From: Convolutriloba macropyga
Taxonomy: Eukaryota
Reading direction: 5' to 3'
Assembly (NCBI RefSeq): GCF_964194025.1
Contig: NC_134473.1
Coordinates: 28,892,001 to 28,956,000, forward strand
Length of the DNA: 64,000 nucleotides
Positions 1 through 64,000 of the stretch are shown piece after piece. Every line of letters begins with the position of its first letter. Within the stretch, counting starts at the first letter, position 1. Under the pieces are notes generated by a model that saw nothing but the letters and a program-made list of their open reading frames with translations, ran no database searches and had not been told where the DNA came from. The position numbers were made by a program, and so were the translations under genes.

Positions 1-565
1 GTATGAGACATCACTGCATCGTATATAATTAAAAAGATAACTCTTTAGAGCTGCGTCATGAGAATTGAACTTCTATATAAGCTAATGTTAACATAATTTG
101 ATGAATTCCTTATCAATCACGGCAACAAGATGATAAAGATATGCATCAGTTGTAATCGCAACGATATTCTATTAAAGTTTTACAACCCCGGAAGTCGCCA
201 GTGTCAGAAATTAATACGCTAGAAGGTCCTATATACTTAGCCGGACCTAGAAATTAAAACTGAATAACTCAATATTATCTTCCAGAAAAGTTTCTCAATA
301 TTATCTTCCAGCGGGACCGTCAAACGGGCTGCTTCAGCTGGTCGTGAAAGATAATAATTTCCAACCCAAAACCATCTTTGGTTTTTATTGATGTTTCACT
401 AAGAACGCTAACTTGCTCTGTTACTGGAGATGACAAACGGGGGGGGGGGGGGGGGGCTAAAAAAGCCCATTGAAAGAATTGATATTAGGATTGATCAGCT
501 ACGTCACCACCTCTTGCAAAAACCAAATCAAAAAATTTCCCAGGACTCAGGATCCTGCTATAACA

Positions 566-997
566 TGTTACAGAGGTGAATAAGAAGGAGAAAAGCAACT
601 GAATTTATGAAATGAGGTTTTAATTATGGTCGTTGGTTGTGTTCTTATCAATGGTTAGTTTATCTTGGTTCATTTTTTTACCATTTTTTCTCATCGGTTT
701 GGAATTTTCTCATGTTTAATTTAACCCGCATGTGTTCCTGTTAGTTAAATTAACAGATAACATGTTTACCTGCTTGACGAATCCCCTCAAGAACAAACAT
801 TCCTTGACGTATCCCGTCAAGGTCAAAATCCTTGACGATTCCCATCATATTTTATGATGCTTTTCCTTTTTTGTTAAAATCCGGTTTACTCTTGATTACG
901 ATCTGTTTCTGTTGCTATTATTATAAAATTTTCAAATGGTGTCTGTATTTTGTAATTTACAAGCATGTCATACGTTTTGTTCTTAGGGGTTACTACA
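566..997 (-). repeat. 3' LTR
   Basis: Starts TGTTACAGAGGTGAAT and ends TACTACA; aligns along its length with 5407-5833, with many substitutions and indels. Confidence 0.85.
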
Positions 998-1017
998 CTG
1001 CCTCCCTCTTAAAAAAA
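998..1017 (-). promoter_or_regulatory. Polypurine tract of the LTR element
   Basis: Minus strand reads ...AAGAGGGAGGCAG immediately before TGTAGTAA of the LTR. Confidence 0.7.
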
Positions 1018-1082
1018 TGAGTGTTCCACTCACTCAGAAGCACTCAGAACCAACTTTTAGTCCAAATAGTCTTCTGCTTCTT

Positions 1083-1496
1083 CTATTCCATATCTATCAC
1101 AATGTTTGGGGCTTTCTCGTCCTCCATAATGTTATTCGCCAGTAAAATAATCTTGAAAAGGTCCTCCCGACCACCCTTGCCCGGATGACACAGCAACGAC
1201 AAAGTTCTGAAGTGTTTCAGAATTGTGGTGGTTGTTGCCCCCTGAGGCAGGAACAAAAGCTCATATAGATTTGGAGGACGACTAAAAGGGCATTGTGCAT
1301 TTATTGCTTCCAGACTCCTGTGGATGACCGTTCCTGACGTCTGTTCCGTTTCCACCCTGCTTCTAAGTTTTCTGATATCTTTCTCGGCGTTCTCCAGCTC
1401 CCGAGCTAAACTCTCCCGCTCATCTACCAGAGCGAGAAATTCCTTTGTTTTGCTTTCCGCTTGGTTTTTGCCTCTTCTAATTGTCTGTTCAACATT
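1083..1496 (-). pseudogene. Coiled-coil + DnaJ (J-domain) ORF remnant inside the LTR element
   Basis: Stop-to-stop frame reads ...ERESLARELENAEKDIRKLRSRV...NLYELLFLPQGATTTTILKHFRTLSLLCHPGKGGREDLFKIILLANNIMEDEK. This fits the J-domain pattern (YxxL..A...I...YR.L....HPDK). HPG is one transition (GGC/GAC) from HPD. ORF 1692-1964 is in the same frame upstream, past in-frame stops. Confidence 0.75.
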
Positions 1497-2069
1497 TTAA
1501 CCTGCCTCCTGCAGGACTCCCACTGATTCCCAGCGTTTACTAGTAACTGTTTTGTCTCTATAAGTTGCTCGCGTAACGTTTGACCATCTAGCTTTAACTA
1601 CCAAAGCTCTTCTTTGAGCCGAAACCCTGTAGTTCCCAGCAATTCCGTGTTGTTTCTATTTCACTGCTGCTTTTCAATTTTCCGATGAAGCTCATTCAGC
1701 TTCAGCACACTGGTTTGGTTTCTCTCCACAATATTGGGGAGCTGAAGCTGCATCATTGATACCACATTTTTTTTGGACGTCACTCCGAGAATTCGATAAA
1801 CCAGTTGCCTGACTATTGACTATTCGTACAGTTCGGGTAAGTAGTAGCAGCAGTCTCCAAAATTTGGTTCTGCCATTCCTACGTATTACAAGATATAATA
1901 AAACCCTTGTATCAATTTCAATTCTGGCTATTTCGGGAAGAGATTTAGGCTTTTTTGCTTCCACAATTACAATGTTTGTGTCACCTTCACAAAATTCAAC
2001 TTTGGTCTTTTTTCTTGTCGAATTCTTCTGCCTAGAACGTTGTTTGAGATGACGAAAAATCCCTAATTC

Positions 2070-3880
2070 CCCATTGTATTAATGGTTTGCAGTACAAGTA
2101 CATGATTAGTGCGACTGCGTAGCATAGCTATTGAAAAGAACACCCGCAAGACGCAAACAATGATTTTAAATCTAATAAAAAAATCGGCAAACTAATAGTG
2201 ACCTCCCTGGCCACATGCCAGATTTAATCCACTTACTACCGAAGTAAACAAAAAATAAGATTTTGTGCCACTGGTGCCCGTATCTATGTCAATGTTGAAA
2301 TACTCTAAAGTTTCTCTTCCTGTTACTGTTTTTCTCGAAAGCCTTTACCCTTGGGCTGTCTTGCTAAGTTCAAGGTCATTGTCATTGAAAAGCCCTGCCA
2401 TTGGTGCAGTTCTTGAGCAATTGACGTTAACTTGGTGATTTGGCATGTCATCGCGCTTATCAATCAGTACTAGTCGTAGACCATATGTAATCCATGAACC
2501 GATCTGCAACTCAAGCAAGTGCGTTCGGGTACAAGGGGTTGCCATTCGTTATTGTAAAATTTCTATAGAACATTTAAAAATAGGATCCATGTATCTAATT
2601 CCTTCTGAACTGTTGTCAGAAGACATAATCAATAATTCCTCGGTACAAAACAAACTGTCTATGACAGGGACAAAAACTTTAGCGCACTTATGGACATAGA
2701 GTACTGCTCCCGCTCTTTCAACGTGCAGAGCGTTTTTTTGAATTAAGAAAACTTGCTGTGAGCTTCCATTTTCCAGTGAAGTTAGAATCATATCTCTGCA
2801 ATTTTTTTGTGATAATTTAGTAGCTCTGTTTGATTCAAATTTTTGAACATACCTCAAAAATCCCACACATAGAGTTGATCTAGCTTTGCGTCCCTGAGAT
2901 CTTTTTCAGATAAATCTTTTGGTAAAAAAATTAGGTTCCCTGATTTTCAAGGTTTCATTTGTGTAAAACTGTGTGATTAGTTGCAAAAGTTTCTGTGATT
3001 AGTTGCAAAAAGTTGAAAATCGTCTACCTGTTTGATCTTGTTTTTCATCTGAACCAATAAAATACTTTTTTGTTTAACTTGCTGGTTAAATAACTATTGT
3101 TTTCAGCAATGATTATCTTTGCTGTTGCCGAGTTCGAAAATTTAACTATCGTAAACATATTTGGTTTTGTATTTTTTTTTGTCAAATATATATTGTACTT
3201 GAACTAATTCAAATGTATCTCCCTGATATAAAAAGTTTTCTCTTGTTTCAGAGGGTCTTTAAAATATAACCAAGTTCCTTCAGTGATTTCCTGGTTTCAA
3301 TGAACAAAGTTCCTATGAAGATTTCAGCAATTATCATAATGTTACCATTTTGTTGTTCAATTTTTGAATTGATCCAGTGCAGAGGTTGGAGATAGTCCAC
3401 TCCTTTCTCATCTCCGCATTTCATAAAAGATTTTTAATAAATTCTGAACAAAATCTGAGTCACTTCCTCCACCAACGATCCTAAGTATCTCTATAGAGGC
3501 ACTGAATTCAAAGTCATTGAGTGCCGGTTACAAGACTATGTCCTTGCCATAGTTTTTGGCAGACTGATTCTTTAAAAAGATAAAACATTGTAATCATTTG
3601 TTTTCTCGTTGAGGTATGTTGCATCGTCATATCAACTACTTTTTTTCAGCGCAGTTACAGTATATGCGGCTCTGTAGATGGACTATTTCTATTTACTCAT
3701 GCTGTTCTCACAGTGCATGAGTACTCCTTGGTTTACCTGTTCCTCTTTGATACCAGACATTTTGCTCATGGTCCGTTCAGATATGGCAAATATAGCGTTT
3801 GCAGAATGTTCTCAAAGTCATGCCCCACAATCTCAAAGAATTGAGAAAAACCGAAAATACAAACCAATTGTAGAAGTTTC
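2070..3880 (-). pseudogene. Decayed envelope-like glycoprotein (gB-like/class III, chuvirus-glycoprotein-like)
   Basis: RAGAVLYVHKCAKVFVPVIDSLFCTEELL...RYMDP...C...QIGSW resembles the AGExxYxxKCxxVxV...CYxELPV...P...C...W segment of chuviral/retrotransposon gB-like glycoproteins. A hydrophobic stretch lies near 2100-2200. Position is downstream of the integrase tail. Many stops and frameshifts. Confidence 0.55.
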
Positions 3881-4469
3881 TATTTCAAATGCACGCTCCA
3901 ATTTGAGTTTCATGCCCTCTGCACTTTGTCGTATCACTTTTTTTCAGTAAAAATACGTTATTATCAAATTTTTCCTCTGAATCGTTATCCGTGAATAAAT
4001 AATAGTCTTTCAATTTCCTTAGTCTTGTTAATCCCGACACACTTATTGTTTGATGTCGTTGTTTGCTAACAATCTCCAAAGTAGAAGTCGTGCTTCTAAT
4101 TAGAAATTTTTTGCCTCCACTTCTTTCGAATGTTTTCACCAGGCTATCCTGCCTCTGCAGCGTGGCTACTTTGGTCGCATGTATCTTTGTGCTTATGCTC
4201 TTGTTCTTTGTGTTGGTAGTTATTGATTTGCGTGTACTCCCACCTCATGGTTTTTCAAAAAAATCCGCCTTGAATGTCTCATTGTGGGTTTCATTACTAA
4301 GTTAATTTGACTATTATTCCCTTTGCAATAACTTCTTTTTTTCTGTGTTAGTCAATTTTGGAGTGACTACTTCAGTTTCCACAGAATCGTTGTCTTCTGT
4401 AAAGTCATTTTGAGGTAATCTCGGTTTACTTTTTGCCTTGTTAGTTTCTTTTTTATCAGCGGTAGCACT

Positions 4470-4700
4470 TCTACAGTTAAAACGTTTGATTCGATAAAAG
4501 AGGACATTTTTGTTTTTTTTGTTTTAACTCCTTTAATAACAAAGTTAAGATCGTTGAATATTTCACGTAATACTTGTGGTCCACTATAGAAGGATTTATA
4601 TTTCTTTCCGATTTGGATTTGCTTTCCCGTGCCATTTGATGGCACGTTTCTAGTTCCTCTTTCAAGCAACCAACTTAACCAGTTAAGGTCGGGTAGATTT
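4470..4700 (-). pseudogene. Integrase C-terminal (GPY/F) remnant
   Basis: KKYKSFYSGPQVLREIFNDLNFVIKGVKTKK followed by LFYRIKRFN in another frame; resembles K..P.W.GPY.I......Y.I......VH..RLK.F. Confidence 0.6.
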
Positions 4701-5406
4701 TGGTTTGTATTGTTTGTTCGTTTACAGCATAATTATACCGCATTTTTATGGTTTTGGTTGTTTTCGTTTTGCGCTCGTACACAACTCAAAATAACAACTA
4801 GGACCACAAAAAAATTATTGGTCGAAACTAACAAAACGACCGAAGTGGTGCGCACAATAAGTTATCAACAACAACACAACTGCGCAAAGTTGTTAATTCT
4901 ACCCACTTGATATGTTGTACTCTTTTTCAACACTTTAATTCTCTTTTCCACAAACGAGTAAAAGATAGCTCCCACACGAGTAAAATCTCACCAGGGGTTT
5001 CAATAGGAAACTGATATTCGTAGAAATACGGTACCAGTAACGTATGCGAGAACAATGAAGAGCTGATTTGGATTCTGATTTGTTATCCCTAGTCGTGTTG
5101 TTTTTCAAAAGTTATTTCGGTCCCGATTTGTTTTCTCGAATTAAACTGCGTTTCCTATTTGTCTTCATACCGAAAATTTTTTAAAAAATTGGTTTAGTGT
5201 ATATTAAATCTCTGTTCCCAGTATAATATCCGCGCACTTTATGCTTATACGGTTTTGGTTGGCGGTTTCTTAAAGCACTTTACTTCTCATCTGTAAGCTG
5301 CAGAAAATGTTCCAGATCACAGACTTCATTTAAATTGCGAACTAAAAAATTTCAGTGAATGTTACAGAGTGAAATTAATTATTATTGAAAAAATTTGTAA
5401 AACATT

Positions 5407-5833
5407 TGTTACAGAGGTGAATATGAAGGAGTGTTATTGCTTATGAGAAAATCGTCTACAACTAAGAGTTGAGAATTTAATTACGGTCGTTGGTTGCGGT
5501 TATATCAATGGTTAATATATCTTGATTTTTTTGCCAATTTCTCTAATCGGTTTGAGATTTTCTCATGTTTCTCATACCCGCATGGCTCCCTGTTAGTTAA
5601 ACTAGGAAATAACAGGTTTACCTGCTTGACGAATCCCGTCAGGAACACTTATTCTTTGACGTATCCCGTCAGGGTCAAAATCCGTGATGATCCCCATAAT
5701 TCATGATGCTTTCCTTTTGTTTTGCCTAAATCCGGTATACTCTTGATTACAATCTGTTTCTGATCCTATTACTAGATTTAAAATTTTGGAATGGTGTCTG
5801 TATTTGTACGTTCTGTTCTTTGGGAATACTACA
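5407..5833 (-). repeat. 5' LTR (second LTR copy)
   Basis: TGTTACAGAGGTGAAT...GAATACTACA; homologous to 566-997. Confidence 0.85.
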
Positions 5834-6608
5834 ATCCATCTTTCACGTTGATACATTTTTTTCCACAGGTTTTCCCACCATCAATTTCACAAGTTGTTTT
5901 TGCAAGAATGGAATGTTTTTTCCGGTCATTCTTTTTCAAGAATGATTCGCTCTTCCCTTTTAAGATAAAAAAACGAACTGAGAAAAGAAAAACGAAATTT
6001 ACAAACTATTTAGATCCCGTAGCGCTTTGAAAAAATAGCCAAATGTCAACAAAGAAATATCCATTTCAAAAATCGGAGAAAACAATTTTCTATGGATTGA
6101 ACAGTTAACTACTCTCGAAAGGCTTTCGAATGAGCCTGCTCAGCGCATGCTTTATATGTGTTACATTAATCTCTAGCAAAGATTTGGAAAAAATAATTGG
6201 GATTGCATCAATTCGCATTTGACTGACTGCAATAATTGATTGGGGACCAATTTAATTGCAACAATTGATCAGCAGGGTACAATCAATGGCCAAATAATTC
6301 GGAAAAAAAAAGAACCAACATTCTCCCATTTCAAAAACCTGCAACTAGACAAAGTTTCTAGGTTACGAATTTCTGTCACAGATTGTACAAAGTTTGAAAT
6401 ATCTTCGTGTTGATAAACTTTTTGATTAAGCAAATGAATACTCCAAAGAATATCACTATTTGCGTAACTTTCTGTGTGAGTCAAAACAAAGAAGATATTG
6501 ATAGAAATTCAAATTTAAATGATCAATAATCGCAATTTCTGCAATAATTAATTTTTATGTTTTGATTAAATTAATTCATTGTTCTTCTTTTGTCTATCAA
6601 AATCGAAA

Positions 6609-6735
6609 GAGCACGTGCCAAGTTACAGAGCACGTGCCATTACATGGTAAACCATTATGTAAAAATATGTCACGTGCGTCTGGGGGAGCAAATAAAATGC
6701 GCTCACTAAGGTGGAGGCACAAACGGAAAAGATCC
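6609..6735. mobile_element. Partial GGATC-TIR MITE
   Basis: Right TIR GGCACAAACGGAAAAGATCC and the internal CACGTG-containing core shared with other copies. Confidence 0.75.
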
Positions 6736-7070
6736 CAATTGCAAATAGTTTTTCTAAATCAAGCGACTTAGTTTTTCTGGCAGAAGTAACTTGGAAATTC
6801 CGGCTAAACTTTTCGTGCCAGCCGGTTTTTGGTTTTCCATAAACGCCAGAAGTTCTAAGTCACTTCAAGTAAAGTAGCGTAACCTATGCTTAGAGGAAAC
6901 TAAGTTATCCTCAGAAATAATAATTACATAAAGACGAAGCTGGAAAAGCAAGCCAAATAAAAAATGAGGTCATCAACATTAAACGTAAACTATTAGTTCA
7001 AATTCAACAAATTTGACTTTTGAAACTCAAAAACTATTCTGGTACATTTGAAAGTTTGCCAACCAAAAAA

Positions 7071-7458
7071 AACGAATTTTTGAAATAATTATTTACCGTT
7101 GAAATAACTTTTACAATATTTTATTTACATTTATGACACCAAAATTAATTCGGTCTTCATTCAGGAGTTTTTGAAAATCCTGTGTATTTTGTTTTCTATT
7201 CCTGAAAAAGAATTTTTACTTTCATTTCTCTCTGTTGTTATCCTGATAACAACAGAGAGAATGAAAGTAAAAATTCCTTTTCAACATCCTGATAACAACA
7301 GAGAGAAATGAAAGTAAAATTCCTTTCCAGGAATAGAAAACAAAATACACAGGATTTTCAAAAACTCCTGAATGAAGACTGAATTAATTTTGGTGTCATA
7401 AATGTAAATAAAATATTGTAAATGTTATTTTAACGGTAAATAATTTCCAAAATTCGTT
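7071..7458. repeat. Fold-back palindrome, ~170 bp arms with a duplicated centre
   Basis: 7071-7242 is the reverse complement of ~7291-7458 with few mismatches; 7243-7285 is an extra partial copy of the start of the right arm. Confidence 0.9.
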
Positions 7459-8469
7459 GTTCTTTTAAACCCATTTCTTAGAATTCAATAGATAGAGTCA
7501 TAGACAGGTTTATATACATTTTAAATAATTTTAGTCGATTGTTAACCCTGACGATTAACGCTATGTTCAAAAACGTTCGTTTTTTTAAATCAATTTATTT
7601 TTCAATTTATTTTAAAATTAAATTGACAATTCCTTCTTCTCTGCATCGTGACTTCGTTATTTGTAATCATTGGTCGGGCATTTAATGTTCCGAACCGCAG
7701 TTTTTTAGTAAATCAAAGTCATTTTTTTTAAATACTTAGATATAGAAAAATGTAAGTACATACAAACTCAAGATTGGAAACCAATGATCTACCGCTCCAC
7801 AAAAAGATGCATAGCTTTACAAGTTTATCCTGTTTTTGAGGACAAAAATTCAAATATTCAGACAAAAATCATAGGAAGAAAAATAAACACGATATAATTG
7901 CAACGAATTTCGTGAGCAATCAATAATCACATGGTTGCACAATATCATACCAAAGTTCAAGATTCCTTAATTGCTCAAAGGAAGAGTTTACAATCCGAAA
8001 ACGCGTTTTTTGTAAAAGAAAGTTTCAACACGTCTCCAAGAGCTATGTGCGCTCGTCATGAAAAACTCGTTTCTCCGAAGATAACCCTCACTGAGCTAAA
8101 AACAAAACTGTACACAAAACTGTCCTGGCTGTTTTTAAATAATTTGATTCAGTATCTCATGACAAATTATAAAGAAGAGCAGCCCTGTCGTTTGAGAGTA
8201 ATGTAGGTAAATTTATCAGAAATTTCCTCAGTAATCAATACTAAAAGTGATAGAAAATGAATTAAGTTGCTTCACACTGGTTTCTGTGATTCCCGTTTGG
8301 AAAGTTTTGTCCGACATGAAATATAGTTAAAAAAGCGTTAAATTCAGTAATAAAAAAAGCGTTGAATTCACTATCAATAATTCTTTCTCGCATATGCTCT
8401 CATATTGGGGGTTGTTTAATTAAAACTAAATAAATGATTTATAAACTAAATTAAAAATCATTACGAAAA

Positions 8470-11400
8470 TTACAGTTGCATTGGTTCACTTAGTTACATT
8501 TTCATAATGTGACAATCCTGGAAAATTTCAGACATAAAGCTAATTGGAATAAAAAGAAAACATTTTTACCATTTTTGTTTTTCATTCTGAAATTAGTTTT
8601 CGGCGCTAAAATATTATTTTGGTTGGCGTACCTCAACCGGCAAATTTTTTAAAATATTTTGAAAGAGAGAGAAGAGAGTGAACAAGACTTCAATTCACCA
8701 AGCAAAGGTGTTTGAGTTATCAATTAAGTGAAAGATTAGATCAATTAACATGCGGCTAAATAAAACTGAGATAGTTAAATAATTGCAATTGCGCGCAAAA
8801 AGAAGTAATTTTCCACGAAAGCCACAGTGTGACCTGATAATCCAGGGGAACTACTATGCATATTTCCACATCAAAATTTAAAAAAAAACCGCATAAAAAT
8901 TAAGAAAATTTCAACTTAGTTACATTGATGCACTTAGTTACTTTTTCATAGTTTAACAATCCTGGAAAAAATCAGAAAAAAAGCGAATTGAAATGAAATG
9001 AAAACATTTTCACCATTTTTGTTTTCCCTTCTGAAATTAGATTTCGACGCAAAAATATTATTTTGATTGAATTACCTCAACCGGCAATTTTTCTAAAATA
9101 TTTTGAAAGAGAGAGAAGAGAGTGAAGAAGACTTCAACTTACCAAGAAAAGGTGTTTGAGTTATCAATTAAGTGAGAGACCAGATCCATTAACAGACGGC
9201 TCAATAAAGCTGAGACAGTTAAATAATTGCAGTTGCGCAAAAAAAGAAGTAATTTTCCACAAAAGCCACAGTGTGACCTGACAATCCAGGAATACTACTA
9301 TGCATATTTCCACGTAAAAAATTAAGAAAATTCACTTAGTTACATTTTCATTAAAAAAATTCACTGGGTTTCATTGATTCACTTAGTTTTATTTTCATCC
9401 CATTGCAATTGCGCGAAAAAGGAAGTAATTCTCCACAAAAGCCACAGTGTGACCTGACAATCCAGGAAAACGACTTTGCGTATTTCCACATAAAAAATTA
9501 ACTAAAAATCTGCATAAAAAATTAAGCAAATTCACTTTGTTACATTTTCATTTAAAAAATTTACTCAGTTTCATTGATTCACTTAGTTATATTTTCATAA
9601 TTTAACAATCCTAGAAAAGTTCATAAATAAAGCTAACTGAAATGAAATGAAAACATTTCTAACATTTTTGTTTTCCATTCTGAAATTAGTTTTCGCCGCT
9701 AAAATAATATTTTGTTTGACTTACCTCAACCGGCAATTTCTTTTTAAAAATTTTGAAAGAGAGATAAGAGAGTGAACAAGACTTCAAATTACCAAGAAAA
9801 GGTGTTTGAGTTATCAATTAAGTGAAAGATTAGATCAATTAACATGCGGCTTAATACAGCTGAGACAGTTAAATAATCGCATTTTTTAAAAAATATTTTG
9901 AAAGAGAGAGAAGAGAGTGAACAAGACTTCAATTTACCAAGCAAAGGTGTTTGAGTTATCAATTAAGTGAAAGATTAGATCAATTAACATGCGGCTAAAT
10001 AAAACTGAGATAGTTAAATAATTGCAATTGCGCGCAAAAAGAAGTAATTTTCCACGAAAACCACAGTGTGACCTGATAATCCAGGGGAACTACTATGCAT
10101 ATTTCCACATCAAAATTTAAAAAAAAACCGCATAAAAATTAAGAAAATTTCAACTTGGTTACATTGATGCACTTAGTTACTTTTTCATAGTTTAACAATC
10201 CTGGAAAAAATCAGAAAAAAAGCGAATTGAAATGAAATGAAAACATTTTCACCATTTTTGTTTTCCCTTCTGAAATTAGATTTCGACGCAAAAATATTAT
10301 TTTGTTTGAATTACCTCAACCGGCAATTTTTCTAAAATATTTTGAAAGAGAGAGAAGAAAGTGAAGAAGACTTCAACTTACCAAGAAAAGGTGTTTGAGT
10401 TATCAATTAAGTGAGAGACCAGATCCATTAACAGACGGCTCAATAAAGCTGAGACAGTTAAATAATTGCAGTTGCGCAAAAAAAGAAGTAATTTTCCACA
10501 AAAGCCACAGTGTGACCTGACAATCCAGGAATACTACTATGCATATTTCCACATAAAAATTTAAGAAAATTCACTTAGTTACATTTTCATTAAAAAAATT
10601 CACTGGGTTTCATTGATTCACTTAGTTTTATTTTCATCCCATTGCAATTGCGCGAAAAAGGAAGTAATTCTCCACAAAAGCCACAGTGTGACCTGACAAT
10701 CCAGGAAAACGACTTTGCGTATTTCCACATAAAAAATTAACTAAAAATCTGCATAAAAAATTAAGCAAATTCACTTAGTTACATTTTCATTTAAAAAATT
10801 TACTCAGTTTCATTGATTCACTTAGTTATATTTTCATAATTTAACAATCCTAGAAAAGTTCATAAATAAAGCTAACTGAAATGAAATGAAAACATTTTTA
10901 ACATTTTTGTTTTCCATTCTGAAATTAGTTTTCGCCGCTAAAATAATATTTTGTTTGACTTACCTCAACCGGCAATTTCTTTTTAAAAATTTTGAAAGAG
11001 AGATAAGAGAGTGAACAAGACTTCAAATTACCAAGAAAAGGTGTTTGAGTTATCAATTAAGTGAAAGATTATATCAATTAACATACGGCTCAATAAAACT
11101 TGAGACAGTAAAGGCTCAATAAAGCTTTAAATATTTTGAAAGAGACAGAAGAGAGTGAACAAGACTTCAACTTACCAAGAAAAGGTGATTGAGTTGGCAA
11201 TTAGATGAGAGATTAGATCCATTAACACACGGCTCAATAAAGCTGAGACAGTTAAATAATTGCAATTGCGCGAAAAAAGAAGTAATTTTTCACAAAAGCC
11301 ACAGTGACCTGACAATCCAGGAAAACGACTATGCATATATCCACAAAAAAAATTAACTAAAAATCTGCATAAAAAAATTAGGAAAATTCACTTAGTTACA

Positions 11401-14400
11401 TTTTCATTTAAAAAATTTACTCAGTTTCATTGATTCACTTAGTTATGTTTTCACAATTTAACAATCCTAGAAAAGTTCATAAATAAAGCTAACTGAAATG
11501 AAACGAAAACATTTTTTTACCATTTTTGTTTACCATTCTGAAATTAGTTTTCGACGCTAAAATAATATTTTGGCTGGCTTACCTCAACTGGCATTCTTTT
11601 TTAAATATTTTAAAAGAGAGAGAAGAGAGTGAAAGATTAGATTAGATGAGAGATTAGATCCATTAACATACGGCTCAATAAAGCTGAGACAGTTAAATAA
11701 TTGCAATTGCGCGAAAAAAGAAGTAATTTTTCACAAAAGCCACAGTGTGAGATGACAATCCAGGAAAACTACTATGCATATTTCCACATAAAAAATTAAG
11801 AAAATTCACTTAGTTACATTTTCATTAAGAAAACTCGCTGGGTTTTATTGATTCACTTAGTTATATTTTCATAATTTAACCACCCTCAAAAATTTCAGAA
11901 ATAAAGCTAATTTAAATGAAAAGAAAACATTTTTACTATTTTTGTTTTCCATTCTGAAATTAGTTTTCGGCGCTAAAATATTATTTTGGTTGACGTACCT
12001 CCACTGGCAAATTTTTTAAAATAATTCGAAAGAGAGAGAAGATAATGAACAAGACTTCAATTTACCAAGAAAAGGTGTTTGAGTTATCAATTAAGTGAAA
12101 GATTAGATCAATTAACATGCGGCTTAATACAGCTGAGACAGTTAATTAATCGCATTTTTTAAAAAATATTTTGAACGAGAGAGATGAGAGCGAACAAGAC
12201 TTCAATTTACAAAGAAAAGGTGTTTGAGTTATCAATTAAGTGATAGATTAGATCAATTAACATACGGCTCAATAAAGCTGAGACAGTTAAATAAATGAAA
12301 TTGCGCAAAAAAAAGAAGTTAATTTCCACAAAAGCCGCCACAGTGAGACCTGACAATCCAGGAAAACGACTATGCATATTTCCACATAAAAAATTAACTA
12401 AATATCTGCATAAAAAATTAAGAAAATTCACTTAACTACATTTTCATTAAAAAAATTCACTCAGTTTCATTGATTCACTTAGCTATATTTTCATAATTTA
12501 ACAATCCTAGAAAAGTTTATAAATAAAGCTAATTGAAATGAAATGAAAACATTTTTACCATTTTTATTTTCCATTCTGAAATTAGTTTTTGACGCTAAAA
12601 TAATATTTTTGTTTGACTTACCTCAACCGGCAATTTCTTTTTAAAAATTTTGAAAGAGAGTTAAGAGAGTGAACAAGACTTCAATTTTCCAAGAAAAGGT
12701 GTTTGAGTTATCAATTAAGTGAAAGATTAGATCAATTAACATGCGGCTTAATACAGCTGAGACAGTTAAATAATCGCATTTTTTAAAAAATATTTTGAAC
12801 GAGAGAGATGAGAGCGAACAAGACTTCAATTTTCCAAGAAAAGGTGTTTGAGTTATCAATTAAGTGAAAGATTAGATCAATTAACATGCGGCTTAATACA
12901 GCTGAGACAGTTAAATAATCGCATTTTTTAAAAAATATTTTGAACGAGAGAGATGAGAGCGAACAAGACTTCAACTTACCGAGAAAAGGTGTTTGAGTTA
13001 TCAATTAAGTGATAGATTAGATCAATTAACATACGGCTCAATAAAGCTGAGACAGTTAAATAAATGCAATTGCGCAAAAAAAGAAGTAATTTTCCACAAA
13101 AGACACAGTGTGACCTGACAATCCAGGAAGACGACTATGAATGTTTCCACATAAAAAATTAACTAAAAATCTGCATAAAAAGTAAGAAAATTCACTTAAT
13201 TACATTTTCATTAAAAAAATTCACTCAGTTTCATTGATTCACTTAGCTATATTTTCATAATTTAACAATCCTAGAAAAATTCATAAATAAAGCTATTTGA
13301 AATGAAATGAAAACATTTTTACCATTTTTATTTTCCATTCCGAAATTAGTTTTCGACGCTAAAATAATATTTTGTTTGACTTACCTCAACCGACAATTTC
13401 TTTTTAAAAATTTTGAAAGAGAGATAAGAGAGTGAACAAGACTTCAAATCACCAAGAAAAAGTGTTTGAGTTATCAATTAAGTGAAAGATTATATCAATT
13501 AACATACGGCTCAATAAAACTTGAGACAGTAAAGGCTCAATAAAGCTTTAAATATTTTGAAACAGACAGAAGAGAGTGAACAAGACTTCAAATTACCAAG
13601 AAAAGGTGTTTGAGTTATCAATTAGGTGAGAGATTAGATCAATTAACATACGGCTCAAAAAAGCTGAGACAGTTAATTAATTGCAATTGCGCGAAAAAAG
13701 AAGTAATTTTCCACAAAAGCCACAGTGTGAGATGACAATCCAGGAAAACTACTATGCATATTTCCACATAAAAATTTAAGAAAATTCACTTAGTTACATT
13801 TTCATTAAAAAAATTCACTGGGTTTCATTGATTCACTTAGTTATATTTTCATAATTTAACAACCCTGGAAAATTTCAGAAATAAAGCTAATTGAAATAAA
13901 AAGAAAACAATTTTACCATTTGTGTTTTTCATTCTGAAATTAGTTTTCGGCGCTAAAATATTATTTTGGTTGACGTACCTCAACCGGCAAATTTTTTAAA
14001 TTATTTTGAAAGAGAGAGAAGAGAGTGAACAAGACTTCAATTTACCAAGCAAAGGTGTTTGAGTTATCAATTAAGTGAAAGATTAGATCAATTAACATGC
14101 GGCTCAATAAAACTGAGATAATTAAATAATTGCAATTGCGCGAAAAAGAAGTAATTTTCCACATAAGCCACAGTGTTTCTTGATAATCCATGAGAACTAC
14201 TATGCATATTTCCACATCAAAATTTAAAAAAAACCGCATAAAAATTAAGAAAATTTTAACTTAGTTACATTGATGCACTTAGTTACATTTTCATAGTTTA
14301 ACAATCCTGGAAAAAATCAGAAAAAAAGCGAATTGAAATGAAATAAAAACATTTTTTCTATTTCTGTTTTCCCTTCTGAAATTAGTTTTCGACGCAAAAA

Positions 14401-14670
14401 TATTATTTTGGTTGACTTACCTCAACCGGCAATTTCTTTTTTAAAAATTTTCAAAGAGAGAGAAGAGAGTGAACAAGACTTCAACTTACCAAGAAAAGGT
14501 GCTTGAGTTATCAATTAAGAGAAAGATTCGATCAATTAACATACGGCTCAATAAAGCTGAGACAGTTAAATAATTACAATTGCGCGAAAAAAGAAGTAAT
14601 TTTCCACAAAAGCCACAGTGTGGCCTGACAATCCAGGAGAACTACTATGCATATTTCCGCATGAAAAGTT
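8470..14670. repeat. Modular satellite array (~420-480 bp units, ~144 bp sub-module, ~1239 bp higher-order duplication)
   Basis: The GAAAGAGAGAGAAGAGAGTGAACAAGACTTCAA module recurs ~17 times (8661, 9105, 9754, 9900, 10344 ... 14452). 8661-9899 repeats near-identically from 9900. The short module is triplicated at ~12650/12795/12940. Confidence 0.95.
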
Positions 14671-14776
14671 TAAAAAATATCAATTTGTAGGTTACGCTGG
14701 CGATTAATCTCAAACAGATTAACAGAAGACTGCTCATTGAACTCGTTATTTTATACAGGATTGCAGTAAAAAAGGT

Positions 14777-14942
14777 GGATTTTTTCTGTTTGTGTCTCCA
14801 GCTCCTCCCATATTTAGTGGGTGCATTTTTTTTCGCCCCATCCCCCAAGACTATAAATTTACATAATGAATTACTATGCAATGACACGTGCTCTGTAACT
14901 GGGGGTGCATGACATAAAGGGATACACAAACAGAAAAGATCC
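14777..14942. mobile_element. GGATC-TIR MITE
   Basis: GGATTTTTTCTGTTTGTG...CACAAACAGAAAAGATCC; flanks AAAAAGGT/CAAAAAGT (degenerate 8-bp TSD). Confidence 0.8.
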
Positions 14943-15130
14943 CAAAAAGTTATAGAAATGAACTTTTTTTGCTGTTACGGAAAATTAGGACAAGTTATTA
15001 TCCACTCCTGAGGTTACCCGCTGTTGATTGATAAAGCAAATGATCCTCAAACTTGGAACAACCGTTTTTGATAGAATTTTTTAAAAAAAACGTAAACCTT
15101 GTTTGATTAATTGATTAGATATCGGTAATG

Positions 15131-15242
15131 GGATTTTTTCCGTTTGCTCCCCCCAGAGTGTTATGCACCACACAGTTACAGGCGTCTGGGGGTGCAAATA
15201 ATATGCACCAAGTAAGCTGGGGGGCAAAAACGGAGAAGATCT
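15131..15242. mobile_element. GGATC-TIR MITE
   Basis: GGATTTTTTCCGTTTG...AAAACGGAGAAGATCT; flanks CGGTAATG/TGGTAACG (8-bp TSD, two transitions). Confidence 0.8.
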
Positions 15243-15299
15243 TGGTAACGAATTGGAAATATAAAGTAATGGTGTCTATAGTCAGCTCTTCCCGGGCAT

Positions 15300-17830
15300 C
15301 AATTTAGCCCCTTATAATTTCAATGCTCCATCATCAAGTTTCACATCTGGAAACCATGCATGCGATTCTTACAGTAAAATTAATAAGACACAGTAGCTAT
15401 ATACACGAAATTTATAAGCTGGAAAAATTAAAGGGAAAACTGTGGCGTAGGGAATTGAGAGTACGACTAGCTTTCGCAAGTTTATCTCTGAGCTGACAAT
15501 CCCATTTCAAATTAACAGCAATATTGCTGCCCATATCAGAAGCAACATTTATACAACTTAGTTTAAAGTCACCAAAGCTGAGATCTGCCTGCTCGTTCAA
15601 CTCAAATGCATAAAATGACAATTCGTTATGTTGAAATTGGAGCGATTTTCTTGCCACCATGCAAAGAGCAAATCAATGTCCTCTTCGAATTTACTTAGCT
15701 GATCAAAATTGCTACAGCAAAATTTACTGTCATCAGCAAAACCAAACACACTCTAAGTACGTTGTAACCCAGGTTTTGGTCCAGACCCAAATTGAGCTAT
15801 GATCAGACCCAATCGAGCGCACACCCCTGTGTTCCCAGACCGAAATTACAGGGTCTGGAAGGCGGTTCGAGCGCACAATAGTCTGGACCATTGTCTGATT
15901 TCGGTCTGATCAGAGGTCAATTCGGTCTGGACGGTCTGATCACAGACCTTATAATCTGGACCACGGTCTGGGTTCAGTCTGATCAGAGGTCAATTCGGTC
16001 TGGAAGGTCTCATTTCGAGTGCATTATTTTTCTTTTTTTTTTGTTTTTTTGAGGGATGTTGGCTCTGCCAAGAGACAACAATAAAGCAGCGTTCCGATCA
16101 AAGACTCGCCTAAAGTCCGATGACTCTGATCAGAAACAAGGAGTCCAGCTGATAGCAAATGCCGGTCCCCTCAAGAGGAAATTTTGATTAACTGAAGACC
16201 ACGACCTTTCTTGTGGAAAGCTGTCTAAGTTCATCCATTGAGTCAGAAATATGAACTAAGGGGTATGGTGAAAAAAATGTTTTTCTTAACAGTTAGGTTT
16301 CGTTTTCATTAGCAATATTTTCAGAATTGGCTTTTCCTTAGATGATTTTAATACTGCAAACACCAGTTTTTATGAAATGAATATTTTATTGCAAAATTAA
16401 GAGATTTGTTCATAATTAAAATCTTTCTCTGATCAGACTACTTTGAGCGCACTTGAGTCTGATCAAAGTCTGATTAAGGTCTGAGCAATGGACTGAATTT
16501 GAGTCTGGACCATAGTCTGAAGGTGGTCTGATTATAGTCTGGACAATGGTCTGAATTTGGGTCTGATCATAAGCGCACTATAGTCTGGACAGTGGTCTGG
16601 GTTCGGTCTGATCAGAGGACATTTTGGTCTGGAAAGTCTGATCAGTGATCATTTTGGTCTGCAAGGTCTGATCAGAGGTAACCTCGGTCTGGAAAGTCTG
16701 ATCAGAGGTCATTTCAGTCTGCATAGTCTGATCATAGCTCAATTTGGGTCTGGACCTAAACCTGGGAACCCAAGCATGTTGTCAATATAGAGGAAAAAAA
16801 TCAAATTACACTGCTTTGAGGTACTAGGGTGATAACTTCAAGAGGATTTGATACAAACAAATTCAATTCTAACATTTTGCTTTTTGCGTTCCGCATATTT
16901 AGTAAGACTTCCTCAGAAAGATAAACGGAGTATCAAATCTAAAATAAACTAGCTCTTTAATCAAATATTCATTGAAAGCAGTATTGGATGTTTTGCTGAA
17001 GTTAAAGTATAACAGGAATTGTTCGACGTTTTCAAAGTTTTGCAAAAAAATTTATGCAAAAAAAAACAAAAGCTGAGGAACTGTAGAGCACCGTCTTCTA
17101 AATTCATTTTGATTTGAACTTAATTCGATGTTTAATATGCTGTGAAAACGTAATCGAATATGATCTTCTCAAGAACCAGAGACAATCTGGGAGGATAGAA
17201 AAAGGTAGATCATTTTCAATTTCGTTTTGAGAATCTTTCTTGTGCAGAGGAGAGGAGTCACGTGAGCACAATTCCGAAAAATTTTGCAACAATTGAGTGC
17301 CAATTTTTGACTTGAGAAGAATGTACACATGAGGTGCTACACTTTTGCTGCAAGTTTCCAGAATAAAGGAAGGTAGACCATCGCAGGCAGCTGGCGCAAC
17401 TCAGGCAACTAAATCCAAACATTTTTCAATTTCTGTAATAGACAATGGAACATCGTCAAACATAATATTGCCACAACCTGAGATATCACAGCGGAGACAA
17501 TCCTCAGTACGTTTACTGTAATTAGAATGAAAAGAAAATATTGAAAAATTTTGTTGTCCTTAAACATAACACCAGGAAAAGATACCGCAATTAATTTCTC
17601 GAGAAGTGCGAAAGTCTTGTTAACAAATATGAATTTTGCATTATCCAAATACAAAAACTTTGTCCCTGGCAGCGAACACTTCGACATCCTTTTCTATTTG
17701 TTCTATAGCTTTGGCACCAGCTCTCCGCTTTTCGACCGAATCGAGCTTATAAGAGACGTAGAAAAGATGGTCTTAGTTTTTGAGGAGCGATTAAATAACG
17801 TTTTTTCTTATTAAAAGGGTTAAAAGCATA
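15300..17830 (-). pseudogene. Decayed non-LTR (CR1/L2-like) LINE reverse transcriptase fragment
   Basis: Minus-strand motifs in the expected order: DGLPSFILETCSKSVAP, SILP/RLSLVLE, VPQSSV..FLYIDNM, then VFGFADDSKF, and ASRTLNSLRHSF. Removing 15768-16766 restores continuity. Confidence 0.8.
15768..16766. mobile_element. Non-autonomous DNA transposon with CCC termini (CMC/EnSpm-like)
   Basis: ~41 bp TIR CCCAGGTTTTGGTCCAGACCCAAATTGAGCTATGATCAGAC / GTCTGATCATAGCTCAATTTGGGTCTGGACCTAAACCTGGG; AA on both flanks (2-bp TSD); subterminal ~30 bp GTCTG-rich repeats. Confidence 0.85.
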
Positions 17831-17948
17831 GATTAACTGTTAAATATTAACTGCCTTTATGTACTGTTAGGTCCGGACAGTTGAATATAGTACAAAAAAC
17901 TTGTAAAAATATCGTTTGCTATGTTTAAAAAGTGAATGGTGCAGACTT

Positions 17949-18055
17949 TAGCTCGTCTATGATACAGTTTCTAGCTCGTCTGTGGGACTGAAGGTGGTTC
18001 GTGTATGTGGCAGAATGTGGCTCGTCTATGTTCCACAATTGGTGCGTCAATGTTG
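17949..18055. repeat. Degenerate 23-bp minisatellite (~5 units)
   Basis: GCTCGTCTATG-like cores at ~17951, 17974, 17997, 18020, 18043. Confidence 0.6.
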
Positions 18056-18339
18056 CTGACTTTGAATCGACCGTACCTAGTGCGTTAATGATGCTCGACC
18101 TGAAGTACGTGCTCGTTGATGCTGCTCATTCAACAGGAATCCTTGACCGTGTATTTTTTTAACGTACCGTACCCCTGTGTGCGTTCGAGAATGGTCTGTG
18201 TCATAAATGAGGACAAACGAAAACCTCGACCTGGGTATTTAGGTGAAGCAATTTTTGTAAAGCAAATTACGTCTTCTATGTCGATTTCTCGCCATACAGT
18301 TCTGCAGACAATTGATTATGGTGATGTACCACTTTGATA

Positions 18340-20440
18340 TAACAAATGGATTTTCCAATTTCCCACTATATAAAACGAAAAAGCAATCGATTTCGAAAAT
18401 TTTTATCCATTGAGTTAGGTCATTTCACCCACAATAAAAATTCAATGTCAATTCCTGGTTTGTATACTTTTCCGCGTGTTGACCACCACGGAACGTTTGT
18501 TGTTCTTAATTTTGCGTGGATGACTGTTGGCTGTTTGTCCAAAGTAAGTGGATTGAAAACCACTGCAGTTAATTTCATACAAAAAAAGATATTTTAAAAC
18601 GTCTTGAAAAGACGTCTTCAAGTGGATTAGGCAAGCTTTCAAACCTGATGTGGTGAAGACAATGGAAACGTCAAATCACTTCGACAGTTTCCTATTGAAC
18701 CGTAAAAGCTGATATTGTCTGGAATTCTATAATTATTTTAATCAGCTTTGCTATTCTTATTTTTTTCCTTTGGATTTCTGATTTTCGGTGCCTTTGGATG
18801 GTTGTCTAACAATTTTTTCTCATGAACAGTTTTAGATTTTCAGCTTTCCGGATATTGATTTTTTTCCGAATTCACTTAGTTTTCTGTAATTAATTGCTTC
18901 GAAAAACCCGCATATGTGCTTGTGTTTCCGGAAACTTGATGGAAAGTTCACTTCAGCGACATTTTCAAAAATTAACTAAGAGTACCGGCGCAAAATTCAA
19001 TGGTGAAACCTCTTTTCGTTTATCTTAAGTTTATCTGTGTCAACAACTAAAGTCAGTTATGCAAAAAACTTTCCGAACAATTTGATTGCAATGTTTTGAA
19101 AACCAAAAGACGCTATTCTCAAGGATTTAAACCATAAAACAATTATTCAATTTCATATTAGGAACTGCCAAGAAAAAGTTTTGAGACTTTGAAGATAAGT
19201 TTGCTGGAAAATGTTGAAGTATTTCCGCCAAATCCCATCACAATCCCACAAAAAAAACAGGAGAAAAGAACAAAAATTTAGCTTAATCTGAAATTAAGTT
19301 CAACTTTTTTTAGGACAATTCAAAAAATTTATAGACTAGAATTTTTAGGGGTATTTCAATTATGTAAGACCCATATTCAGTTTTTTATTTTCTTTCTGTT
19401 TTGAGAGGGAAAGATTTTTTCAATTGATCAAAATTTTTGGATATTTTCCATTTGGGTCCTCTCCCAATTACGCTTTGCTTCCCCCATGTAATTACGTGTT
19501 AAATCATTACGAAGCAATTTAGCACTTCCGTTAGAAGGGTGCAAATGATAATCACCCACATAGCAACGGCCGGGCGCCATGGCAAGCGATCCGAGCATTC
19601 TTCTAAAACACACATCTTAACTGTACTTGAATAGTCATTGGTCAAATAAAAGTGATTCTAGTCGAAATAACATCAAAATTTATACATATAAACAGGTAAG
19701 ATATCTTTTTGAATATTTGAATTCACAACAGTAAAATTTTGAAGCCTTGAAAATCACCATTTTTTGAGCTCTGGATATCATGTTTTCCCTTCCTCGTCAG
19801 AAATTTTTGTTGCTCAATTCCTATGTTGGCTTTGGGAGCATTGGATTGACAAAATAGTCCATCTAAAAGACTATCCAAATTATCGATAGAATTGCATCCT
19901 TCACATATATCCTCATATACCGGTTGCAATTTAAAGTGTGTTGTCCCCGATGTTTAGTCATTGAAGAATTCTTCTGCTGCATTGAATGTCTCATAGCAGG
20001 CTTGCTTTTATCTTAAATGGAACCAGAGTAATTATGAGAAATCAGGATTTACTAAACTAGAAAAAGTTTTTTGTTTTGGAGCACAGTTTGCGCTCATAAA
20101 ATGTCATCTACCGTGCTACATTAAAGTTTTAATGAAATAACTTGGATTGGATATATTTCAGGAAGCCATTAAGTTTCTTTGGTTTCAATTCAATTCTCTG
20201 TATTGTGTCTAGTAAGACACTCCAATAAATCAAGACAAACTCTAATACCTAGAATAGTTTGGTTCTTTCTTTCTAACATTTGCAAAGGTTTCGCGAGTTT
20301 TCATCACTCAGTAACATTTTCATCACCCTGCTGGGGAGCCCACTTTTTGCTGTTTGAAATTTTGCGTGTATAGATATCGACATGTTTAAATAAAATAGGT
20401 GAATTGATATCCAGGGCGTTTAATTTCAATTACCACGTGA
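18340..20440 (-). mobile_element. Decayed Penelope-like element (RT + GIY-YIG endonuclease)
   Basis: IVFTTSGLKACLIHLKTSF..LYEINCSGFQSTYFGQT (GIY-YIG, ~18450-18690), KNQYPE (~18850-18865) and LVPF-DK (~20010-20030) lie in PLE domain order. Confidence 0.75.
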
Positions 20441-20479
20441 GATTTTTGAAAGACTAATTTGAACACGTTTAGCGGAGAG

Positions 20480-23400
20480 TTCGTCACTTCCAATCCTGTG
20501 CCAACAAAAAAACTGAAAAAAAAAGAAATATATATTACACTTGCCACATCTGAAAACCATTTTAAATTCGATTTGAGGAGAATCTGTCAGTTTTTTAGCT
20601 ATCTTTCATTTATGAGATTTTTTATTGTGTACGACCTATATTCAATTGACTTTTCTTTGAATTTTTTTGCAAGCTTCGATGAAACAAAAAGATTTTTGTC
20701 CGTCGAAAAGAATTCTTTTTTTCGTGTCCAATTTAGGTTTAATTTGTTGTACATATAAAGTGAATTTAAATGTATCAATAATGATGTCCAGTATCGAATC
20801 TGACTCCACTAATTGTGTACCATTGACATTGTCTAAACTGTTTAAAGAACCCAGCACAAAATCTGATTTTGAAGCATTCATGAGTTCATTGTTTTCATTT
20901 TTAGCTTTATAGTCAACAATTTTTATCGGCCCTTTTTAAAGCTTTCAAAATTACTGATTGGGGTATTTTGAATCCAAGTGATGCTAAACTCTAGGCTTTT
21001 TACGATGATATATTCAAACAAATGCAAATGTAAGACCTGCCGTACAAAATTTTTTTCACACTGCTATTATAGTCCTGCGATATCGAAGTAAATTCGTCAC
21101 TTCCAATCCTGTGCCAACAAAAAAAACTGAAAAAAAAGAAATATTCATTACACTTGCCACATCTGAAAACCATTTTAAATTCGATTTGAGGAGAATCTGT
21201 CAGTTTTTTAGCTATCTTTTATTTATGAGCTTTTTTATTGTGTACGACCTATATTCAATTGACTTTTCTTTGAATTTTTTTGCAAGCTTTGATGAAACAA
21301 AAAGATTTTTGTCAATCGAAAAGAATTCTTTTTTTCGTGTCCAATTTAGGTTTAATTTGTTGTACATATAAAGTGAATTTAAATGTATCAATAATGATAT
21401 CCAGTATCGAATCTGACTCCACTAATTGCGTACCATTGGCATTGTTTAAATTGTCTAAAGAACCCAGCACAAAATCTGATTTTGAAGCTTTCATGAGTTC
21501 ATCGTTTTCATTTTTAGCTTTGTAGTCAACAATTTTTATCGGCCCTTCTTAAAGCTTTCAAAATTACTGATTGGGGTATTTTGAGTCCAATTGATGCTAA
21601 ACTCTAGGCTTTTTACGATGATATATTCAAACAAATGCAAATGTAAGACCTGCCGTACAAAATATTTTTCAGACTGCTATTATAGTCCTGCGATATTGAA
21701 GTAAATTCGTCACTTCCAATCCTGTGCCAACAAAAAAACTGAAAAAAAAGAAATATTCATTACACTTGCCACATCTGAAAACCATTTTAAATTCGATTTG
21801 AGGAGAATCTGTCAGTTTTTTAGCAATCTTTCATTTATGAGCTTTTTTATTGTGTACGACCTATATTCAATTGACTTTTCTTTGAATTTTTTTGCAAGCT
21901 CTGATGAAACAAAAAGATTTTTGTCAATCGAAAAAAATTATTTTTTTCGTGTCCAATTTAGGTTTAATTTGTTGTACATATAAATTGAATTTAAATGTAT
22001 CTATAATGATATCGAGTATCGAATCTGACTCCACTAATTGTGTACCATTGACATTGTCTAAACTGTTTAAAGAACCCAGCACAAAATCTGATTTTGAAGC
22101 ATTCATGAGTTCATTGTTTTCATTTTTAGCTTTGTAGTCAACAATTTTTATCGGCCCTTTTTAAAGCTTTCAAAATTACTGATTGGGGTAATTTGAATCC
22201 AAGTGATGCTAAACTCTAGGCTTTTTACGATGATATATTCAAACAAATGCAAATGTGAGACCTGCCGTACAAAATATTTTTCACGCTGCTATTATAGTCC
22301 TGCGATATCGAAGTAAATTTGTCACTTCCAATCCTGTGCCAACAAAAAAACTGAAAAAAAAAGAAATATTCATTACACTTGCCACATCTGAAAACCATTT
22401 TAAATTCGATTTGAGGAGAATCTGTCATTTTTTTAGCTATCTTCTATTTATGAGCTTTTTTATTGTGTACGACCTATATTCAATTGACTTTTCTTTGAAT
22501 TTTTTTGCAAGCTTTGATGAAACAAAAAGATTTTTGTCAATCGAAAAGAATTTTTTTTTTCGTGTCCAATTTAGGTTTAATTTGTTGTACATATAAAGTG
22601 AATTTAAATGTATCAATAATGATATCCAGTATCGAATCTGACTCCACTAATTGTATACCATTGACATTGTCTAAACTGTTTAAAGAACCCAGCACAAAAT
22701 CTGATTTTGAAGCATTCATGAGTTCATTGTTTTCATTTTTAGCTTTGTAGTCAACAATTTTTATCGGCCCTTTTTAAAGCTTTCAAAATTACTGATTGGG
22801 GTATTTTGAATCCAAGTGATGCTAAACTCTAGGCTTTTTACGATGATATATTCAAACAAATGCAAATGTAAGACCCGCCGTACAAAATATTTTTCACACT
22901 GCTATTATAGTCCTGCGATATCGAAGTAAATTCGTCACTTCCAATCCTGTGCCAACAAAAAAACTGAAAAAAAGAAATATTCATTACACTTGCCACATCT
23001 GAAAACCATTTTATATTCGATTTGAGGAGAATTTGTCAGTTTTTTAGCTATCTTTCATTTATGAGCGTTTTTTTATTGTGTACGACTTATATTCAATTGA
23101 CTTTTCTTTGAATTTGTTTGCAAGCTTTGATGAAACAAAAAGATTTTTGTCAGTCGAAAAAATTATTTTTTTCGTGTCCAATTTAGGTTTAATTTGTTGT
23201 ACATATAAATTGAATTTAAATGTATCTATAATGATATCGAGTATCGATTCTGACTCCACTAATTGTGTACCATTGACATTGTCTAAACTGTTTAAAGAAC
23301 CCAGCACAAAATCTGATTTTGAAGCATTCATGAGTTCATTGTTTTCATTTTTAGCTTTGTAGTCAACAATTTTTATCGGCCCTTTTTAAAGCTTTCAAAA

Positions 23401-26400
23401 TTACTGATTGGGGTAATTTTAATCCAAGTGATGCTAAACTCTAGGCTTTTTACGATGATATATTCAAACAAATGCAAATGTAAGACCTGCCGTACAGAAT
23501 ATTTTTCACGCTGCTATTATAGTCCTGCGATATCGAAGTAAATTCGTCACTTCCAATCCTGTGCCAACAAAAAAACTGAAAAAAAAAGAAATATTCATTA
23601 CACTTGCCACATCTGAAAACCATTTTAAATTCGATTTGAGGGGAATCTGTCATTTTTTTAGCTATCTTTTATTTATGAGCTTTTTTATTGTGTACGACCT
23701 ATATTCAATTGACTTTTCTTTGAATTTTTTTGCAAGCTTTGATGAAACAAAAAGATTTTTGTCAATCGAAAAAATTATTTTTTTCGTGTCCAATTTAGGT
23801 TTAATTTGTTGTACATATAAATTGAATTTAAATGTATCTATAATGATATCGAGTATCGATTCTGACTCCACTAATTGTGTACCATTGACATTGTCTAAAC
23901 TGTTTAAAGAACCCAGCACAAAATCTGATTTTGAAGCATTCATGAGTTCATTGTTTTCATTTTTTAGCTTTGTAGTCAACAATTTTTATCGGCCCTTTTT
24001 AAAGCTTTCAAAATTACTGATTGGGGTAATTTGAATCCAAGTGATGCTAAACTCTAGGCTTTTTACGATGATATATTCAAACAAATGCAAATGTAAGACC
24101 TGCCGTACAAAATATTTTTCACGCTGCTATTATAGTCCTGCGATATCGAAGTAAATTCGTCACTTCCAATCCTGTGCCAACAAAAAAACTGAAAAAAAGA
24201 AATATTCATTACACTTTCCACATCTGAAAACCATTTTAAATTCAATTTGAGGAGAATCTGTCATTTTTTAGCTATCTTTTATTTATGAGCTTTTTTATTG
24301 TGTACGACCTATATTCAATTGACTTTTCTTTGAATTTTTTTGCAAGCTTTGATGAAACAAAAAGATTTTTGTCAATCGAAAAGAATTCTTTTTTTCGTGT
24401 CCAATTTAGGTTTAATTTGTTGTACATATAAAGTGAATTTAAATGTATCAATAATGATATCCAGTATCGAATCTGACTCCACTAATTGTGTACCATTGAC
24501 ATTGTCTAAACTGTTTAAAGAACCCAGCACAAAATCTGATTTTGAAGCATTCATGAGTTCATTGTTTTCATTTTTAGCTTTGTAGTCAACAATTTTTATC
24601 GGCCCTTTTTAAAGCTTTCAAAATTACTGATTGGGGTATTTTGAATCCAAGTGATGCTAAACTCTAGGCTTTTTACGATGATATATTCAAACAAATGCAA
24701 ATGTAAGACCTGCCGTACAAAATTTTTTTCAGACTGCTATTATAGTCCTGCAATATCGAAGTAAATTTGTCACTTCCAATCCTGTGCCAACAAAAAAACT
24801 GAAAAAAAAGAAATATTCATTACACTTGCCACATCTGAAAACCATTTTAAATTCGATTTGAGGAGAATCTGTCAGTTTTTTAGCTATCTTTTATTTATGA
24901 GCTTTTTTATTGTGTACGACCTATATTCAATTGACTTTTCTTTGAATTTTTTTGCAAGCTTTGATGAAACAAAAAGATTTTTGTCAATCGAAAAGAATTC
25001 TTTTTTTCGTGTCCAATTTAGGTTTAATTTGTTGTACATATAAATTGAATTTAAATGTATCTATAATGATATCGAGTATCGATTCTGACTCCACTAATTG
25101 TGTACCATTGACATTGTCTAAACTGTTTAAAGAACCCAGCACAAAATCTGATTTTGAAGCATTCATGAGTTCATTGTTTTCATTTTTTAGCTTTGTAGTC
25201 AACAATTTTTATCGGCCCTTTTTAAAGCTTTCAAAATTACTGATTGGGGTAATTTGAATCCAAGTGATGCTAAACTCTAGGCTTTTTACGATGATATATT
25301 CAAACAAATGCAAATGTAAGACCTGCCGTACAAAATATTTTTCACGCTGCTATTATAGTCCTGCGATATCGAAGTAAATTCGTCACTTCCAATCCTGTGC
25401 CAACAAAAAAACTGAAAAAAAGAAATATTCATTACACTTTCCACATCTGAAAACCATTTTAAATTCGATTTGAGGAGAATCTGTCAGTTTTTTAGCTATC
25501 TTTTATTTATGAGCTTTTTTATTGTGTACGACCTATATTCAATTGACTTTTCTTTGAATTTTTTTGCAAGCTTTGATGAAACAAACAGATTTTTGTCAAT
25601 CGAAAAGAATTCTTTTTTTCGTGTCCAATTTAGGTTTAATTTGTTGTACATATAAATTGAATTTAAATGTATCTATAATGATATCGAGTATCGATTCTGA
25701 CTCCACTAATTGTGTACCATTGACATTGTCTAAACTGTTTAAAGAACCCAGCACAAAATCTGATTTTGAAGCATTCATGAGTTCATTGTTTTCATTTTTT
25801 AGCTTTGTAGTCAACAATTTTTATCGGCCCTTTTTAAAGCTTTCAAAATTACTGATTGGGGTAATTTGAATCCAAGTGATGCTAAACTCTAGGCTTTTTA
25901 CGATGATATATTCAAACAAATGCAAATGTAAGACCTGCCGTACAAAATATTTTTCACGCTGCTATTATAGTCCTGCGATATCGAAGTAAATTCGTCACTT
26001 CCAATCCTGTGCCAACAAAAAAACTGAAAAAAAGAAATATTCATTACACTTTCCACATCTGAAAACCATTTTAAATTCAATTTGAGGAGAATCTGTCATT
26101 TTTTAGCTATCTTTTATTTATGAGCTTTTTTATTGTGTACGACCTATATTCAATTGACTTTTCTTTGAATTTTTTTGCAAGCTTTGATGAAACAAAAAGA
26201 TTTTTGTCAATCGAAAAGAATTCTTTTTTTCGTGTCCAATTTAGGTTTAATTTGTTGTACATATAAAGTGAATTTAAATGTATCAATAATGATATCCAGT
26301 ATCGAATCTGACTCCACTAATTGTGTACCATTGACATTGTCTAAACTGTTTAAAGAACCCAGCACAAAATCTGATTTTGAAGCATTCATGAGTTCATTGT

Positions 26401-29400
26401 TTTCATTTTTAGCTTTGTAGTCAACAATTTTTATCGGCCCTTTTTAAAGCTTTCAAAATTACTGATTGGGGTATTTTGAATCCAAGTGATGCTAAACTCT
26501 AGGCTTTTTACGATGATATATTCAAACAAATGCAAATGTAAGACCTGCCGTACAAAATTTTTTTCAGACTGCTATTATAGTCCTGCAATATCGAAGTAAA
26601 TTTGTCACTTCCAATCCTGTGCCAACAAAAAAACTGAAAAAAAAGAAATATTCATTACACTTGCCACATCTGAAAACCATTTTAAATTCGATTTGAGGAG
26701 AATCTGTCAGTTTTTTAGCTATCTTTTATTTATGAGCTTTTTTATTGTGTACGACCTATATTCAATTGACTTTTCTTTGAATTTTTTTGCAAGCTTTGAT
26801 GAAACAAAAAGATTTTTGTCAATCGAAAACAATTCTTTTTTTCGTGTCCAATTTAGGTTTAATTTGTTGTAAATATAAAGTGAATTTGAATGTATCAATA
26901 ATGATATCCAGTATCGAATCTGATTCCACTAATTGTGTACCATTGACATTGTCTAAACTGTTTAAAGAACCCAGCACAAAATCTGATTTTGAAGCTTTCA
27001 TGAGTTCATCGTTTTCAGTTTTAGCTTTGTAGTCAACAATTTTTATCGGCCCTTCTTAAAGCTTTCAAAATTACTGATTGGGGAATTTTGAATCCAAGTG
27101 ATGCTAAACTCAAGGCTTTTTACGATGATATATTCAAACAATTGCAAATGTAAGACCTGCCGTACAAAATATTTTTCACACTGCTATTATAGTCCTGCGA
27201 TATCGAAGTAAATTCGTCACTTCCAATCCTGTGCCAACAAAAAAACTGAAAAAAAAAGAAATATATATTACACTTGCCACATCTGAAAACCATTTTAAAT
27301 TCGATTTGAGGAGAATCTGTCAGTTTTTTAGCTATCTTTCATTTATGAGATTTTTTATTGTGTACGACCTATATTCAATTGACTTTTCTTTGAATTTTTT
27401 TGCAAGCTTTGATGAAACAAAAAGATTTTTGTCAGTCGAAAAGAATTCTTTTTTTCGTGTCCAATTTAGGTTTAATTTGTTGTGCATATAATGTGAATTT
27501 AAATGTATCAATAATGATGTCCAGTATCGAATCTGACTCCACTAATTGTGTACCATTGACATTGTCTAAACTGTTTAAAGAACCCAGCACAAAATCTGAT
27601 TTTGAAGCATTCATGAGTTCATTGTTTTCATTTTTGGCTTTGTAGTCAACAATTTTTATCGGCCATTTTTAAAGCATTCAAAATTACTGATTGGGGTATT
27701 TTGAATCCAAGTGATGCTAAACTCTAGGCTTTTTACGATGATATATTCAAACAAATGCAAATGTAAGACCTGCCGTACAAAATTTTTTTCACACTGCTAT
27801 TATAGTCCTGCGATATCGAAGTAAATTCGTCACTTCCAATCCTGTGCCAACAAAAAAACTGAAAAAAAAGAAATATTCATTACACTTGCCACATCTGAAA
27901 ACCATTTTAAATTCGATTTGAGGAGAATCTGTCAGTTTTTTAGCTATCTTTTATTTATGAGCTTTTTTATTGTGTACGACCTATATTCAATTGACTTTTC
28001 TTTGAATTTTTTTGCAAGCTTTGATGAAACAAAAAGATTTTTGTCAATCGAAAAGAATTCTTTTTTTCGTGTCCAATTTAGGTTTAATTTGTTGTACATA
28101 TAAAGTGAATTTAAATGTATCAATAATGATATCCAGTATCGAATCTGACTCCACTAATTGTGTACCATTGACATTGTCTAAACTGTTTAAAGAACCCAGC
28201 ACAAAATCTGATTTTGAAGCTTTCATGAGTTCATCGTTTTCAGTTTTAGCTTTGTAGTCAACAATTTTTATTGGCCCTTCTTAAAGCTTTCAAAATTACT
28301 GATTGGGGTATTTTGAATCCAAGTGATGCTAATTTCTAGGCTTTTTACGATGATATATTCAAACAAATGCAAATGTAAGACCTGCCGTACAAAATATTTT
28401 TCACACTGCTATTATAGTCCTGCGATATCGAAGTAAATTCGTCACTTCCAATCCTGTGCCAACAAAATAACTGAAAAAAAAAGAAATATTCATTACACTT
28501 GCCACATCTGAAAACCATTTTAAATTCGATTTGAGGAGAATCTGTCATTTTTTAGCTATCTTTTATTTATGAGCTTTTTTATTGTGTACGACCTATATTC
28601 AATTGACTTTTCTTTGAATTTTTTTGCAAGCTTTGATGAAACAAAAAATTTTTGTCAATCGAAAAGAATTCTTTTTTCGTGCCCAACTTAGGTTTAATTT
28701 GTTGTACATATAAAGTGAATTTAAATGTATCAATAATGATATCCAGTATCGAATCTGACTCCACTAATTGTGTACCATTGACATTGTCTAAACTGTTTAT
28801 AGAACCCAGCACAAAATCTGATTTTGAAGCTTTCATGAGTTCATCGTTTTCAGTTTTAGCTGAGTAGTCAACAATTTTTATCGGCCCTTCTTAAAGCTTT
28901 CAAAATTACTGATTGGGGTATTTTGAATCCAAGTGATGCTAAACTCTAGGCTTTTTACGATGATATATTCAAACAAATGCAAATGTAAGACCTGCCGTAC
29001 AAAATATTTTTCACACTGCTATTATAGTCCTGCGATATCGAAGTAAATTCGTCACTTCCAATCCTGTGCCAACAAAAAAACTGAAAAAAAAAGAAATATT
29101 CATTACACTTGCCACATCTGAAAACCATTTTAAATTCGATTTGAGGAGAATCTGTCAGTTTTTTAGCTATCTTTCATTTATGAGATTTTTTATTGTGTAC
29201 GACCTATATTCAATTGACTTTTCTTTGAATTTTTTTGCAAGCTTTGATGAAACAAAAAGATTTTTGTCAATCGAAAAGAATTCTTTTTTTCGTGTCCAAT
29301 TTAGGTTTAATTTGTTGTACATATAAAGTGAATTTAAATGTATCAATAATGATATCCAGTATCGAATCTGACTCCACTAATTGTGTACCATTGACATTGT

Positions 29401-30010
29401 CTAAACTGTTTAAAGAACCCAGCTCAAAATCTGATTTTGAAGCATTCATGAGTTCATTGTTTTCATTTTTAGCTTTGTAGTCAACAATTTTTATCGGCCC
29501 TTTTTAAAGCTTTCAAAATTACTGATTGGCGTATTTTGAATCCAAGTGACGCTAAACTCTAGGCTTTTTACGATGATATATTCAAACAAATGCAAATGTA
29601 AGACCTGCCGTACAAAATATTTTTCACACTGCTATTATAGTCCCGCGATATCGAAGTAAATTCGTCACATCCAATCCTGTGCCAACAAAAAAACTGAAAA
29701 AAAGAAATATTCATTACACTTGCCACATCTGAAAACCATTTTATATTCGATTTGAGGAGAATCTGTCAGTTTTTTAGCTATCTTTCATTTATGAGCGTTT
29801 TTTTATTGTGTACGACTTATATTCAATTGACTTTTCTTTGAATTTTTTTGCAAGCTTTGATGAAACAAAAAGATTTTTGTCAATCGAAAAAATTATTTTT
29901 TTTGTGTCAAATTTAGGTTTAATTTGTTGTACATATAAATTGAATTTAAGTGTATCTATAATGATATCGAGTATCGAATGTGACTCCACTAATTGTGTAC
30001 CATTGACATC
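20480..30010 (-). repeat. 612-bp tandem array, ~15.6 highly similar copies; monomer derived from a decayed PLE RT core
   Basis: Identical ORF translations recur every 611-613 bp in the ORF track. The minus strand holds RT-like remnants in order: TQLVESDS..(D-K-S-L-Y region), TIKKLIN/TMKRPLN, LLRYRRTII (RYVDD position), LASLG (AFLD position), IRFCAG (F.SC thumb). Confidence 0.95.
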
Positions 30011-30816
30011 AATGTTACATTTCAAACCTTTGCAGAAAGCAGAACGCAATGTGTCGGTTTTCAATCCATTCTCCGAGATTAAACATCTTATGGACGGTTC
30101 GCATATTACAACAAAATCTAATACCTATATAATTTTCCGCGAAAATTTGGAAAGTTTTTATTTTCACGAATCTTAAAAAATCTGTCTGCTTCAGTCTCTG
30201 CTTAAAAGTTGCCAGCCAGATTCAGATGTACTCAAAACCAAAGGGTAGTCTTTATTGTCTTGCGCACTTGCTTTGTTTAGAAGAAAGTTGATGTCTTTTT
30301 TTATTGCGTCTTTTTCGTTGGTCCAAAAACATGATGGTCAGGGATATTTTCTAGAAATTGCCTAAGGAACCCAGCACAAAATCTGATTTTGAACCTTCTA
30401 TGAGTTCAAAGTTTCCTTTGTTAGTTTTGTAGTCAAAAATTTTTATCGATTCTACTTAAAGCTTACAAAGTTTTATTGAATCCAAGGGATGCTAAATTCT
30501 AGGCTTTTTCCGATGATATATTCAAGCAAATGCAATTGTAAGACCTGCCGGGGAAAAGAGTTTTCACACTGCTATTTTAGTTTTCCTGCTGAACAATATT
30601 TTATTTCGACACTTTCAATCCTGCGCCAACAAAAAATTGAAATAAAAAAATGAACAGTATACTTGTAACATCTGAAGATCATTTTTAATTCAATTTGAAG
30701 AGAATTTGTCAGTTTTGTAGCCATTTTGCATTCAGAGGCCTTTTCTTTGTGTGGGACCTATATTCTTTTGACTTTTCCTTCTATTTTCTGACATGCTAGA
30801 AAAGAATTTGTTTTTA

Positions 30817-30973
30817 GAATCTATTCTGTTTCGCCCCGCAGTGTTTTTTACGCCCCCTGTTACAAATTATATATTGTTATGTAGCGTATTGATATGTAGA
30901 AAAAAGCACGTGCGCCTTGGGCCGTACAAGACATAAGACCACTAAGCTGGGGGGCCAGAAAAAGCATAGATCA
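30817..30973. mobile_element. MITE, GGATCTATTCTGTT subfamily
   Basis: GAATCTATTCTGTTT...AAAGCATAGATCA; the inverted copy at 46058-46210 has a TAAAAAAG/TAAAAACG TSD. Confidence 0.75.
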
Positions 30974-31604
30974 CTTTTTTAAATAAAACGAAGCGTTCGT
31001 CTCCATGTTAGGTTAAATTTGATGTACAAATAAAGTGATTTTAAACGTATCTAAATTCTTATCAAGTTAAGAATCTGACTCCATTAATTGCGCCCATTAA
31101 CATCGAAACCTATACAAAAACTTAACTCATCTTAAAACTTTACAAAACTAAAAAGTTTGGAACCAAGAAAACCACAGTTTTCGAAACTCTGGATATTATT
31201 TTTTCCACCATCCATCAGTTGATTTTTCGTTTTCCCCATGTTAACTTGGGGAGCATGAGAGCATGAGACCGATTACTAGTAGATGTGTTGCTTTCAAAAC
31301 AATCTCGAATAAAAGAATAGCCAAACTATCGATGGTATTGCATCTTTAACATAAAACGTTTTACATGAGTTGGAATTTGAAGTGTTTTATCTCCACTGTA
31401 AAAACCTTATAGAATCCCTTTGCTGTATTTAATGTCTTGTAGCAGGTTTACTTTTATCATAAGAGAATCACGGTAAAAATGAAAAATGAGTATATATTAA
31501 ACTAAGCAAAGGTTCCTGCTTTTGTTCTGTAGAATAGTTTGCGCTCGTAAATGTCATCTACCGCGCTACATTGAAGTTCTAATTAACTACATTTGGTTCA
31601 ATGC

Positions 31605-31713
31605 GGATCTTTTCCGTTTGTTATCATTTCCGTTTGTGCCCCCCTTATTATTTGCAACCGCAGACACGTTCTGAGGCATAACGTTCTGAGGGGAGCACAA
31701 ACGGAAAAGATCT
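31605..31713. mobile_element. GGATC-TIR MITE
   Basis: GGATCTTTTCCGTTTG...CACAAACGGAAAAGATCT; flanks TTCAATGC/TGCAATGC. Confidence 0.85.
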
Positions 31714-33758
31714 TGCAATGCTTTTCATGAAGCTAAAAACAATTTTTCAGTTTCACTTCAGTTCTCCTGTATCAAGTCTAGCATGAAATTTTAATAATTC
31801 AAGACAAACTATAAAATCTACATTGTTTCCTAATTTCCAGCAAGAGCAAAAGTTTGACGAGCCAACGACATGAATCTCTACCGGGGAGCTAACCTTCTAG
31901 TGTTCATAAACTTGCTTGGATAGATGTAAATTATTTTGACCACATTTTTAAATATATTGCATTAGATTATAAAGCATTTTCATAGGACGACTACAGAGAG
32001 ATTTTGTTTAGTTAGTGAGACATTTTGTTTAGTTAACTTCATATAAAACCCTCAGAAAATTGACAGATACATCTTGAGCTGAAAAAATTGTGTTTTCTCG
32101 ACACTTAAGTATAATAATATCAGTTTTGCTCTGAATCTTTTTTTCCCAGTTTCAGATTTTTGATGCTTTTGAATGGTGGTTTAACGCATAGTTGCGTTTA
32201 ATGCTTCATAACGGGCTTAATCCTATTATGTCAACTGGAAAAAAACTTCTTCTTATGTCTTAGAGTACAGTTATAGCTACCGCGTTACATTAATGTTACA
32301 AGGAGCTACATACATTTCAAAAAATTTTTAGAAACAAAAAGCAGTATTTTGGTATGAATTCCATACTCTGATTAAACATCCTGTAGACGAATCTCAATTC
32401 ATCTAAAATCTAATGCCTACAATAATTTCCTCCGAAAATTTGGACAGTTACTATATTTCATGAATCTTAAAAAATCTGCTGTCTGTTTTTAATCTCTGCT
32501 TCAAAATTGGCAATAAGCACGCACTGTATTTACTATTAAATCACGTATATTTTAAGCTGCAAGAGGTTAGTCGACATTTCAATTTTCATTTTGTGAAATC
32601 GGTAAAATTATCTCAAGATCTTGAGTGTTGCCTCTTGAGCTGTAAAATTTGTGTTTCCTCGATATTTAGGAATGGTTTTTATCAGTTTTTCCTCTAGAGC
32701 TTTTTTTTCTCTTGGTTTCTAATTTTTGGTCTTTTTAAATGGTTGCTGATTTATATAAATTGATCTAAAATCTATTTACAATATCATCAAAAAAAATTGA
32801 TTATCCGAATTGAGTCAAAATTACATTGAATTTTTTAATCTACACAACTAATATCTATTTTGGAAAAAAATTAACTTACAAATCAAAAAATTTATTTGAG
32901 ACATTGAACATTCGAATTTTGAAGCTATTGATTCTGTGGTTTCCTCCCTCGTCCAAAAACATATGATAGCTTGTGGATTGTAGGATTGATAAACAGTCGC
33001 TATGTCAATGTCAACAAAACGTTTTGAAAAAAAATTATGGCCAAACTGTCATGTTTTAACTAATAAAAAAATTTGATTTATTTTTCCCCCTCTTGTAATC
33101 CTAGCCGGTTTCAGCTTAATGGGGGTAAAAAATTTCAATATTCATAAGTTCTTCAATTCCATTAAGAGCCTCTGGTTTGTCCCACTAAAATTTATGAATT
33201 CCGTGACATCCTTCAATGGGTTGCTGCCTCTCCTACTGACACCTTTTTGCCTGGCCAAATTCAATTTAGGCCAAATTCAATGGCACTGCATTTATAGTTA
33301 TAAAATCTCATATATTGTGCTTCATAGAGGTTCCAGTGAAATACATACAATTAAAAACACTTTTCAAGAATTGATAAATGGTATTGTAGATTCAGATAAA
33401 TTCTCGTGTTTCAAATTTACAAAAAAATCTATTAGTCGATAACAAATTCTAACATCTACAATCATTTCATTCCAAATTGGCAATAAATTTCAAATTTGCA
33501 ATCAGTTGCCTTAAAATTGTTAAACAAATCACAAGGGTTTGACAGCTTTCTCTTTACCTGTAATTTTTTGTTCCCCGGTGTTGGAGATTAGTCTTTACTG
33601 TTTTTGCTCATTTTTGCATTGCCTCTCTTTCTCCGGTTTTTGAATGCTTTTAGATGATTGTTTGACTATTTTTTTAATCGCATCATTAAAAATCCTTTAT
33701 TTTATAAGCGTTCCTGAAATTGACATTTTATCCAAAATAACATCGTTTTCTGTAATTG

Positions 33759-34542
33759 CCCGGGTTAAAGTTTCTTTGATTTCATACAAGGATCATATAT
33801 GATTTCATACTGTCCATACTTGATTTCTTAGTACGATCCTTGTATAAAACCAAAGAAATCATATATGATCCTTGTATGATTACCAAGAAATCAGATATGA
33901 TCCTAGTACGAATACCAAGAATCATAAATCTATTTTTTGAAAATCTTTAACCATTTATGTTTGCTTGTTTTTCTTCGGTAGGGTGTCGCCTATAGGATAC
34001 CCCGGCATCAAAGTGTGATCCATCAAAAGACCCTAACGTACAATATCAATTGCAAGATGGGCACAAAATAAAAGAGTAAGTCCAAACAGATAGCAAACTT
34101 TTTGACATATTCTGAAGTTAGTTTATACATATAAATATTCATTTATAAAAAAAATAATCAAGAAAAAAATTGCATTCACGTCAAATTTAATTTCTGAATA
34201 CGTTTAAACCACAAAGTTGTTCATTTAGCGCACACAAAGAATCAAATGTGGATTGCAAATGCGATATAGTAATTTAATAAGTCCTCTGACTACATTATAC
34301 GAGAATTTGTGGCACCAGTCAATATATTATGTGTCAAGTATGACCTTGTATGATATCCATGAAATTATTTCAACTTCTATGGAAAATCAAAATTATACAG
34401 TTTTTAGTCTTTGAATTTTTTTGTATGGTCCTTGTATGACTACCAAGAATTCATACGAATCATATATGACCTAGTACGATTACTAAGAATCATAAATGAC
34501 CTAGTACGAAATCAAAGAAAGTTGTATGATCGTTGACCCGGG
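33759..34542. mobile_element. Non-autonomous CCCGGG-ended DNA transposon (CMC/EnSpm-like)
   Basis: Termini CCCGGGTTAAAG...TTGACCCGGG; TG 2-bp TSD; ~30 bp ATATGATCCTTGTATGATTACCAAGAAATC subterminal repeats. The empty site matches the paralogous PLE at ~18880-18920. Confidence 0.85.
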
Positions 34543-35139
34543 TGCTTCACTAAACACCGCATGTATTTGTGGTTCAAATTTCTGATGAAAAGTTTAATTA
34601 AGTGAAACTTTTCGAAACTTGGCCAGGGTAACCAGCACAAAATCTCGTGGCAAACCCTGTATGTGTTCAGATTAACCTGTTTTAGCATTGTATTAGTCAA
34701 CAACGAATGTCGGTTCTTCGGTAAACTTCTCTGTACAACTACTCGGTTCTACAGTAAACAAAACTAACTCAGTTATTTGGAATCCCAAGGAATGCTAGTG
34801 TCTAGGCGTCATCCGATAATAGATTCAATTAAATGTATATACTTCACTAGGAAAACTTGCCGAAAAAATCTTTTTTAAGCTGCTGTAACTGTATTGCGGC
34901 AAAATACTAAATTAACTTCTACACTTCCGATCATACGACCACAGAAAAATTAAAAGTAAAAACACACAGGACACTCGCAACATCTCAAAAATATTTTTTA
35001 TCTCAATTTGAGAGGAATTCAACAATTTTTTAACCATGTTTCATTGAAGGGTCTTCCATTGGATGCGACCCAAATCCAGTTTTTTTATTTTCTTTGATGT
35101 TTTGAGATGAAAAGGTTCTGAAAATTGAAAAAAATTGTG

Positions 35140-35301
35140 GGATCTTTTCGGTTTGTGCCCTCCCCTTAGTGCGTTATGCCTTCCGCGTTATGGAGCAAAT
35201 GTGATTACGTAAGAAACACATGTGTAAAAATTTGGTACCAAGTTTGAGTAGCCCAAACAATATTTGCCCACTAAACGGGGGTGCACAAACGGAAAAAATC
35301 T
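35140..35301. mobile_element. GGATC-TIR MITE
   Basis: GGATCTTTTCGGTTTGTGCCC...GTGCACAAACGGAAAAAATCT. Confidence 0.8.
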
Positions 35302-36800
35302 TTTTTTTAAAACTAAAATGAATGTTTTCTGAATAAAGAATTGGGTTGGCTTCTTGTTAAGTTAAAACTGATGTACAAATAAAATCTGAGTCTGAATTGT
35401 ACTCAAAAGGTCATGGGATCAATTATTCTGATTCTAAGAATTGCGTCGAATTAACATCTAAATCTTGCATATCTACAATTTACATCACTTTTTAAAAATA
35501 AATTAAACTATCAAAAATAGTTTTGAGACCCTAAAAATCACAGTTTTTGAAGCTTCGAATGTTATTTTTTCCCGCTTTGCTTCAAATGATATGCTGTATT
35601 CTTAAACAAAAACTTTTTAAAAAAATGATAGCCATGTTATCTAATTATAACAATATAAAGTCTTAGAGATAACGCCACCTCTCTGATGTTCCAATCACAT
35701 GTTCAATGCAAGATTCAACTTAATGGTATAATTGAATTCAAATGTGCGATAACCTTCAAAAGGGTGCTGCCCCATCGGCGAAACCCCCTTACTTCGATCA
35801 TCTGAAATCCTGTAGGCAAAATTGTATGTGGTATGGGTGAATTAAATTGATTTTCAATCTATAAGCATGTAATATTTGGAAAAAAAGTTTGTTTCTTCTC
35901 GAATTTTGATTTCAAAAAGTTTGATTTTGCCCCAAAACCTCATACACCAGTTTGTTCTTGTAAAATGCTGCATTAAAGTTCCAACCAACTAATTACATTT
36001 CAATAGATTTCAGGAAGACAAAAACATTTTTTTAGTTTTCAGTTCTCCTGTAACATGCCTAGTAAAATTAAATCTAAATTTTCAAGATAAAAATTTAAAG
36101 ATAAAAAAAGCCTGGGGCCGTACAAGATATAAGACCACTAAGCTGGGGGGCCAGAAAAAGCATAGATCACTTTTTTAAATAAAACGAAGCGTTCTTCTCC
36201 ATGTTAGGTTAAATTTGATGTACAACTAAAGTGATTTTAAACGTATCTAAATTCTTATCAAGTTAAGAATCTGATTCCATTAATTGCGCCCATTAACACC
36301 AAAATCTATACAAAAACTTAACTCATCTTAAAACTTTACAAAAATAAAAAGTTTGGAACCAAGAAAACCACAGTTCTCGAAACTCTGGATATTATTTTTT
36401 CCACCATCCATCAGTTGATTTTTCGTTTTCCCCATGTTAACTTGGGGAGCATGAGAGCATGAGACCGATTACTAGTAGATGTGTTGCTTTCAAAACAATC
36501 TCGAATAAAAGAATAGCCAAACTATCGATGGTATTGCATCTTTAACATAAAACGTTTTACATGAGTTGGAATTTGAAGTGTTTTATCTCCACTGTAAAAA
36601 CCTTATAGAATCCCTTTGCTGTATTTAATGTCTTGTAGCAGGTTTACTTTTATCATAAGAGAATCACGGTAAAAATGAAAAATGAGTATATATTAAACTA
36701 AGCAATGGTTTCTGCTTTTGTTCTGTAGAATAGTTTGCGCTCGTAAATGTCATCTACCGCGCTACATTGAAGTTCTAATGAACCACATTTGGTTCAATGC

Positions 36801-36909
36801 GGATCTTTTCCGTTTGTTATCATTTCCGTTTGTGCCCCCCATATTATTTGCAACCGCAGACACGTTCTGAGGCATAACGTTCCGAGGGGAGCACAAACGG
36901 AAAAGATCT
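36801..36909. mobile_element. GGATC-TIR MITE (duplicate of 31605-31713)
   Basis: Same TIRs and flanks, within the tandem duplication. Confidence 0.85.
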
Positions 36910-38954
36910 TGCAATGCTTTTCATGAAGCTAAAAACAATTTTTCAGTTTCACTTCAGTTCTCCTGTATCATGTCTAGCATGAAATTTTAATAATTCAAGA
37001 CAAACTATAAAATCTACATTGTTTCCTAATTTCCAGCAAGAGCAAAAGTTTGACGAGCCAACGACATGAATCTCTACCGGGGAGCTAACCTTCTAGTGTT
37101 CAAAAACTTGCTTGGATAGATGTAAATTATTTTGACCACATTTTTAAATATATTGCATTAGATTATAAAGCATTTTCATAGGACAACTACAGAGAGATTT
37201 TGTTTAGTTAGTGAGACATTTTGTTTAGTTAACTTCATATAAAACCCTCAGAAAATTGACAGATACATCTTGAGCTGAAAAAATTGTGTTTTCTCGACAC
37301 TTAAGTATAATAATATCAGTTTTGCTCTGAATCTTTTTTTCCCAGTTTCAGATTTTTGATGCTTTTGAATAGTGGTTTAACGCATAGTAGCGTTTAATGC
37401 TTCATAGCGGGCTTAATCCTATTATGTCAACTGGAAGAAAACTTCTGCTTATGTCTTAGAGTACAGTTATAGCTACCGTGTTACATTAATGTTACAAGGA
37501 GCTACATACATTTCCAAAAAATTTTAGAGACAAAAAGCAATATTTTGGTATGAATTCCATTCTCCGATTAAACATCCTGTAGACGAATCTCAATTCATCT
37601 AAAATCTAATGCCTACAATAATTTCCTCCGAAAATTTGGACAGTTACTATATTTCATGAATCTTAAAAAATCTGCTGTCTGTTTTTAATCTCTGCTTCAA
37701 AATTGGCAATAAACATGCACTGTATTTACTATTAAATCACGTATATTTTAAGCCGTAAGAGGTTAGTCGACATTTCAACTTTCATTTTGTGAAATCGGTA
37801 AAATTATCTCAAGACCTTGAGTGTTGCCTCTTGAGCTGTAAAATTTGTGTTTCCTCGATATTTAGGAATGGTTTTTATCAGTTTTTCCTCTAGAGCTTTT
37901 TTTTCTCTTGGTTTCTAATTTTTGGTCTTTTTAAATGGTTGCTGATTTATATAAATTGATCTAAAATCTATTTACAATATCATCAAAAAGAATTGATTAT
38001 CCGAATTGAGTCAAAATTACATTGAATTTTTTAATCTACACAACTAATATCTATTTTGGAAAAAAATTAACTTACAAATCAAAAAATTTATTTGAGACAT
38101 TGAACATTCGAATTTTGAAGCTATTGATTCTGTGGTTTCCTCCCTCGTCCAAAAACATATGATAGCTTGTGGATTGTAGGATTGATAAACAGCCGCTATG
38201 TCAATGTCAACAAAACGTTTTGAAAAAAAATTACGGCCAAATTGTCATGTTTTAACTTATAAAAATATTTGATTTATATTTCCCCCTCTTGTAATCCTAG
38301 CCGGTTTCAGCTTAATGGGGGTAAAAAATTTCAATATTCATAAGTTCTTCAATTCCATTAAGAACCTCTGGTTTGTCCCACTAAAATTTATGAATTCCGT
38401 GACAACATTCAATGGGTTGCTGCCTCTCCTTCTGACACCTTTTTGCCTGGTCAAATTCAATTTAGGCCAAGTTCAATGGCACTGCATTTATAGTCACAAA
38501 ATCTCATATATTGTGCTTCATAGAGGTTCCAGTGAAATACATACAATTAAAAACACTTTTCAAGAATAGATAAATGGTATTGTAGATTCAGATAAATTCT
38601 CGTGTTTCAAATTTACAAAAAAATCTATTAGTCGATAACAAATTCTAACATCTACAATCATTTCCTTCCAAATTGGCAATAAATTTCAAATTTGCAATCA
38701 GTTGCGTTAAAATTGTTAAACAAATCACAAGGGTTTGACAGCTTTCTCTTTACCTGTAAATTTTTGTTCCCCGGTGTTGGAGATTAGTCTTTACTGTTTT
38801 TGCTCATATTTGCATTGCCTCTCTTTCTCCGGTTTTTGAATGCTTTTAGATGATTGTTTGACTATTTTTTTAATCGCATCATTAAAAATCCTTTATTTTA
38901 TAAGCGTTCCGGAAATTGACATTTTATCCAAAATAACATCGTTTTCTGTAATTG

Positions 38955-39591
38955 CCCGGGTTAAAGTTTCTTTGATTTCATACAAGGATCATATATGATT
39001 TCATACTGTCCATACTTGATTTCTTAGTACGATCCTTGTATAAAACCAAAGAAATCATATATGATCCTTGTATGATTACCAAGAAATCAGATATGATCCT
39101 AGTACGAATACCAAGAATCATAAATCTATTTTTTGAAAATCTTTAACCATTTATGTTTGCTTGTTTTTCTTCGGTAGGGTGTCGCCTATAGGATACCCCG
39201 GCATCAAAGTGTGATCCATCAAAAGACCCTAACGTACAATATCAATTGCAAGATGGGCACAAAATAAAAGAGTAAGTCCAAACAGATAGCAAATTTTTTG
39301 ACATATTCTGAAGTTAGTTTATACATATAAATATTCATTTATAAAAAAAATAATCAAGAAAAAAATTGCATTCACGCCAAATTTAATTTCTGAATACGTT
39401 TAAACCACAAAGTTGTTCATTTAGCGCACACAAAGAATCAAATGTGGATTGCAAATGCGATATAGTAATTTAATAAGTCCTCTGACTACATTATACGAGA
39501 ATTTGTGGCACCAGTCAATATATTATGTGTCAAGTATGACCTTGTATGATATCCATGAAATCAAAGAAAGTTGTATGATTGTTGACCCGGG
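38955..39591. mobile_element. CCCGGG-ended element, internally deleted duplicate
   Basis: Same termini and TG TSD as 33759-34542; lacks ~146 bp of right subterminal sequence. Confidence 0.85.
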
Positions 39592-40188
39592 TGCTTCACT
39601 AAACACCGCATGTATTTGTGGTTCAAATTTCTGATGAAAACTTTAATTAAGTGAAACTTTTCGAAACTTGGCCAGGGTAACCAGCACAAAATCTCGTGGC
39701 AAACCCTGTATGTGTTCAGATTAACCTGTTTTAGCATTGTATTAGTCAACAACGAATGTCGGTTCTTTGGTAAACTTCTCTGTACAACTACTCGGTTCTA
39801 CAGTAAACAAAACTAACTCAGTTATTTGGAATCCCAAGGAATGCTAGTGTCTAGGCGTCATCCGATAATAGATTCAATTAAATGTATATACTTCACAAGG
39901 AAAACTTGCCGAAAAAATCTTTTATAAGCTGCTGTAACTGTATTGCGGCAAAATACTAAATTAACTTCTACACTTCCGATCATACGACCACAGAAAAATT
40001 AAAAGTAAAAACACACAGGACACTCGCAACATCTCAAAAATATTTTTTATCTCAATTTGAGAGGAATTCAACAATTTTTTAACCATGTTTCATTGAAGGG
40101 TCTTCCATTGGATGCGACCCAAATCCAGTTTTTTTATTTTCTTTGATGTTTTGAGATGAAAAGGTTCTGAAAATTGAAAAAAATTGTG

Positions 40189-40350
40189 GGATCTTTTCGG
40201 TTTGTGCCCTCCCCTTAGTGCGTTATGCCTTCCGCGTTATGGAGCACATGTGATTACGTAAGAAACACATGTGTAAAAATTTGGTACCAAGTTTGAGTAG
40301 CCCAAACAATATTTGCCCACTAAACGGGGGTGCACAAACGGAAAAAATCT
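40189..40350. mobile_element. GGATC-TIR MITE (duplicate of 35140-35301)
   Basis: Same sequence, within the tandem duplication. Confidence 0.8.
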
Positions 40351-41666
40351 TTTTTTTAAAACTAAAATGAATGTTTTCTGAATAAAGAATTGGGTTGGCT
40401 TCTTGTTAAGTTAAAACTGATGTACAAATAAAATCTGAGTCTGAATTGTACTCAAAAGGTCATGGGATCAATTATTCTGATTCTAAGAATTGCGTCGAAT
40501 TAACATCTAAATCTTGCATATCTACAATTTACATCACTTTTTAAAAATAAATTAAACTATCAAAAATAGTTTTGAGACCCTAAAAATCACAGTTTTTGAA
40601 GCTTCGAATGTTATTTTTTCCCGCTTTGCTTCAAATGATATGCTGTATTCTTAAACAAAAACTTTTTAAAAAAATGATAGCCATGTTATCTAATTATAAC
40701 AATATAAAGTCTTAGAGATAACGCCACCTCTCTGATGTTCCAATCACATGTTCAATGCAAGATTCAACTTAATGGTATAATTGAATTCAAATGTGCGATA
40801 ACCTTCAAAAGGGTGCTGCCCCATCGGCGAAACCCCCTTACTTCGATCATCTGAAATCCTGTAGGCAAAATTGTATGTGGTATGGGCGAATTAAATTGAT
40901 TTTCAATCTATAAGCATGTAATATTTGGAAAAAAAGTTTGTTTCTTCTCGAATTTTGATTTCAAAAAGTTTGATTTTGCCCCAAAACCTCATACACCAGT
41001 TTGTTCTTGTAAAATGCTGCATTAAAGTTCCAACCAACTAATTACATTTCAATAGATTTCAGGAAGAAAAAAACATTTTTTTAGTTTTCAGTTCTCCTGT
41101 AACATGCCTAGTAAAATTAAATCTAAATTTTCAAGATAATTTTTTTATTTACCTTGATGTGGATCCTAATTATCCACAAGATCAAAAGAATCACGGTTTT
41201 TAACACCCAGCAACATGCCCCATGCCGGAGAGCATATCTTTTAGTGTTTCAAGTTTTGACTGGATAGATGGCAAACTTCTTTTTTAACCTATCATGTGAG
41301 CTATTGAAGCGTTTTCCAAGGACGACTACGGGGAGTTTAGGTGACATCTCAACTTTTGTTTCCCGGGTATTTGAGAATCGTAATATCAGTTTTGCTCTCC
41401 TTCCTAATTAATTTTGGTTTTATTTCAGTTCTCCGATTAAACATACTGTAGGCGGCTCGCAATTCATAACAAATTTAAACACCTACATTAATTTCCACCA
41501 AAAAATTTGGAGAGTTTCTATTTTTCACAAATCTTGTCAGAATAATTGATCCCATGACCTTTTGAGTACAGTTCAGACTCATATTTTATTTGTACATCAA
41601 TTTTAACTTAACAAGAAGCCAACCCAAACCTTTATTCAGAAAACATTCATTTTAGTTTTAAAAAAC

Positions 41667-41828
41667 AGATTTTTTCCGTTTGTGCACCCCCGTTTAGTGG
41701 GCAAATATTGTTTGGGCTCCTCAAACTTGGTACCAAATTTTTACACATTAGTTTCTTACGTAATCACATGTGCTCCATAACGCGGAAGGCATAACGCACT
41801 AAGGGGAGGGCACAAACCGAAAAGATCT
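41667..41828. mobile_element. GGATC-TIR MITE (inverted copy of 35140-35301)
   Basis: AGATTTTTTCCGTTTGTGC...CACAAACCGAAAAGATCT. Confidence 0.8.
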
Positions 41829-42425
41829 CACAATTTTTTTCAATTTTCAAAACCTTTTCATCTCAAAACATCAAAGTAAATTAAAAAGACTGGATTTGGG
41901 TCGCATCCAATGGAAGACCCTTCAATGAAACATGGTTAAAAAATTGTTGAATTCTTCTCAAATTGAGATATGAATAATTTTGAGATGTTGCGAGTGTCCT
42001 GTGTGTTTTTACTTTTAATTTTTCTGTGGTCGTATGATCGGAAGTGTAGAAGTTAATTTAGTATTTTGCCGCAATACAGTTACAGCAGCTTAAAAAAGAT
42101 TTTTTCGGCAAGTTTTCCTAATGAAATATATACATTTAATTGAATCTATTATCGGATGACGCCTAGACACTAGCATTCCTTGGGATTCCAAATAACAGAG
42201 TTAGTTTTGTTTACTGTCGAACCGAGTAGTTGTACAGAGAAGTTTACTGAAGAACCGACATTCGTTGTTGACTAATACAATGCTAAAACAGGTTAATTTG
42301 AACACATACAGGGTTTGCCACGTGATTTTGTGCTGGTTACCCTGGCCAAGCTTCGAAAAGTTTGACTTAATTAAACTTTTCATCAGAAATTTGAACCACA
42401 AATACATGCGGTGTTTAGTGAAGCA

Positions 42426-43243
42426 CCCGGGTCAACGATCATACAACTTTCTTTGATTTCGTACTAGGTCACTTATGATTCTTAGTAATCGTACTAGGTC
42501 ATATATGATTCGTATGAATTCTTGGTAGTCATACAAGGACCATATATGATTTCCAAGAAATCATACAGGGATCATACAAAAAAAATCAAAGACTAAAAAC
42601 TGTATAATTTTGATTTTCCATAGAAGTTGAAAAAATTTCATGGATATCATACAATGTCATATATGACACATAACATATTGACTGGTGCCACAAATTCTCG
42701 TATAATGTAGTCAGAGGACTTATTAAATTACTATATCGCTTTTGCAATCCACATTTGATTCTTTGTGTGCGCTAAAAGAACAACTTACTTTATGGCTTAA
42801 ACGTATTCAGAAAACCAATTTGGCGTGATATGCAATTTTTTTCTTGATTTTTTTTATAAATGAATATTTATATGTATAAACCAACTTCAGAGTATGTCAA
42901 AAATTTTGTTATCTGTCTGGACTTACTCTTTTATTTTGTGCCCATCTTGCAATTGATTTTGTACGTTAGGGTCTTTTGGTGGATCACACTTTGATGTCGG
43001 GGTATCCTATAGGTGACGCCCTACCGAAGAAAAACAAGCAAACATAAATGGTTAAATATTTTCAAAAAATAGATTTATGATTCTTGGTTTTCGTACTAGG
43101 ATCATATCTGATTTCTTGGTAATCATACAAGGATCATATATGATTTCTTTGGTTTTATACAAGGATCGTACTAAGAAATCAAGTATGGACAGTATGAAAT
43201 CATATATGATCCTTGTATGAAATCAAAGAAACTGCAACCGGGG
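42426..43243. mobile_element. CCCGGG-ended element, inverted copy
   Basis: CCCGGGTCAAC...AACCGGGG with CA on both flanks; has one more subterminal repeat unit than 33759-34542. Confidence 0.85.
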
Positions 43244-45278
43244 CAATTACAGAAAACGATGTTATTTTGGATAAAATGTCAATTTCCGGAACGCTTATAA
43301 AATAAAGCATTTTTAATGATGCGATTAAAAAAATAGTCAAACAATCATCTAAAAGCATTCAAAAACCGGAGAAAGAGAGGCAATGCAAATATGAGCAAAA
43401 ACAGTAAAAACTAATCTCCAACACCGGGGAACAAAAATTTACAGGTAAAGAGAAAGCTGTCAAACCCTTGAGATTTTTTTAACGATTTTAACGCAACTGA
43501 TTGCAAATTTGAAATTTATTGCCAATTTGGAATATAATGATTGTAGATGTTAGAATTTGTTATCGACTAATAGATTTTTTTGTAAATTTGAAACACGAGA
43601 ATTTATCTGAATCTACAATACCATTTATCAATTCTTGAAAAGTGTTTTTAATTGTATGTATTTCACTGGAACGTCTATGAAGGACAATATATGAGATTTT
43701 ATGACCATAAATGCAGTGCCATTGAATTTGGCCTAAATTGAATTTGGCCAGGCAAAAAGGTGTCAGTAGGAGAGGCAGCAACCCATTGAATGTTGTCACG
43801 GAATTCATAAATTTTAGTGGGACAAACCAGAGGTTCTTAATGGAATTGAAGAACTTATGAATATTGAAATTTTTTACCCCCATTAAGCTGAAACCGGCTA
43901 GGATTACAAGAGGGGGAAATATAAATCAAATATTTTTATAAGTTAAAACATGACAATTTGGCCGTAATTTTTTTTCAAAACGTTTTGTTGACATTGACAT
44001 AGCGACTGTTTATCAATCCTACAATCCACAAGCTAACATAAGTTTTGGACGAGGGAGGAAATCACAGAATCAATAGCTTCAAAATTCGAATGTTCAATGT
44101 CTCAAATATATTTTTTGATTTCTCAGTTAATTTTTTTCCAAAATAGATATTAGTTGTGTAGATTAAAAAATTCAATGTAATTTTGACTCAATTCGGATAA
44201 TCAATTTTTTTTCGATGATATTGTAAATAGATTTAAGATCAATTTATATAAATCAACAACCATTTAAAAAGACCGAAAATTAGAAACCAAGAGAAAAAAA
44301 GCTCTAGAGGACAAACTGATAAAAACCATTCCTAAATATCGAGGAGACACAAATTTTACAGCTCAAGAGGCAACACTCAAGGTCTTGAGATAATTTTACC
44401 GATTTCACAAAATGAAAGTTGAAATGTCGACTAACCTCTTACGGCTTAAAATATACGTGATTTAATAGTAAATACAGTGCATGTTTATTGACAATTTTGA
44501 AGCAGAGATTAAAAACAGACAGCAGATGTTTTAACATTCGTGAAATATAGTGACTGTCCAAATTTTCGGGGGAAATTATTGAAGGTATTAGATTTTTATG
44601 AAGTGAGCACCGTCTACAATATGTTTAATCGGAGAATGGAATTAAAACCAAAATATTGCTTTTTGCTTTCTGAAAAATTTTGAACTAAAGGTAGCTCCTC
44701 GTAACATTAATGTAACACGGTAGCTATAACTGTACTCCAAGACATAAGAAGAAGTTTTTTCCGATTGATTTATTAGGATTAGGCCCGCTATGATGCATTA
44801 AACGCTACTATGCGCTAAGCCACTATTCAAAAGCATCAAAAATCTGAAACTGGGAAAAAGATTCAGAGCAAAACTGATATTATCATACTTAAGTGTCGAG
44901 AAAACACATTTTACAGCTCAAGTTGTATCTGTCATTTTTCTGAGGGCTTTATATTGAGTTCACTAAACAAATTGCCTCACCTAACCTCTCTGTAGTCGCC
45001 CTATGAAATTGCTTTAAAATCTAATGCAATATATAAAAGAAATGTGGTCAAAACAATTTACATCTATCCAGGCAAGTTTTTGAACACTAGAAGGTTAGCT
45101 CCCCGGTAGAGATTCATGTCGTTGGCTCGTCAAACTTTTGCTCTGCCTGGAAATTAGGAAACAATTTAATGTAGATTTTATAGTTTGTCTTGAATTATTA
45201 AAATTTCATGCTAGACATGATACAGGAGAACTAAAGTGAAACTGAAAAACTCTTTTTAGTTTCATGAAAAGCATTGAA

Positions 45279-45428
45279 AGATCTTATCCGTTTGTGCCCC
45301 CCAGTACGTTATGCGCCCGCAAGTTACAGAGCACGTGCAATTACATAGTAAATCATCATGTAAAAATATGGCACGTGCATCTGCGGGTGCAAATAATAGG
45401 GGGGGGGGACTAAGAACGGAAAAGATCC
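45279..45428. mobile_element. GGATC-TIR MITE with perfect 8-bp TSD
   Basis: GCATTGAA [AGATCTTATCCGTTTGTGCCCC...AACGGAAAAGATCC] GCATTGAA. Confidence 0.9.
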
Positions 45429-46057
45429 GCATTGAACCAAATGTAGTTCATTAGAACTTTAATGTAGCGCGGTAGATGACATTTATGAGCGCCAACTATT
45501 CTACAGAACACAAGCAGAAAAGTTTGCTTAGTTTAGTAAATACTCATTTTTCATCTTTACCGTGGTTCCCCTAAGATAAAAGTAAACCTGCTACAAGACA
45601 TTAATTTCAGCAAAAGGTTTCTATAAGATTTTTACAGCGGAGATAAAACACTTCAAATTCCATCTCATGTAAAATGTTTTATGTGAAAGGTGCAATTCCA
45701 TCGATAGTTTGGCTATTCTTTTGTTCGAGATTGTTTTGAAAGCAACACATCTACTAGTAATCGGTCTCATGCTCCCCAATTTAACATGGGGACAACCATC
45801 AATCAACTGATGGAGGGTGGAAAAAGTAATATCCAGAGTTTCAAAAACTGTGGTTTTCTGGGTTTCAAAATTTTTTTGTTTGTAAAGTTTTAAGAAGAGT
45901 TAATTATTTGTATAAGTTTTGATATTAATGTGACGCAATTAGTCAGATAGAATCAGATACTTAACTCGATAACATTTTAGTTACGTTGAAAATCACTTTA
46001 TTTGATCATCAAATTTAACCTAACATGGAGACGAACGCTTCATTTTATTTAAAAAAG

Positions 46058-46210
46058 GGATCTATTCTGTTTTGGCCACCCAGCTTAGTGGGCTTATATT
46101 TTTTACGGCCTCTGGCGCACGTGCTATTTTCTACAAAATTATTTGCTATATAACAACATATAATTTATAACAGGCGGCGTAAAAAACACTGGGGGGAACA
46201 GAATAGATTC
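46058..46210. mobile_element. MITE, GGATCTATTCTGTT subfamily
   Basis: TAAAAAAG [GGATCTATTCTGTT...AACAGAATAGATTC] TAAAAACG. Confidence 0.85.
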
Positions 46211-48224
46211 TAAAAACGAATTCTTTTCTTTTGAAAGAAATCTTTTTGTTTCCTCAAGCACGACCGAAAATAGAAGGAAAAGTCAAAAGAATAAAGGTCC
46301 CACACAATGAAAAGACCTCTGAATGAAAGATGGATACAAAACTGACAAGTTCTTCTCAAATTGAAATTAAAATGATCTTCAGATTTTACAAGTACACTGT
46401 GTATTTTTTTCATTTCAATTGTTTGTTGGCGCAGGATTGGAAGTGTCGAATGTATTTAAATATTGTTCAGCAGGACTATAATAGCAGTGTGAAAACATTT
46501 TTTTACGGCAGGTCTTGCAATTGAATTTGTTTGAATATATCATCGTAAAATTCCTAGAATTTAGCATCCCTTGGATTCAAAATACCTCAATCAGTAACTT
46601 GGTAAGCTTTAGGTAGAATCGATAAAAATTGTTGACTACAAAACTAAAAAAAAGGAAACTTTGAACTCATAGAAGGTCCAAAATCAAATTTTGTGCTGGA
46701 TTTTCTTAGGCAAATTTTAGAAAATGTCCCTGAAGTAACCTAACTATCTTGTTTTTGAACCAACGAAAAAGGCGCCATCAAAAACAGACATCAACTTTCT
46801 TCTAAACAAAGCAAGTGCGCAAGACAATAAAGACAACCCTTTGGTTTTGAGTACATCTGAAGCTGGCTGGCAACTTTTAAACAGAGACTGAAGCAGACAG
46901 ATTTTTTAAGATTCGTGAAAAATAAAAATTTTCCAAATTTTTGGGGAAACTATTAAAGGTATTAGATTTTGTTATAATATGCGAACCGTCCAAAAGATGT
47001 TTAATCTCGGAGAATGGATTAAAAACCGATATATCACGTTTTGCTTTCTGAAAAAGTTTGAAAATTAATCTTGATGTTAATGAGACGCAATTAGTAGAGT
47101 CAAATTATTTACTCGATGTCATTTTAGATACGCTTAGATTCACTTTATTTGTACATCAAATTTAACTTAACATGGACACGAAGAAAGAGAATTCTTTTCG
47201 ATTGACAAAATTTTTTTTATTCATCAAAGCTTGAAAAAAAAATTGAAAGAAAAGTCAATTGAATATAGGTCGTACACAATGAAAAAGCTCCTAAATGAAA
47301 CATAGCTAAAAAGTGACAATCGAATTTAAAATGGTTTTCATATGTGACAAGTGTAATGAACATTTTTTTTTCAGTTTTTTTCGGCAGAGGATTGGAAGTG
47401 TCGAATTTACTTCAATGTTTTTCAGCATGACTATAATTGCAGTGTGAAAACCATTTTGTAGGGCAGGTCTTACATTTGCATTTGTTTGAATATACCGTAA
47501 AAAGCCTAGAATATAGCATCCCTTGTATTCAAAATACCTCAATCAGCAATTTTGAAAGCTTTAAGAAGGGCCGATAAAAATTGTTGACTACAAAGCTAAA
47601 AATGAAAACGATGAACTGATAAAAGCTTCAAAATCAGATTTTGTGCTGGGTTCTTTAGACAATTTTTGACAAATATGCCTGAAGTAAACTATCCTCCAGG
47701 TTTTTGAACCAAGAACACATATGCAGGGTTAACAGCATTAACATAGAACGAGGTGGTTTGGAGTGTTTGATCGATATCCGGAACGCTGGAACTACAAAAA
47801 TATTAGTAACACAACTGAAGAAATTGCTAAGCAGTCATCTAAAAGCGTTCATAATCATAAAAAAGTGAGAACGTAGGAATAAGAACGAAACTCATAAAAC
47901 CAGTATCTAATACCGAGGGAGCACTATTTTTACGGCGTGAGTGGAAAATTTCAAGTTATTGGTATATCGTTTCACAACAGAAAAGTTGAGAACTCTCCGC
48001 TAAACGTGTTCAAATTAGTCTTTCAAAAATCTCACGTGATAATTGAAATTAAACGCACTGGCTATCAATTCACCTATTTTATTTAAACATGTCGATATCT
48101 ATACACGCAAAATTTCAAACAGCAAAAAGTGGGCTCCCAGGCAGGGTATTACTAGACACAATACAGAGAACTGAATTGAAACCAAAGAAACTTAATGGTT
48201 TCCTGAAATATATCCAATCTGAAG

Positions 48225-48872
48225 TGCGAGCCGCCTACAGTATGTTTAATCGGAGAACTGAAATAAAACCAAAATGTTGTTTTTTTTTCTGAAATATTTT
48301 GAAACGTATGTAGCTCTTTGTAACATTATTATTGCCCTGTAGATAAAACTGTACTCCAAAAAAAATAAGAAAATTTTTTCCCATTGATTAAATAGGAAGG
48401 AGAGCAAAACTGATATTACGATTCTCAAATACCCGGGAAACAAAAGTTGAGGTGTCACCTAAACTCCCTGTAGTCGTCCTTGGAAAACGCTTCAATAGCT
48501 CACGTGATAGGTTAAAAAAGAAGCTGGCCATCTATCCAGTCAAAACTTGGAACACTAAAAGATATGCTCTCCGGCATGGGGCATGTTGCTGGGTGTTAAA
48601 AATCGTGACTCTTTTGATCTTGTGGATAATAAGGATCCAAATCAAGGTAAATAAAAAAATTATCTTGAAAATTTACATTTAATTTTACTAGGCATGTTAC
48701 GGGGGAACTGAAAACTAAAATAATGTTTTTGTCTTCCTGAAATCTATTGAAATGTAATTAAATGGTTGGAACTTTAATGCAGCATTTTACGAGAACAAAC
48801 TGGTGTATGAGGTATTGGGGCAAAATCAAACTTTTTGAAATCAAAATTCGAGAAGAAACAAACTTTTTTTTC
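48225..48872 (+). repeat. Inverted copy of ~40928-41460 (PLE fragment)
   Basis: 48395-48872 is the reverse complement of ~40928-41405; 48225-48275 is the reverse complement of ~41412-41462. Confidence 0.85.
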
Positions 48873-49558
48873 AGAATAATTGTAAATCCTAAGTAAATCT
48901 TACTGTACTGCTGGAAATTGTGAAATTGTATCTGGAAGTGTTAACTCACCCTAATGCGTTCTTTTGAGGTTATTTCAACAAAATCTTTCCATATTTGTGA
49001 GAATTTTGAGCCTCTTTCACTCAGTTTTGTCTACTCTGCCGACTGTTTTTTCCTATTGAGGGAGTTACCGTTGAAAGTACTGGAGCATCGTAATATTGTT
49101 AGTGCAGATGCGGAAAAACATAACTTTTAGTTGCGCAGCAAAGCGGTTTAGCTATCTTTTCGGATTAAGTCAAGAATATGAGTGATTTAATTTAAAAAAC
49201 TTAACTCTCCACTATGACCTTCAAGGCTTTTCAAATTTTTTTAAGTTCGTTACGATTTCTGTCTTATTTGCTTCAATCTCGACAAATTTCATCCTTATAG
49301 AATTTCCCACCTCCCCTTTCATCAAAACGGACTTTCAAGGCAGGTTAGTGCGGTCCAGTGACGTGCCTGCAGCTAACTTCCCCCTGCAATCAACTTCAGG
49401 TGGTTCCGTTTGCAAAGATGGGGAGTGCTGTTCCTAGTTTATGTGTTACAGGGATATTCAGCACGCAATTCGGAGGGCAAGGAACGCGAAGATATGAACT
49501 ACTTTACAGTACAGACTGCTTGTCTTTATTCAATTTGTTTGATGTATTTGTTTGATGT

Positions 49559-50099
49559 GTTAATAACAGTGGCTAATTAATCAATGTTGACGCATAAACT
49601 ATTTTTAGCGTGGCGCTAGTGAAAATGGCAGACGTACCAAAACATAGAAATTTTATAGCTGGCCAATCACAATCGAGAAAATAGGAATATTATTTTCTGA
49701 TTGGCTGATTACTCAACCTATTCTCCATGTTTTAAAATAGGATATGAATGTTAACGTAAAATTGCTCAGAAATCGCGATAAGCCGAATTAAGATATTTAT
49801 ACTTTTTTGGGAGAAACTGATCTCACGGTGGGTTGTGATAGATTCATATCAAGTCCTATGGGCCGCTAAGGCTTGGCAATGGCCCACGAGGTATGGCCAG
49901 ATGCGGTAAAAATTATAATCTAGTCTTAGACTTTGTCCAATTTAGGCTAATTGAACGCATAAAGGTAAAGTGTTTTAAATTTCGCAACCAATCACCTTCG
50001 TTGAAAATTCTACATTTTGGCACGTCTATTTGTTAAGACGTCACCATTTAGCGGCGATCAAGTGCAACTCGACAGGATTGTTAATTACCCGTTATTAAC
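49559..50099. mobile_element. Putative ~540 bp non-autonomous element with imperfect long inverted termini
   Basis: GTTAATAAC..TAATTAA / TTAATTACCCGTTATTAAC ends, plus an internal inverted match AGACGTACCAAAACATAGAAATTTT / AAAATTCTACATTTTGGCACGTCT; several CCAATCA/TGATTGG motifs. Confidence 0.5.
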
Positions 50100-50703
50100 T
50101 AAAAGGAAACAAAAAAGACGCGCTGTTTTTTCAACGCATGAGTTATTATTAGAATTGTAATGTTCATGCTACGCATTCTATGCATGATAATTAAAACAAA
50201 TCCTAGGCATTATAAGTGCAGAGTTTAATCATACTGCTCAGAAAAAGTTAATGTTTTGACTCATTCTGTCAAGAGCAATGGCATTGTTTTAATGCATTCT
50301 ATTCAGTCAAATGACAGATTGAAAGGTAAAAGGAATTATAAACAGTCTATAGAATGTCATGATCAGAACTCTGTACATTTCATAACTCATAATTGAAACA
50401 TGATGATTCAGTACTGAAAAAGCAACGAACCAGGACCCGGGTGAGCAATTTCAAGGTTTTCTTTTACACGTTAAAACATCCCATGCTTTCAATGCCTGAG
50501 AAAAAGAAAAATGACTAAAGAAGTGAAACCAAAGTTTTACGTCACTTTTCATCCCCTTCAGTGATTCAGTACTCGTGCATGCATACTTATAAGATTCTGC
50601 CCCTGCGCTGAATGAATAATAAGGCAGGCCTACTCACTCCAATAAAGAACCAATATAAAATCTACTAAAATATTAATTCCGCTATTCAACTTTAGAAAAA
50701 ATT

Positions 50704-51584
50704 CACAGTATGAGGGGCGCAACCCAATCCAGTCGCTCTGATCAGGCCATCCAGACCAAAATTGTCTCTTATCAGCCAATCCAGACCAAAATTGGCTATG
50801 ACCAGCAGGACTTGAGTCGCGCATTGGGGGTGTCAGACCTACTTGAGTCGTGCACTGGGGTAAGAGACCAACTTCAGTAGCGTACTGGGGTTGCCAGAAC
50901 GACTTGAGACGCGCACTGGTGTGCCAGACCCACTTTCGATCGCGCATTGGCGGCGCCTCGACTGACACTTTTAACTGTTGATGTAGCAGTAGTCATTGGT
51001 ATTAAATAATTTTTTCAGAAACATATACGTCATTTTATTGATATGGTTTACGAGTTCAGTAAAAAACATTAGTTTGAAACAAGAAAAGTCTTCAGTTCAA
51101 GAACATTTATCAAAACTTCGTCTTTGGCGTGGTTCGTTGATATTCATCAAGTAAAATTGGGAAGTGCTCTTCAAAAAATAGTCCCAGGGGGTTTAACTAT
51201 ATCTTCTTTTTTTGGAGGACTGGTCGTTTTTGCGGCTGGAACTCTTGGTTGTAATTAGACTTTCCAGAATCTGGAAAATTTTTAGATCAGACCGTACAGA
51301 CTATCGAAAGAGCTCTGCTCAAACTATCCAGACCATACCACAAAATTAAGACTGTAAACCACGTTATGATCAGACTATTTAGACTCTGGGCGGGGCTCTG
51401 ATCAGATTGTCCAGATGGAAAGTAGTGCCCTGATTTGACCGCGCACTCAGGATGGTGTCTTGATCAGACTATCCAGACCGTAGACAGTGATGCCAGACTC
51501 CGTTGAGTGGTCGCGCTTTACGCCCCATGCTCGACCCAAGTCGGTTTGATCAGGCGTGGCCTGGGTCCTGCACCTCATCCAGGG
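50704..51584. mobile_element. Degenerate CCC-ended DNA transposon with ~30 bp CAGAC-rich subterminal repeats
   Basis: Right end GGGTCCTGCACCTCATCCAGGG; degenerate left end CACAGTATGAGGGGCGCAACCC; 30-bp repeats at 50735-50950 and GATCAGAC motifs at 51280-51490. Confidence 0.55.
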
Positions 51585-51967
51585 TTTCGACAACCTTATG
51601 GCTAAGATTTTGGTTTTGTCTTGCTAGTTTTCTTTGATTTAAGGTCCTCAAAACGGGTCAAATCAAAGAGGACCTTAAATCAAAGAAAACTAGCAAGACA
51701 AAACCAAAATCTTAGCCATAAGGTTGTCGGAACCCTGGATGAGGTGCAGGACCCAGGCCACGCCTGATCAAACCGACTTGGGTCGAGCATGGGGCGTAAA
51801 GCGCGACCACTCAACAGAGTCTGGCATCACTGTCTACGGTCTGGATAGTCTGATCAAGACACCATCCTGAGTGCGCGGTCAAATCAGGGCACTACTTTCC
51901 ATCTGGACAATCTGATCAGAGCCCCGCCCAGAGTCTAAATAGTCTGATCATAACGTGGTTTACAGTC
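51350..51967. repeat. Near-perfect palindrome, 300 bp arms, 18 bp spacer
   Basis: 51350-51649 is the reverse complement of 51668-51967 with about 2 mismatches; spacer AAAACGGGTCAAATCAAA. Confidence 0.95.
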
Positions 51968-52581
51968 ACCAAAAAAGGAACCACAGGAGCCTTTGTGAGT
52001 TGAATAATGGTAAGTAGGGTGATATGGTTCGCTCAAGTTTGGTCAACCAAAACTGACATAAGGTAACTTCAACTTTTTCACACAAGATACCTTTATTTAC
52101 ATCTAACGCACCTCAACTGAACAGGAGAGCTATGATTTGGTTTTCTAAGAACACTCAAGTTTTCAATTTCAAAAAAAAATTGAAAACCAAATCCTCCTCA
52201 TCACAGTTTTGATGCTCTCCAATCATTAATTTATTTCCTTTCACTACTTCCCAGTTATAACTGTTTTCAAAAAACTATGATGCCACCTGATGATTGGAGG
52301 GGAAATTTAGCCATCACACGTGTGTAAAAACTTAGTCATGTTTTTTTCTAAATCAGTAAATTTTTTGTATCATGCTCGTTCTAATTGACAAAGACCTCCA
52401 GTCGCCAAAGAAAATTATTTGCTATCCAAATTTCATTCTTGTTTACAACTTCAATGGCACAGACAGCAGAGGCGAAACTAAAATCTTGCGTATAATCTTA
52501 GCACAAGGACTATGATCTACCCGTTAAAGAAACTTCGGCAGAAAAAAATCCAGATCTCAATGAGAATTTTTACAAAATGAG

Positions 52582-52750
52582 GGATCTTTTCCGTTTGTGC
52601 CCCCGCCCCGGCCAATACGTTTTGCAACCCCCAGTTACAGAGCACGTGTCATTACATAGTAAATCTTTATGTAAAAATATTGCACGTGCGTCGTGGGGGG
52701 GGGAGGGAGGGTGCAAATAAAATGCACCCACTAAGCTGGGGGAGGGGACC
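52582..52750. mobile_element. GGATC-TIR MITE (right TIR degraded)
   Basis: GGATCTTTTCCGTTTGTGCCCC plus the shared core with two GCACGTG motifs. Confidence 0.8.
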
Positions 52751-54391
52751 CAATAACCGAGCCCAACAAACAAGAGTGTGAAACAATCTGTCTCATGTCT
52801 CAGAGTGTCTTAAAGTGGAAATCACTAAAAGTCAAGGTTCCAGAAAAGCAATGCAGATGGCGGGCAATTTAAAATCTATGGAATTGGGAATCATTGGCAA
52901 ACCAGAAGTTGATTCTGTGTCAACTCAGGAAATGTTCAAATCGGAACAGATCAAAGTAAAACAATTGGTTGAGAATCTTCATTAAAACTCTATAATAACT
53001 ATCTTGAGACAATCGGTAGCAAACAGGATCGTTACTAGAATACCTAAAACTGTGAGTTACAATCAGTAATTGGGATACACAAGAGTCTCGGCTGAACAGA
53101 GGAAGACTTGCTGGCTATCACCAGAAAGCGTTCACATTTAAAGCAATGACACCTGATTAGCTTCAGAGTGGTGGAAGAATAAAAATATTGATCTGTGTTT
53201 TCGAAATTTGACAGTCACAGACTTTAGTTTGACCTCTGAGCAGAAGAGAAAGATCAAGTATCGTTTTGAAGAGTTATTTCACAAGGAATGGTGTCAAATA
53301 AGCAATATTTGCATTGTTTCCTCATTTTTATAGCCATCAAAAAATTTGTAACAGCAATTGAAACTCTTGATTACTGTAACATGGAAATCACGGAAACTCT
53401 GTCTGGACAATCACCAAAATTTAGAAACGAAAGGAATGCAAATGGCAGAAATCAAAGCATGTAGGCATTCTTACTGGAATGGGAAATACTCTGAATATAA
53501 GAAAAAAATAGTAACCGTATACAATGGGGTTCTGACTCAGGAGTTTTGTTGGATTCGGACAACTCCTTGGTAGATGGGAATCCACAATTTTTGAATAGGT
53601 TTCACGCCCATTTGCTTATATTCAACTAAAAAAAACTGAAAAATTAACTTTTATCTACTGAAGCTCAGCCAAAAATCCTTACGTTTTAGTCTTCAAATTC
53701 ATAAGTGAACGCTTACTTTGAGTTTAGTTTGATCTGAACAACTTGGTGAGCCGATTTTAGCATGAATTCACAAAAATAGCTTCTGTTGGGGCAGCAAAAA
53801 ATGAATTAGTTTTCTGATGCAGAGACCATAACGAAATACATTTTCTTGAAAATTTTGTTTTATACTTTTTTTTTCAAAGGTGATTCTTCAATATATTTGA
53901 TTTTTCTCATGAACAATAGTTATTGAAAAACAAAAAATTTAAAAAAAAAGCAGTAAAAACGATAGAACATTTTCAGGATTAGCATCCCAAAAAGATAAAA
54001 CATACAATGCTAAAAAACTACCGTTCCTGCTACCAGAGGTGAATTTTCTGGAGAAAATGGACAACTTTTTGGTCAAATTCAACTCATTAACTTCAATTTT
54101 TATATAGTTTTAATAAAAATTTGCATTGAGAGAAAATTATGTTTATTGGTGAAACGGTTTTTAGAGGTAAAATGTATTTCACCAACCTCAACGCACTCAA
54201 CAGTATTCTTACATCTTTTGCTGCCAGCTGTTTCGCGGTTGAATTTGGTGTTTCTCTTAGTGTATATTTTTGTCAAAAATGTTTAAAGTTTCTTAGCAAG
54301 TATGTTCTTAACTGCATGGGTTCATTACCTGAGTTTCAACGTTGTTGAGGCAGTTTTTCGAAAACGCGCTCACAGCGGATAATTTCTTTTT

Positions 54392-54616
54392 NNNNNNNNN
54401 NNNNNNNNNNNNNNNNNNNNNNNNNNNNNNNNNNNNNNNNNNNNNNNNNNNNNNNNNNNNNNNNNNNNNNNNNNNNNNNNNNNNNNNNNNNNNNNNNNNN
54501 NNNNNNNNNNNNNNNNNNNNNNNNNNNNNNNNNNNNNNNNNNNNNNNNNNNNNNNNNNNNNNNNNNNNNNNNNNNNNNNNNNNNNNNNNNNNNNNNNNNN
54601 NNNNNNNNNNNNNNNN
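54392..54616. other. Assembly gap
   Basis: Run of N. Confidence 1.
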
Positions 54617-54785
54617 CATAGTCTAAAAATGTACTATATGGACTCGGTTTATGTTTTCTGGAGAGAACTGTCCGGTCGTCCAAATCCATTAACACGGGTC
54701 AAGAATTCAATATGATGAAATTTAAATTGAATTTTGAACTGAAAATATACAAAAATTAGCTTGTATTTATAGTAGTTTTCTATGC

Positions 54786-55059
54786 GAAAAATATACAGGG
54801 AAAAATAGCTAAAAAAGATTTTAAATGTTTGGCATGTGAATAGATCTTAACTCCGAATCCCGGAGGTGATTATCTAATTTCATCAACATTTCATGAGAAT
54901 CATATAAAGCTTGGGTACAATCGAAAATATGCAGGGAAAATTAGCTAAGAAAGATTTTAAATGTTCGGCATGTGCATAGGTCTTAACTCCGAATCCCGGA
55001 GGTGATTTTCTAATTTCATCAACATTTCATGAGAATCATATAAAGCTTGGGTACAATCG
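54786..55059. repeat. ~137 bp tandem duplication (2 copies)
   Basis: GAAAAATATACAGGG...GGGTACAATCG repeated from 54923 with a few substitutions. Confidence 0.9.
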
Positions 55060-55309
55060 AGTTCATTAAATGGAGGTCGGTGGATGTTAGAATCAGCTTT
55101 TTGTTGGTGGGAGAATTTACTTCTGAGATATGATTGATAGGTCAATAAGATAATAATAGTTCCAAAACAAAATTAGAATTGAGTTTAGTTTTGTGGCCAT
55201 TAATTATCGAAACAGCAGAAAAATTCGTCAGGTAAGTTCTTCTTTCGTTCTTTGAAACTTTAATAAAGAAAACTTCTAAGTTTCTTGATGTTTCTTTGAA
55301 ACCGCCACA

Positions 55310-55326
55310 TCCTCTTTCCTTTTTTA
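55310..55326 (-). promoter_or_regulatory. Polypurine tract preceding the probable 3' LTR (TG at 55309)
   Basis: Minus strand reads AAAAAAGGAAAGAGGA|TGTGGCGG at the end of pol. Confidence 0.7.
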
Positions 55327-58300
55327 AGCAAGTTTGTGGATATAAGTTCTCCAAATCTGTCGGGTTGTTTTCTGTTTCTTGTTGATGTTCGTGAAGGCTC
55401 TGAGGTTTCGGGTTGTTGGTGCTCTGCAGATGAAGTGAAGGTCCCACATCTGTGTTCTGAAGTTGTTTTTCTGATTGAGATATGGTCTCCTCCACTGCTG
55501 GTTGAGTTTTCACATTGTCCTCGTCTAGTCTCGGATTTTGGTTGTCGCTCACTAGAATAGTCTGTGCTAAGTTTTCGGGCTGTATGAAAGATCTTTTCAA
55601 GCCCACCCTGATGATTAAGGTAGCAGGAACTGTCTTTGTCTTTTTGCTGGCCTTTAATAGAATTGGTTCGCACAAGTCGACATCTGCTATTGCTGGTAGT
55701 CTCACTCTGCAATCCAACTGCGTCCCAAGTTCAACTGTAGTTTTGCCCCTCGTCTTTGAAGTGTTGCGATGTGTCATCAGTGCTCTTTGCAGGAATGCTT
55801 CAAATTACACATCAAGATTGGGACTCCACGCTTGAAATGCCCGCTTCACTGTCTGAACTGCTCTTTCAGCTATTTCTTTAGCTCTTGGATGATAGACGGT
55901 TGATTCCATTTTCTTAATTCCCAGTGATTCACACCACTCTTTAAGGTCACCACTTTAAAATTCGAGACCATTATCAGATACTAATGTTTTTGGTATTCCG
56001 AATCTTGGAAAGATTTGACTAAGATATATTTTAACTGTTTCTGATGTTGTTTTTCCCGCGGGAAAGCTTCTATCCAACCAGAACCCGCGTCAACATTTAC
56101 TAAGATATTGCCTTGAGCCTTAACTTAACCCCAGTCCATGTGGAGCCGTACCCAAACGTCGGTTTGTGGCCATGTAGAGACTCTTTTTCCCAGGCTAGGC
56201 TTGTTCATTTCAGAGTTCTTACATTTTTTATCAAAGTGTTGAACGTCTTGGGTAATAACAAGCCACCATGCTATCATTCTGACTGATGTCTCAGTTGCCG
56301 TGATGTGTCTCATGCGCTTTTGCCAAGACCATGTGTCGTAGTTTGGGTGAAATGAAAGGAACAACACCTCTGAAAGTGATTCCATTATGTAAATTAAGTG
56401 CATCTTTGTGTTGTTCGAATCCTTTTTGCCGCTTCTGAAAATTGTTTCCCATTGCGGCCTTTGATTCGTTTCATTATGTCCTGGAAGAGTCTGTTTGTTC
56501 CAAGTTCAGTTTGACTTCTGCTTGGGTAACCGAATCACTCTGGGCGAAGTACATGTTATTGATTTGGAAGCACACTCGATCGTTATCGAATCGTCTGTGT
56601 CAAAATCTATTCTGCTCAAAGCATATTTATGGGTTATCTGCTCTCCTGGTGTTTACTTCAACTCATAGTCGAAACCCATTAGAGCTATTGCCCATCTTGT
56701 GAATCTCGCTGATGCTTTCTTCGGGATCTCCTCGTCTGCTGCAAAGATGTTATTGAGTGATTTTTGGTCAGTCAGTAGGGTAAATCATCTTCCAAGAAGG
56801 AATTGCTTAATTATTGTGACCACAAACACAAACACCAATGCTTCTCGCTCTATGTTCGAAAAGTTTTGCTGCGCTGGAGTCAATTATCTTGATACATATT
56901 TGACTGGATTTCCTTCTTGCGAAAGAACCCTGCCAATGGTTTTTTCGGAGGCGTTAGTAGTAACTGTTGCTTTTTTTTGTAGACTATATGGCTGTACTAG
57001 TGGGTTAGCACATAATTCATTTTTTGTCTTCAAAGGCTTTTTGTTGCATTTTGCCCCATGAGAAATCGCTATTTCTCATGTTATTTAAGGGTAGCTTTTT
57101 GTTGCAAAATTAGGTATCATTCTTCCGTAAAAATTAGCTAGCCCAACAAACGATTCCAGTTGTTTGTTGTTAGTTGGTGCTTTTGCATTTTTTTTATTTT
57201 TTCAACATGTTTGGGATCTGGTGCTATTCCCTCCATTGAAATGGAGTATCCCAAAAAGCTAACGCTATCGACTGGTTTTGAGTTAGATTTTTTCTCACTA
57301 ATAGTAAAATTTTTCTCACGTAGTCGACTCTTGACTGCAAGCATTCTCTTGTGGAACTGCTCCTTGGTAGTTCCATACACCAATACATCGTCTTGAAAGA
57401 TCACAACACCTTTTATTCCTTAGAGTGGTGATTTGAAGCAATTGTAGAAGATTGAAGAAAAGTTTTTTAATCCCTGAGGTAGTCGGCATATCTTGAACAG
57501 TCCCTGAGATATGTTGATTGTGCATATATCTTTTGCTTCTTCGTCAAGTTCAATTTGATAGTAGGCATCTGAGAGATCAGTTTTGCCAAAGTATGAAGCC
57601 CCATGTAGGTTGTGGAAGGTCGTCTCTATGTCTGATATTGGGTAGCCCTCATCCATGACCTTGTCATTGATGTGCACTTTCAAGTCCATGCAAAGTCTCA
57701 ATTCTCCACACTTCTTTCTCTGCCACACAACTGGAAATGCATTTATGACTCCTCCTGGCTGTACCGGTTCAAGGATGCCTTGTCTGAACATTTGTTCCAG
57801 CTTTTTCTGACCTCGTCTTGAAGAGGTATAGGTATTTCTCTGGCTTTGCAGAACGTTGGCTGTGTTCCTAGTATCAGCTTCATTTGAGCTTTGTAACCCT
57901 TCACAGCAGGTAGGTGCTCGGCTGTGATGTTGTTCACGCCGTGTTTGGATAGAAGGTCTCTACCAAGTAGTCAAATTCTTTATCAGACTGCACAACTGCT
58001 AGATGTTTTTGCGTTAGCCTGCTTCCGTTCCACTCAACGTCACAAGTAATTGACCCCAGAAGCGTTAATTGATGACCATCATAAGCTTCGAGATGTCTTA
58101 TCTTACCATCCAGCTGATGTTTACCAAGCTCAGTCCATATTTTTGATGATATAACTGCGCTATCTGCACTTGTGTCTACCTGCATTTTTATCATGTTTTA
58201 TCATGTCACAGACGTGCTAAAGATTTGTTCTTTAGTATAAAACATTCCCATCTCCGATGCTGGAGATGCTTTCTCTGAAGAAACATTTTCTTCTTCGCAA

Positions 58301-58445
58301 AAGTTATTGTGTTTATTGTACTTACCTGAATTTGGTTGGGGTTTGGTTCTATACACTTTTGAGAAGTGTCCACCCTTTTCACAGGTGTTGCCTTTTTACT
58401 GAGCGTTGGACAGGGTCTATTAGAGTGTGGCTTACCTCCACACCT
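55310..58445 (-). mobile_element. Decayed Ty3/Gypsy (Mag-like) gag-pol remnant, 5' truncated
   Basis: In order: double zinc knuckle CGGKPH..RPCP...NTCEKGGHFSKV (58340-58445); protease QVDTSADSAVIS; RT PVVW..K..GELRLCMD, YP, DLSDAYYQIEL, RLPQG, FQDDVLVYG, VSFLGY; RNase H remnants; integrase WVRLHMDWG, VDAGSGWIEAFP, LVSDNG, AERAVQTVK. Many frameshifts. Confidence 0.93.
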
Positions 58446-58639
58446 AATGGAGTAAAAAAATGTTGCATTAGATTCATGAGATCAGTCATTATTAAGAAAG
58501 CAAGTCAAGACGAACAACAATTAAAAAAAACATTAATCACATCCAAAACTTTATGTCCATTTTTAAAAAGAGACTTGCTAACAAGCTCAAAATAGCGTCG
58601 GATAAAGGTGAAACTAAACAAAACAACTTGTATTTCACT

Positions 58640-59640
58640 AGAAAAGATATGAACCACTCAATAAAAAGGCTCGGTAACAATTAGACAAAAAAGAACAAAA
58701 AAACAAATTTGCTTAAATTATTAAAAACAATTAATTTCAAAGTAACGAAAACCATTAGATGGCAATTGAAAACAACCAGTATAAGTATGATCACACGCTC
58801 CTCTATAGGAGGGCATTAAGACCTGTAATCAATTCTTTAACCGGTTACAAAAAGAACAACAAGAGACAACAAAAATAAATTCACCTAAAACTCGCAAGAA
58901 AACATTGTCGAAGCCTTAAAACTATATTTGGCCCCTCAAAATATGTTCAATGGAGCCTTCTCCGAACGCCAAAAATCTGGTATGGGCCTTTTCATTAAAG
59001 AGAATAAGTAACAAGTAAAAAGAGAAAAAGGGCAAAATTAATTAGCATTTTTTTCGAAAACAATTATTTTCGAAGTCATGAAAACCATTAGATATAAAAT
59101 CAAACGATTAAGCAAGTTCATCTATTCATCCAAAAGAAGTGCTTGAGACCTGTCATATGTCAGAATATGTCTTACTTCTACAAAAAGAGAGTTAAAAATA
59201 GACAAAAATCGAAAATTAGTTTACTCTTTATGCAAAAAAACTCGTGTCGAACCCAGTAAATTCATAACGAATTCTTTTTAAAAACATTGGAGTTTGCACG
59301 CTTGGATCTTAACAAGACTATGTAACAAAAAGAGAGAAAACAACAAAAATGAAAATTTAAAGAATGTTGAAAACAGTTTTTTTTGAAAACAATTGTTTTC
59401 AAAGTCATGAAGGCCATCAGCAACCTACTCAAATCAGAACAAAGGCTAATATATTCTTTCATGAAATGCCAATGAGACTTGTGTTTATCCAGGTAACTTC
59501 ATATGACTAAAAAAACAAAGTAAAAATGAAAATTAAAGACAATTTTAAAAAATTAATTTAAAGTCTTCGAGAAAGGGGTGTCGAAGCCGTTAAATCCATA
59601 TGATATGCCTTTCAAGACTTTTATATGTTAAATTGTGCCT
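58640..59640. repeat. Degenerate ~333 bp tandem repeat (~3 units)
   Basis: AAAACAATT..TTTC.AAGT.A.GAA..CCAT at ~58725, 59058 and 59387; GTCGAA.CC..TAAA at ~58907, 59246 and 59579. Confidence 0.65.
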
Positions 59641-61519
59641 TCTGTTGATTGGCAATAATGTGATAATGTGAAAAAACGAGAAGAAAAACGTGAAATTTTG
59701 CCAATGTCTAAAATTAAAAAAAATTGTGATATCGAGTAATATCAAAGACAGAAAACCATAACTTAACGCATAGAACAGCTACAATTTTTTAATATTTAAT
59801 TCAGTAGAAAAAAACTGATGAAAAACTTTTCTCGCTTTGCTGACCATAAGCTATAATTTGACCAAATTATGAGAAAAATTGTGGCGAAGTTCAATAAGCA
59901 ATTGTTCGTTTAAAAAGCAAACATTTTCAAAAGTCAAAACTACCAAAATTTTTCAAGTAAAGACAATAGAAACAATAATTTGGAACTGCTCATTAAGACA
60001 TTCGGACCTATCAACAGTGATCCTTGATGTGGATTGCTATGTTCTTTAATTAACATAAAAAGCTCTTAATTTTTTTTTAAATAACGACTGATTACAATCC
60101 CAACTTTTTTATTGATTGTAACAGTCCAAGATGGTAACAAAACCAACTCCGCTACTGCTGTTCGTCCATTTAGAGCACTCAACTGTTTCGAAGGCTCTAG
60201 ATCTATATAATTTGTTAGTTAAAAGATCAGAAATAAATGCTGCGTTTTTGATTATCATAGAGTAAAGTTAGCAAAAAACGGCAAAATTTTGATTCTAGAC
60301 TACCCTCAATGGAAGTGGAACTACAACTAGCTGTGTTTGTAGTTTACAGGGATTGTGTTTCTCGTTTTTGGTGTGTGTACTTTGGGCAAATTTAATCAAA
60401 GTGGACTAAAGAAGCTTATTTAGGACATTATTTGCTGAAAAGGCTCAATTTTGAAATGTTTAACCAAAATTTTAGCCAGCAAAATTAAATCAAAATAGTC
60501 AACAATACAATTTTGGTTTCTGAAAACAAAATTAACAGTACTATTGTTAACAATTTTTACAATTTTTAGCAAAATTGACGAAATATTAGAGAAAATTCCG
60601 GAAAATGTGAATTAAAACAACGGAAATCCGTCTGTTATTCACAAAACGAAATGCTTTAAAAATCTTTTTAATTCCATATTCCAGGCTAGAGGGGCTTTTT
60701 AATGATACCACTCACAACTCTGTACGATAAGTATATCGATCGGTCAAAATTGACTGAAGAAAAACCATTTGAATATATAGTTCCTCCCCCCTCAAGAGGG
60801 TCGGAACAAAAAATGAGAATTTTTCCTGCAATAAGGTTTAGCATCCAGAATTATGCTCTCAGAGGTTATATGGTTTTTTGAATCAAATTTTTGGCATACG
60901 ACGAAAATGTTAATTATACTCTCGCTATTAATTACTCTCACCAAATCTTTTTGACGCAGAAAACTTGAAGCCACATTTTGCTGCTGTTAAACCATTCTTT
61001 TTGAGTTTCATAATTACTGCACGGGAGAGCAATATAAAGCATCGCGCAACGATCGATTCAATTCGAACATTTTAAAGCAAAAAATATTTAATAAGACAGA
61101 TTGTTCGAAATTCTTTAGTGTTCTAATTCGTGTTTTAGTAGCGCTCCTCTGTAAAATAGGAAACTGTGTTTTAGTGTTCTGCTTTTTCTTTCTGTTCGGA
61201 CCATCTGCCATCCTTGTTTATTCAGAATATGCGATTCCTCCTGCGAAATATTGCTCACGCTTTTATCGAATTAATGCGACTATGAGCAGACATTTCCAGT
61301 ATATGAGTCCAAACTTTAACTTCCATGTGCACAAATAATGTCTTATGATTCAAAGTAGCGCGTTTTTCTTTGAAAAAGCTGCTTTTGTCAATCGAATGAA
61401 AGCATCTTACTTCAAGAATCGAGGAAGAATTTACATTTCAAAATTTTGTGAAATGAAGCATCCAAAATAATAAAAATAATTAAATTCCGCAAAAATACCG
61501 CTAAATTGAACCTCTGTCG

Positions 61520-62110
61520 CTAGGATGAGGTCCGCAACCCAAGATAGAGGTTGGCCACACCGAATTGGGTAGCCGAGAGGGGGTTGATTGGCCATACCCA
61601 CAAAGGGGCATTGACCAGACTTTGACTACCCTTCACCATACCAAACAGACTTTGGTTACCATTGGCCAGAGTGAACAGACTTTTGCTCAGATTTTTGGCC
61701 GGACCAAACAAACCTACGGCCAGATGATTAGCCAGATTTTCTCGAGACGATCCAACAAAAATATGGGATATTGGCTGGATTGAACAGATCAAAATTGTGG
61801 ATATTGGCAAGACAAAGTTTAGGTAAGGGCCAGATCATACAGACCGAAATGTGGATACTAGCCAGATCGATCAGATCAAAATATGAGTATTGGCCAGATC
61901 GATCAGAGCGAAATGTGGGTATTGCAAAGACCGAACAAAGCTAAAACGGGTATTGGCCAGACGGAACAGACCGAACTGTGGGAATTGAACAGCACCAAGC
62001 TGACAAACATAAGGGTTATTGGCCAGATCGAATAGGGCAAAATATGGGCATTGGCCAGATCGAAAAGATCGAAGTATGCGTAGTCTCCAGACTGATAAGA
62101 CGAAAATGTG
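61520..62110. repeat. Degenerate ~31 bp GGCCAGA/CAGAC repeat array, probably the subterminal region of a CMC-like DNA transposon
   Basis: TTGGCCAGATCGATCAGA.C.AAATGTGG.TA units; begins GGATGAGGTCCGCAACCC, similar to the ends of 50704-51584. Confidence 0.55.
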
Positions 62111-62582
62111 TGGTGTTTAAATGTGGGTGGTTGTGTGTTAGGGTGGGTTTGTTAAAAAAATCTTTTATGCTATATAGCTGCGAATGTGACTGCAAAGTAT
62201 TAGTCATTGCCTCATCTCGGTTTTTTGCAAAGACTTTGTTGCAGTTCAAAGATTTGAGGTTGCAGCTTTTATTGATAATCTGTTGTTTTGTAAGATGATA
62301 GCATTTTCTTGAAAGACTCCGAATTCGATAGGAAGTATTTTTTTGCAATTATGTTGAGTCATGGGGAAGCAATGAAGAGCGCGAATAGGCCAGTATGTTT
62401 ATTAGGGTGCCATCTTTCTGCCGACTAATTTTGCCCTAATCGAGTCAGTAACAGCTTTTTTGTTGGAAATCCTGGGTTTAAGCCATTGTTGTTTTTTCCT
62501 CATCAAACAGTGGTTCGGCTTGATAATTTTTGAGTGTTTACAATAAAAAATTTTAGCATTAGTTAAACTTTACAACTTTTAA

Positions 62583-62808
62583 CTGCCCGGCTCGAATTTT
62601 TCCACCCAAAATGATGTAAGAGTGGGGCTGCAATGGGAGGTCTTTTTAAGGAAAATGCAGCCCAACTATTACATCATTTTACCCCCTCTGAACATAATAC
62701 CCCCGCACTCTGACATCAATTTAACCCCATAAAAAATTACCCCCCCCCCCCCAATCTTACAACAAAATGGCAAAATGGGAGGATTTTAGGGAGGACATTC
62801 GACCAGGG
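62583..62808. mobile_element. Possible degenerate MITE
   Basis: Imperfect inverted ends CTGCCCGGCTCGAATTTTTCCACCCAAAAT / ATTTTAGGGAGGACATTCGACCAGGGTG. Confidence 0.35.
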
Positions 62809-64000
62809 TGTTTTCATAAACGCTTGAGTATATGCCTACAGATTATTAAAATGACTGGTCAAATTATTTCTTATTGTGGCTTGCGAAATTAACATTAAAT
62901 AAGCACGCAGCGCGCAAACTCAAATTTATGAGACATATGTACCATCGATGAAATCTGGATCCAGAAGCCAATAGTCAGGCTCTGAATTGCCATCGCCTTC
63001 ATGTCCTGGGCGTTCAGATAGTTTCGGGACCTTTCATTAATTGCACGATCAGTTTGACGAACAAAAAAAATTGCATATGCATTGTTATTACGCTTCAGCA
63101 GTTCAATTATATATACAGTGCTTACAAGAGACGACCAAGATAAAATGTTTATTCAATACAAAAATATATAAGATAAAATGTAAATATTAAAAATGCTTTG
63201 TTTAATGAGCAATCCAACCGAGATACGTTTTGTTAATGTATACTAAGAACTTGAATAATTTAGATTTTGTTTATCTTATTGTTTAGCCATTCAAACATAC
63301 GAAATGAGTTCTGTTCAGAACAGGCCACAGTAGAGACGGTCGACAATTGAAATCTGATTAAATTGAAAAGTATTGAACGGACCACTTTGTCTCCGGATCG
63401 GACTCTAAATTGAGCAGCAAGAGAAAAAACCGGTTAGTAATTCTATTATTTTTGTCACATTTTGGCCTGGTCGAAATATCACTCGAAAGAAAAGACCATT
63501 ATATTCTAGACCTTAGGAAAACTTTTGATTGGTTTCTTGATTGCAGTATACTGTTTTTGTTGTTGGAAAAATATGAACTAATAGCAAAACTATGATAACG
63601 ATCGGAAGATTTTCAATATCATCGAAGAGTAAGGGTCGTTTGCAGCATGTCCTGGGCCTGCTCGTGTTTGCTGATTGTCGAAAGCCTATAGTGCAAAGGT
63701 GAGTTTTAGATCGCAGGCAAATAATTTCGTACAACAATTTGATGATGAAATTAATTTGATGTTTTTTTTATTGCAGACAACGCGTTATTGCTTAAAATTT
63801 TTTCGCATAACACAAGTAAAATTGTATTATCCAACTCCAAAACATTTATTAGAATTGCCCATAAAAGAACCGTAACAAAAAAATATAGACATTTAAAAAA
63901 ATGTTCCCCTGGAAGAGTCAAAGAACAACAGACCTGCAAGGATTATCCTTACGTTGGGTAGGACGGAAGTGGATTTTGTTTGACGTTACAAATTTGTCAA

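What the first reader, a model, noticed from the sequence alone, without database searches (positions are those of the whole stretch)
1083..2050. LTR retroelement carrying its own J-domain (Hsp70 co-chaperone) gene between env and the PPT
Seen: between the env remnant and the PPT/3' LTR, in element orientation, one frame (broken by stops) encodes a coiled coil followed by a J-domain with CHPGKGG, one transition from HPDKGG. Known: HPD is the Hsp70-activating motif, HPDKGG is the form found in polyomavirus T-antigen J-domains, and J-domains are not a standard LTR-retrotransposon gene. Inference: this may be an endogenous enveloped virus-like lineage with an accessory fourth ORF that recruits Hsp70, for example for particle assembly or uncoating or for host-protein remodelling. 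This is my best candidate for an undescribed system in the window.
Basis: partly seen in the sequence, partly recalled or inferred. Interest (0 to 1): 0.8.

Follow-up and report, generated by a model that had tools for sequence, protein, structure and literature searches.

The report
Retrotransposon's own Hsp70-recruiting fourth gene
A group of virus-like jumping genes in an invertebrate animal carries, after its envelope gene, an extra conserved gene whose protein looks built to recruit the cell's Hsp70 chaperone, a tool known from DNA viruses but not found described for this kind of element in the papers searched.

Summary
The window holds a dead, internally deleted copy of a Ty3/gypsy LTR element. 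Its fourth ORF (minus strand, 1876-1044, broken, two main frames) hits Pfam DnaJ above the cut-off. Younger copies show LTR-gag-pol-env-ORF4-PPT-LTR, about 10.2 kb, with a gB-like env (PF24664). All 20 of 20 loci picked by env/integrase similarity carry ORF4. Two further families of this genome, only 26-31% alike in ORF4, keep the same layout, and unnamed proteins not encoded in this genome share the architecture. Between subfamilies ORF4 has net dN/dS 0.07-0.10, against 0.5-0.7 among decaying copies. The 280-residue protein is predicted as a Tudor/SH3-like barrel, a long coiled coil that dimerises, and a C-terminal J-domain. It is most likely a cytosolic Hsp70 adaptor; its client is unknown (own particle about 55%, host silencing machinery about 25%). 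The polyomavirus link is not supported: HPDKGG is common in cellular J-proteins. Expression and Hsp70 activation are untested. No description was found in ten literature searches.

The parts
5222..5833 (-). 5' LTR, about 610 bp
   Evidence: Aligns with the 3' LTR at 338 of 404 positions (83.7%); its end is placed by likeness to the LTR/PBS junction of younger copies
5206..5220 (-). Primer-binding-site-like stretch (decayed)
   Evidence: Same position and similar sequence as the TGG-starting stretch after the 5' LTR in younger copies; the tRNA was not identified
4717..5205 (-). 5' leader, cut short by a large internal deletion that removed gag, protease, RT, RNase H and most of integrase
   Evidence: Other old copies match it up to window 4717 and then run on; 8 of 11 show a gag hit in the locus. 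The junction is not GT..AG
3940..4716 (-). Remnant of the 3' part of pol (integrase C-terminus); inner boundary approximate
   Evidence: 84-88% match to the integrase end of younger copies, which carry rve and Integrase_p58_C
1899..3924 (-). Broken env gene, gB-like (Monjiviricetes-type) fusion glycoprotein
   Evidence: Aligns end to end, in 26 blocks, with the 686-aa env of younger copies, which hit PF24664 at 51-54 bits; the window fragment itself hits only weakly, E 0.035
1044..1876 (-). ORF4, broken: Tudor/SH3-like barrel, coiled coil, J-domain (280 aa in open copies)
   Evidence: structure from an open family copy
1725..1870 (-). N-terminal beta-barrel domain of ORF4 (codons about 3-50; boundaries approximate)
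   Evidence: Model pLDDT 83-92 over residues 1-50; VIA-align Z 8.4, rmsd 1.2, 47 aligned to PHF20 Tudor 2
1290..1700 (-). Coiled-coil region of ORF4 (residues about 59-197; boundaries approximate)
   Evidence: One continuous helix in the model; parallel in-register dimer predicted
1113..1271 (-). J-domain; motif reads CHPGKGG at 1190-1170 in this copy
   Evidence: PF00226 30.2 bits
998..1010 (-). Polypurine tract
   Evidence: Directly before the 3' LTR, as in younger copies
559..997 (-). 3' LTR, truncated (about 435 of 610 bp)
   Evidence: Local alignment with the 5' LTR ends near 559

Best explanation
ORF4 is an accessory gene of a lineage of envelope-bearing Ty3/gypsy elements, kept by selection on the replicating element (shown). 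It encodes a specialised J-protein: an N-terminal Tudor/SH3-like barrel, a coiled-coil stalk of about 140 residues and a C-terminal J-domain (predicted, high confidence). It has no signal or membrane segment, so it would work in the cytosol or nucleus (inferred). It dimerises through the stalk (predicted). The HPD loop stimulates host Hsc70/Hsp70 while the barrel binds a client, so that Hsp70 is delivered to one chosen complex (inferred from J-protein biology; about 0.9 that it recruits Hsp70). It is probably made from a spliced subgenomic RNA (inferred). The most likely client is the element's own Gag particle or RNP, in assembly, egress or uncoating during the env-dependent cycle (inferred by analogy; the weakest step).
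For: Layout: 20 of 20 family A loci chosen by env/integrase similarity carry ORF4 between env and the PPT. Family B: env upstream in 16 of 20 loci, env and pol in 15 of 20. Family C: env in 10 of 10, pol in 6 of 10. Selection: net dN/dS 0.097 (bootstrap 0.045-0.179) between two young subfamilies, 0.07-0.09 against old copies, J-domain alone 0.055-0.063; env 0.127 and pol 0.02-0.03 in the young comparison; shifted frames 1.8-2.0. HPD in 32 of 50, 19 of 20 and 5 of 10 copies of A, B and C although ORF4 is only 26-31% alike between families. J fold: Z 11.2, rmsd 2.7, 75 aligned to Sis1. Dimer: score 0.42, best of 3 controls 0.00, runs agree in at least 83% of contacts, pLDDT at least 76; that mark was reached by 21 of 30 solved homodimers and 0 of 23 monomers in microbes, 17 of 29 and 0 of 30 in eukaryotes. 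No hydrophobic segment in ORF4 of A, B or C. Analogues: baculovirus BJDP is virion-associated and needed for virion production (PMC4825930, passages); the polyomavirus J-domain is needed for capsid assembly in vivo (PMC5721967, passages).
Against: No expression or biochemical data. The client is not shown. Other multicopy gB-like glycoprotein elements of this genome lack ORF4 in the stretch fetched (0 of 7), and a survey of 1,512 env-bearing gypsy elements does not mention it, so an enveloped cycle does not generally need such a gene. The Tudor-like fold points at least as well to a host client. A coiled-coil dimer may pass the complex test by likeness to solved coiled coils. No locus examined had pol, env and ORF4 all open, so present activity is not shown.
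Confidence: 0.55

Rival explanations
1. ORF4 is a counter-defence adaptor: the Tudor-like barrel binds a host silencing component (methylated PIWI/Argonaute tails, methylated histones or a nuage protein) and the J-domain brings Hsp70 to unload or remodel it.
For: The best non-J structural matches are Tudor and PWWP reader domains: PHF20 Z 8.4, TDRD3 Z 8.2, Shuguo PWWP Z 8.2, SMN Z 7.8. Tudor proteins bind methylated PIWI, and Hsp70 with J-proteins controls Argonaute loading (PMC12908457, passages). ORF4 diverges as fast as env between families.
Against: An unrelated restriction-enzyme barrel scores alike (Hpy99I, Z 7.9), and the tool warns that Z near 8 may be a common arrangement. The loop after the third strand has no aromatic residue in the rows, where canonical Tudor cages have two (cage layout recalled, not tested structurally). 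The barrel is under strong purifying selection (net dN/dS 0.04-0.10), with no sign of an arms race.
Confidence: 0.25
2. ORF4 recruits Hsp70 to some other host complex (cell-cycle, stress or trafficking factor), as polyomavirus T antigen does with Rb-E2F.
For: Same logic of a client-binding part plus a J-domain (PMC5721967, passages).
Against: No kinship to T antigen in sequence or fold lists; no client evidence.
Confidence: 0.12
3. ORF4 matters as a coiled-coil structural protein of the particle, and the J-domain no longer works with Hsp70.
For: Half of the protein is coiled coil; the predicted dimer interface includes parts of the J-domain; only 5 of 10 family C copies read HPD.
Against: HPD is the commonest state in all three families and present in the outside full-length relatives; the J-domain is the most constrained part in the young comparison; family C copies are old and decayed throughout.
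Confidence: 0.05
4. A one-off passenger capture of a host DnaJ gene that drifts neutrally.
For: LTR elements do capture host sequence; single copies decay neutrally (differences spread evenly over codon positions within subfamily M: 506/603/560).
Against: Same position in three families; third-position excess between subfamilies (1218/1272/3597); the ORF4 J-domains group apart from 18 host J-domains (100/100); the barrel profile hits none of 18 host J-gene loci.
Confidence: 0.02

Closest known systems
HSV/gB-type env-carrying Ty3/gypsy elements ('ancient errantiviruses', Chary and Hayashi, eLife 2026, PMC13524379)
   Same: LTR-gag-pol-env order, RT-RNase H-integrase order, gB-like class III glycoprotein, multicopy, invertebrate host
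   Different: A fourth ORF after env. The main text has 0 hits for DnaJ, J-domain, chaperone or Hsp70; seven supplements have 0 hits for DnaJ, the motif or acoel names (cells over 400 characters are cut there). Placement in their pol tree was not tested.
Extra ORF3 genes of bdelloid rotifer LTR retrotransposons (Rodriguez et al. 2017, PMC5408684)
   Same: Non-env accessory ORF at the 3' end of Ty3/gypsy-like elements, family-specific, typically from spliced RNA (passages)
   Different: Those are GDSL esterases, DEDDy exonucleases, coiled-coil or TM proteins in the ORF3 position; 0 hits for DnaJ or chaperone in that paper. Here the gene comes in addition to env and is a J-protein.
Baculovirus J-domain protein BJDP
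   Same: Virus-encoded stand-alone J-protein of an enveloped invertebrate virus, virion-associated and needed for virion production (passages of PMC4825930); coiled coil in BJDP is recalled
   Different: DNA virus; weak structural match only (rank 45, E 0.015, 19% identity); no kinship shown
Polyomavirus large and small T antigen J-domain
   Same: Viral HPDKGG J-domain that binds Hsc70 (passages of PMC5721967)
   Different: N-terminal domain of a helicase or phosphatase-binding protein; here the J-domain is C-terminal on a barrel and coiled coil; motif not diagnostic
Cellular class C (specialised) J-proteins such as auxilin (recalled)
   Same: Client-binding domain plus J-domain without the G/F and zinc regions of class A and B
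   Different: No cellular protein with this barrel-coil-J order was found

Membership tests
Ty3/gypsy LTR retrotransposons (Metaviridae) | Two LTRs with target-site duplication, PBS and PPT | tested here: met
   617-bp LTR pairs 95-98% alike in 8 of 12 pairs examined; 4-bp duplication in 4 of 5 checked; PPT present; the tRNA for the PBS was not identified
Ty3/gypsy LTR retrotransposons (Metaviridae) | pol order protease-RT-RNase H-integrase | tested here: met
   family A; family B
Ty3/gypsy LTR retrotransposons (Metaviridae) | RT groups with Ty3/gypsy rather than BEL/Pao or retroviruses in a tree | not tested
   No reference RT set was at hand; Pfam RT_RNaseH, Integrase_H2C2 and Integrase_p58_C hits fit gypsy
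HSV/gB-type errantiviruses | env ORF with gB-like ectodomain and transmembrane anchor | tested here: inconclusive
   PF24664 above cut-off in families A, B and C (53.5, 41.6, 68.7 bits). A C-terminal hydrophobic segment was found in env A; env B showed only an N-terminal one at the threshold used. Env was not folded
HSV/gB-type errantiviruses | Position in the 'ancient' clade of the published pol tree | not tested
   The authors' sequence set was not loaded
J-domain proteins (Hsp40/DnaJ) | J-domain profile and four-helix fold | tested here: met
   PF00226 47-52 bits (A), 60 (B), 37 (C), cut-off 27.8; Z 11.2 to Sis1
J-domain proteins (Hsp40/DnaJ) | HPD motif between helices II and III | tested here: met
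   Met for the families (32 of 50, 19 of 20, 5 of 10 copies); the window copy reads HPG
J-domain proteins (Hsp40/DnaJ) | Stimulates Hsp70 ATPase | not testable with these tools
   Needs biochemistry
Tudor domains (methyl-arginine or methyl-lysine readers) | Small beta-barrel of the Tudor/SH3 type | tested here: met
   Z 7.8-8.4, rmsd 1.1-1.7 to several Tudor domains; a non-Tudor barrel ties at 7.9
Tudor domains (methyl-arginine or methyl-lysine readers) | Aromatic cage and sequence kinship | tested here: inconclusive
   No Tudor hit by sequence; cage judged only by eye against a recalled layout, and looks incomplete
Polyomavirus T-antigen J-domains | Closer to T antigen than to cellular J-proteins | tested here: inconclusive
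   No T antigen among the rows shown (60 of 156 shown); no T antigen row was in the tree

The most novel reading that the evidence does not exclude
An old lineage of enveloped retrotransposons encodes a dedicated anti-silencing chaperone adaptor: a dimeric Tudor-like reader joined to a J-domain that steers host Hsp70 onto PIWI/Argonaute complexes or marked chromatin and takes them apart.
Probability: 0.25. Interest if true: 0.9.

Novelty: new variant of a known kind. Interest (0 to 1): 0.72.

Why it matters
Envelope-bearing gypsy elements are usually described as three-gene (gag-pol-env) systems. Here a lineage has kept a fourth, accessory gene under selection as strong as env's, across families whose copies of it are only 26-31% alike. 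It is a new protein architecture (small barrel, coiled coil, J-domain) and would show a retroelement bringing its own Hsp70 adaptor, a strategy known from polyoma- and baculoviruses. One small soluble protein makes two open questions testable: which step of an invertebrate retroelement's cycle needs directed chaperone work, and whether such elements encode suppressors of small-RNA silencing.

Tried and rejected
Polyomavirus origin: rejected as unsupported. Recent capture of a host DnaJ gene: no donor among 18 host J loci; the tree (67 rows, 72 columns, bootstrap not settled, one row miscut, long branches) resolves no donor. Window copy as a spliced retrocopy: the deletion junction is not GT..AG. 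RNA evidence: no RNA holder listed; the four runs laid are contigs with cover over the whole element, and none of the 15 joints shown (of 181) ends at the ORF4 start; this is no evidence either way. Folding the barrel alone without an alignment failed (pLDDT 49), so the barrel rests on the 13-row alignment model. Atlas searches gave nothing at 0.9 or more for the whole protein and no usable hit for the barrel. Sequence search of solved structures with the barrel gave nothing significant. PHROGs gave only J-domain and coiled-coil hits. Literature searches found no LTR element with a J-domain ORF; the one DnaJ passage in PMC9940879 is about gene names. Papers of subscription journals, Repbase entries, the eLife figures and its code archive could not be seen.

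Full report
Observation. The minus-strand frame 1086-1496 gives a coiled coil and a J-domain that passes Pfam's cut-off (PF00226, 30.2 bits against 27.8), with CHPGKGG at 1190-1170. It belongs to an LTR element on the minus strand: 5' LTR 5833-5222, a PBS-like stretch, a leader cut at 4717 by a large deletion, the end of integrase, a broken env (3924-1899), the J ORF (1876-1044), a PPT (1010-998) and a truncated 3' LTR from 997. The two LTRs agree at 338 of 404 positions, so this copy is old. The ORF is broken by three frameshifts and four stops and reads HPG at the motif.

The family. A DNA search with the J region scored 40 of 479 candidates and gave 30 loci, all with the ORF; that set was chosen on the ORF itself. 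A search with the env/integrase part, which excludes the ORF, found a younger set. I fetched 20 of its 28 near-full-length matches, and 20 of 20 carry the ORF between env and the PPT; 7 of 20 have it fully open at 280 residues. Upstream stretches of 12 of them show 617-bp LTR pairs 95-98% alike in 8 of 12 and elements of about 10.1-10.3 kb in the undisturbed cases; 4 of 5 checked have a 4-bp target duplication. Domains run gag with a CCHC knuckle, protease, RT, RNase H, integrase, then a 686-residue env that hits the Monjiviricetes fusion family PF24664, then ORF4 (PF00226, 47-52 bits). A protein search scored 138 of 1,963 candidates in G000 and all 138 matched, a lower bound. No locus examined had pol, env and ORF4 all open.

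Further families. HMMER over 1.84 billion representatives returned distant full-length relatives. Using them on G000 uncovered family B and family C. In B, env lies upstream of ORF4 in 16 of 20 loci, env and pol in 15 of 20. In C, env does so in 10 of 10 and pol in 6 of 10 (one of 11 fetched stretches overlapped another and was left out). Between families RT-RNase H is 69-78% identical, env 27-38% and ORF4 26-31%, with A nearest C in all three, as expected for inheritance together. P0180, P0201 and P0190 have no match above 38%, 36% and 34% over their length in G000, so they come from other genomes; with P0163, P0183, P0220 and P0363-P0366 they share the barrel, coil and J order. They are unnamed and their context could not be fetched. 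The host is probably an acoel: a chimeric hit, P0118, clusters with proteins named from Convolutriloba macropyga. That is a lead, not a test.

Selection. A tree of 50 copies separates old copies from two younger subfamilies. I used pairwise Nei-Gojobori distances and net divergence between groups, with 8, 4, 8 and 27 copies (3 of 30 old copies dropped as near-sisters). Net dN/dS for ORF4 is 0.097 (bootstrap over codons 0.045-0.179) between the young subfamilies and 0.071-0.089 against the old group; the J-domain gives 0.055-0.063, the barrel 0.04-0.10 and the coil 0.11-0.15. The comparisons with old copies are near saturation (raw dS 1.0-1.7), so the young pair carries the weight. There, env gives 0.127 and pol 0.024-0.030; shifted frames give 1.8-2.0, two antisense frames 1.4 and 2.9, and one antisense frame 0.16, probably because it shares the wobble position. 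Within groups the ratio is 0.5-0.7 rather than 1, probably from transition bias and skipped stops; codon-position counts show the contrast directly (506/603/560 within subfamily M, 1218/1272/3597 between subfamilies). HPD is found in 32 of 50 A, 19 of 20 B and 5 of 10 C copies.

The protein. AlphaFold2 on a 13-row alignment gives mean pLDDT 90.8 and pTM 0.39 (domains confident, their arrangement not): four strands in residues 9-42, one helix from 59 to 197, and the J-domain with a tail helix. The J part matches Sis1 (Z 11.2, rmsd 2.7, 75 aligned). The barrel matches Tudor and PWWP domains (PHF20 Z 8.4, rmsd 1.2, 47 aligned; TDRD3 8.2; SMN 7.8) and equally the Hpy99I barrel (7.9), so Tudor/SH3-like is all that is shown. 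Folding the barrel alone failed. Two copies are predicted as a parallel in-register coiled-coil dimer, score 0.42 against a best control of 0.00, with at least 83% agreement between runs and pLDDT of at least 76; the mark was reached by 21 of 30 solved pairs and 0 of 23 single chains in microbes and 17 of 29 and 0 of 30 in eukaryotes, and may reflect memory of like structures. ORF4 has no hydrophobic segment. Its J-domains form one group apart from 18 host and 36 generic J-domains (100/100, few columns, rough support), and no donor is resolved. HPDKGG occurs in 25 of those 36 generic proteins, so it does not point to polyomaviruses.

Expression. In families A and B an AG followed by G sits at the same codon position before the conserved P-x-I-G motif, and family B has no in-frame ATG before that motif; family C has a T-rich tract and AG just before its ATG. 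This fits a spliced subgenomic RNA, the usual route for 3' ORFs of LTR elements (PMC5408684, passages). It is not shown.

Mechanism. Shown: position, conservation, selection. Predicted: three-part fold and dimer. Inferred: the J-domain activates cytosolic Hsp70 and the barrel chooses the client. I put the element's own particle first (0.55), because the gene travels with env in three families and viral J-proteins serve virion production (PMC4825930 and PMC5721967, passages). Against this, seven stretches from other gB-like glycoprotein elements of this genome lack the ORF (0 of 7). Counter-defence is second (0.25): Tudor proteins read methylated PIWI, and Hsp70 with J-proteins governs Argonaute loading (PMC12908457, passages), but the aromatic cage looks incomplete and the barrel shows no fast change.

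Comparison and novelty. The backbone works like the gB-type env-carrying Ty3/gypsy elements of PMC13524379 (abstract, part 1 of sections 5 and 6, section 14, term searches in text and seven supplements). That paper does not mention a J-domain, and its supplements list no acoel, with long cells cut. Extra 3' ORFs are known from rotifer elements, and J-proteins from DNA viruses; the combination and the barrel-coil-J architecture were not found in ten searches (most hits seen as listings only). Three unchecked notes of this scan report J-domains in DIRS-like and Penelope-like elements, which suggests repeated capture by retroelements but is no support. Verdict: a real, selected accessory gene and a new variant of a known kind; interest 0.72.

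Noticed in passing
G000:C6:25235500-25243500 (L148), also L149, L150, L154; one search lists many more: A multicopy group with a gB-like glycoprotein ORF of 898-902 codons flanked on both sides by several small ORFs of 100-280 codons, some apparently paralogous; no family A pol or env hit and no J ORF. Looks like a complex element with many accessory genes.
   Followed up: partly
G000:C10:8008500-8016500 (L151), L152, L153: A second multicopy group with a 769-codon gB-like ORF, a PAN-domain ORF upstream, and small ORFs downstream including two cysteine-rich ones, one with a RING-finger hit. Element type not determined.
   Followed up: partly
window 20480-30170: Tandem array of about 16 units of 612-613 bp, mostly 95-99% alike.
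   Followed up: no
window 31259-48873: Nested direct and inverted duplications of 0.3-1.2 kb blocks at 93-98% identity, sharing sequence with the 612-bp array.
   Followed up: no
G000:C10:58954437-58963035 and L016: ORF4 occurs in tandem duplications (five copies at 1.8-2.3 kb spacing on C10; partial repeats in L016).
   Followed up: no
L078:7399-7560 and other family B loci: A short tandem repeat of variable copy number lies between env and ORF4 in family B.
   Followed up: no
G000:C1:22623753-22626562: A host-type J-domain gene lies about 2 kb from an ORF4 copy; its J-domain does not group with ORF4, so probably chance.
   Followed up: partly
P0211 and P0353: A possible fourth ORF4 lineage, 41-42% alike to family B; not searched in G000.
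   Followed up: no
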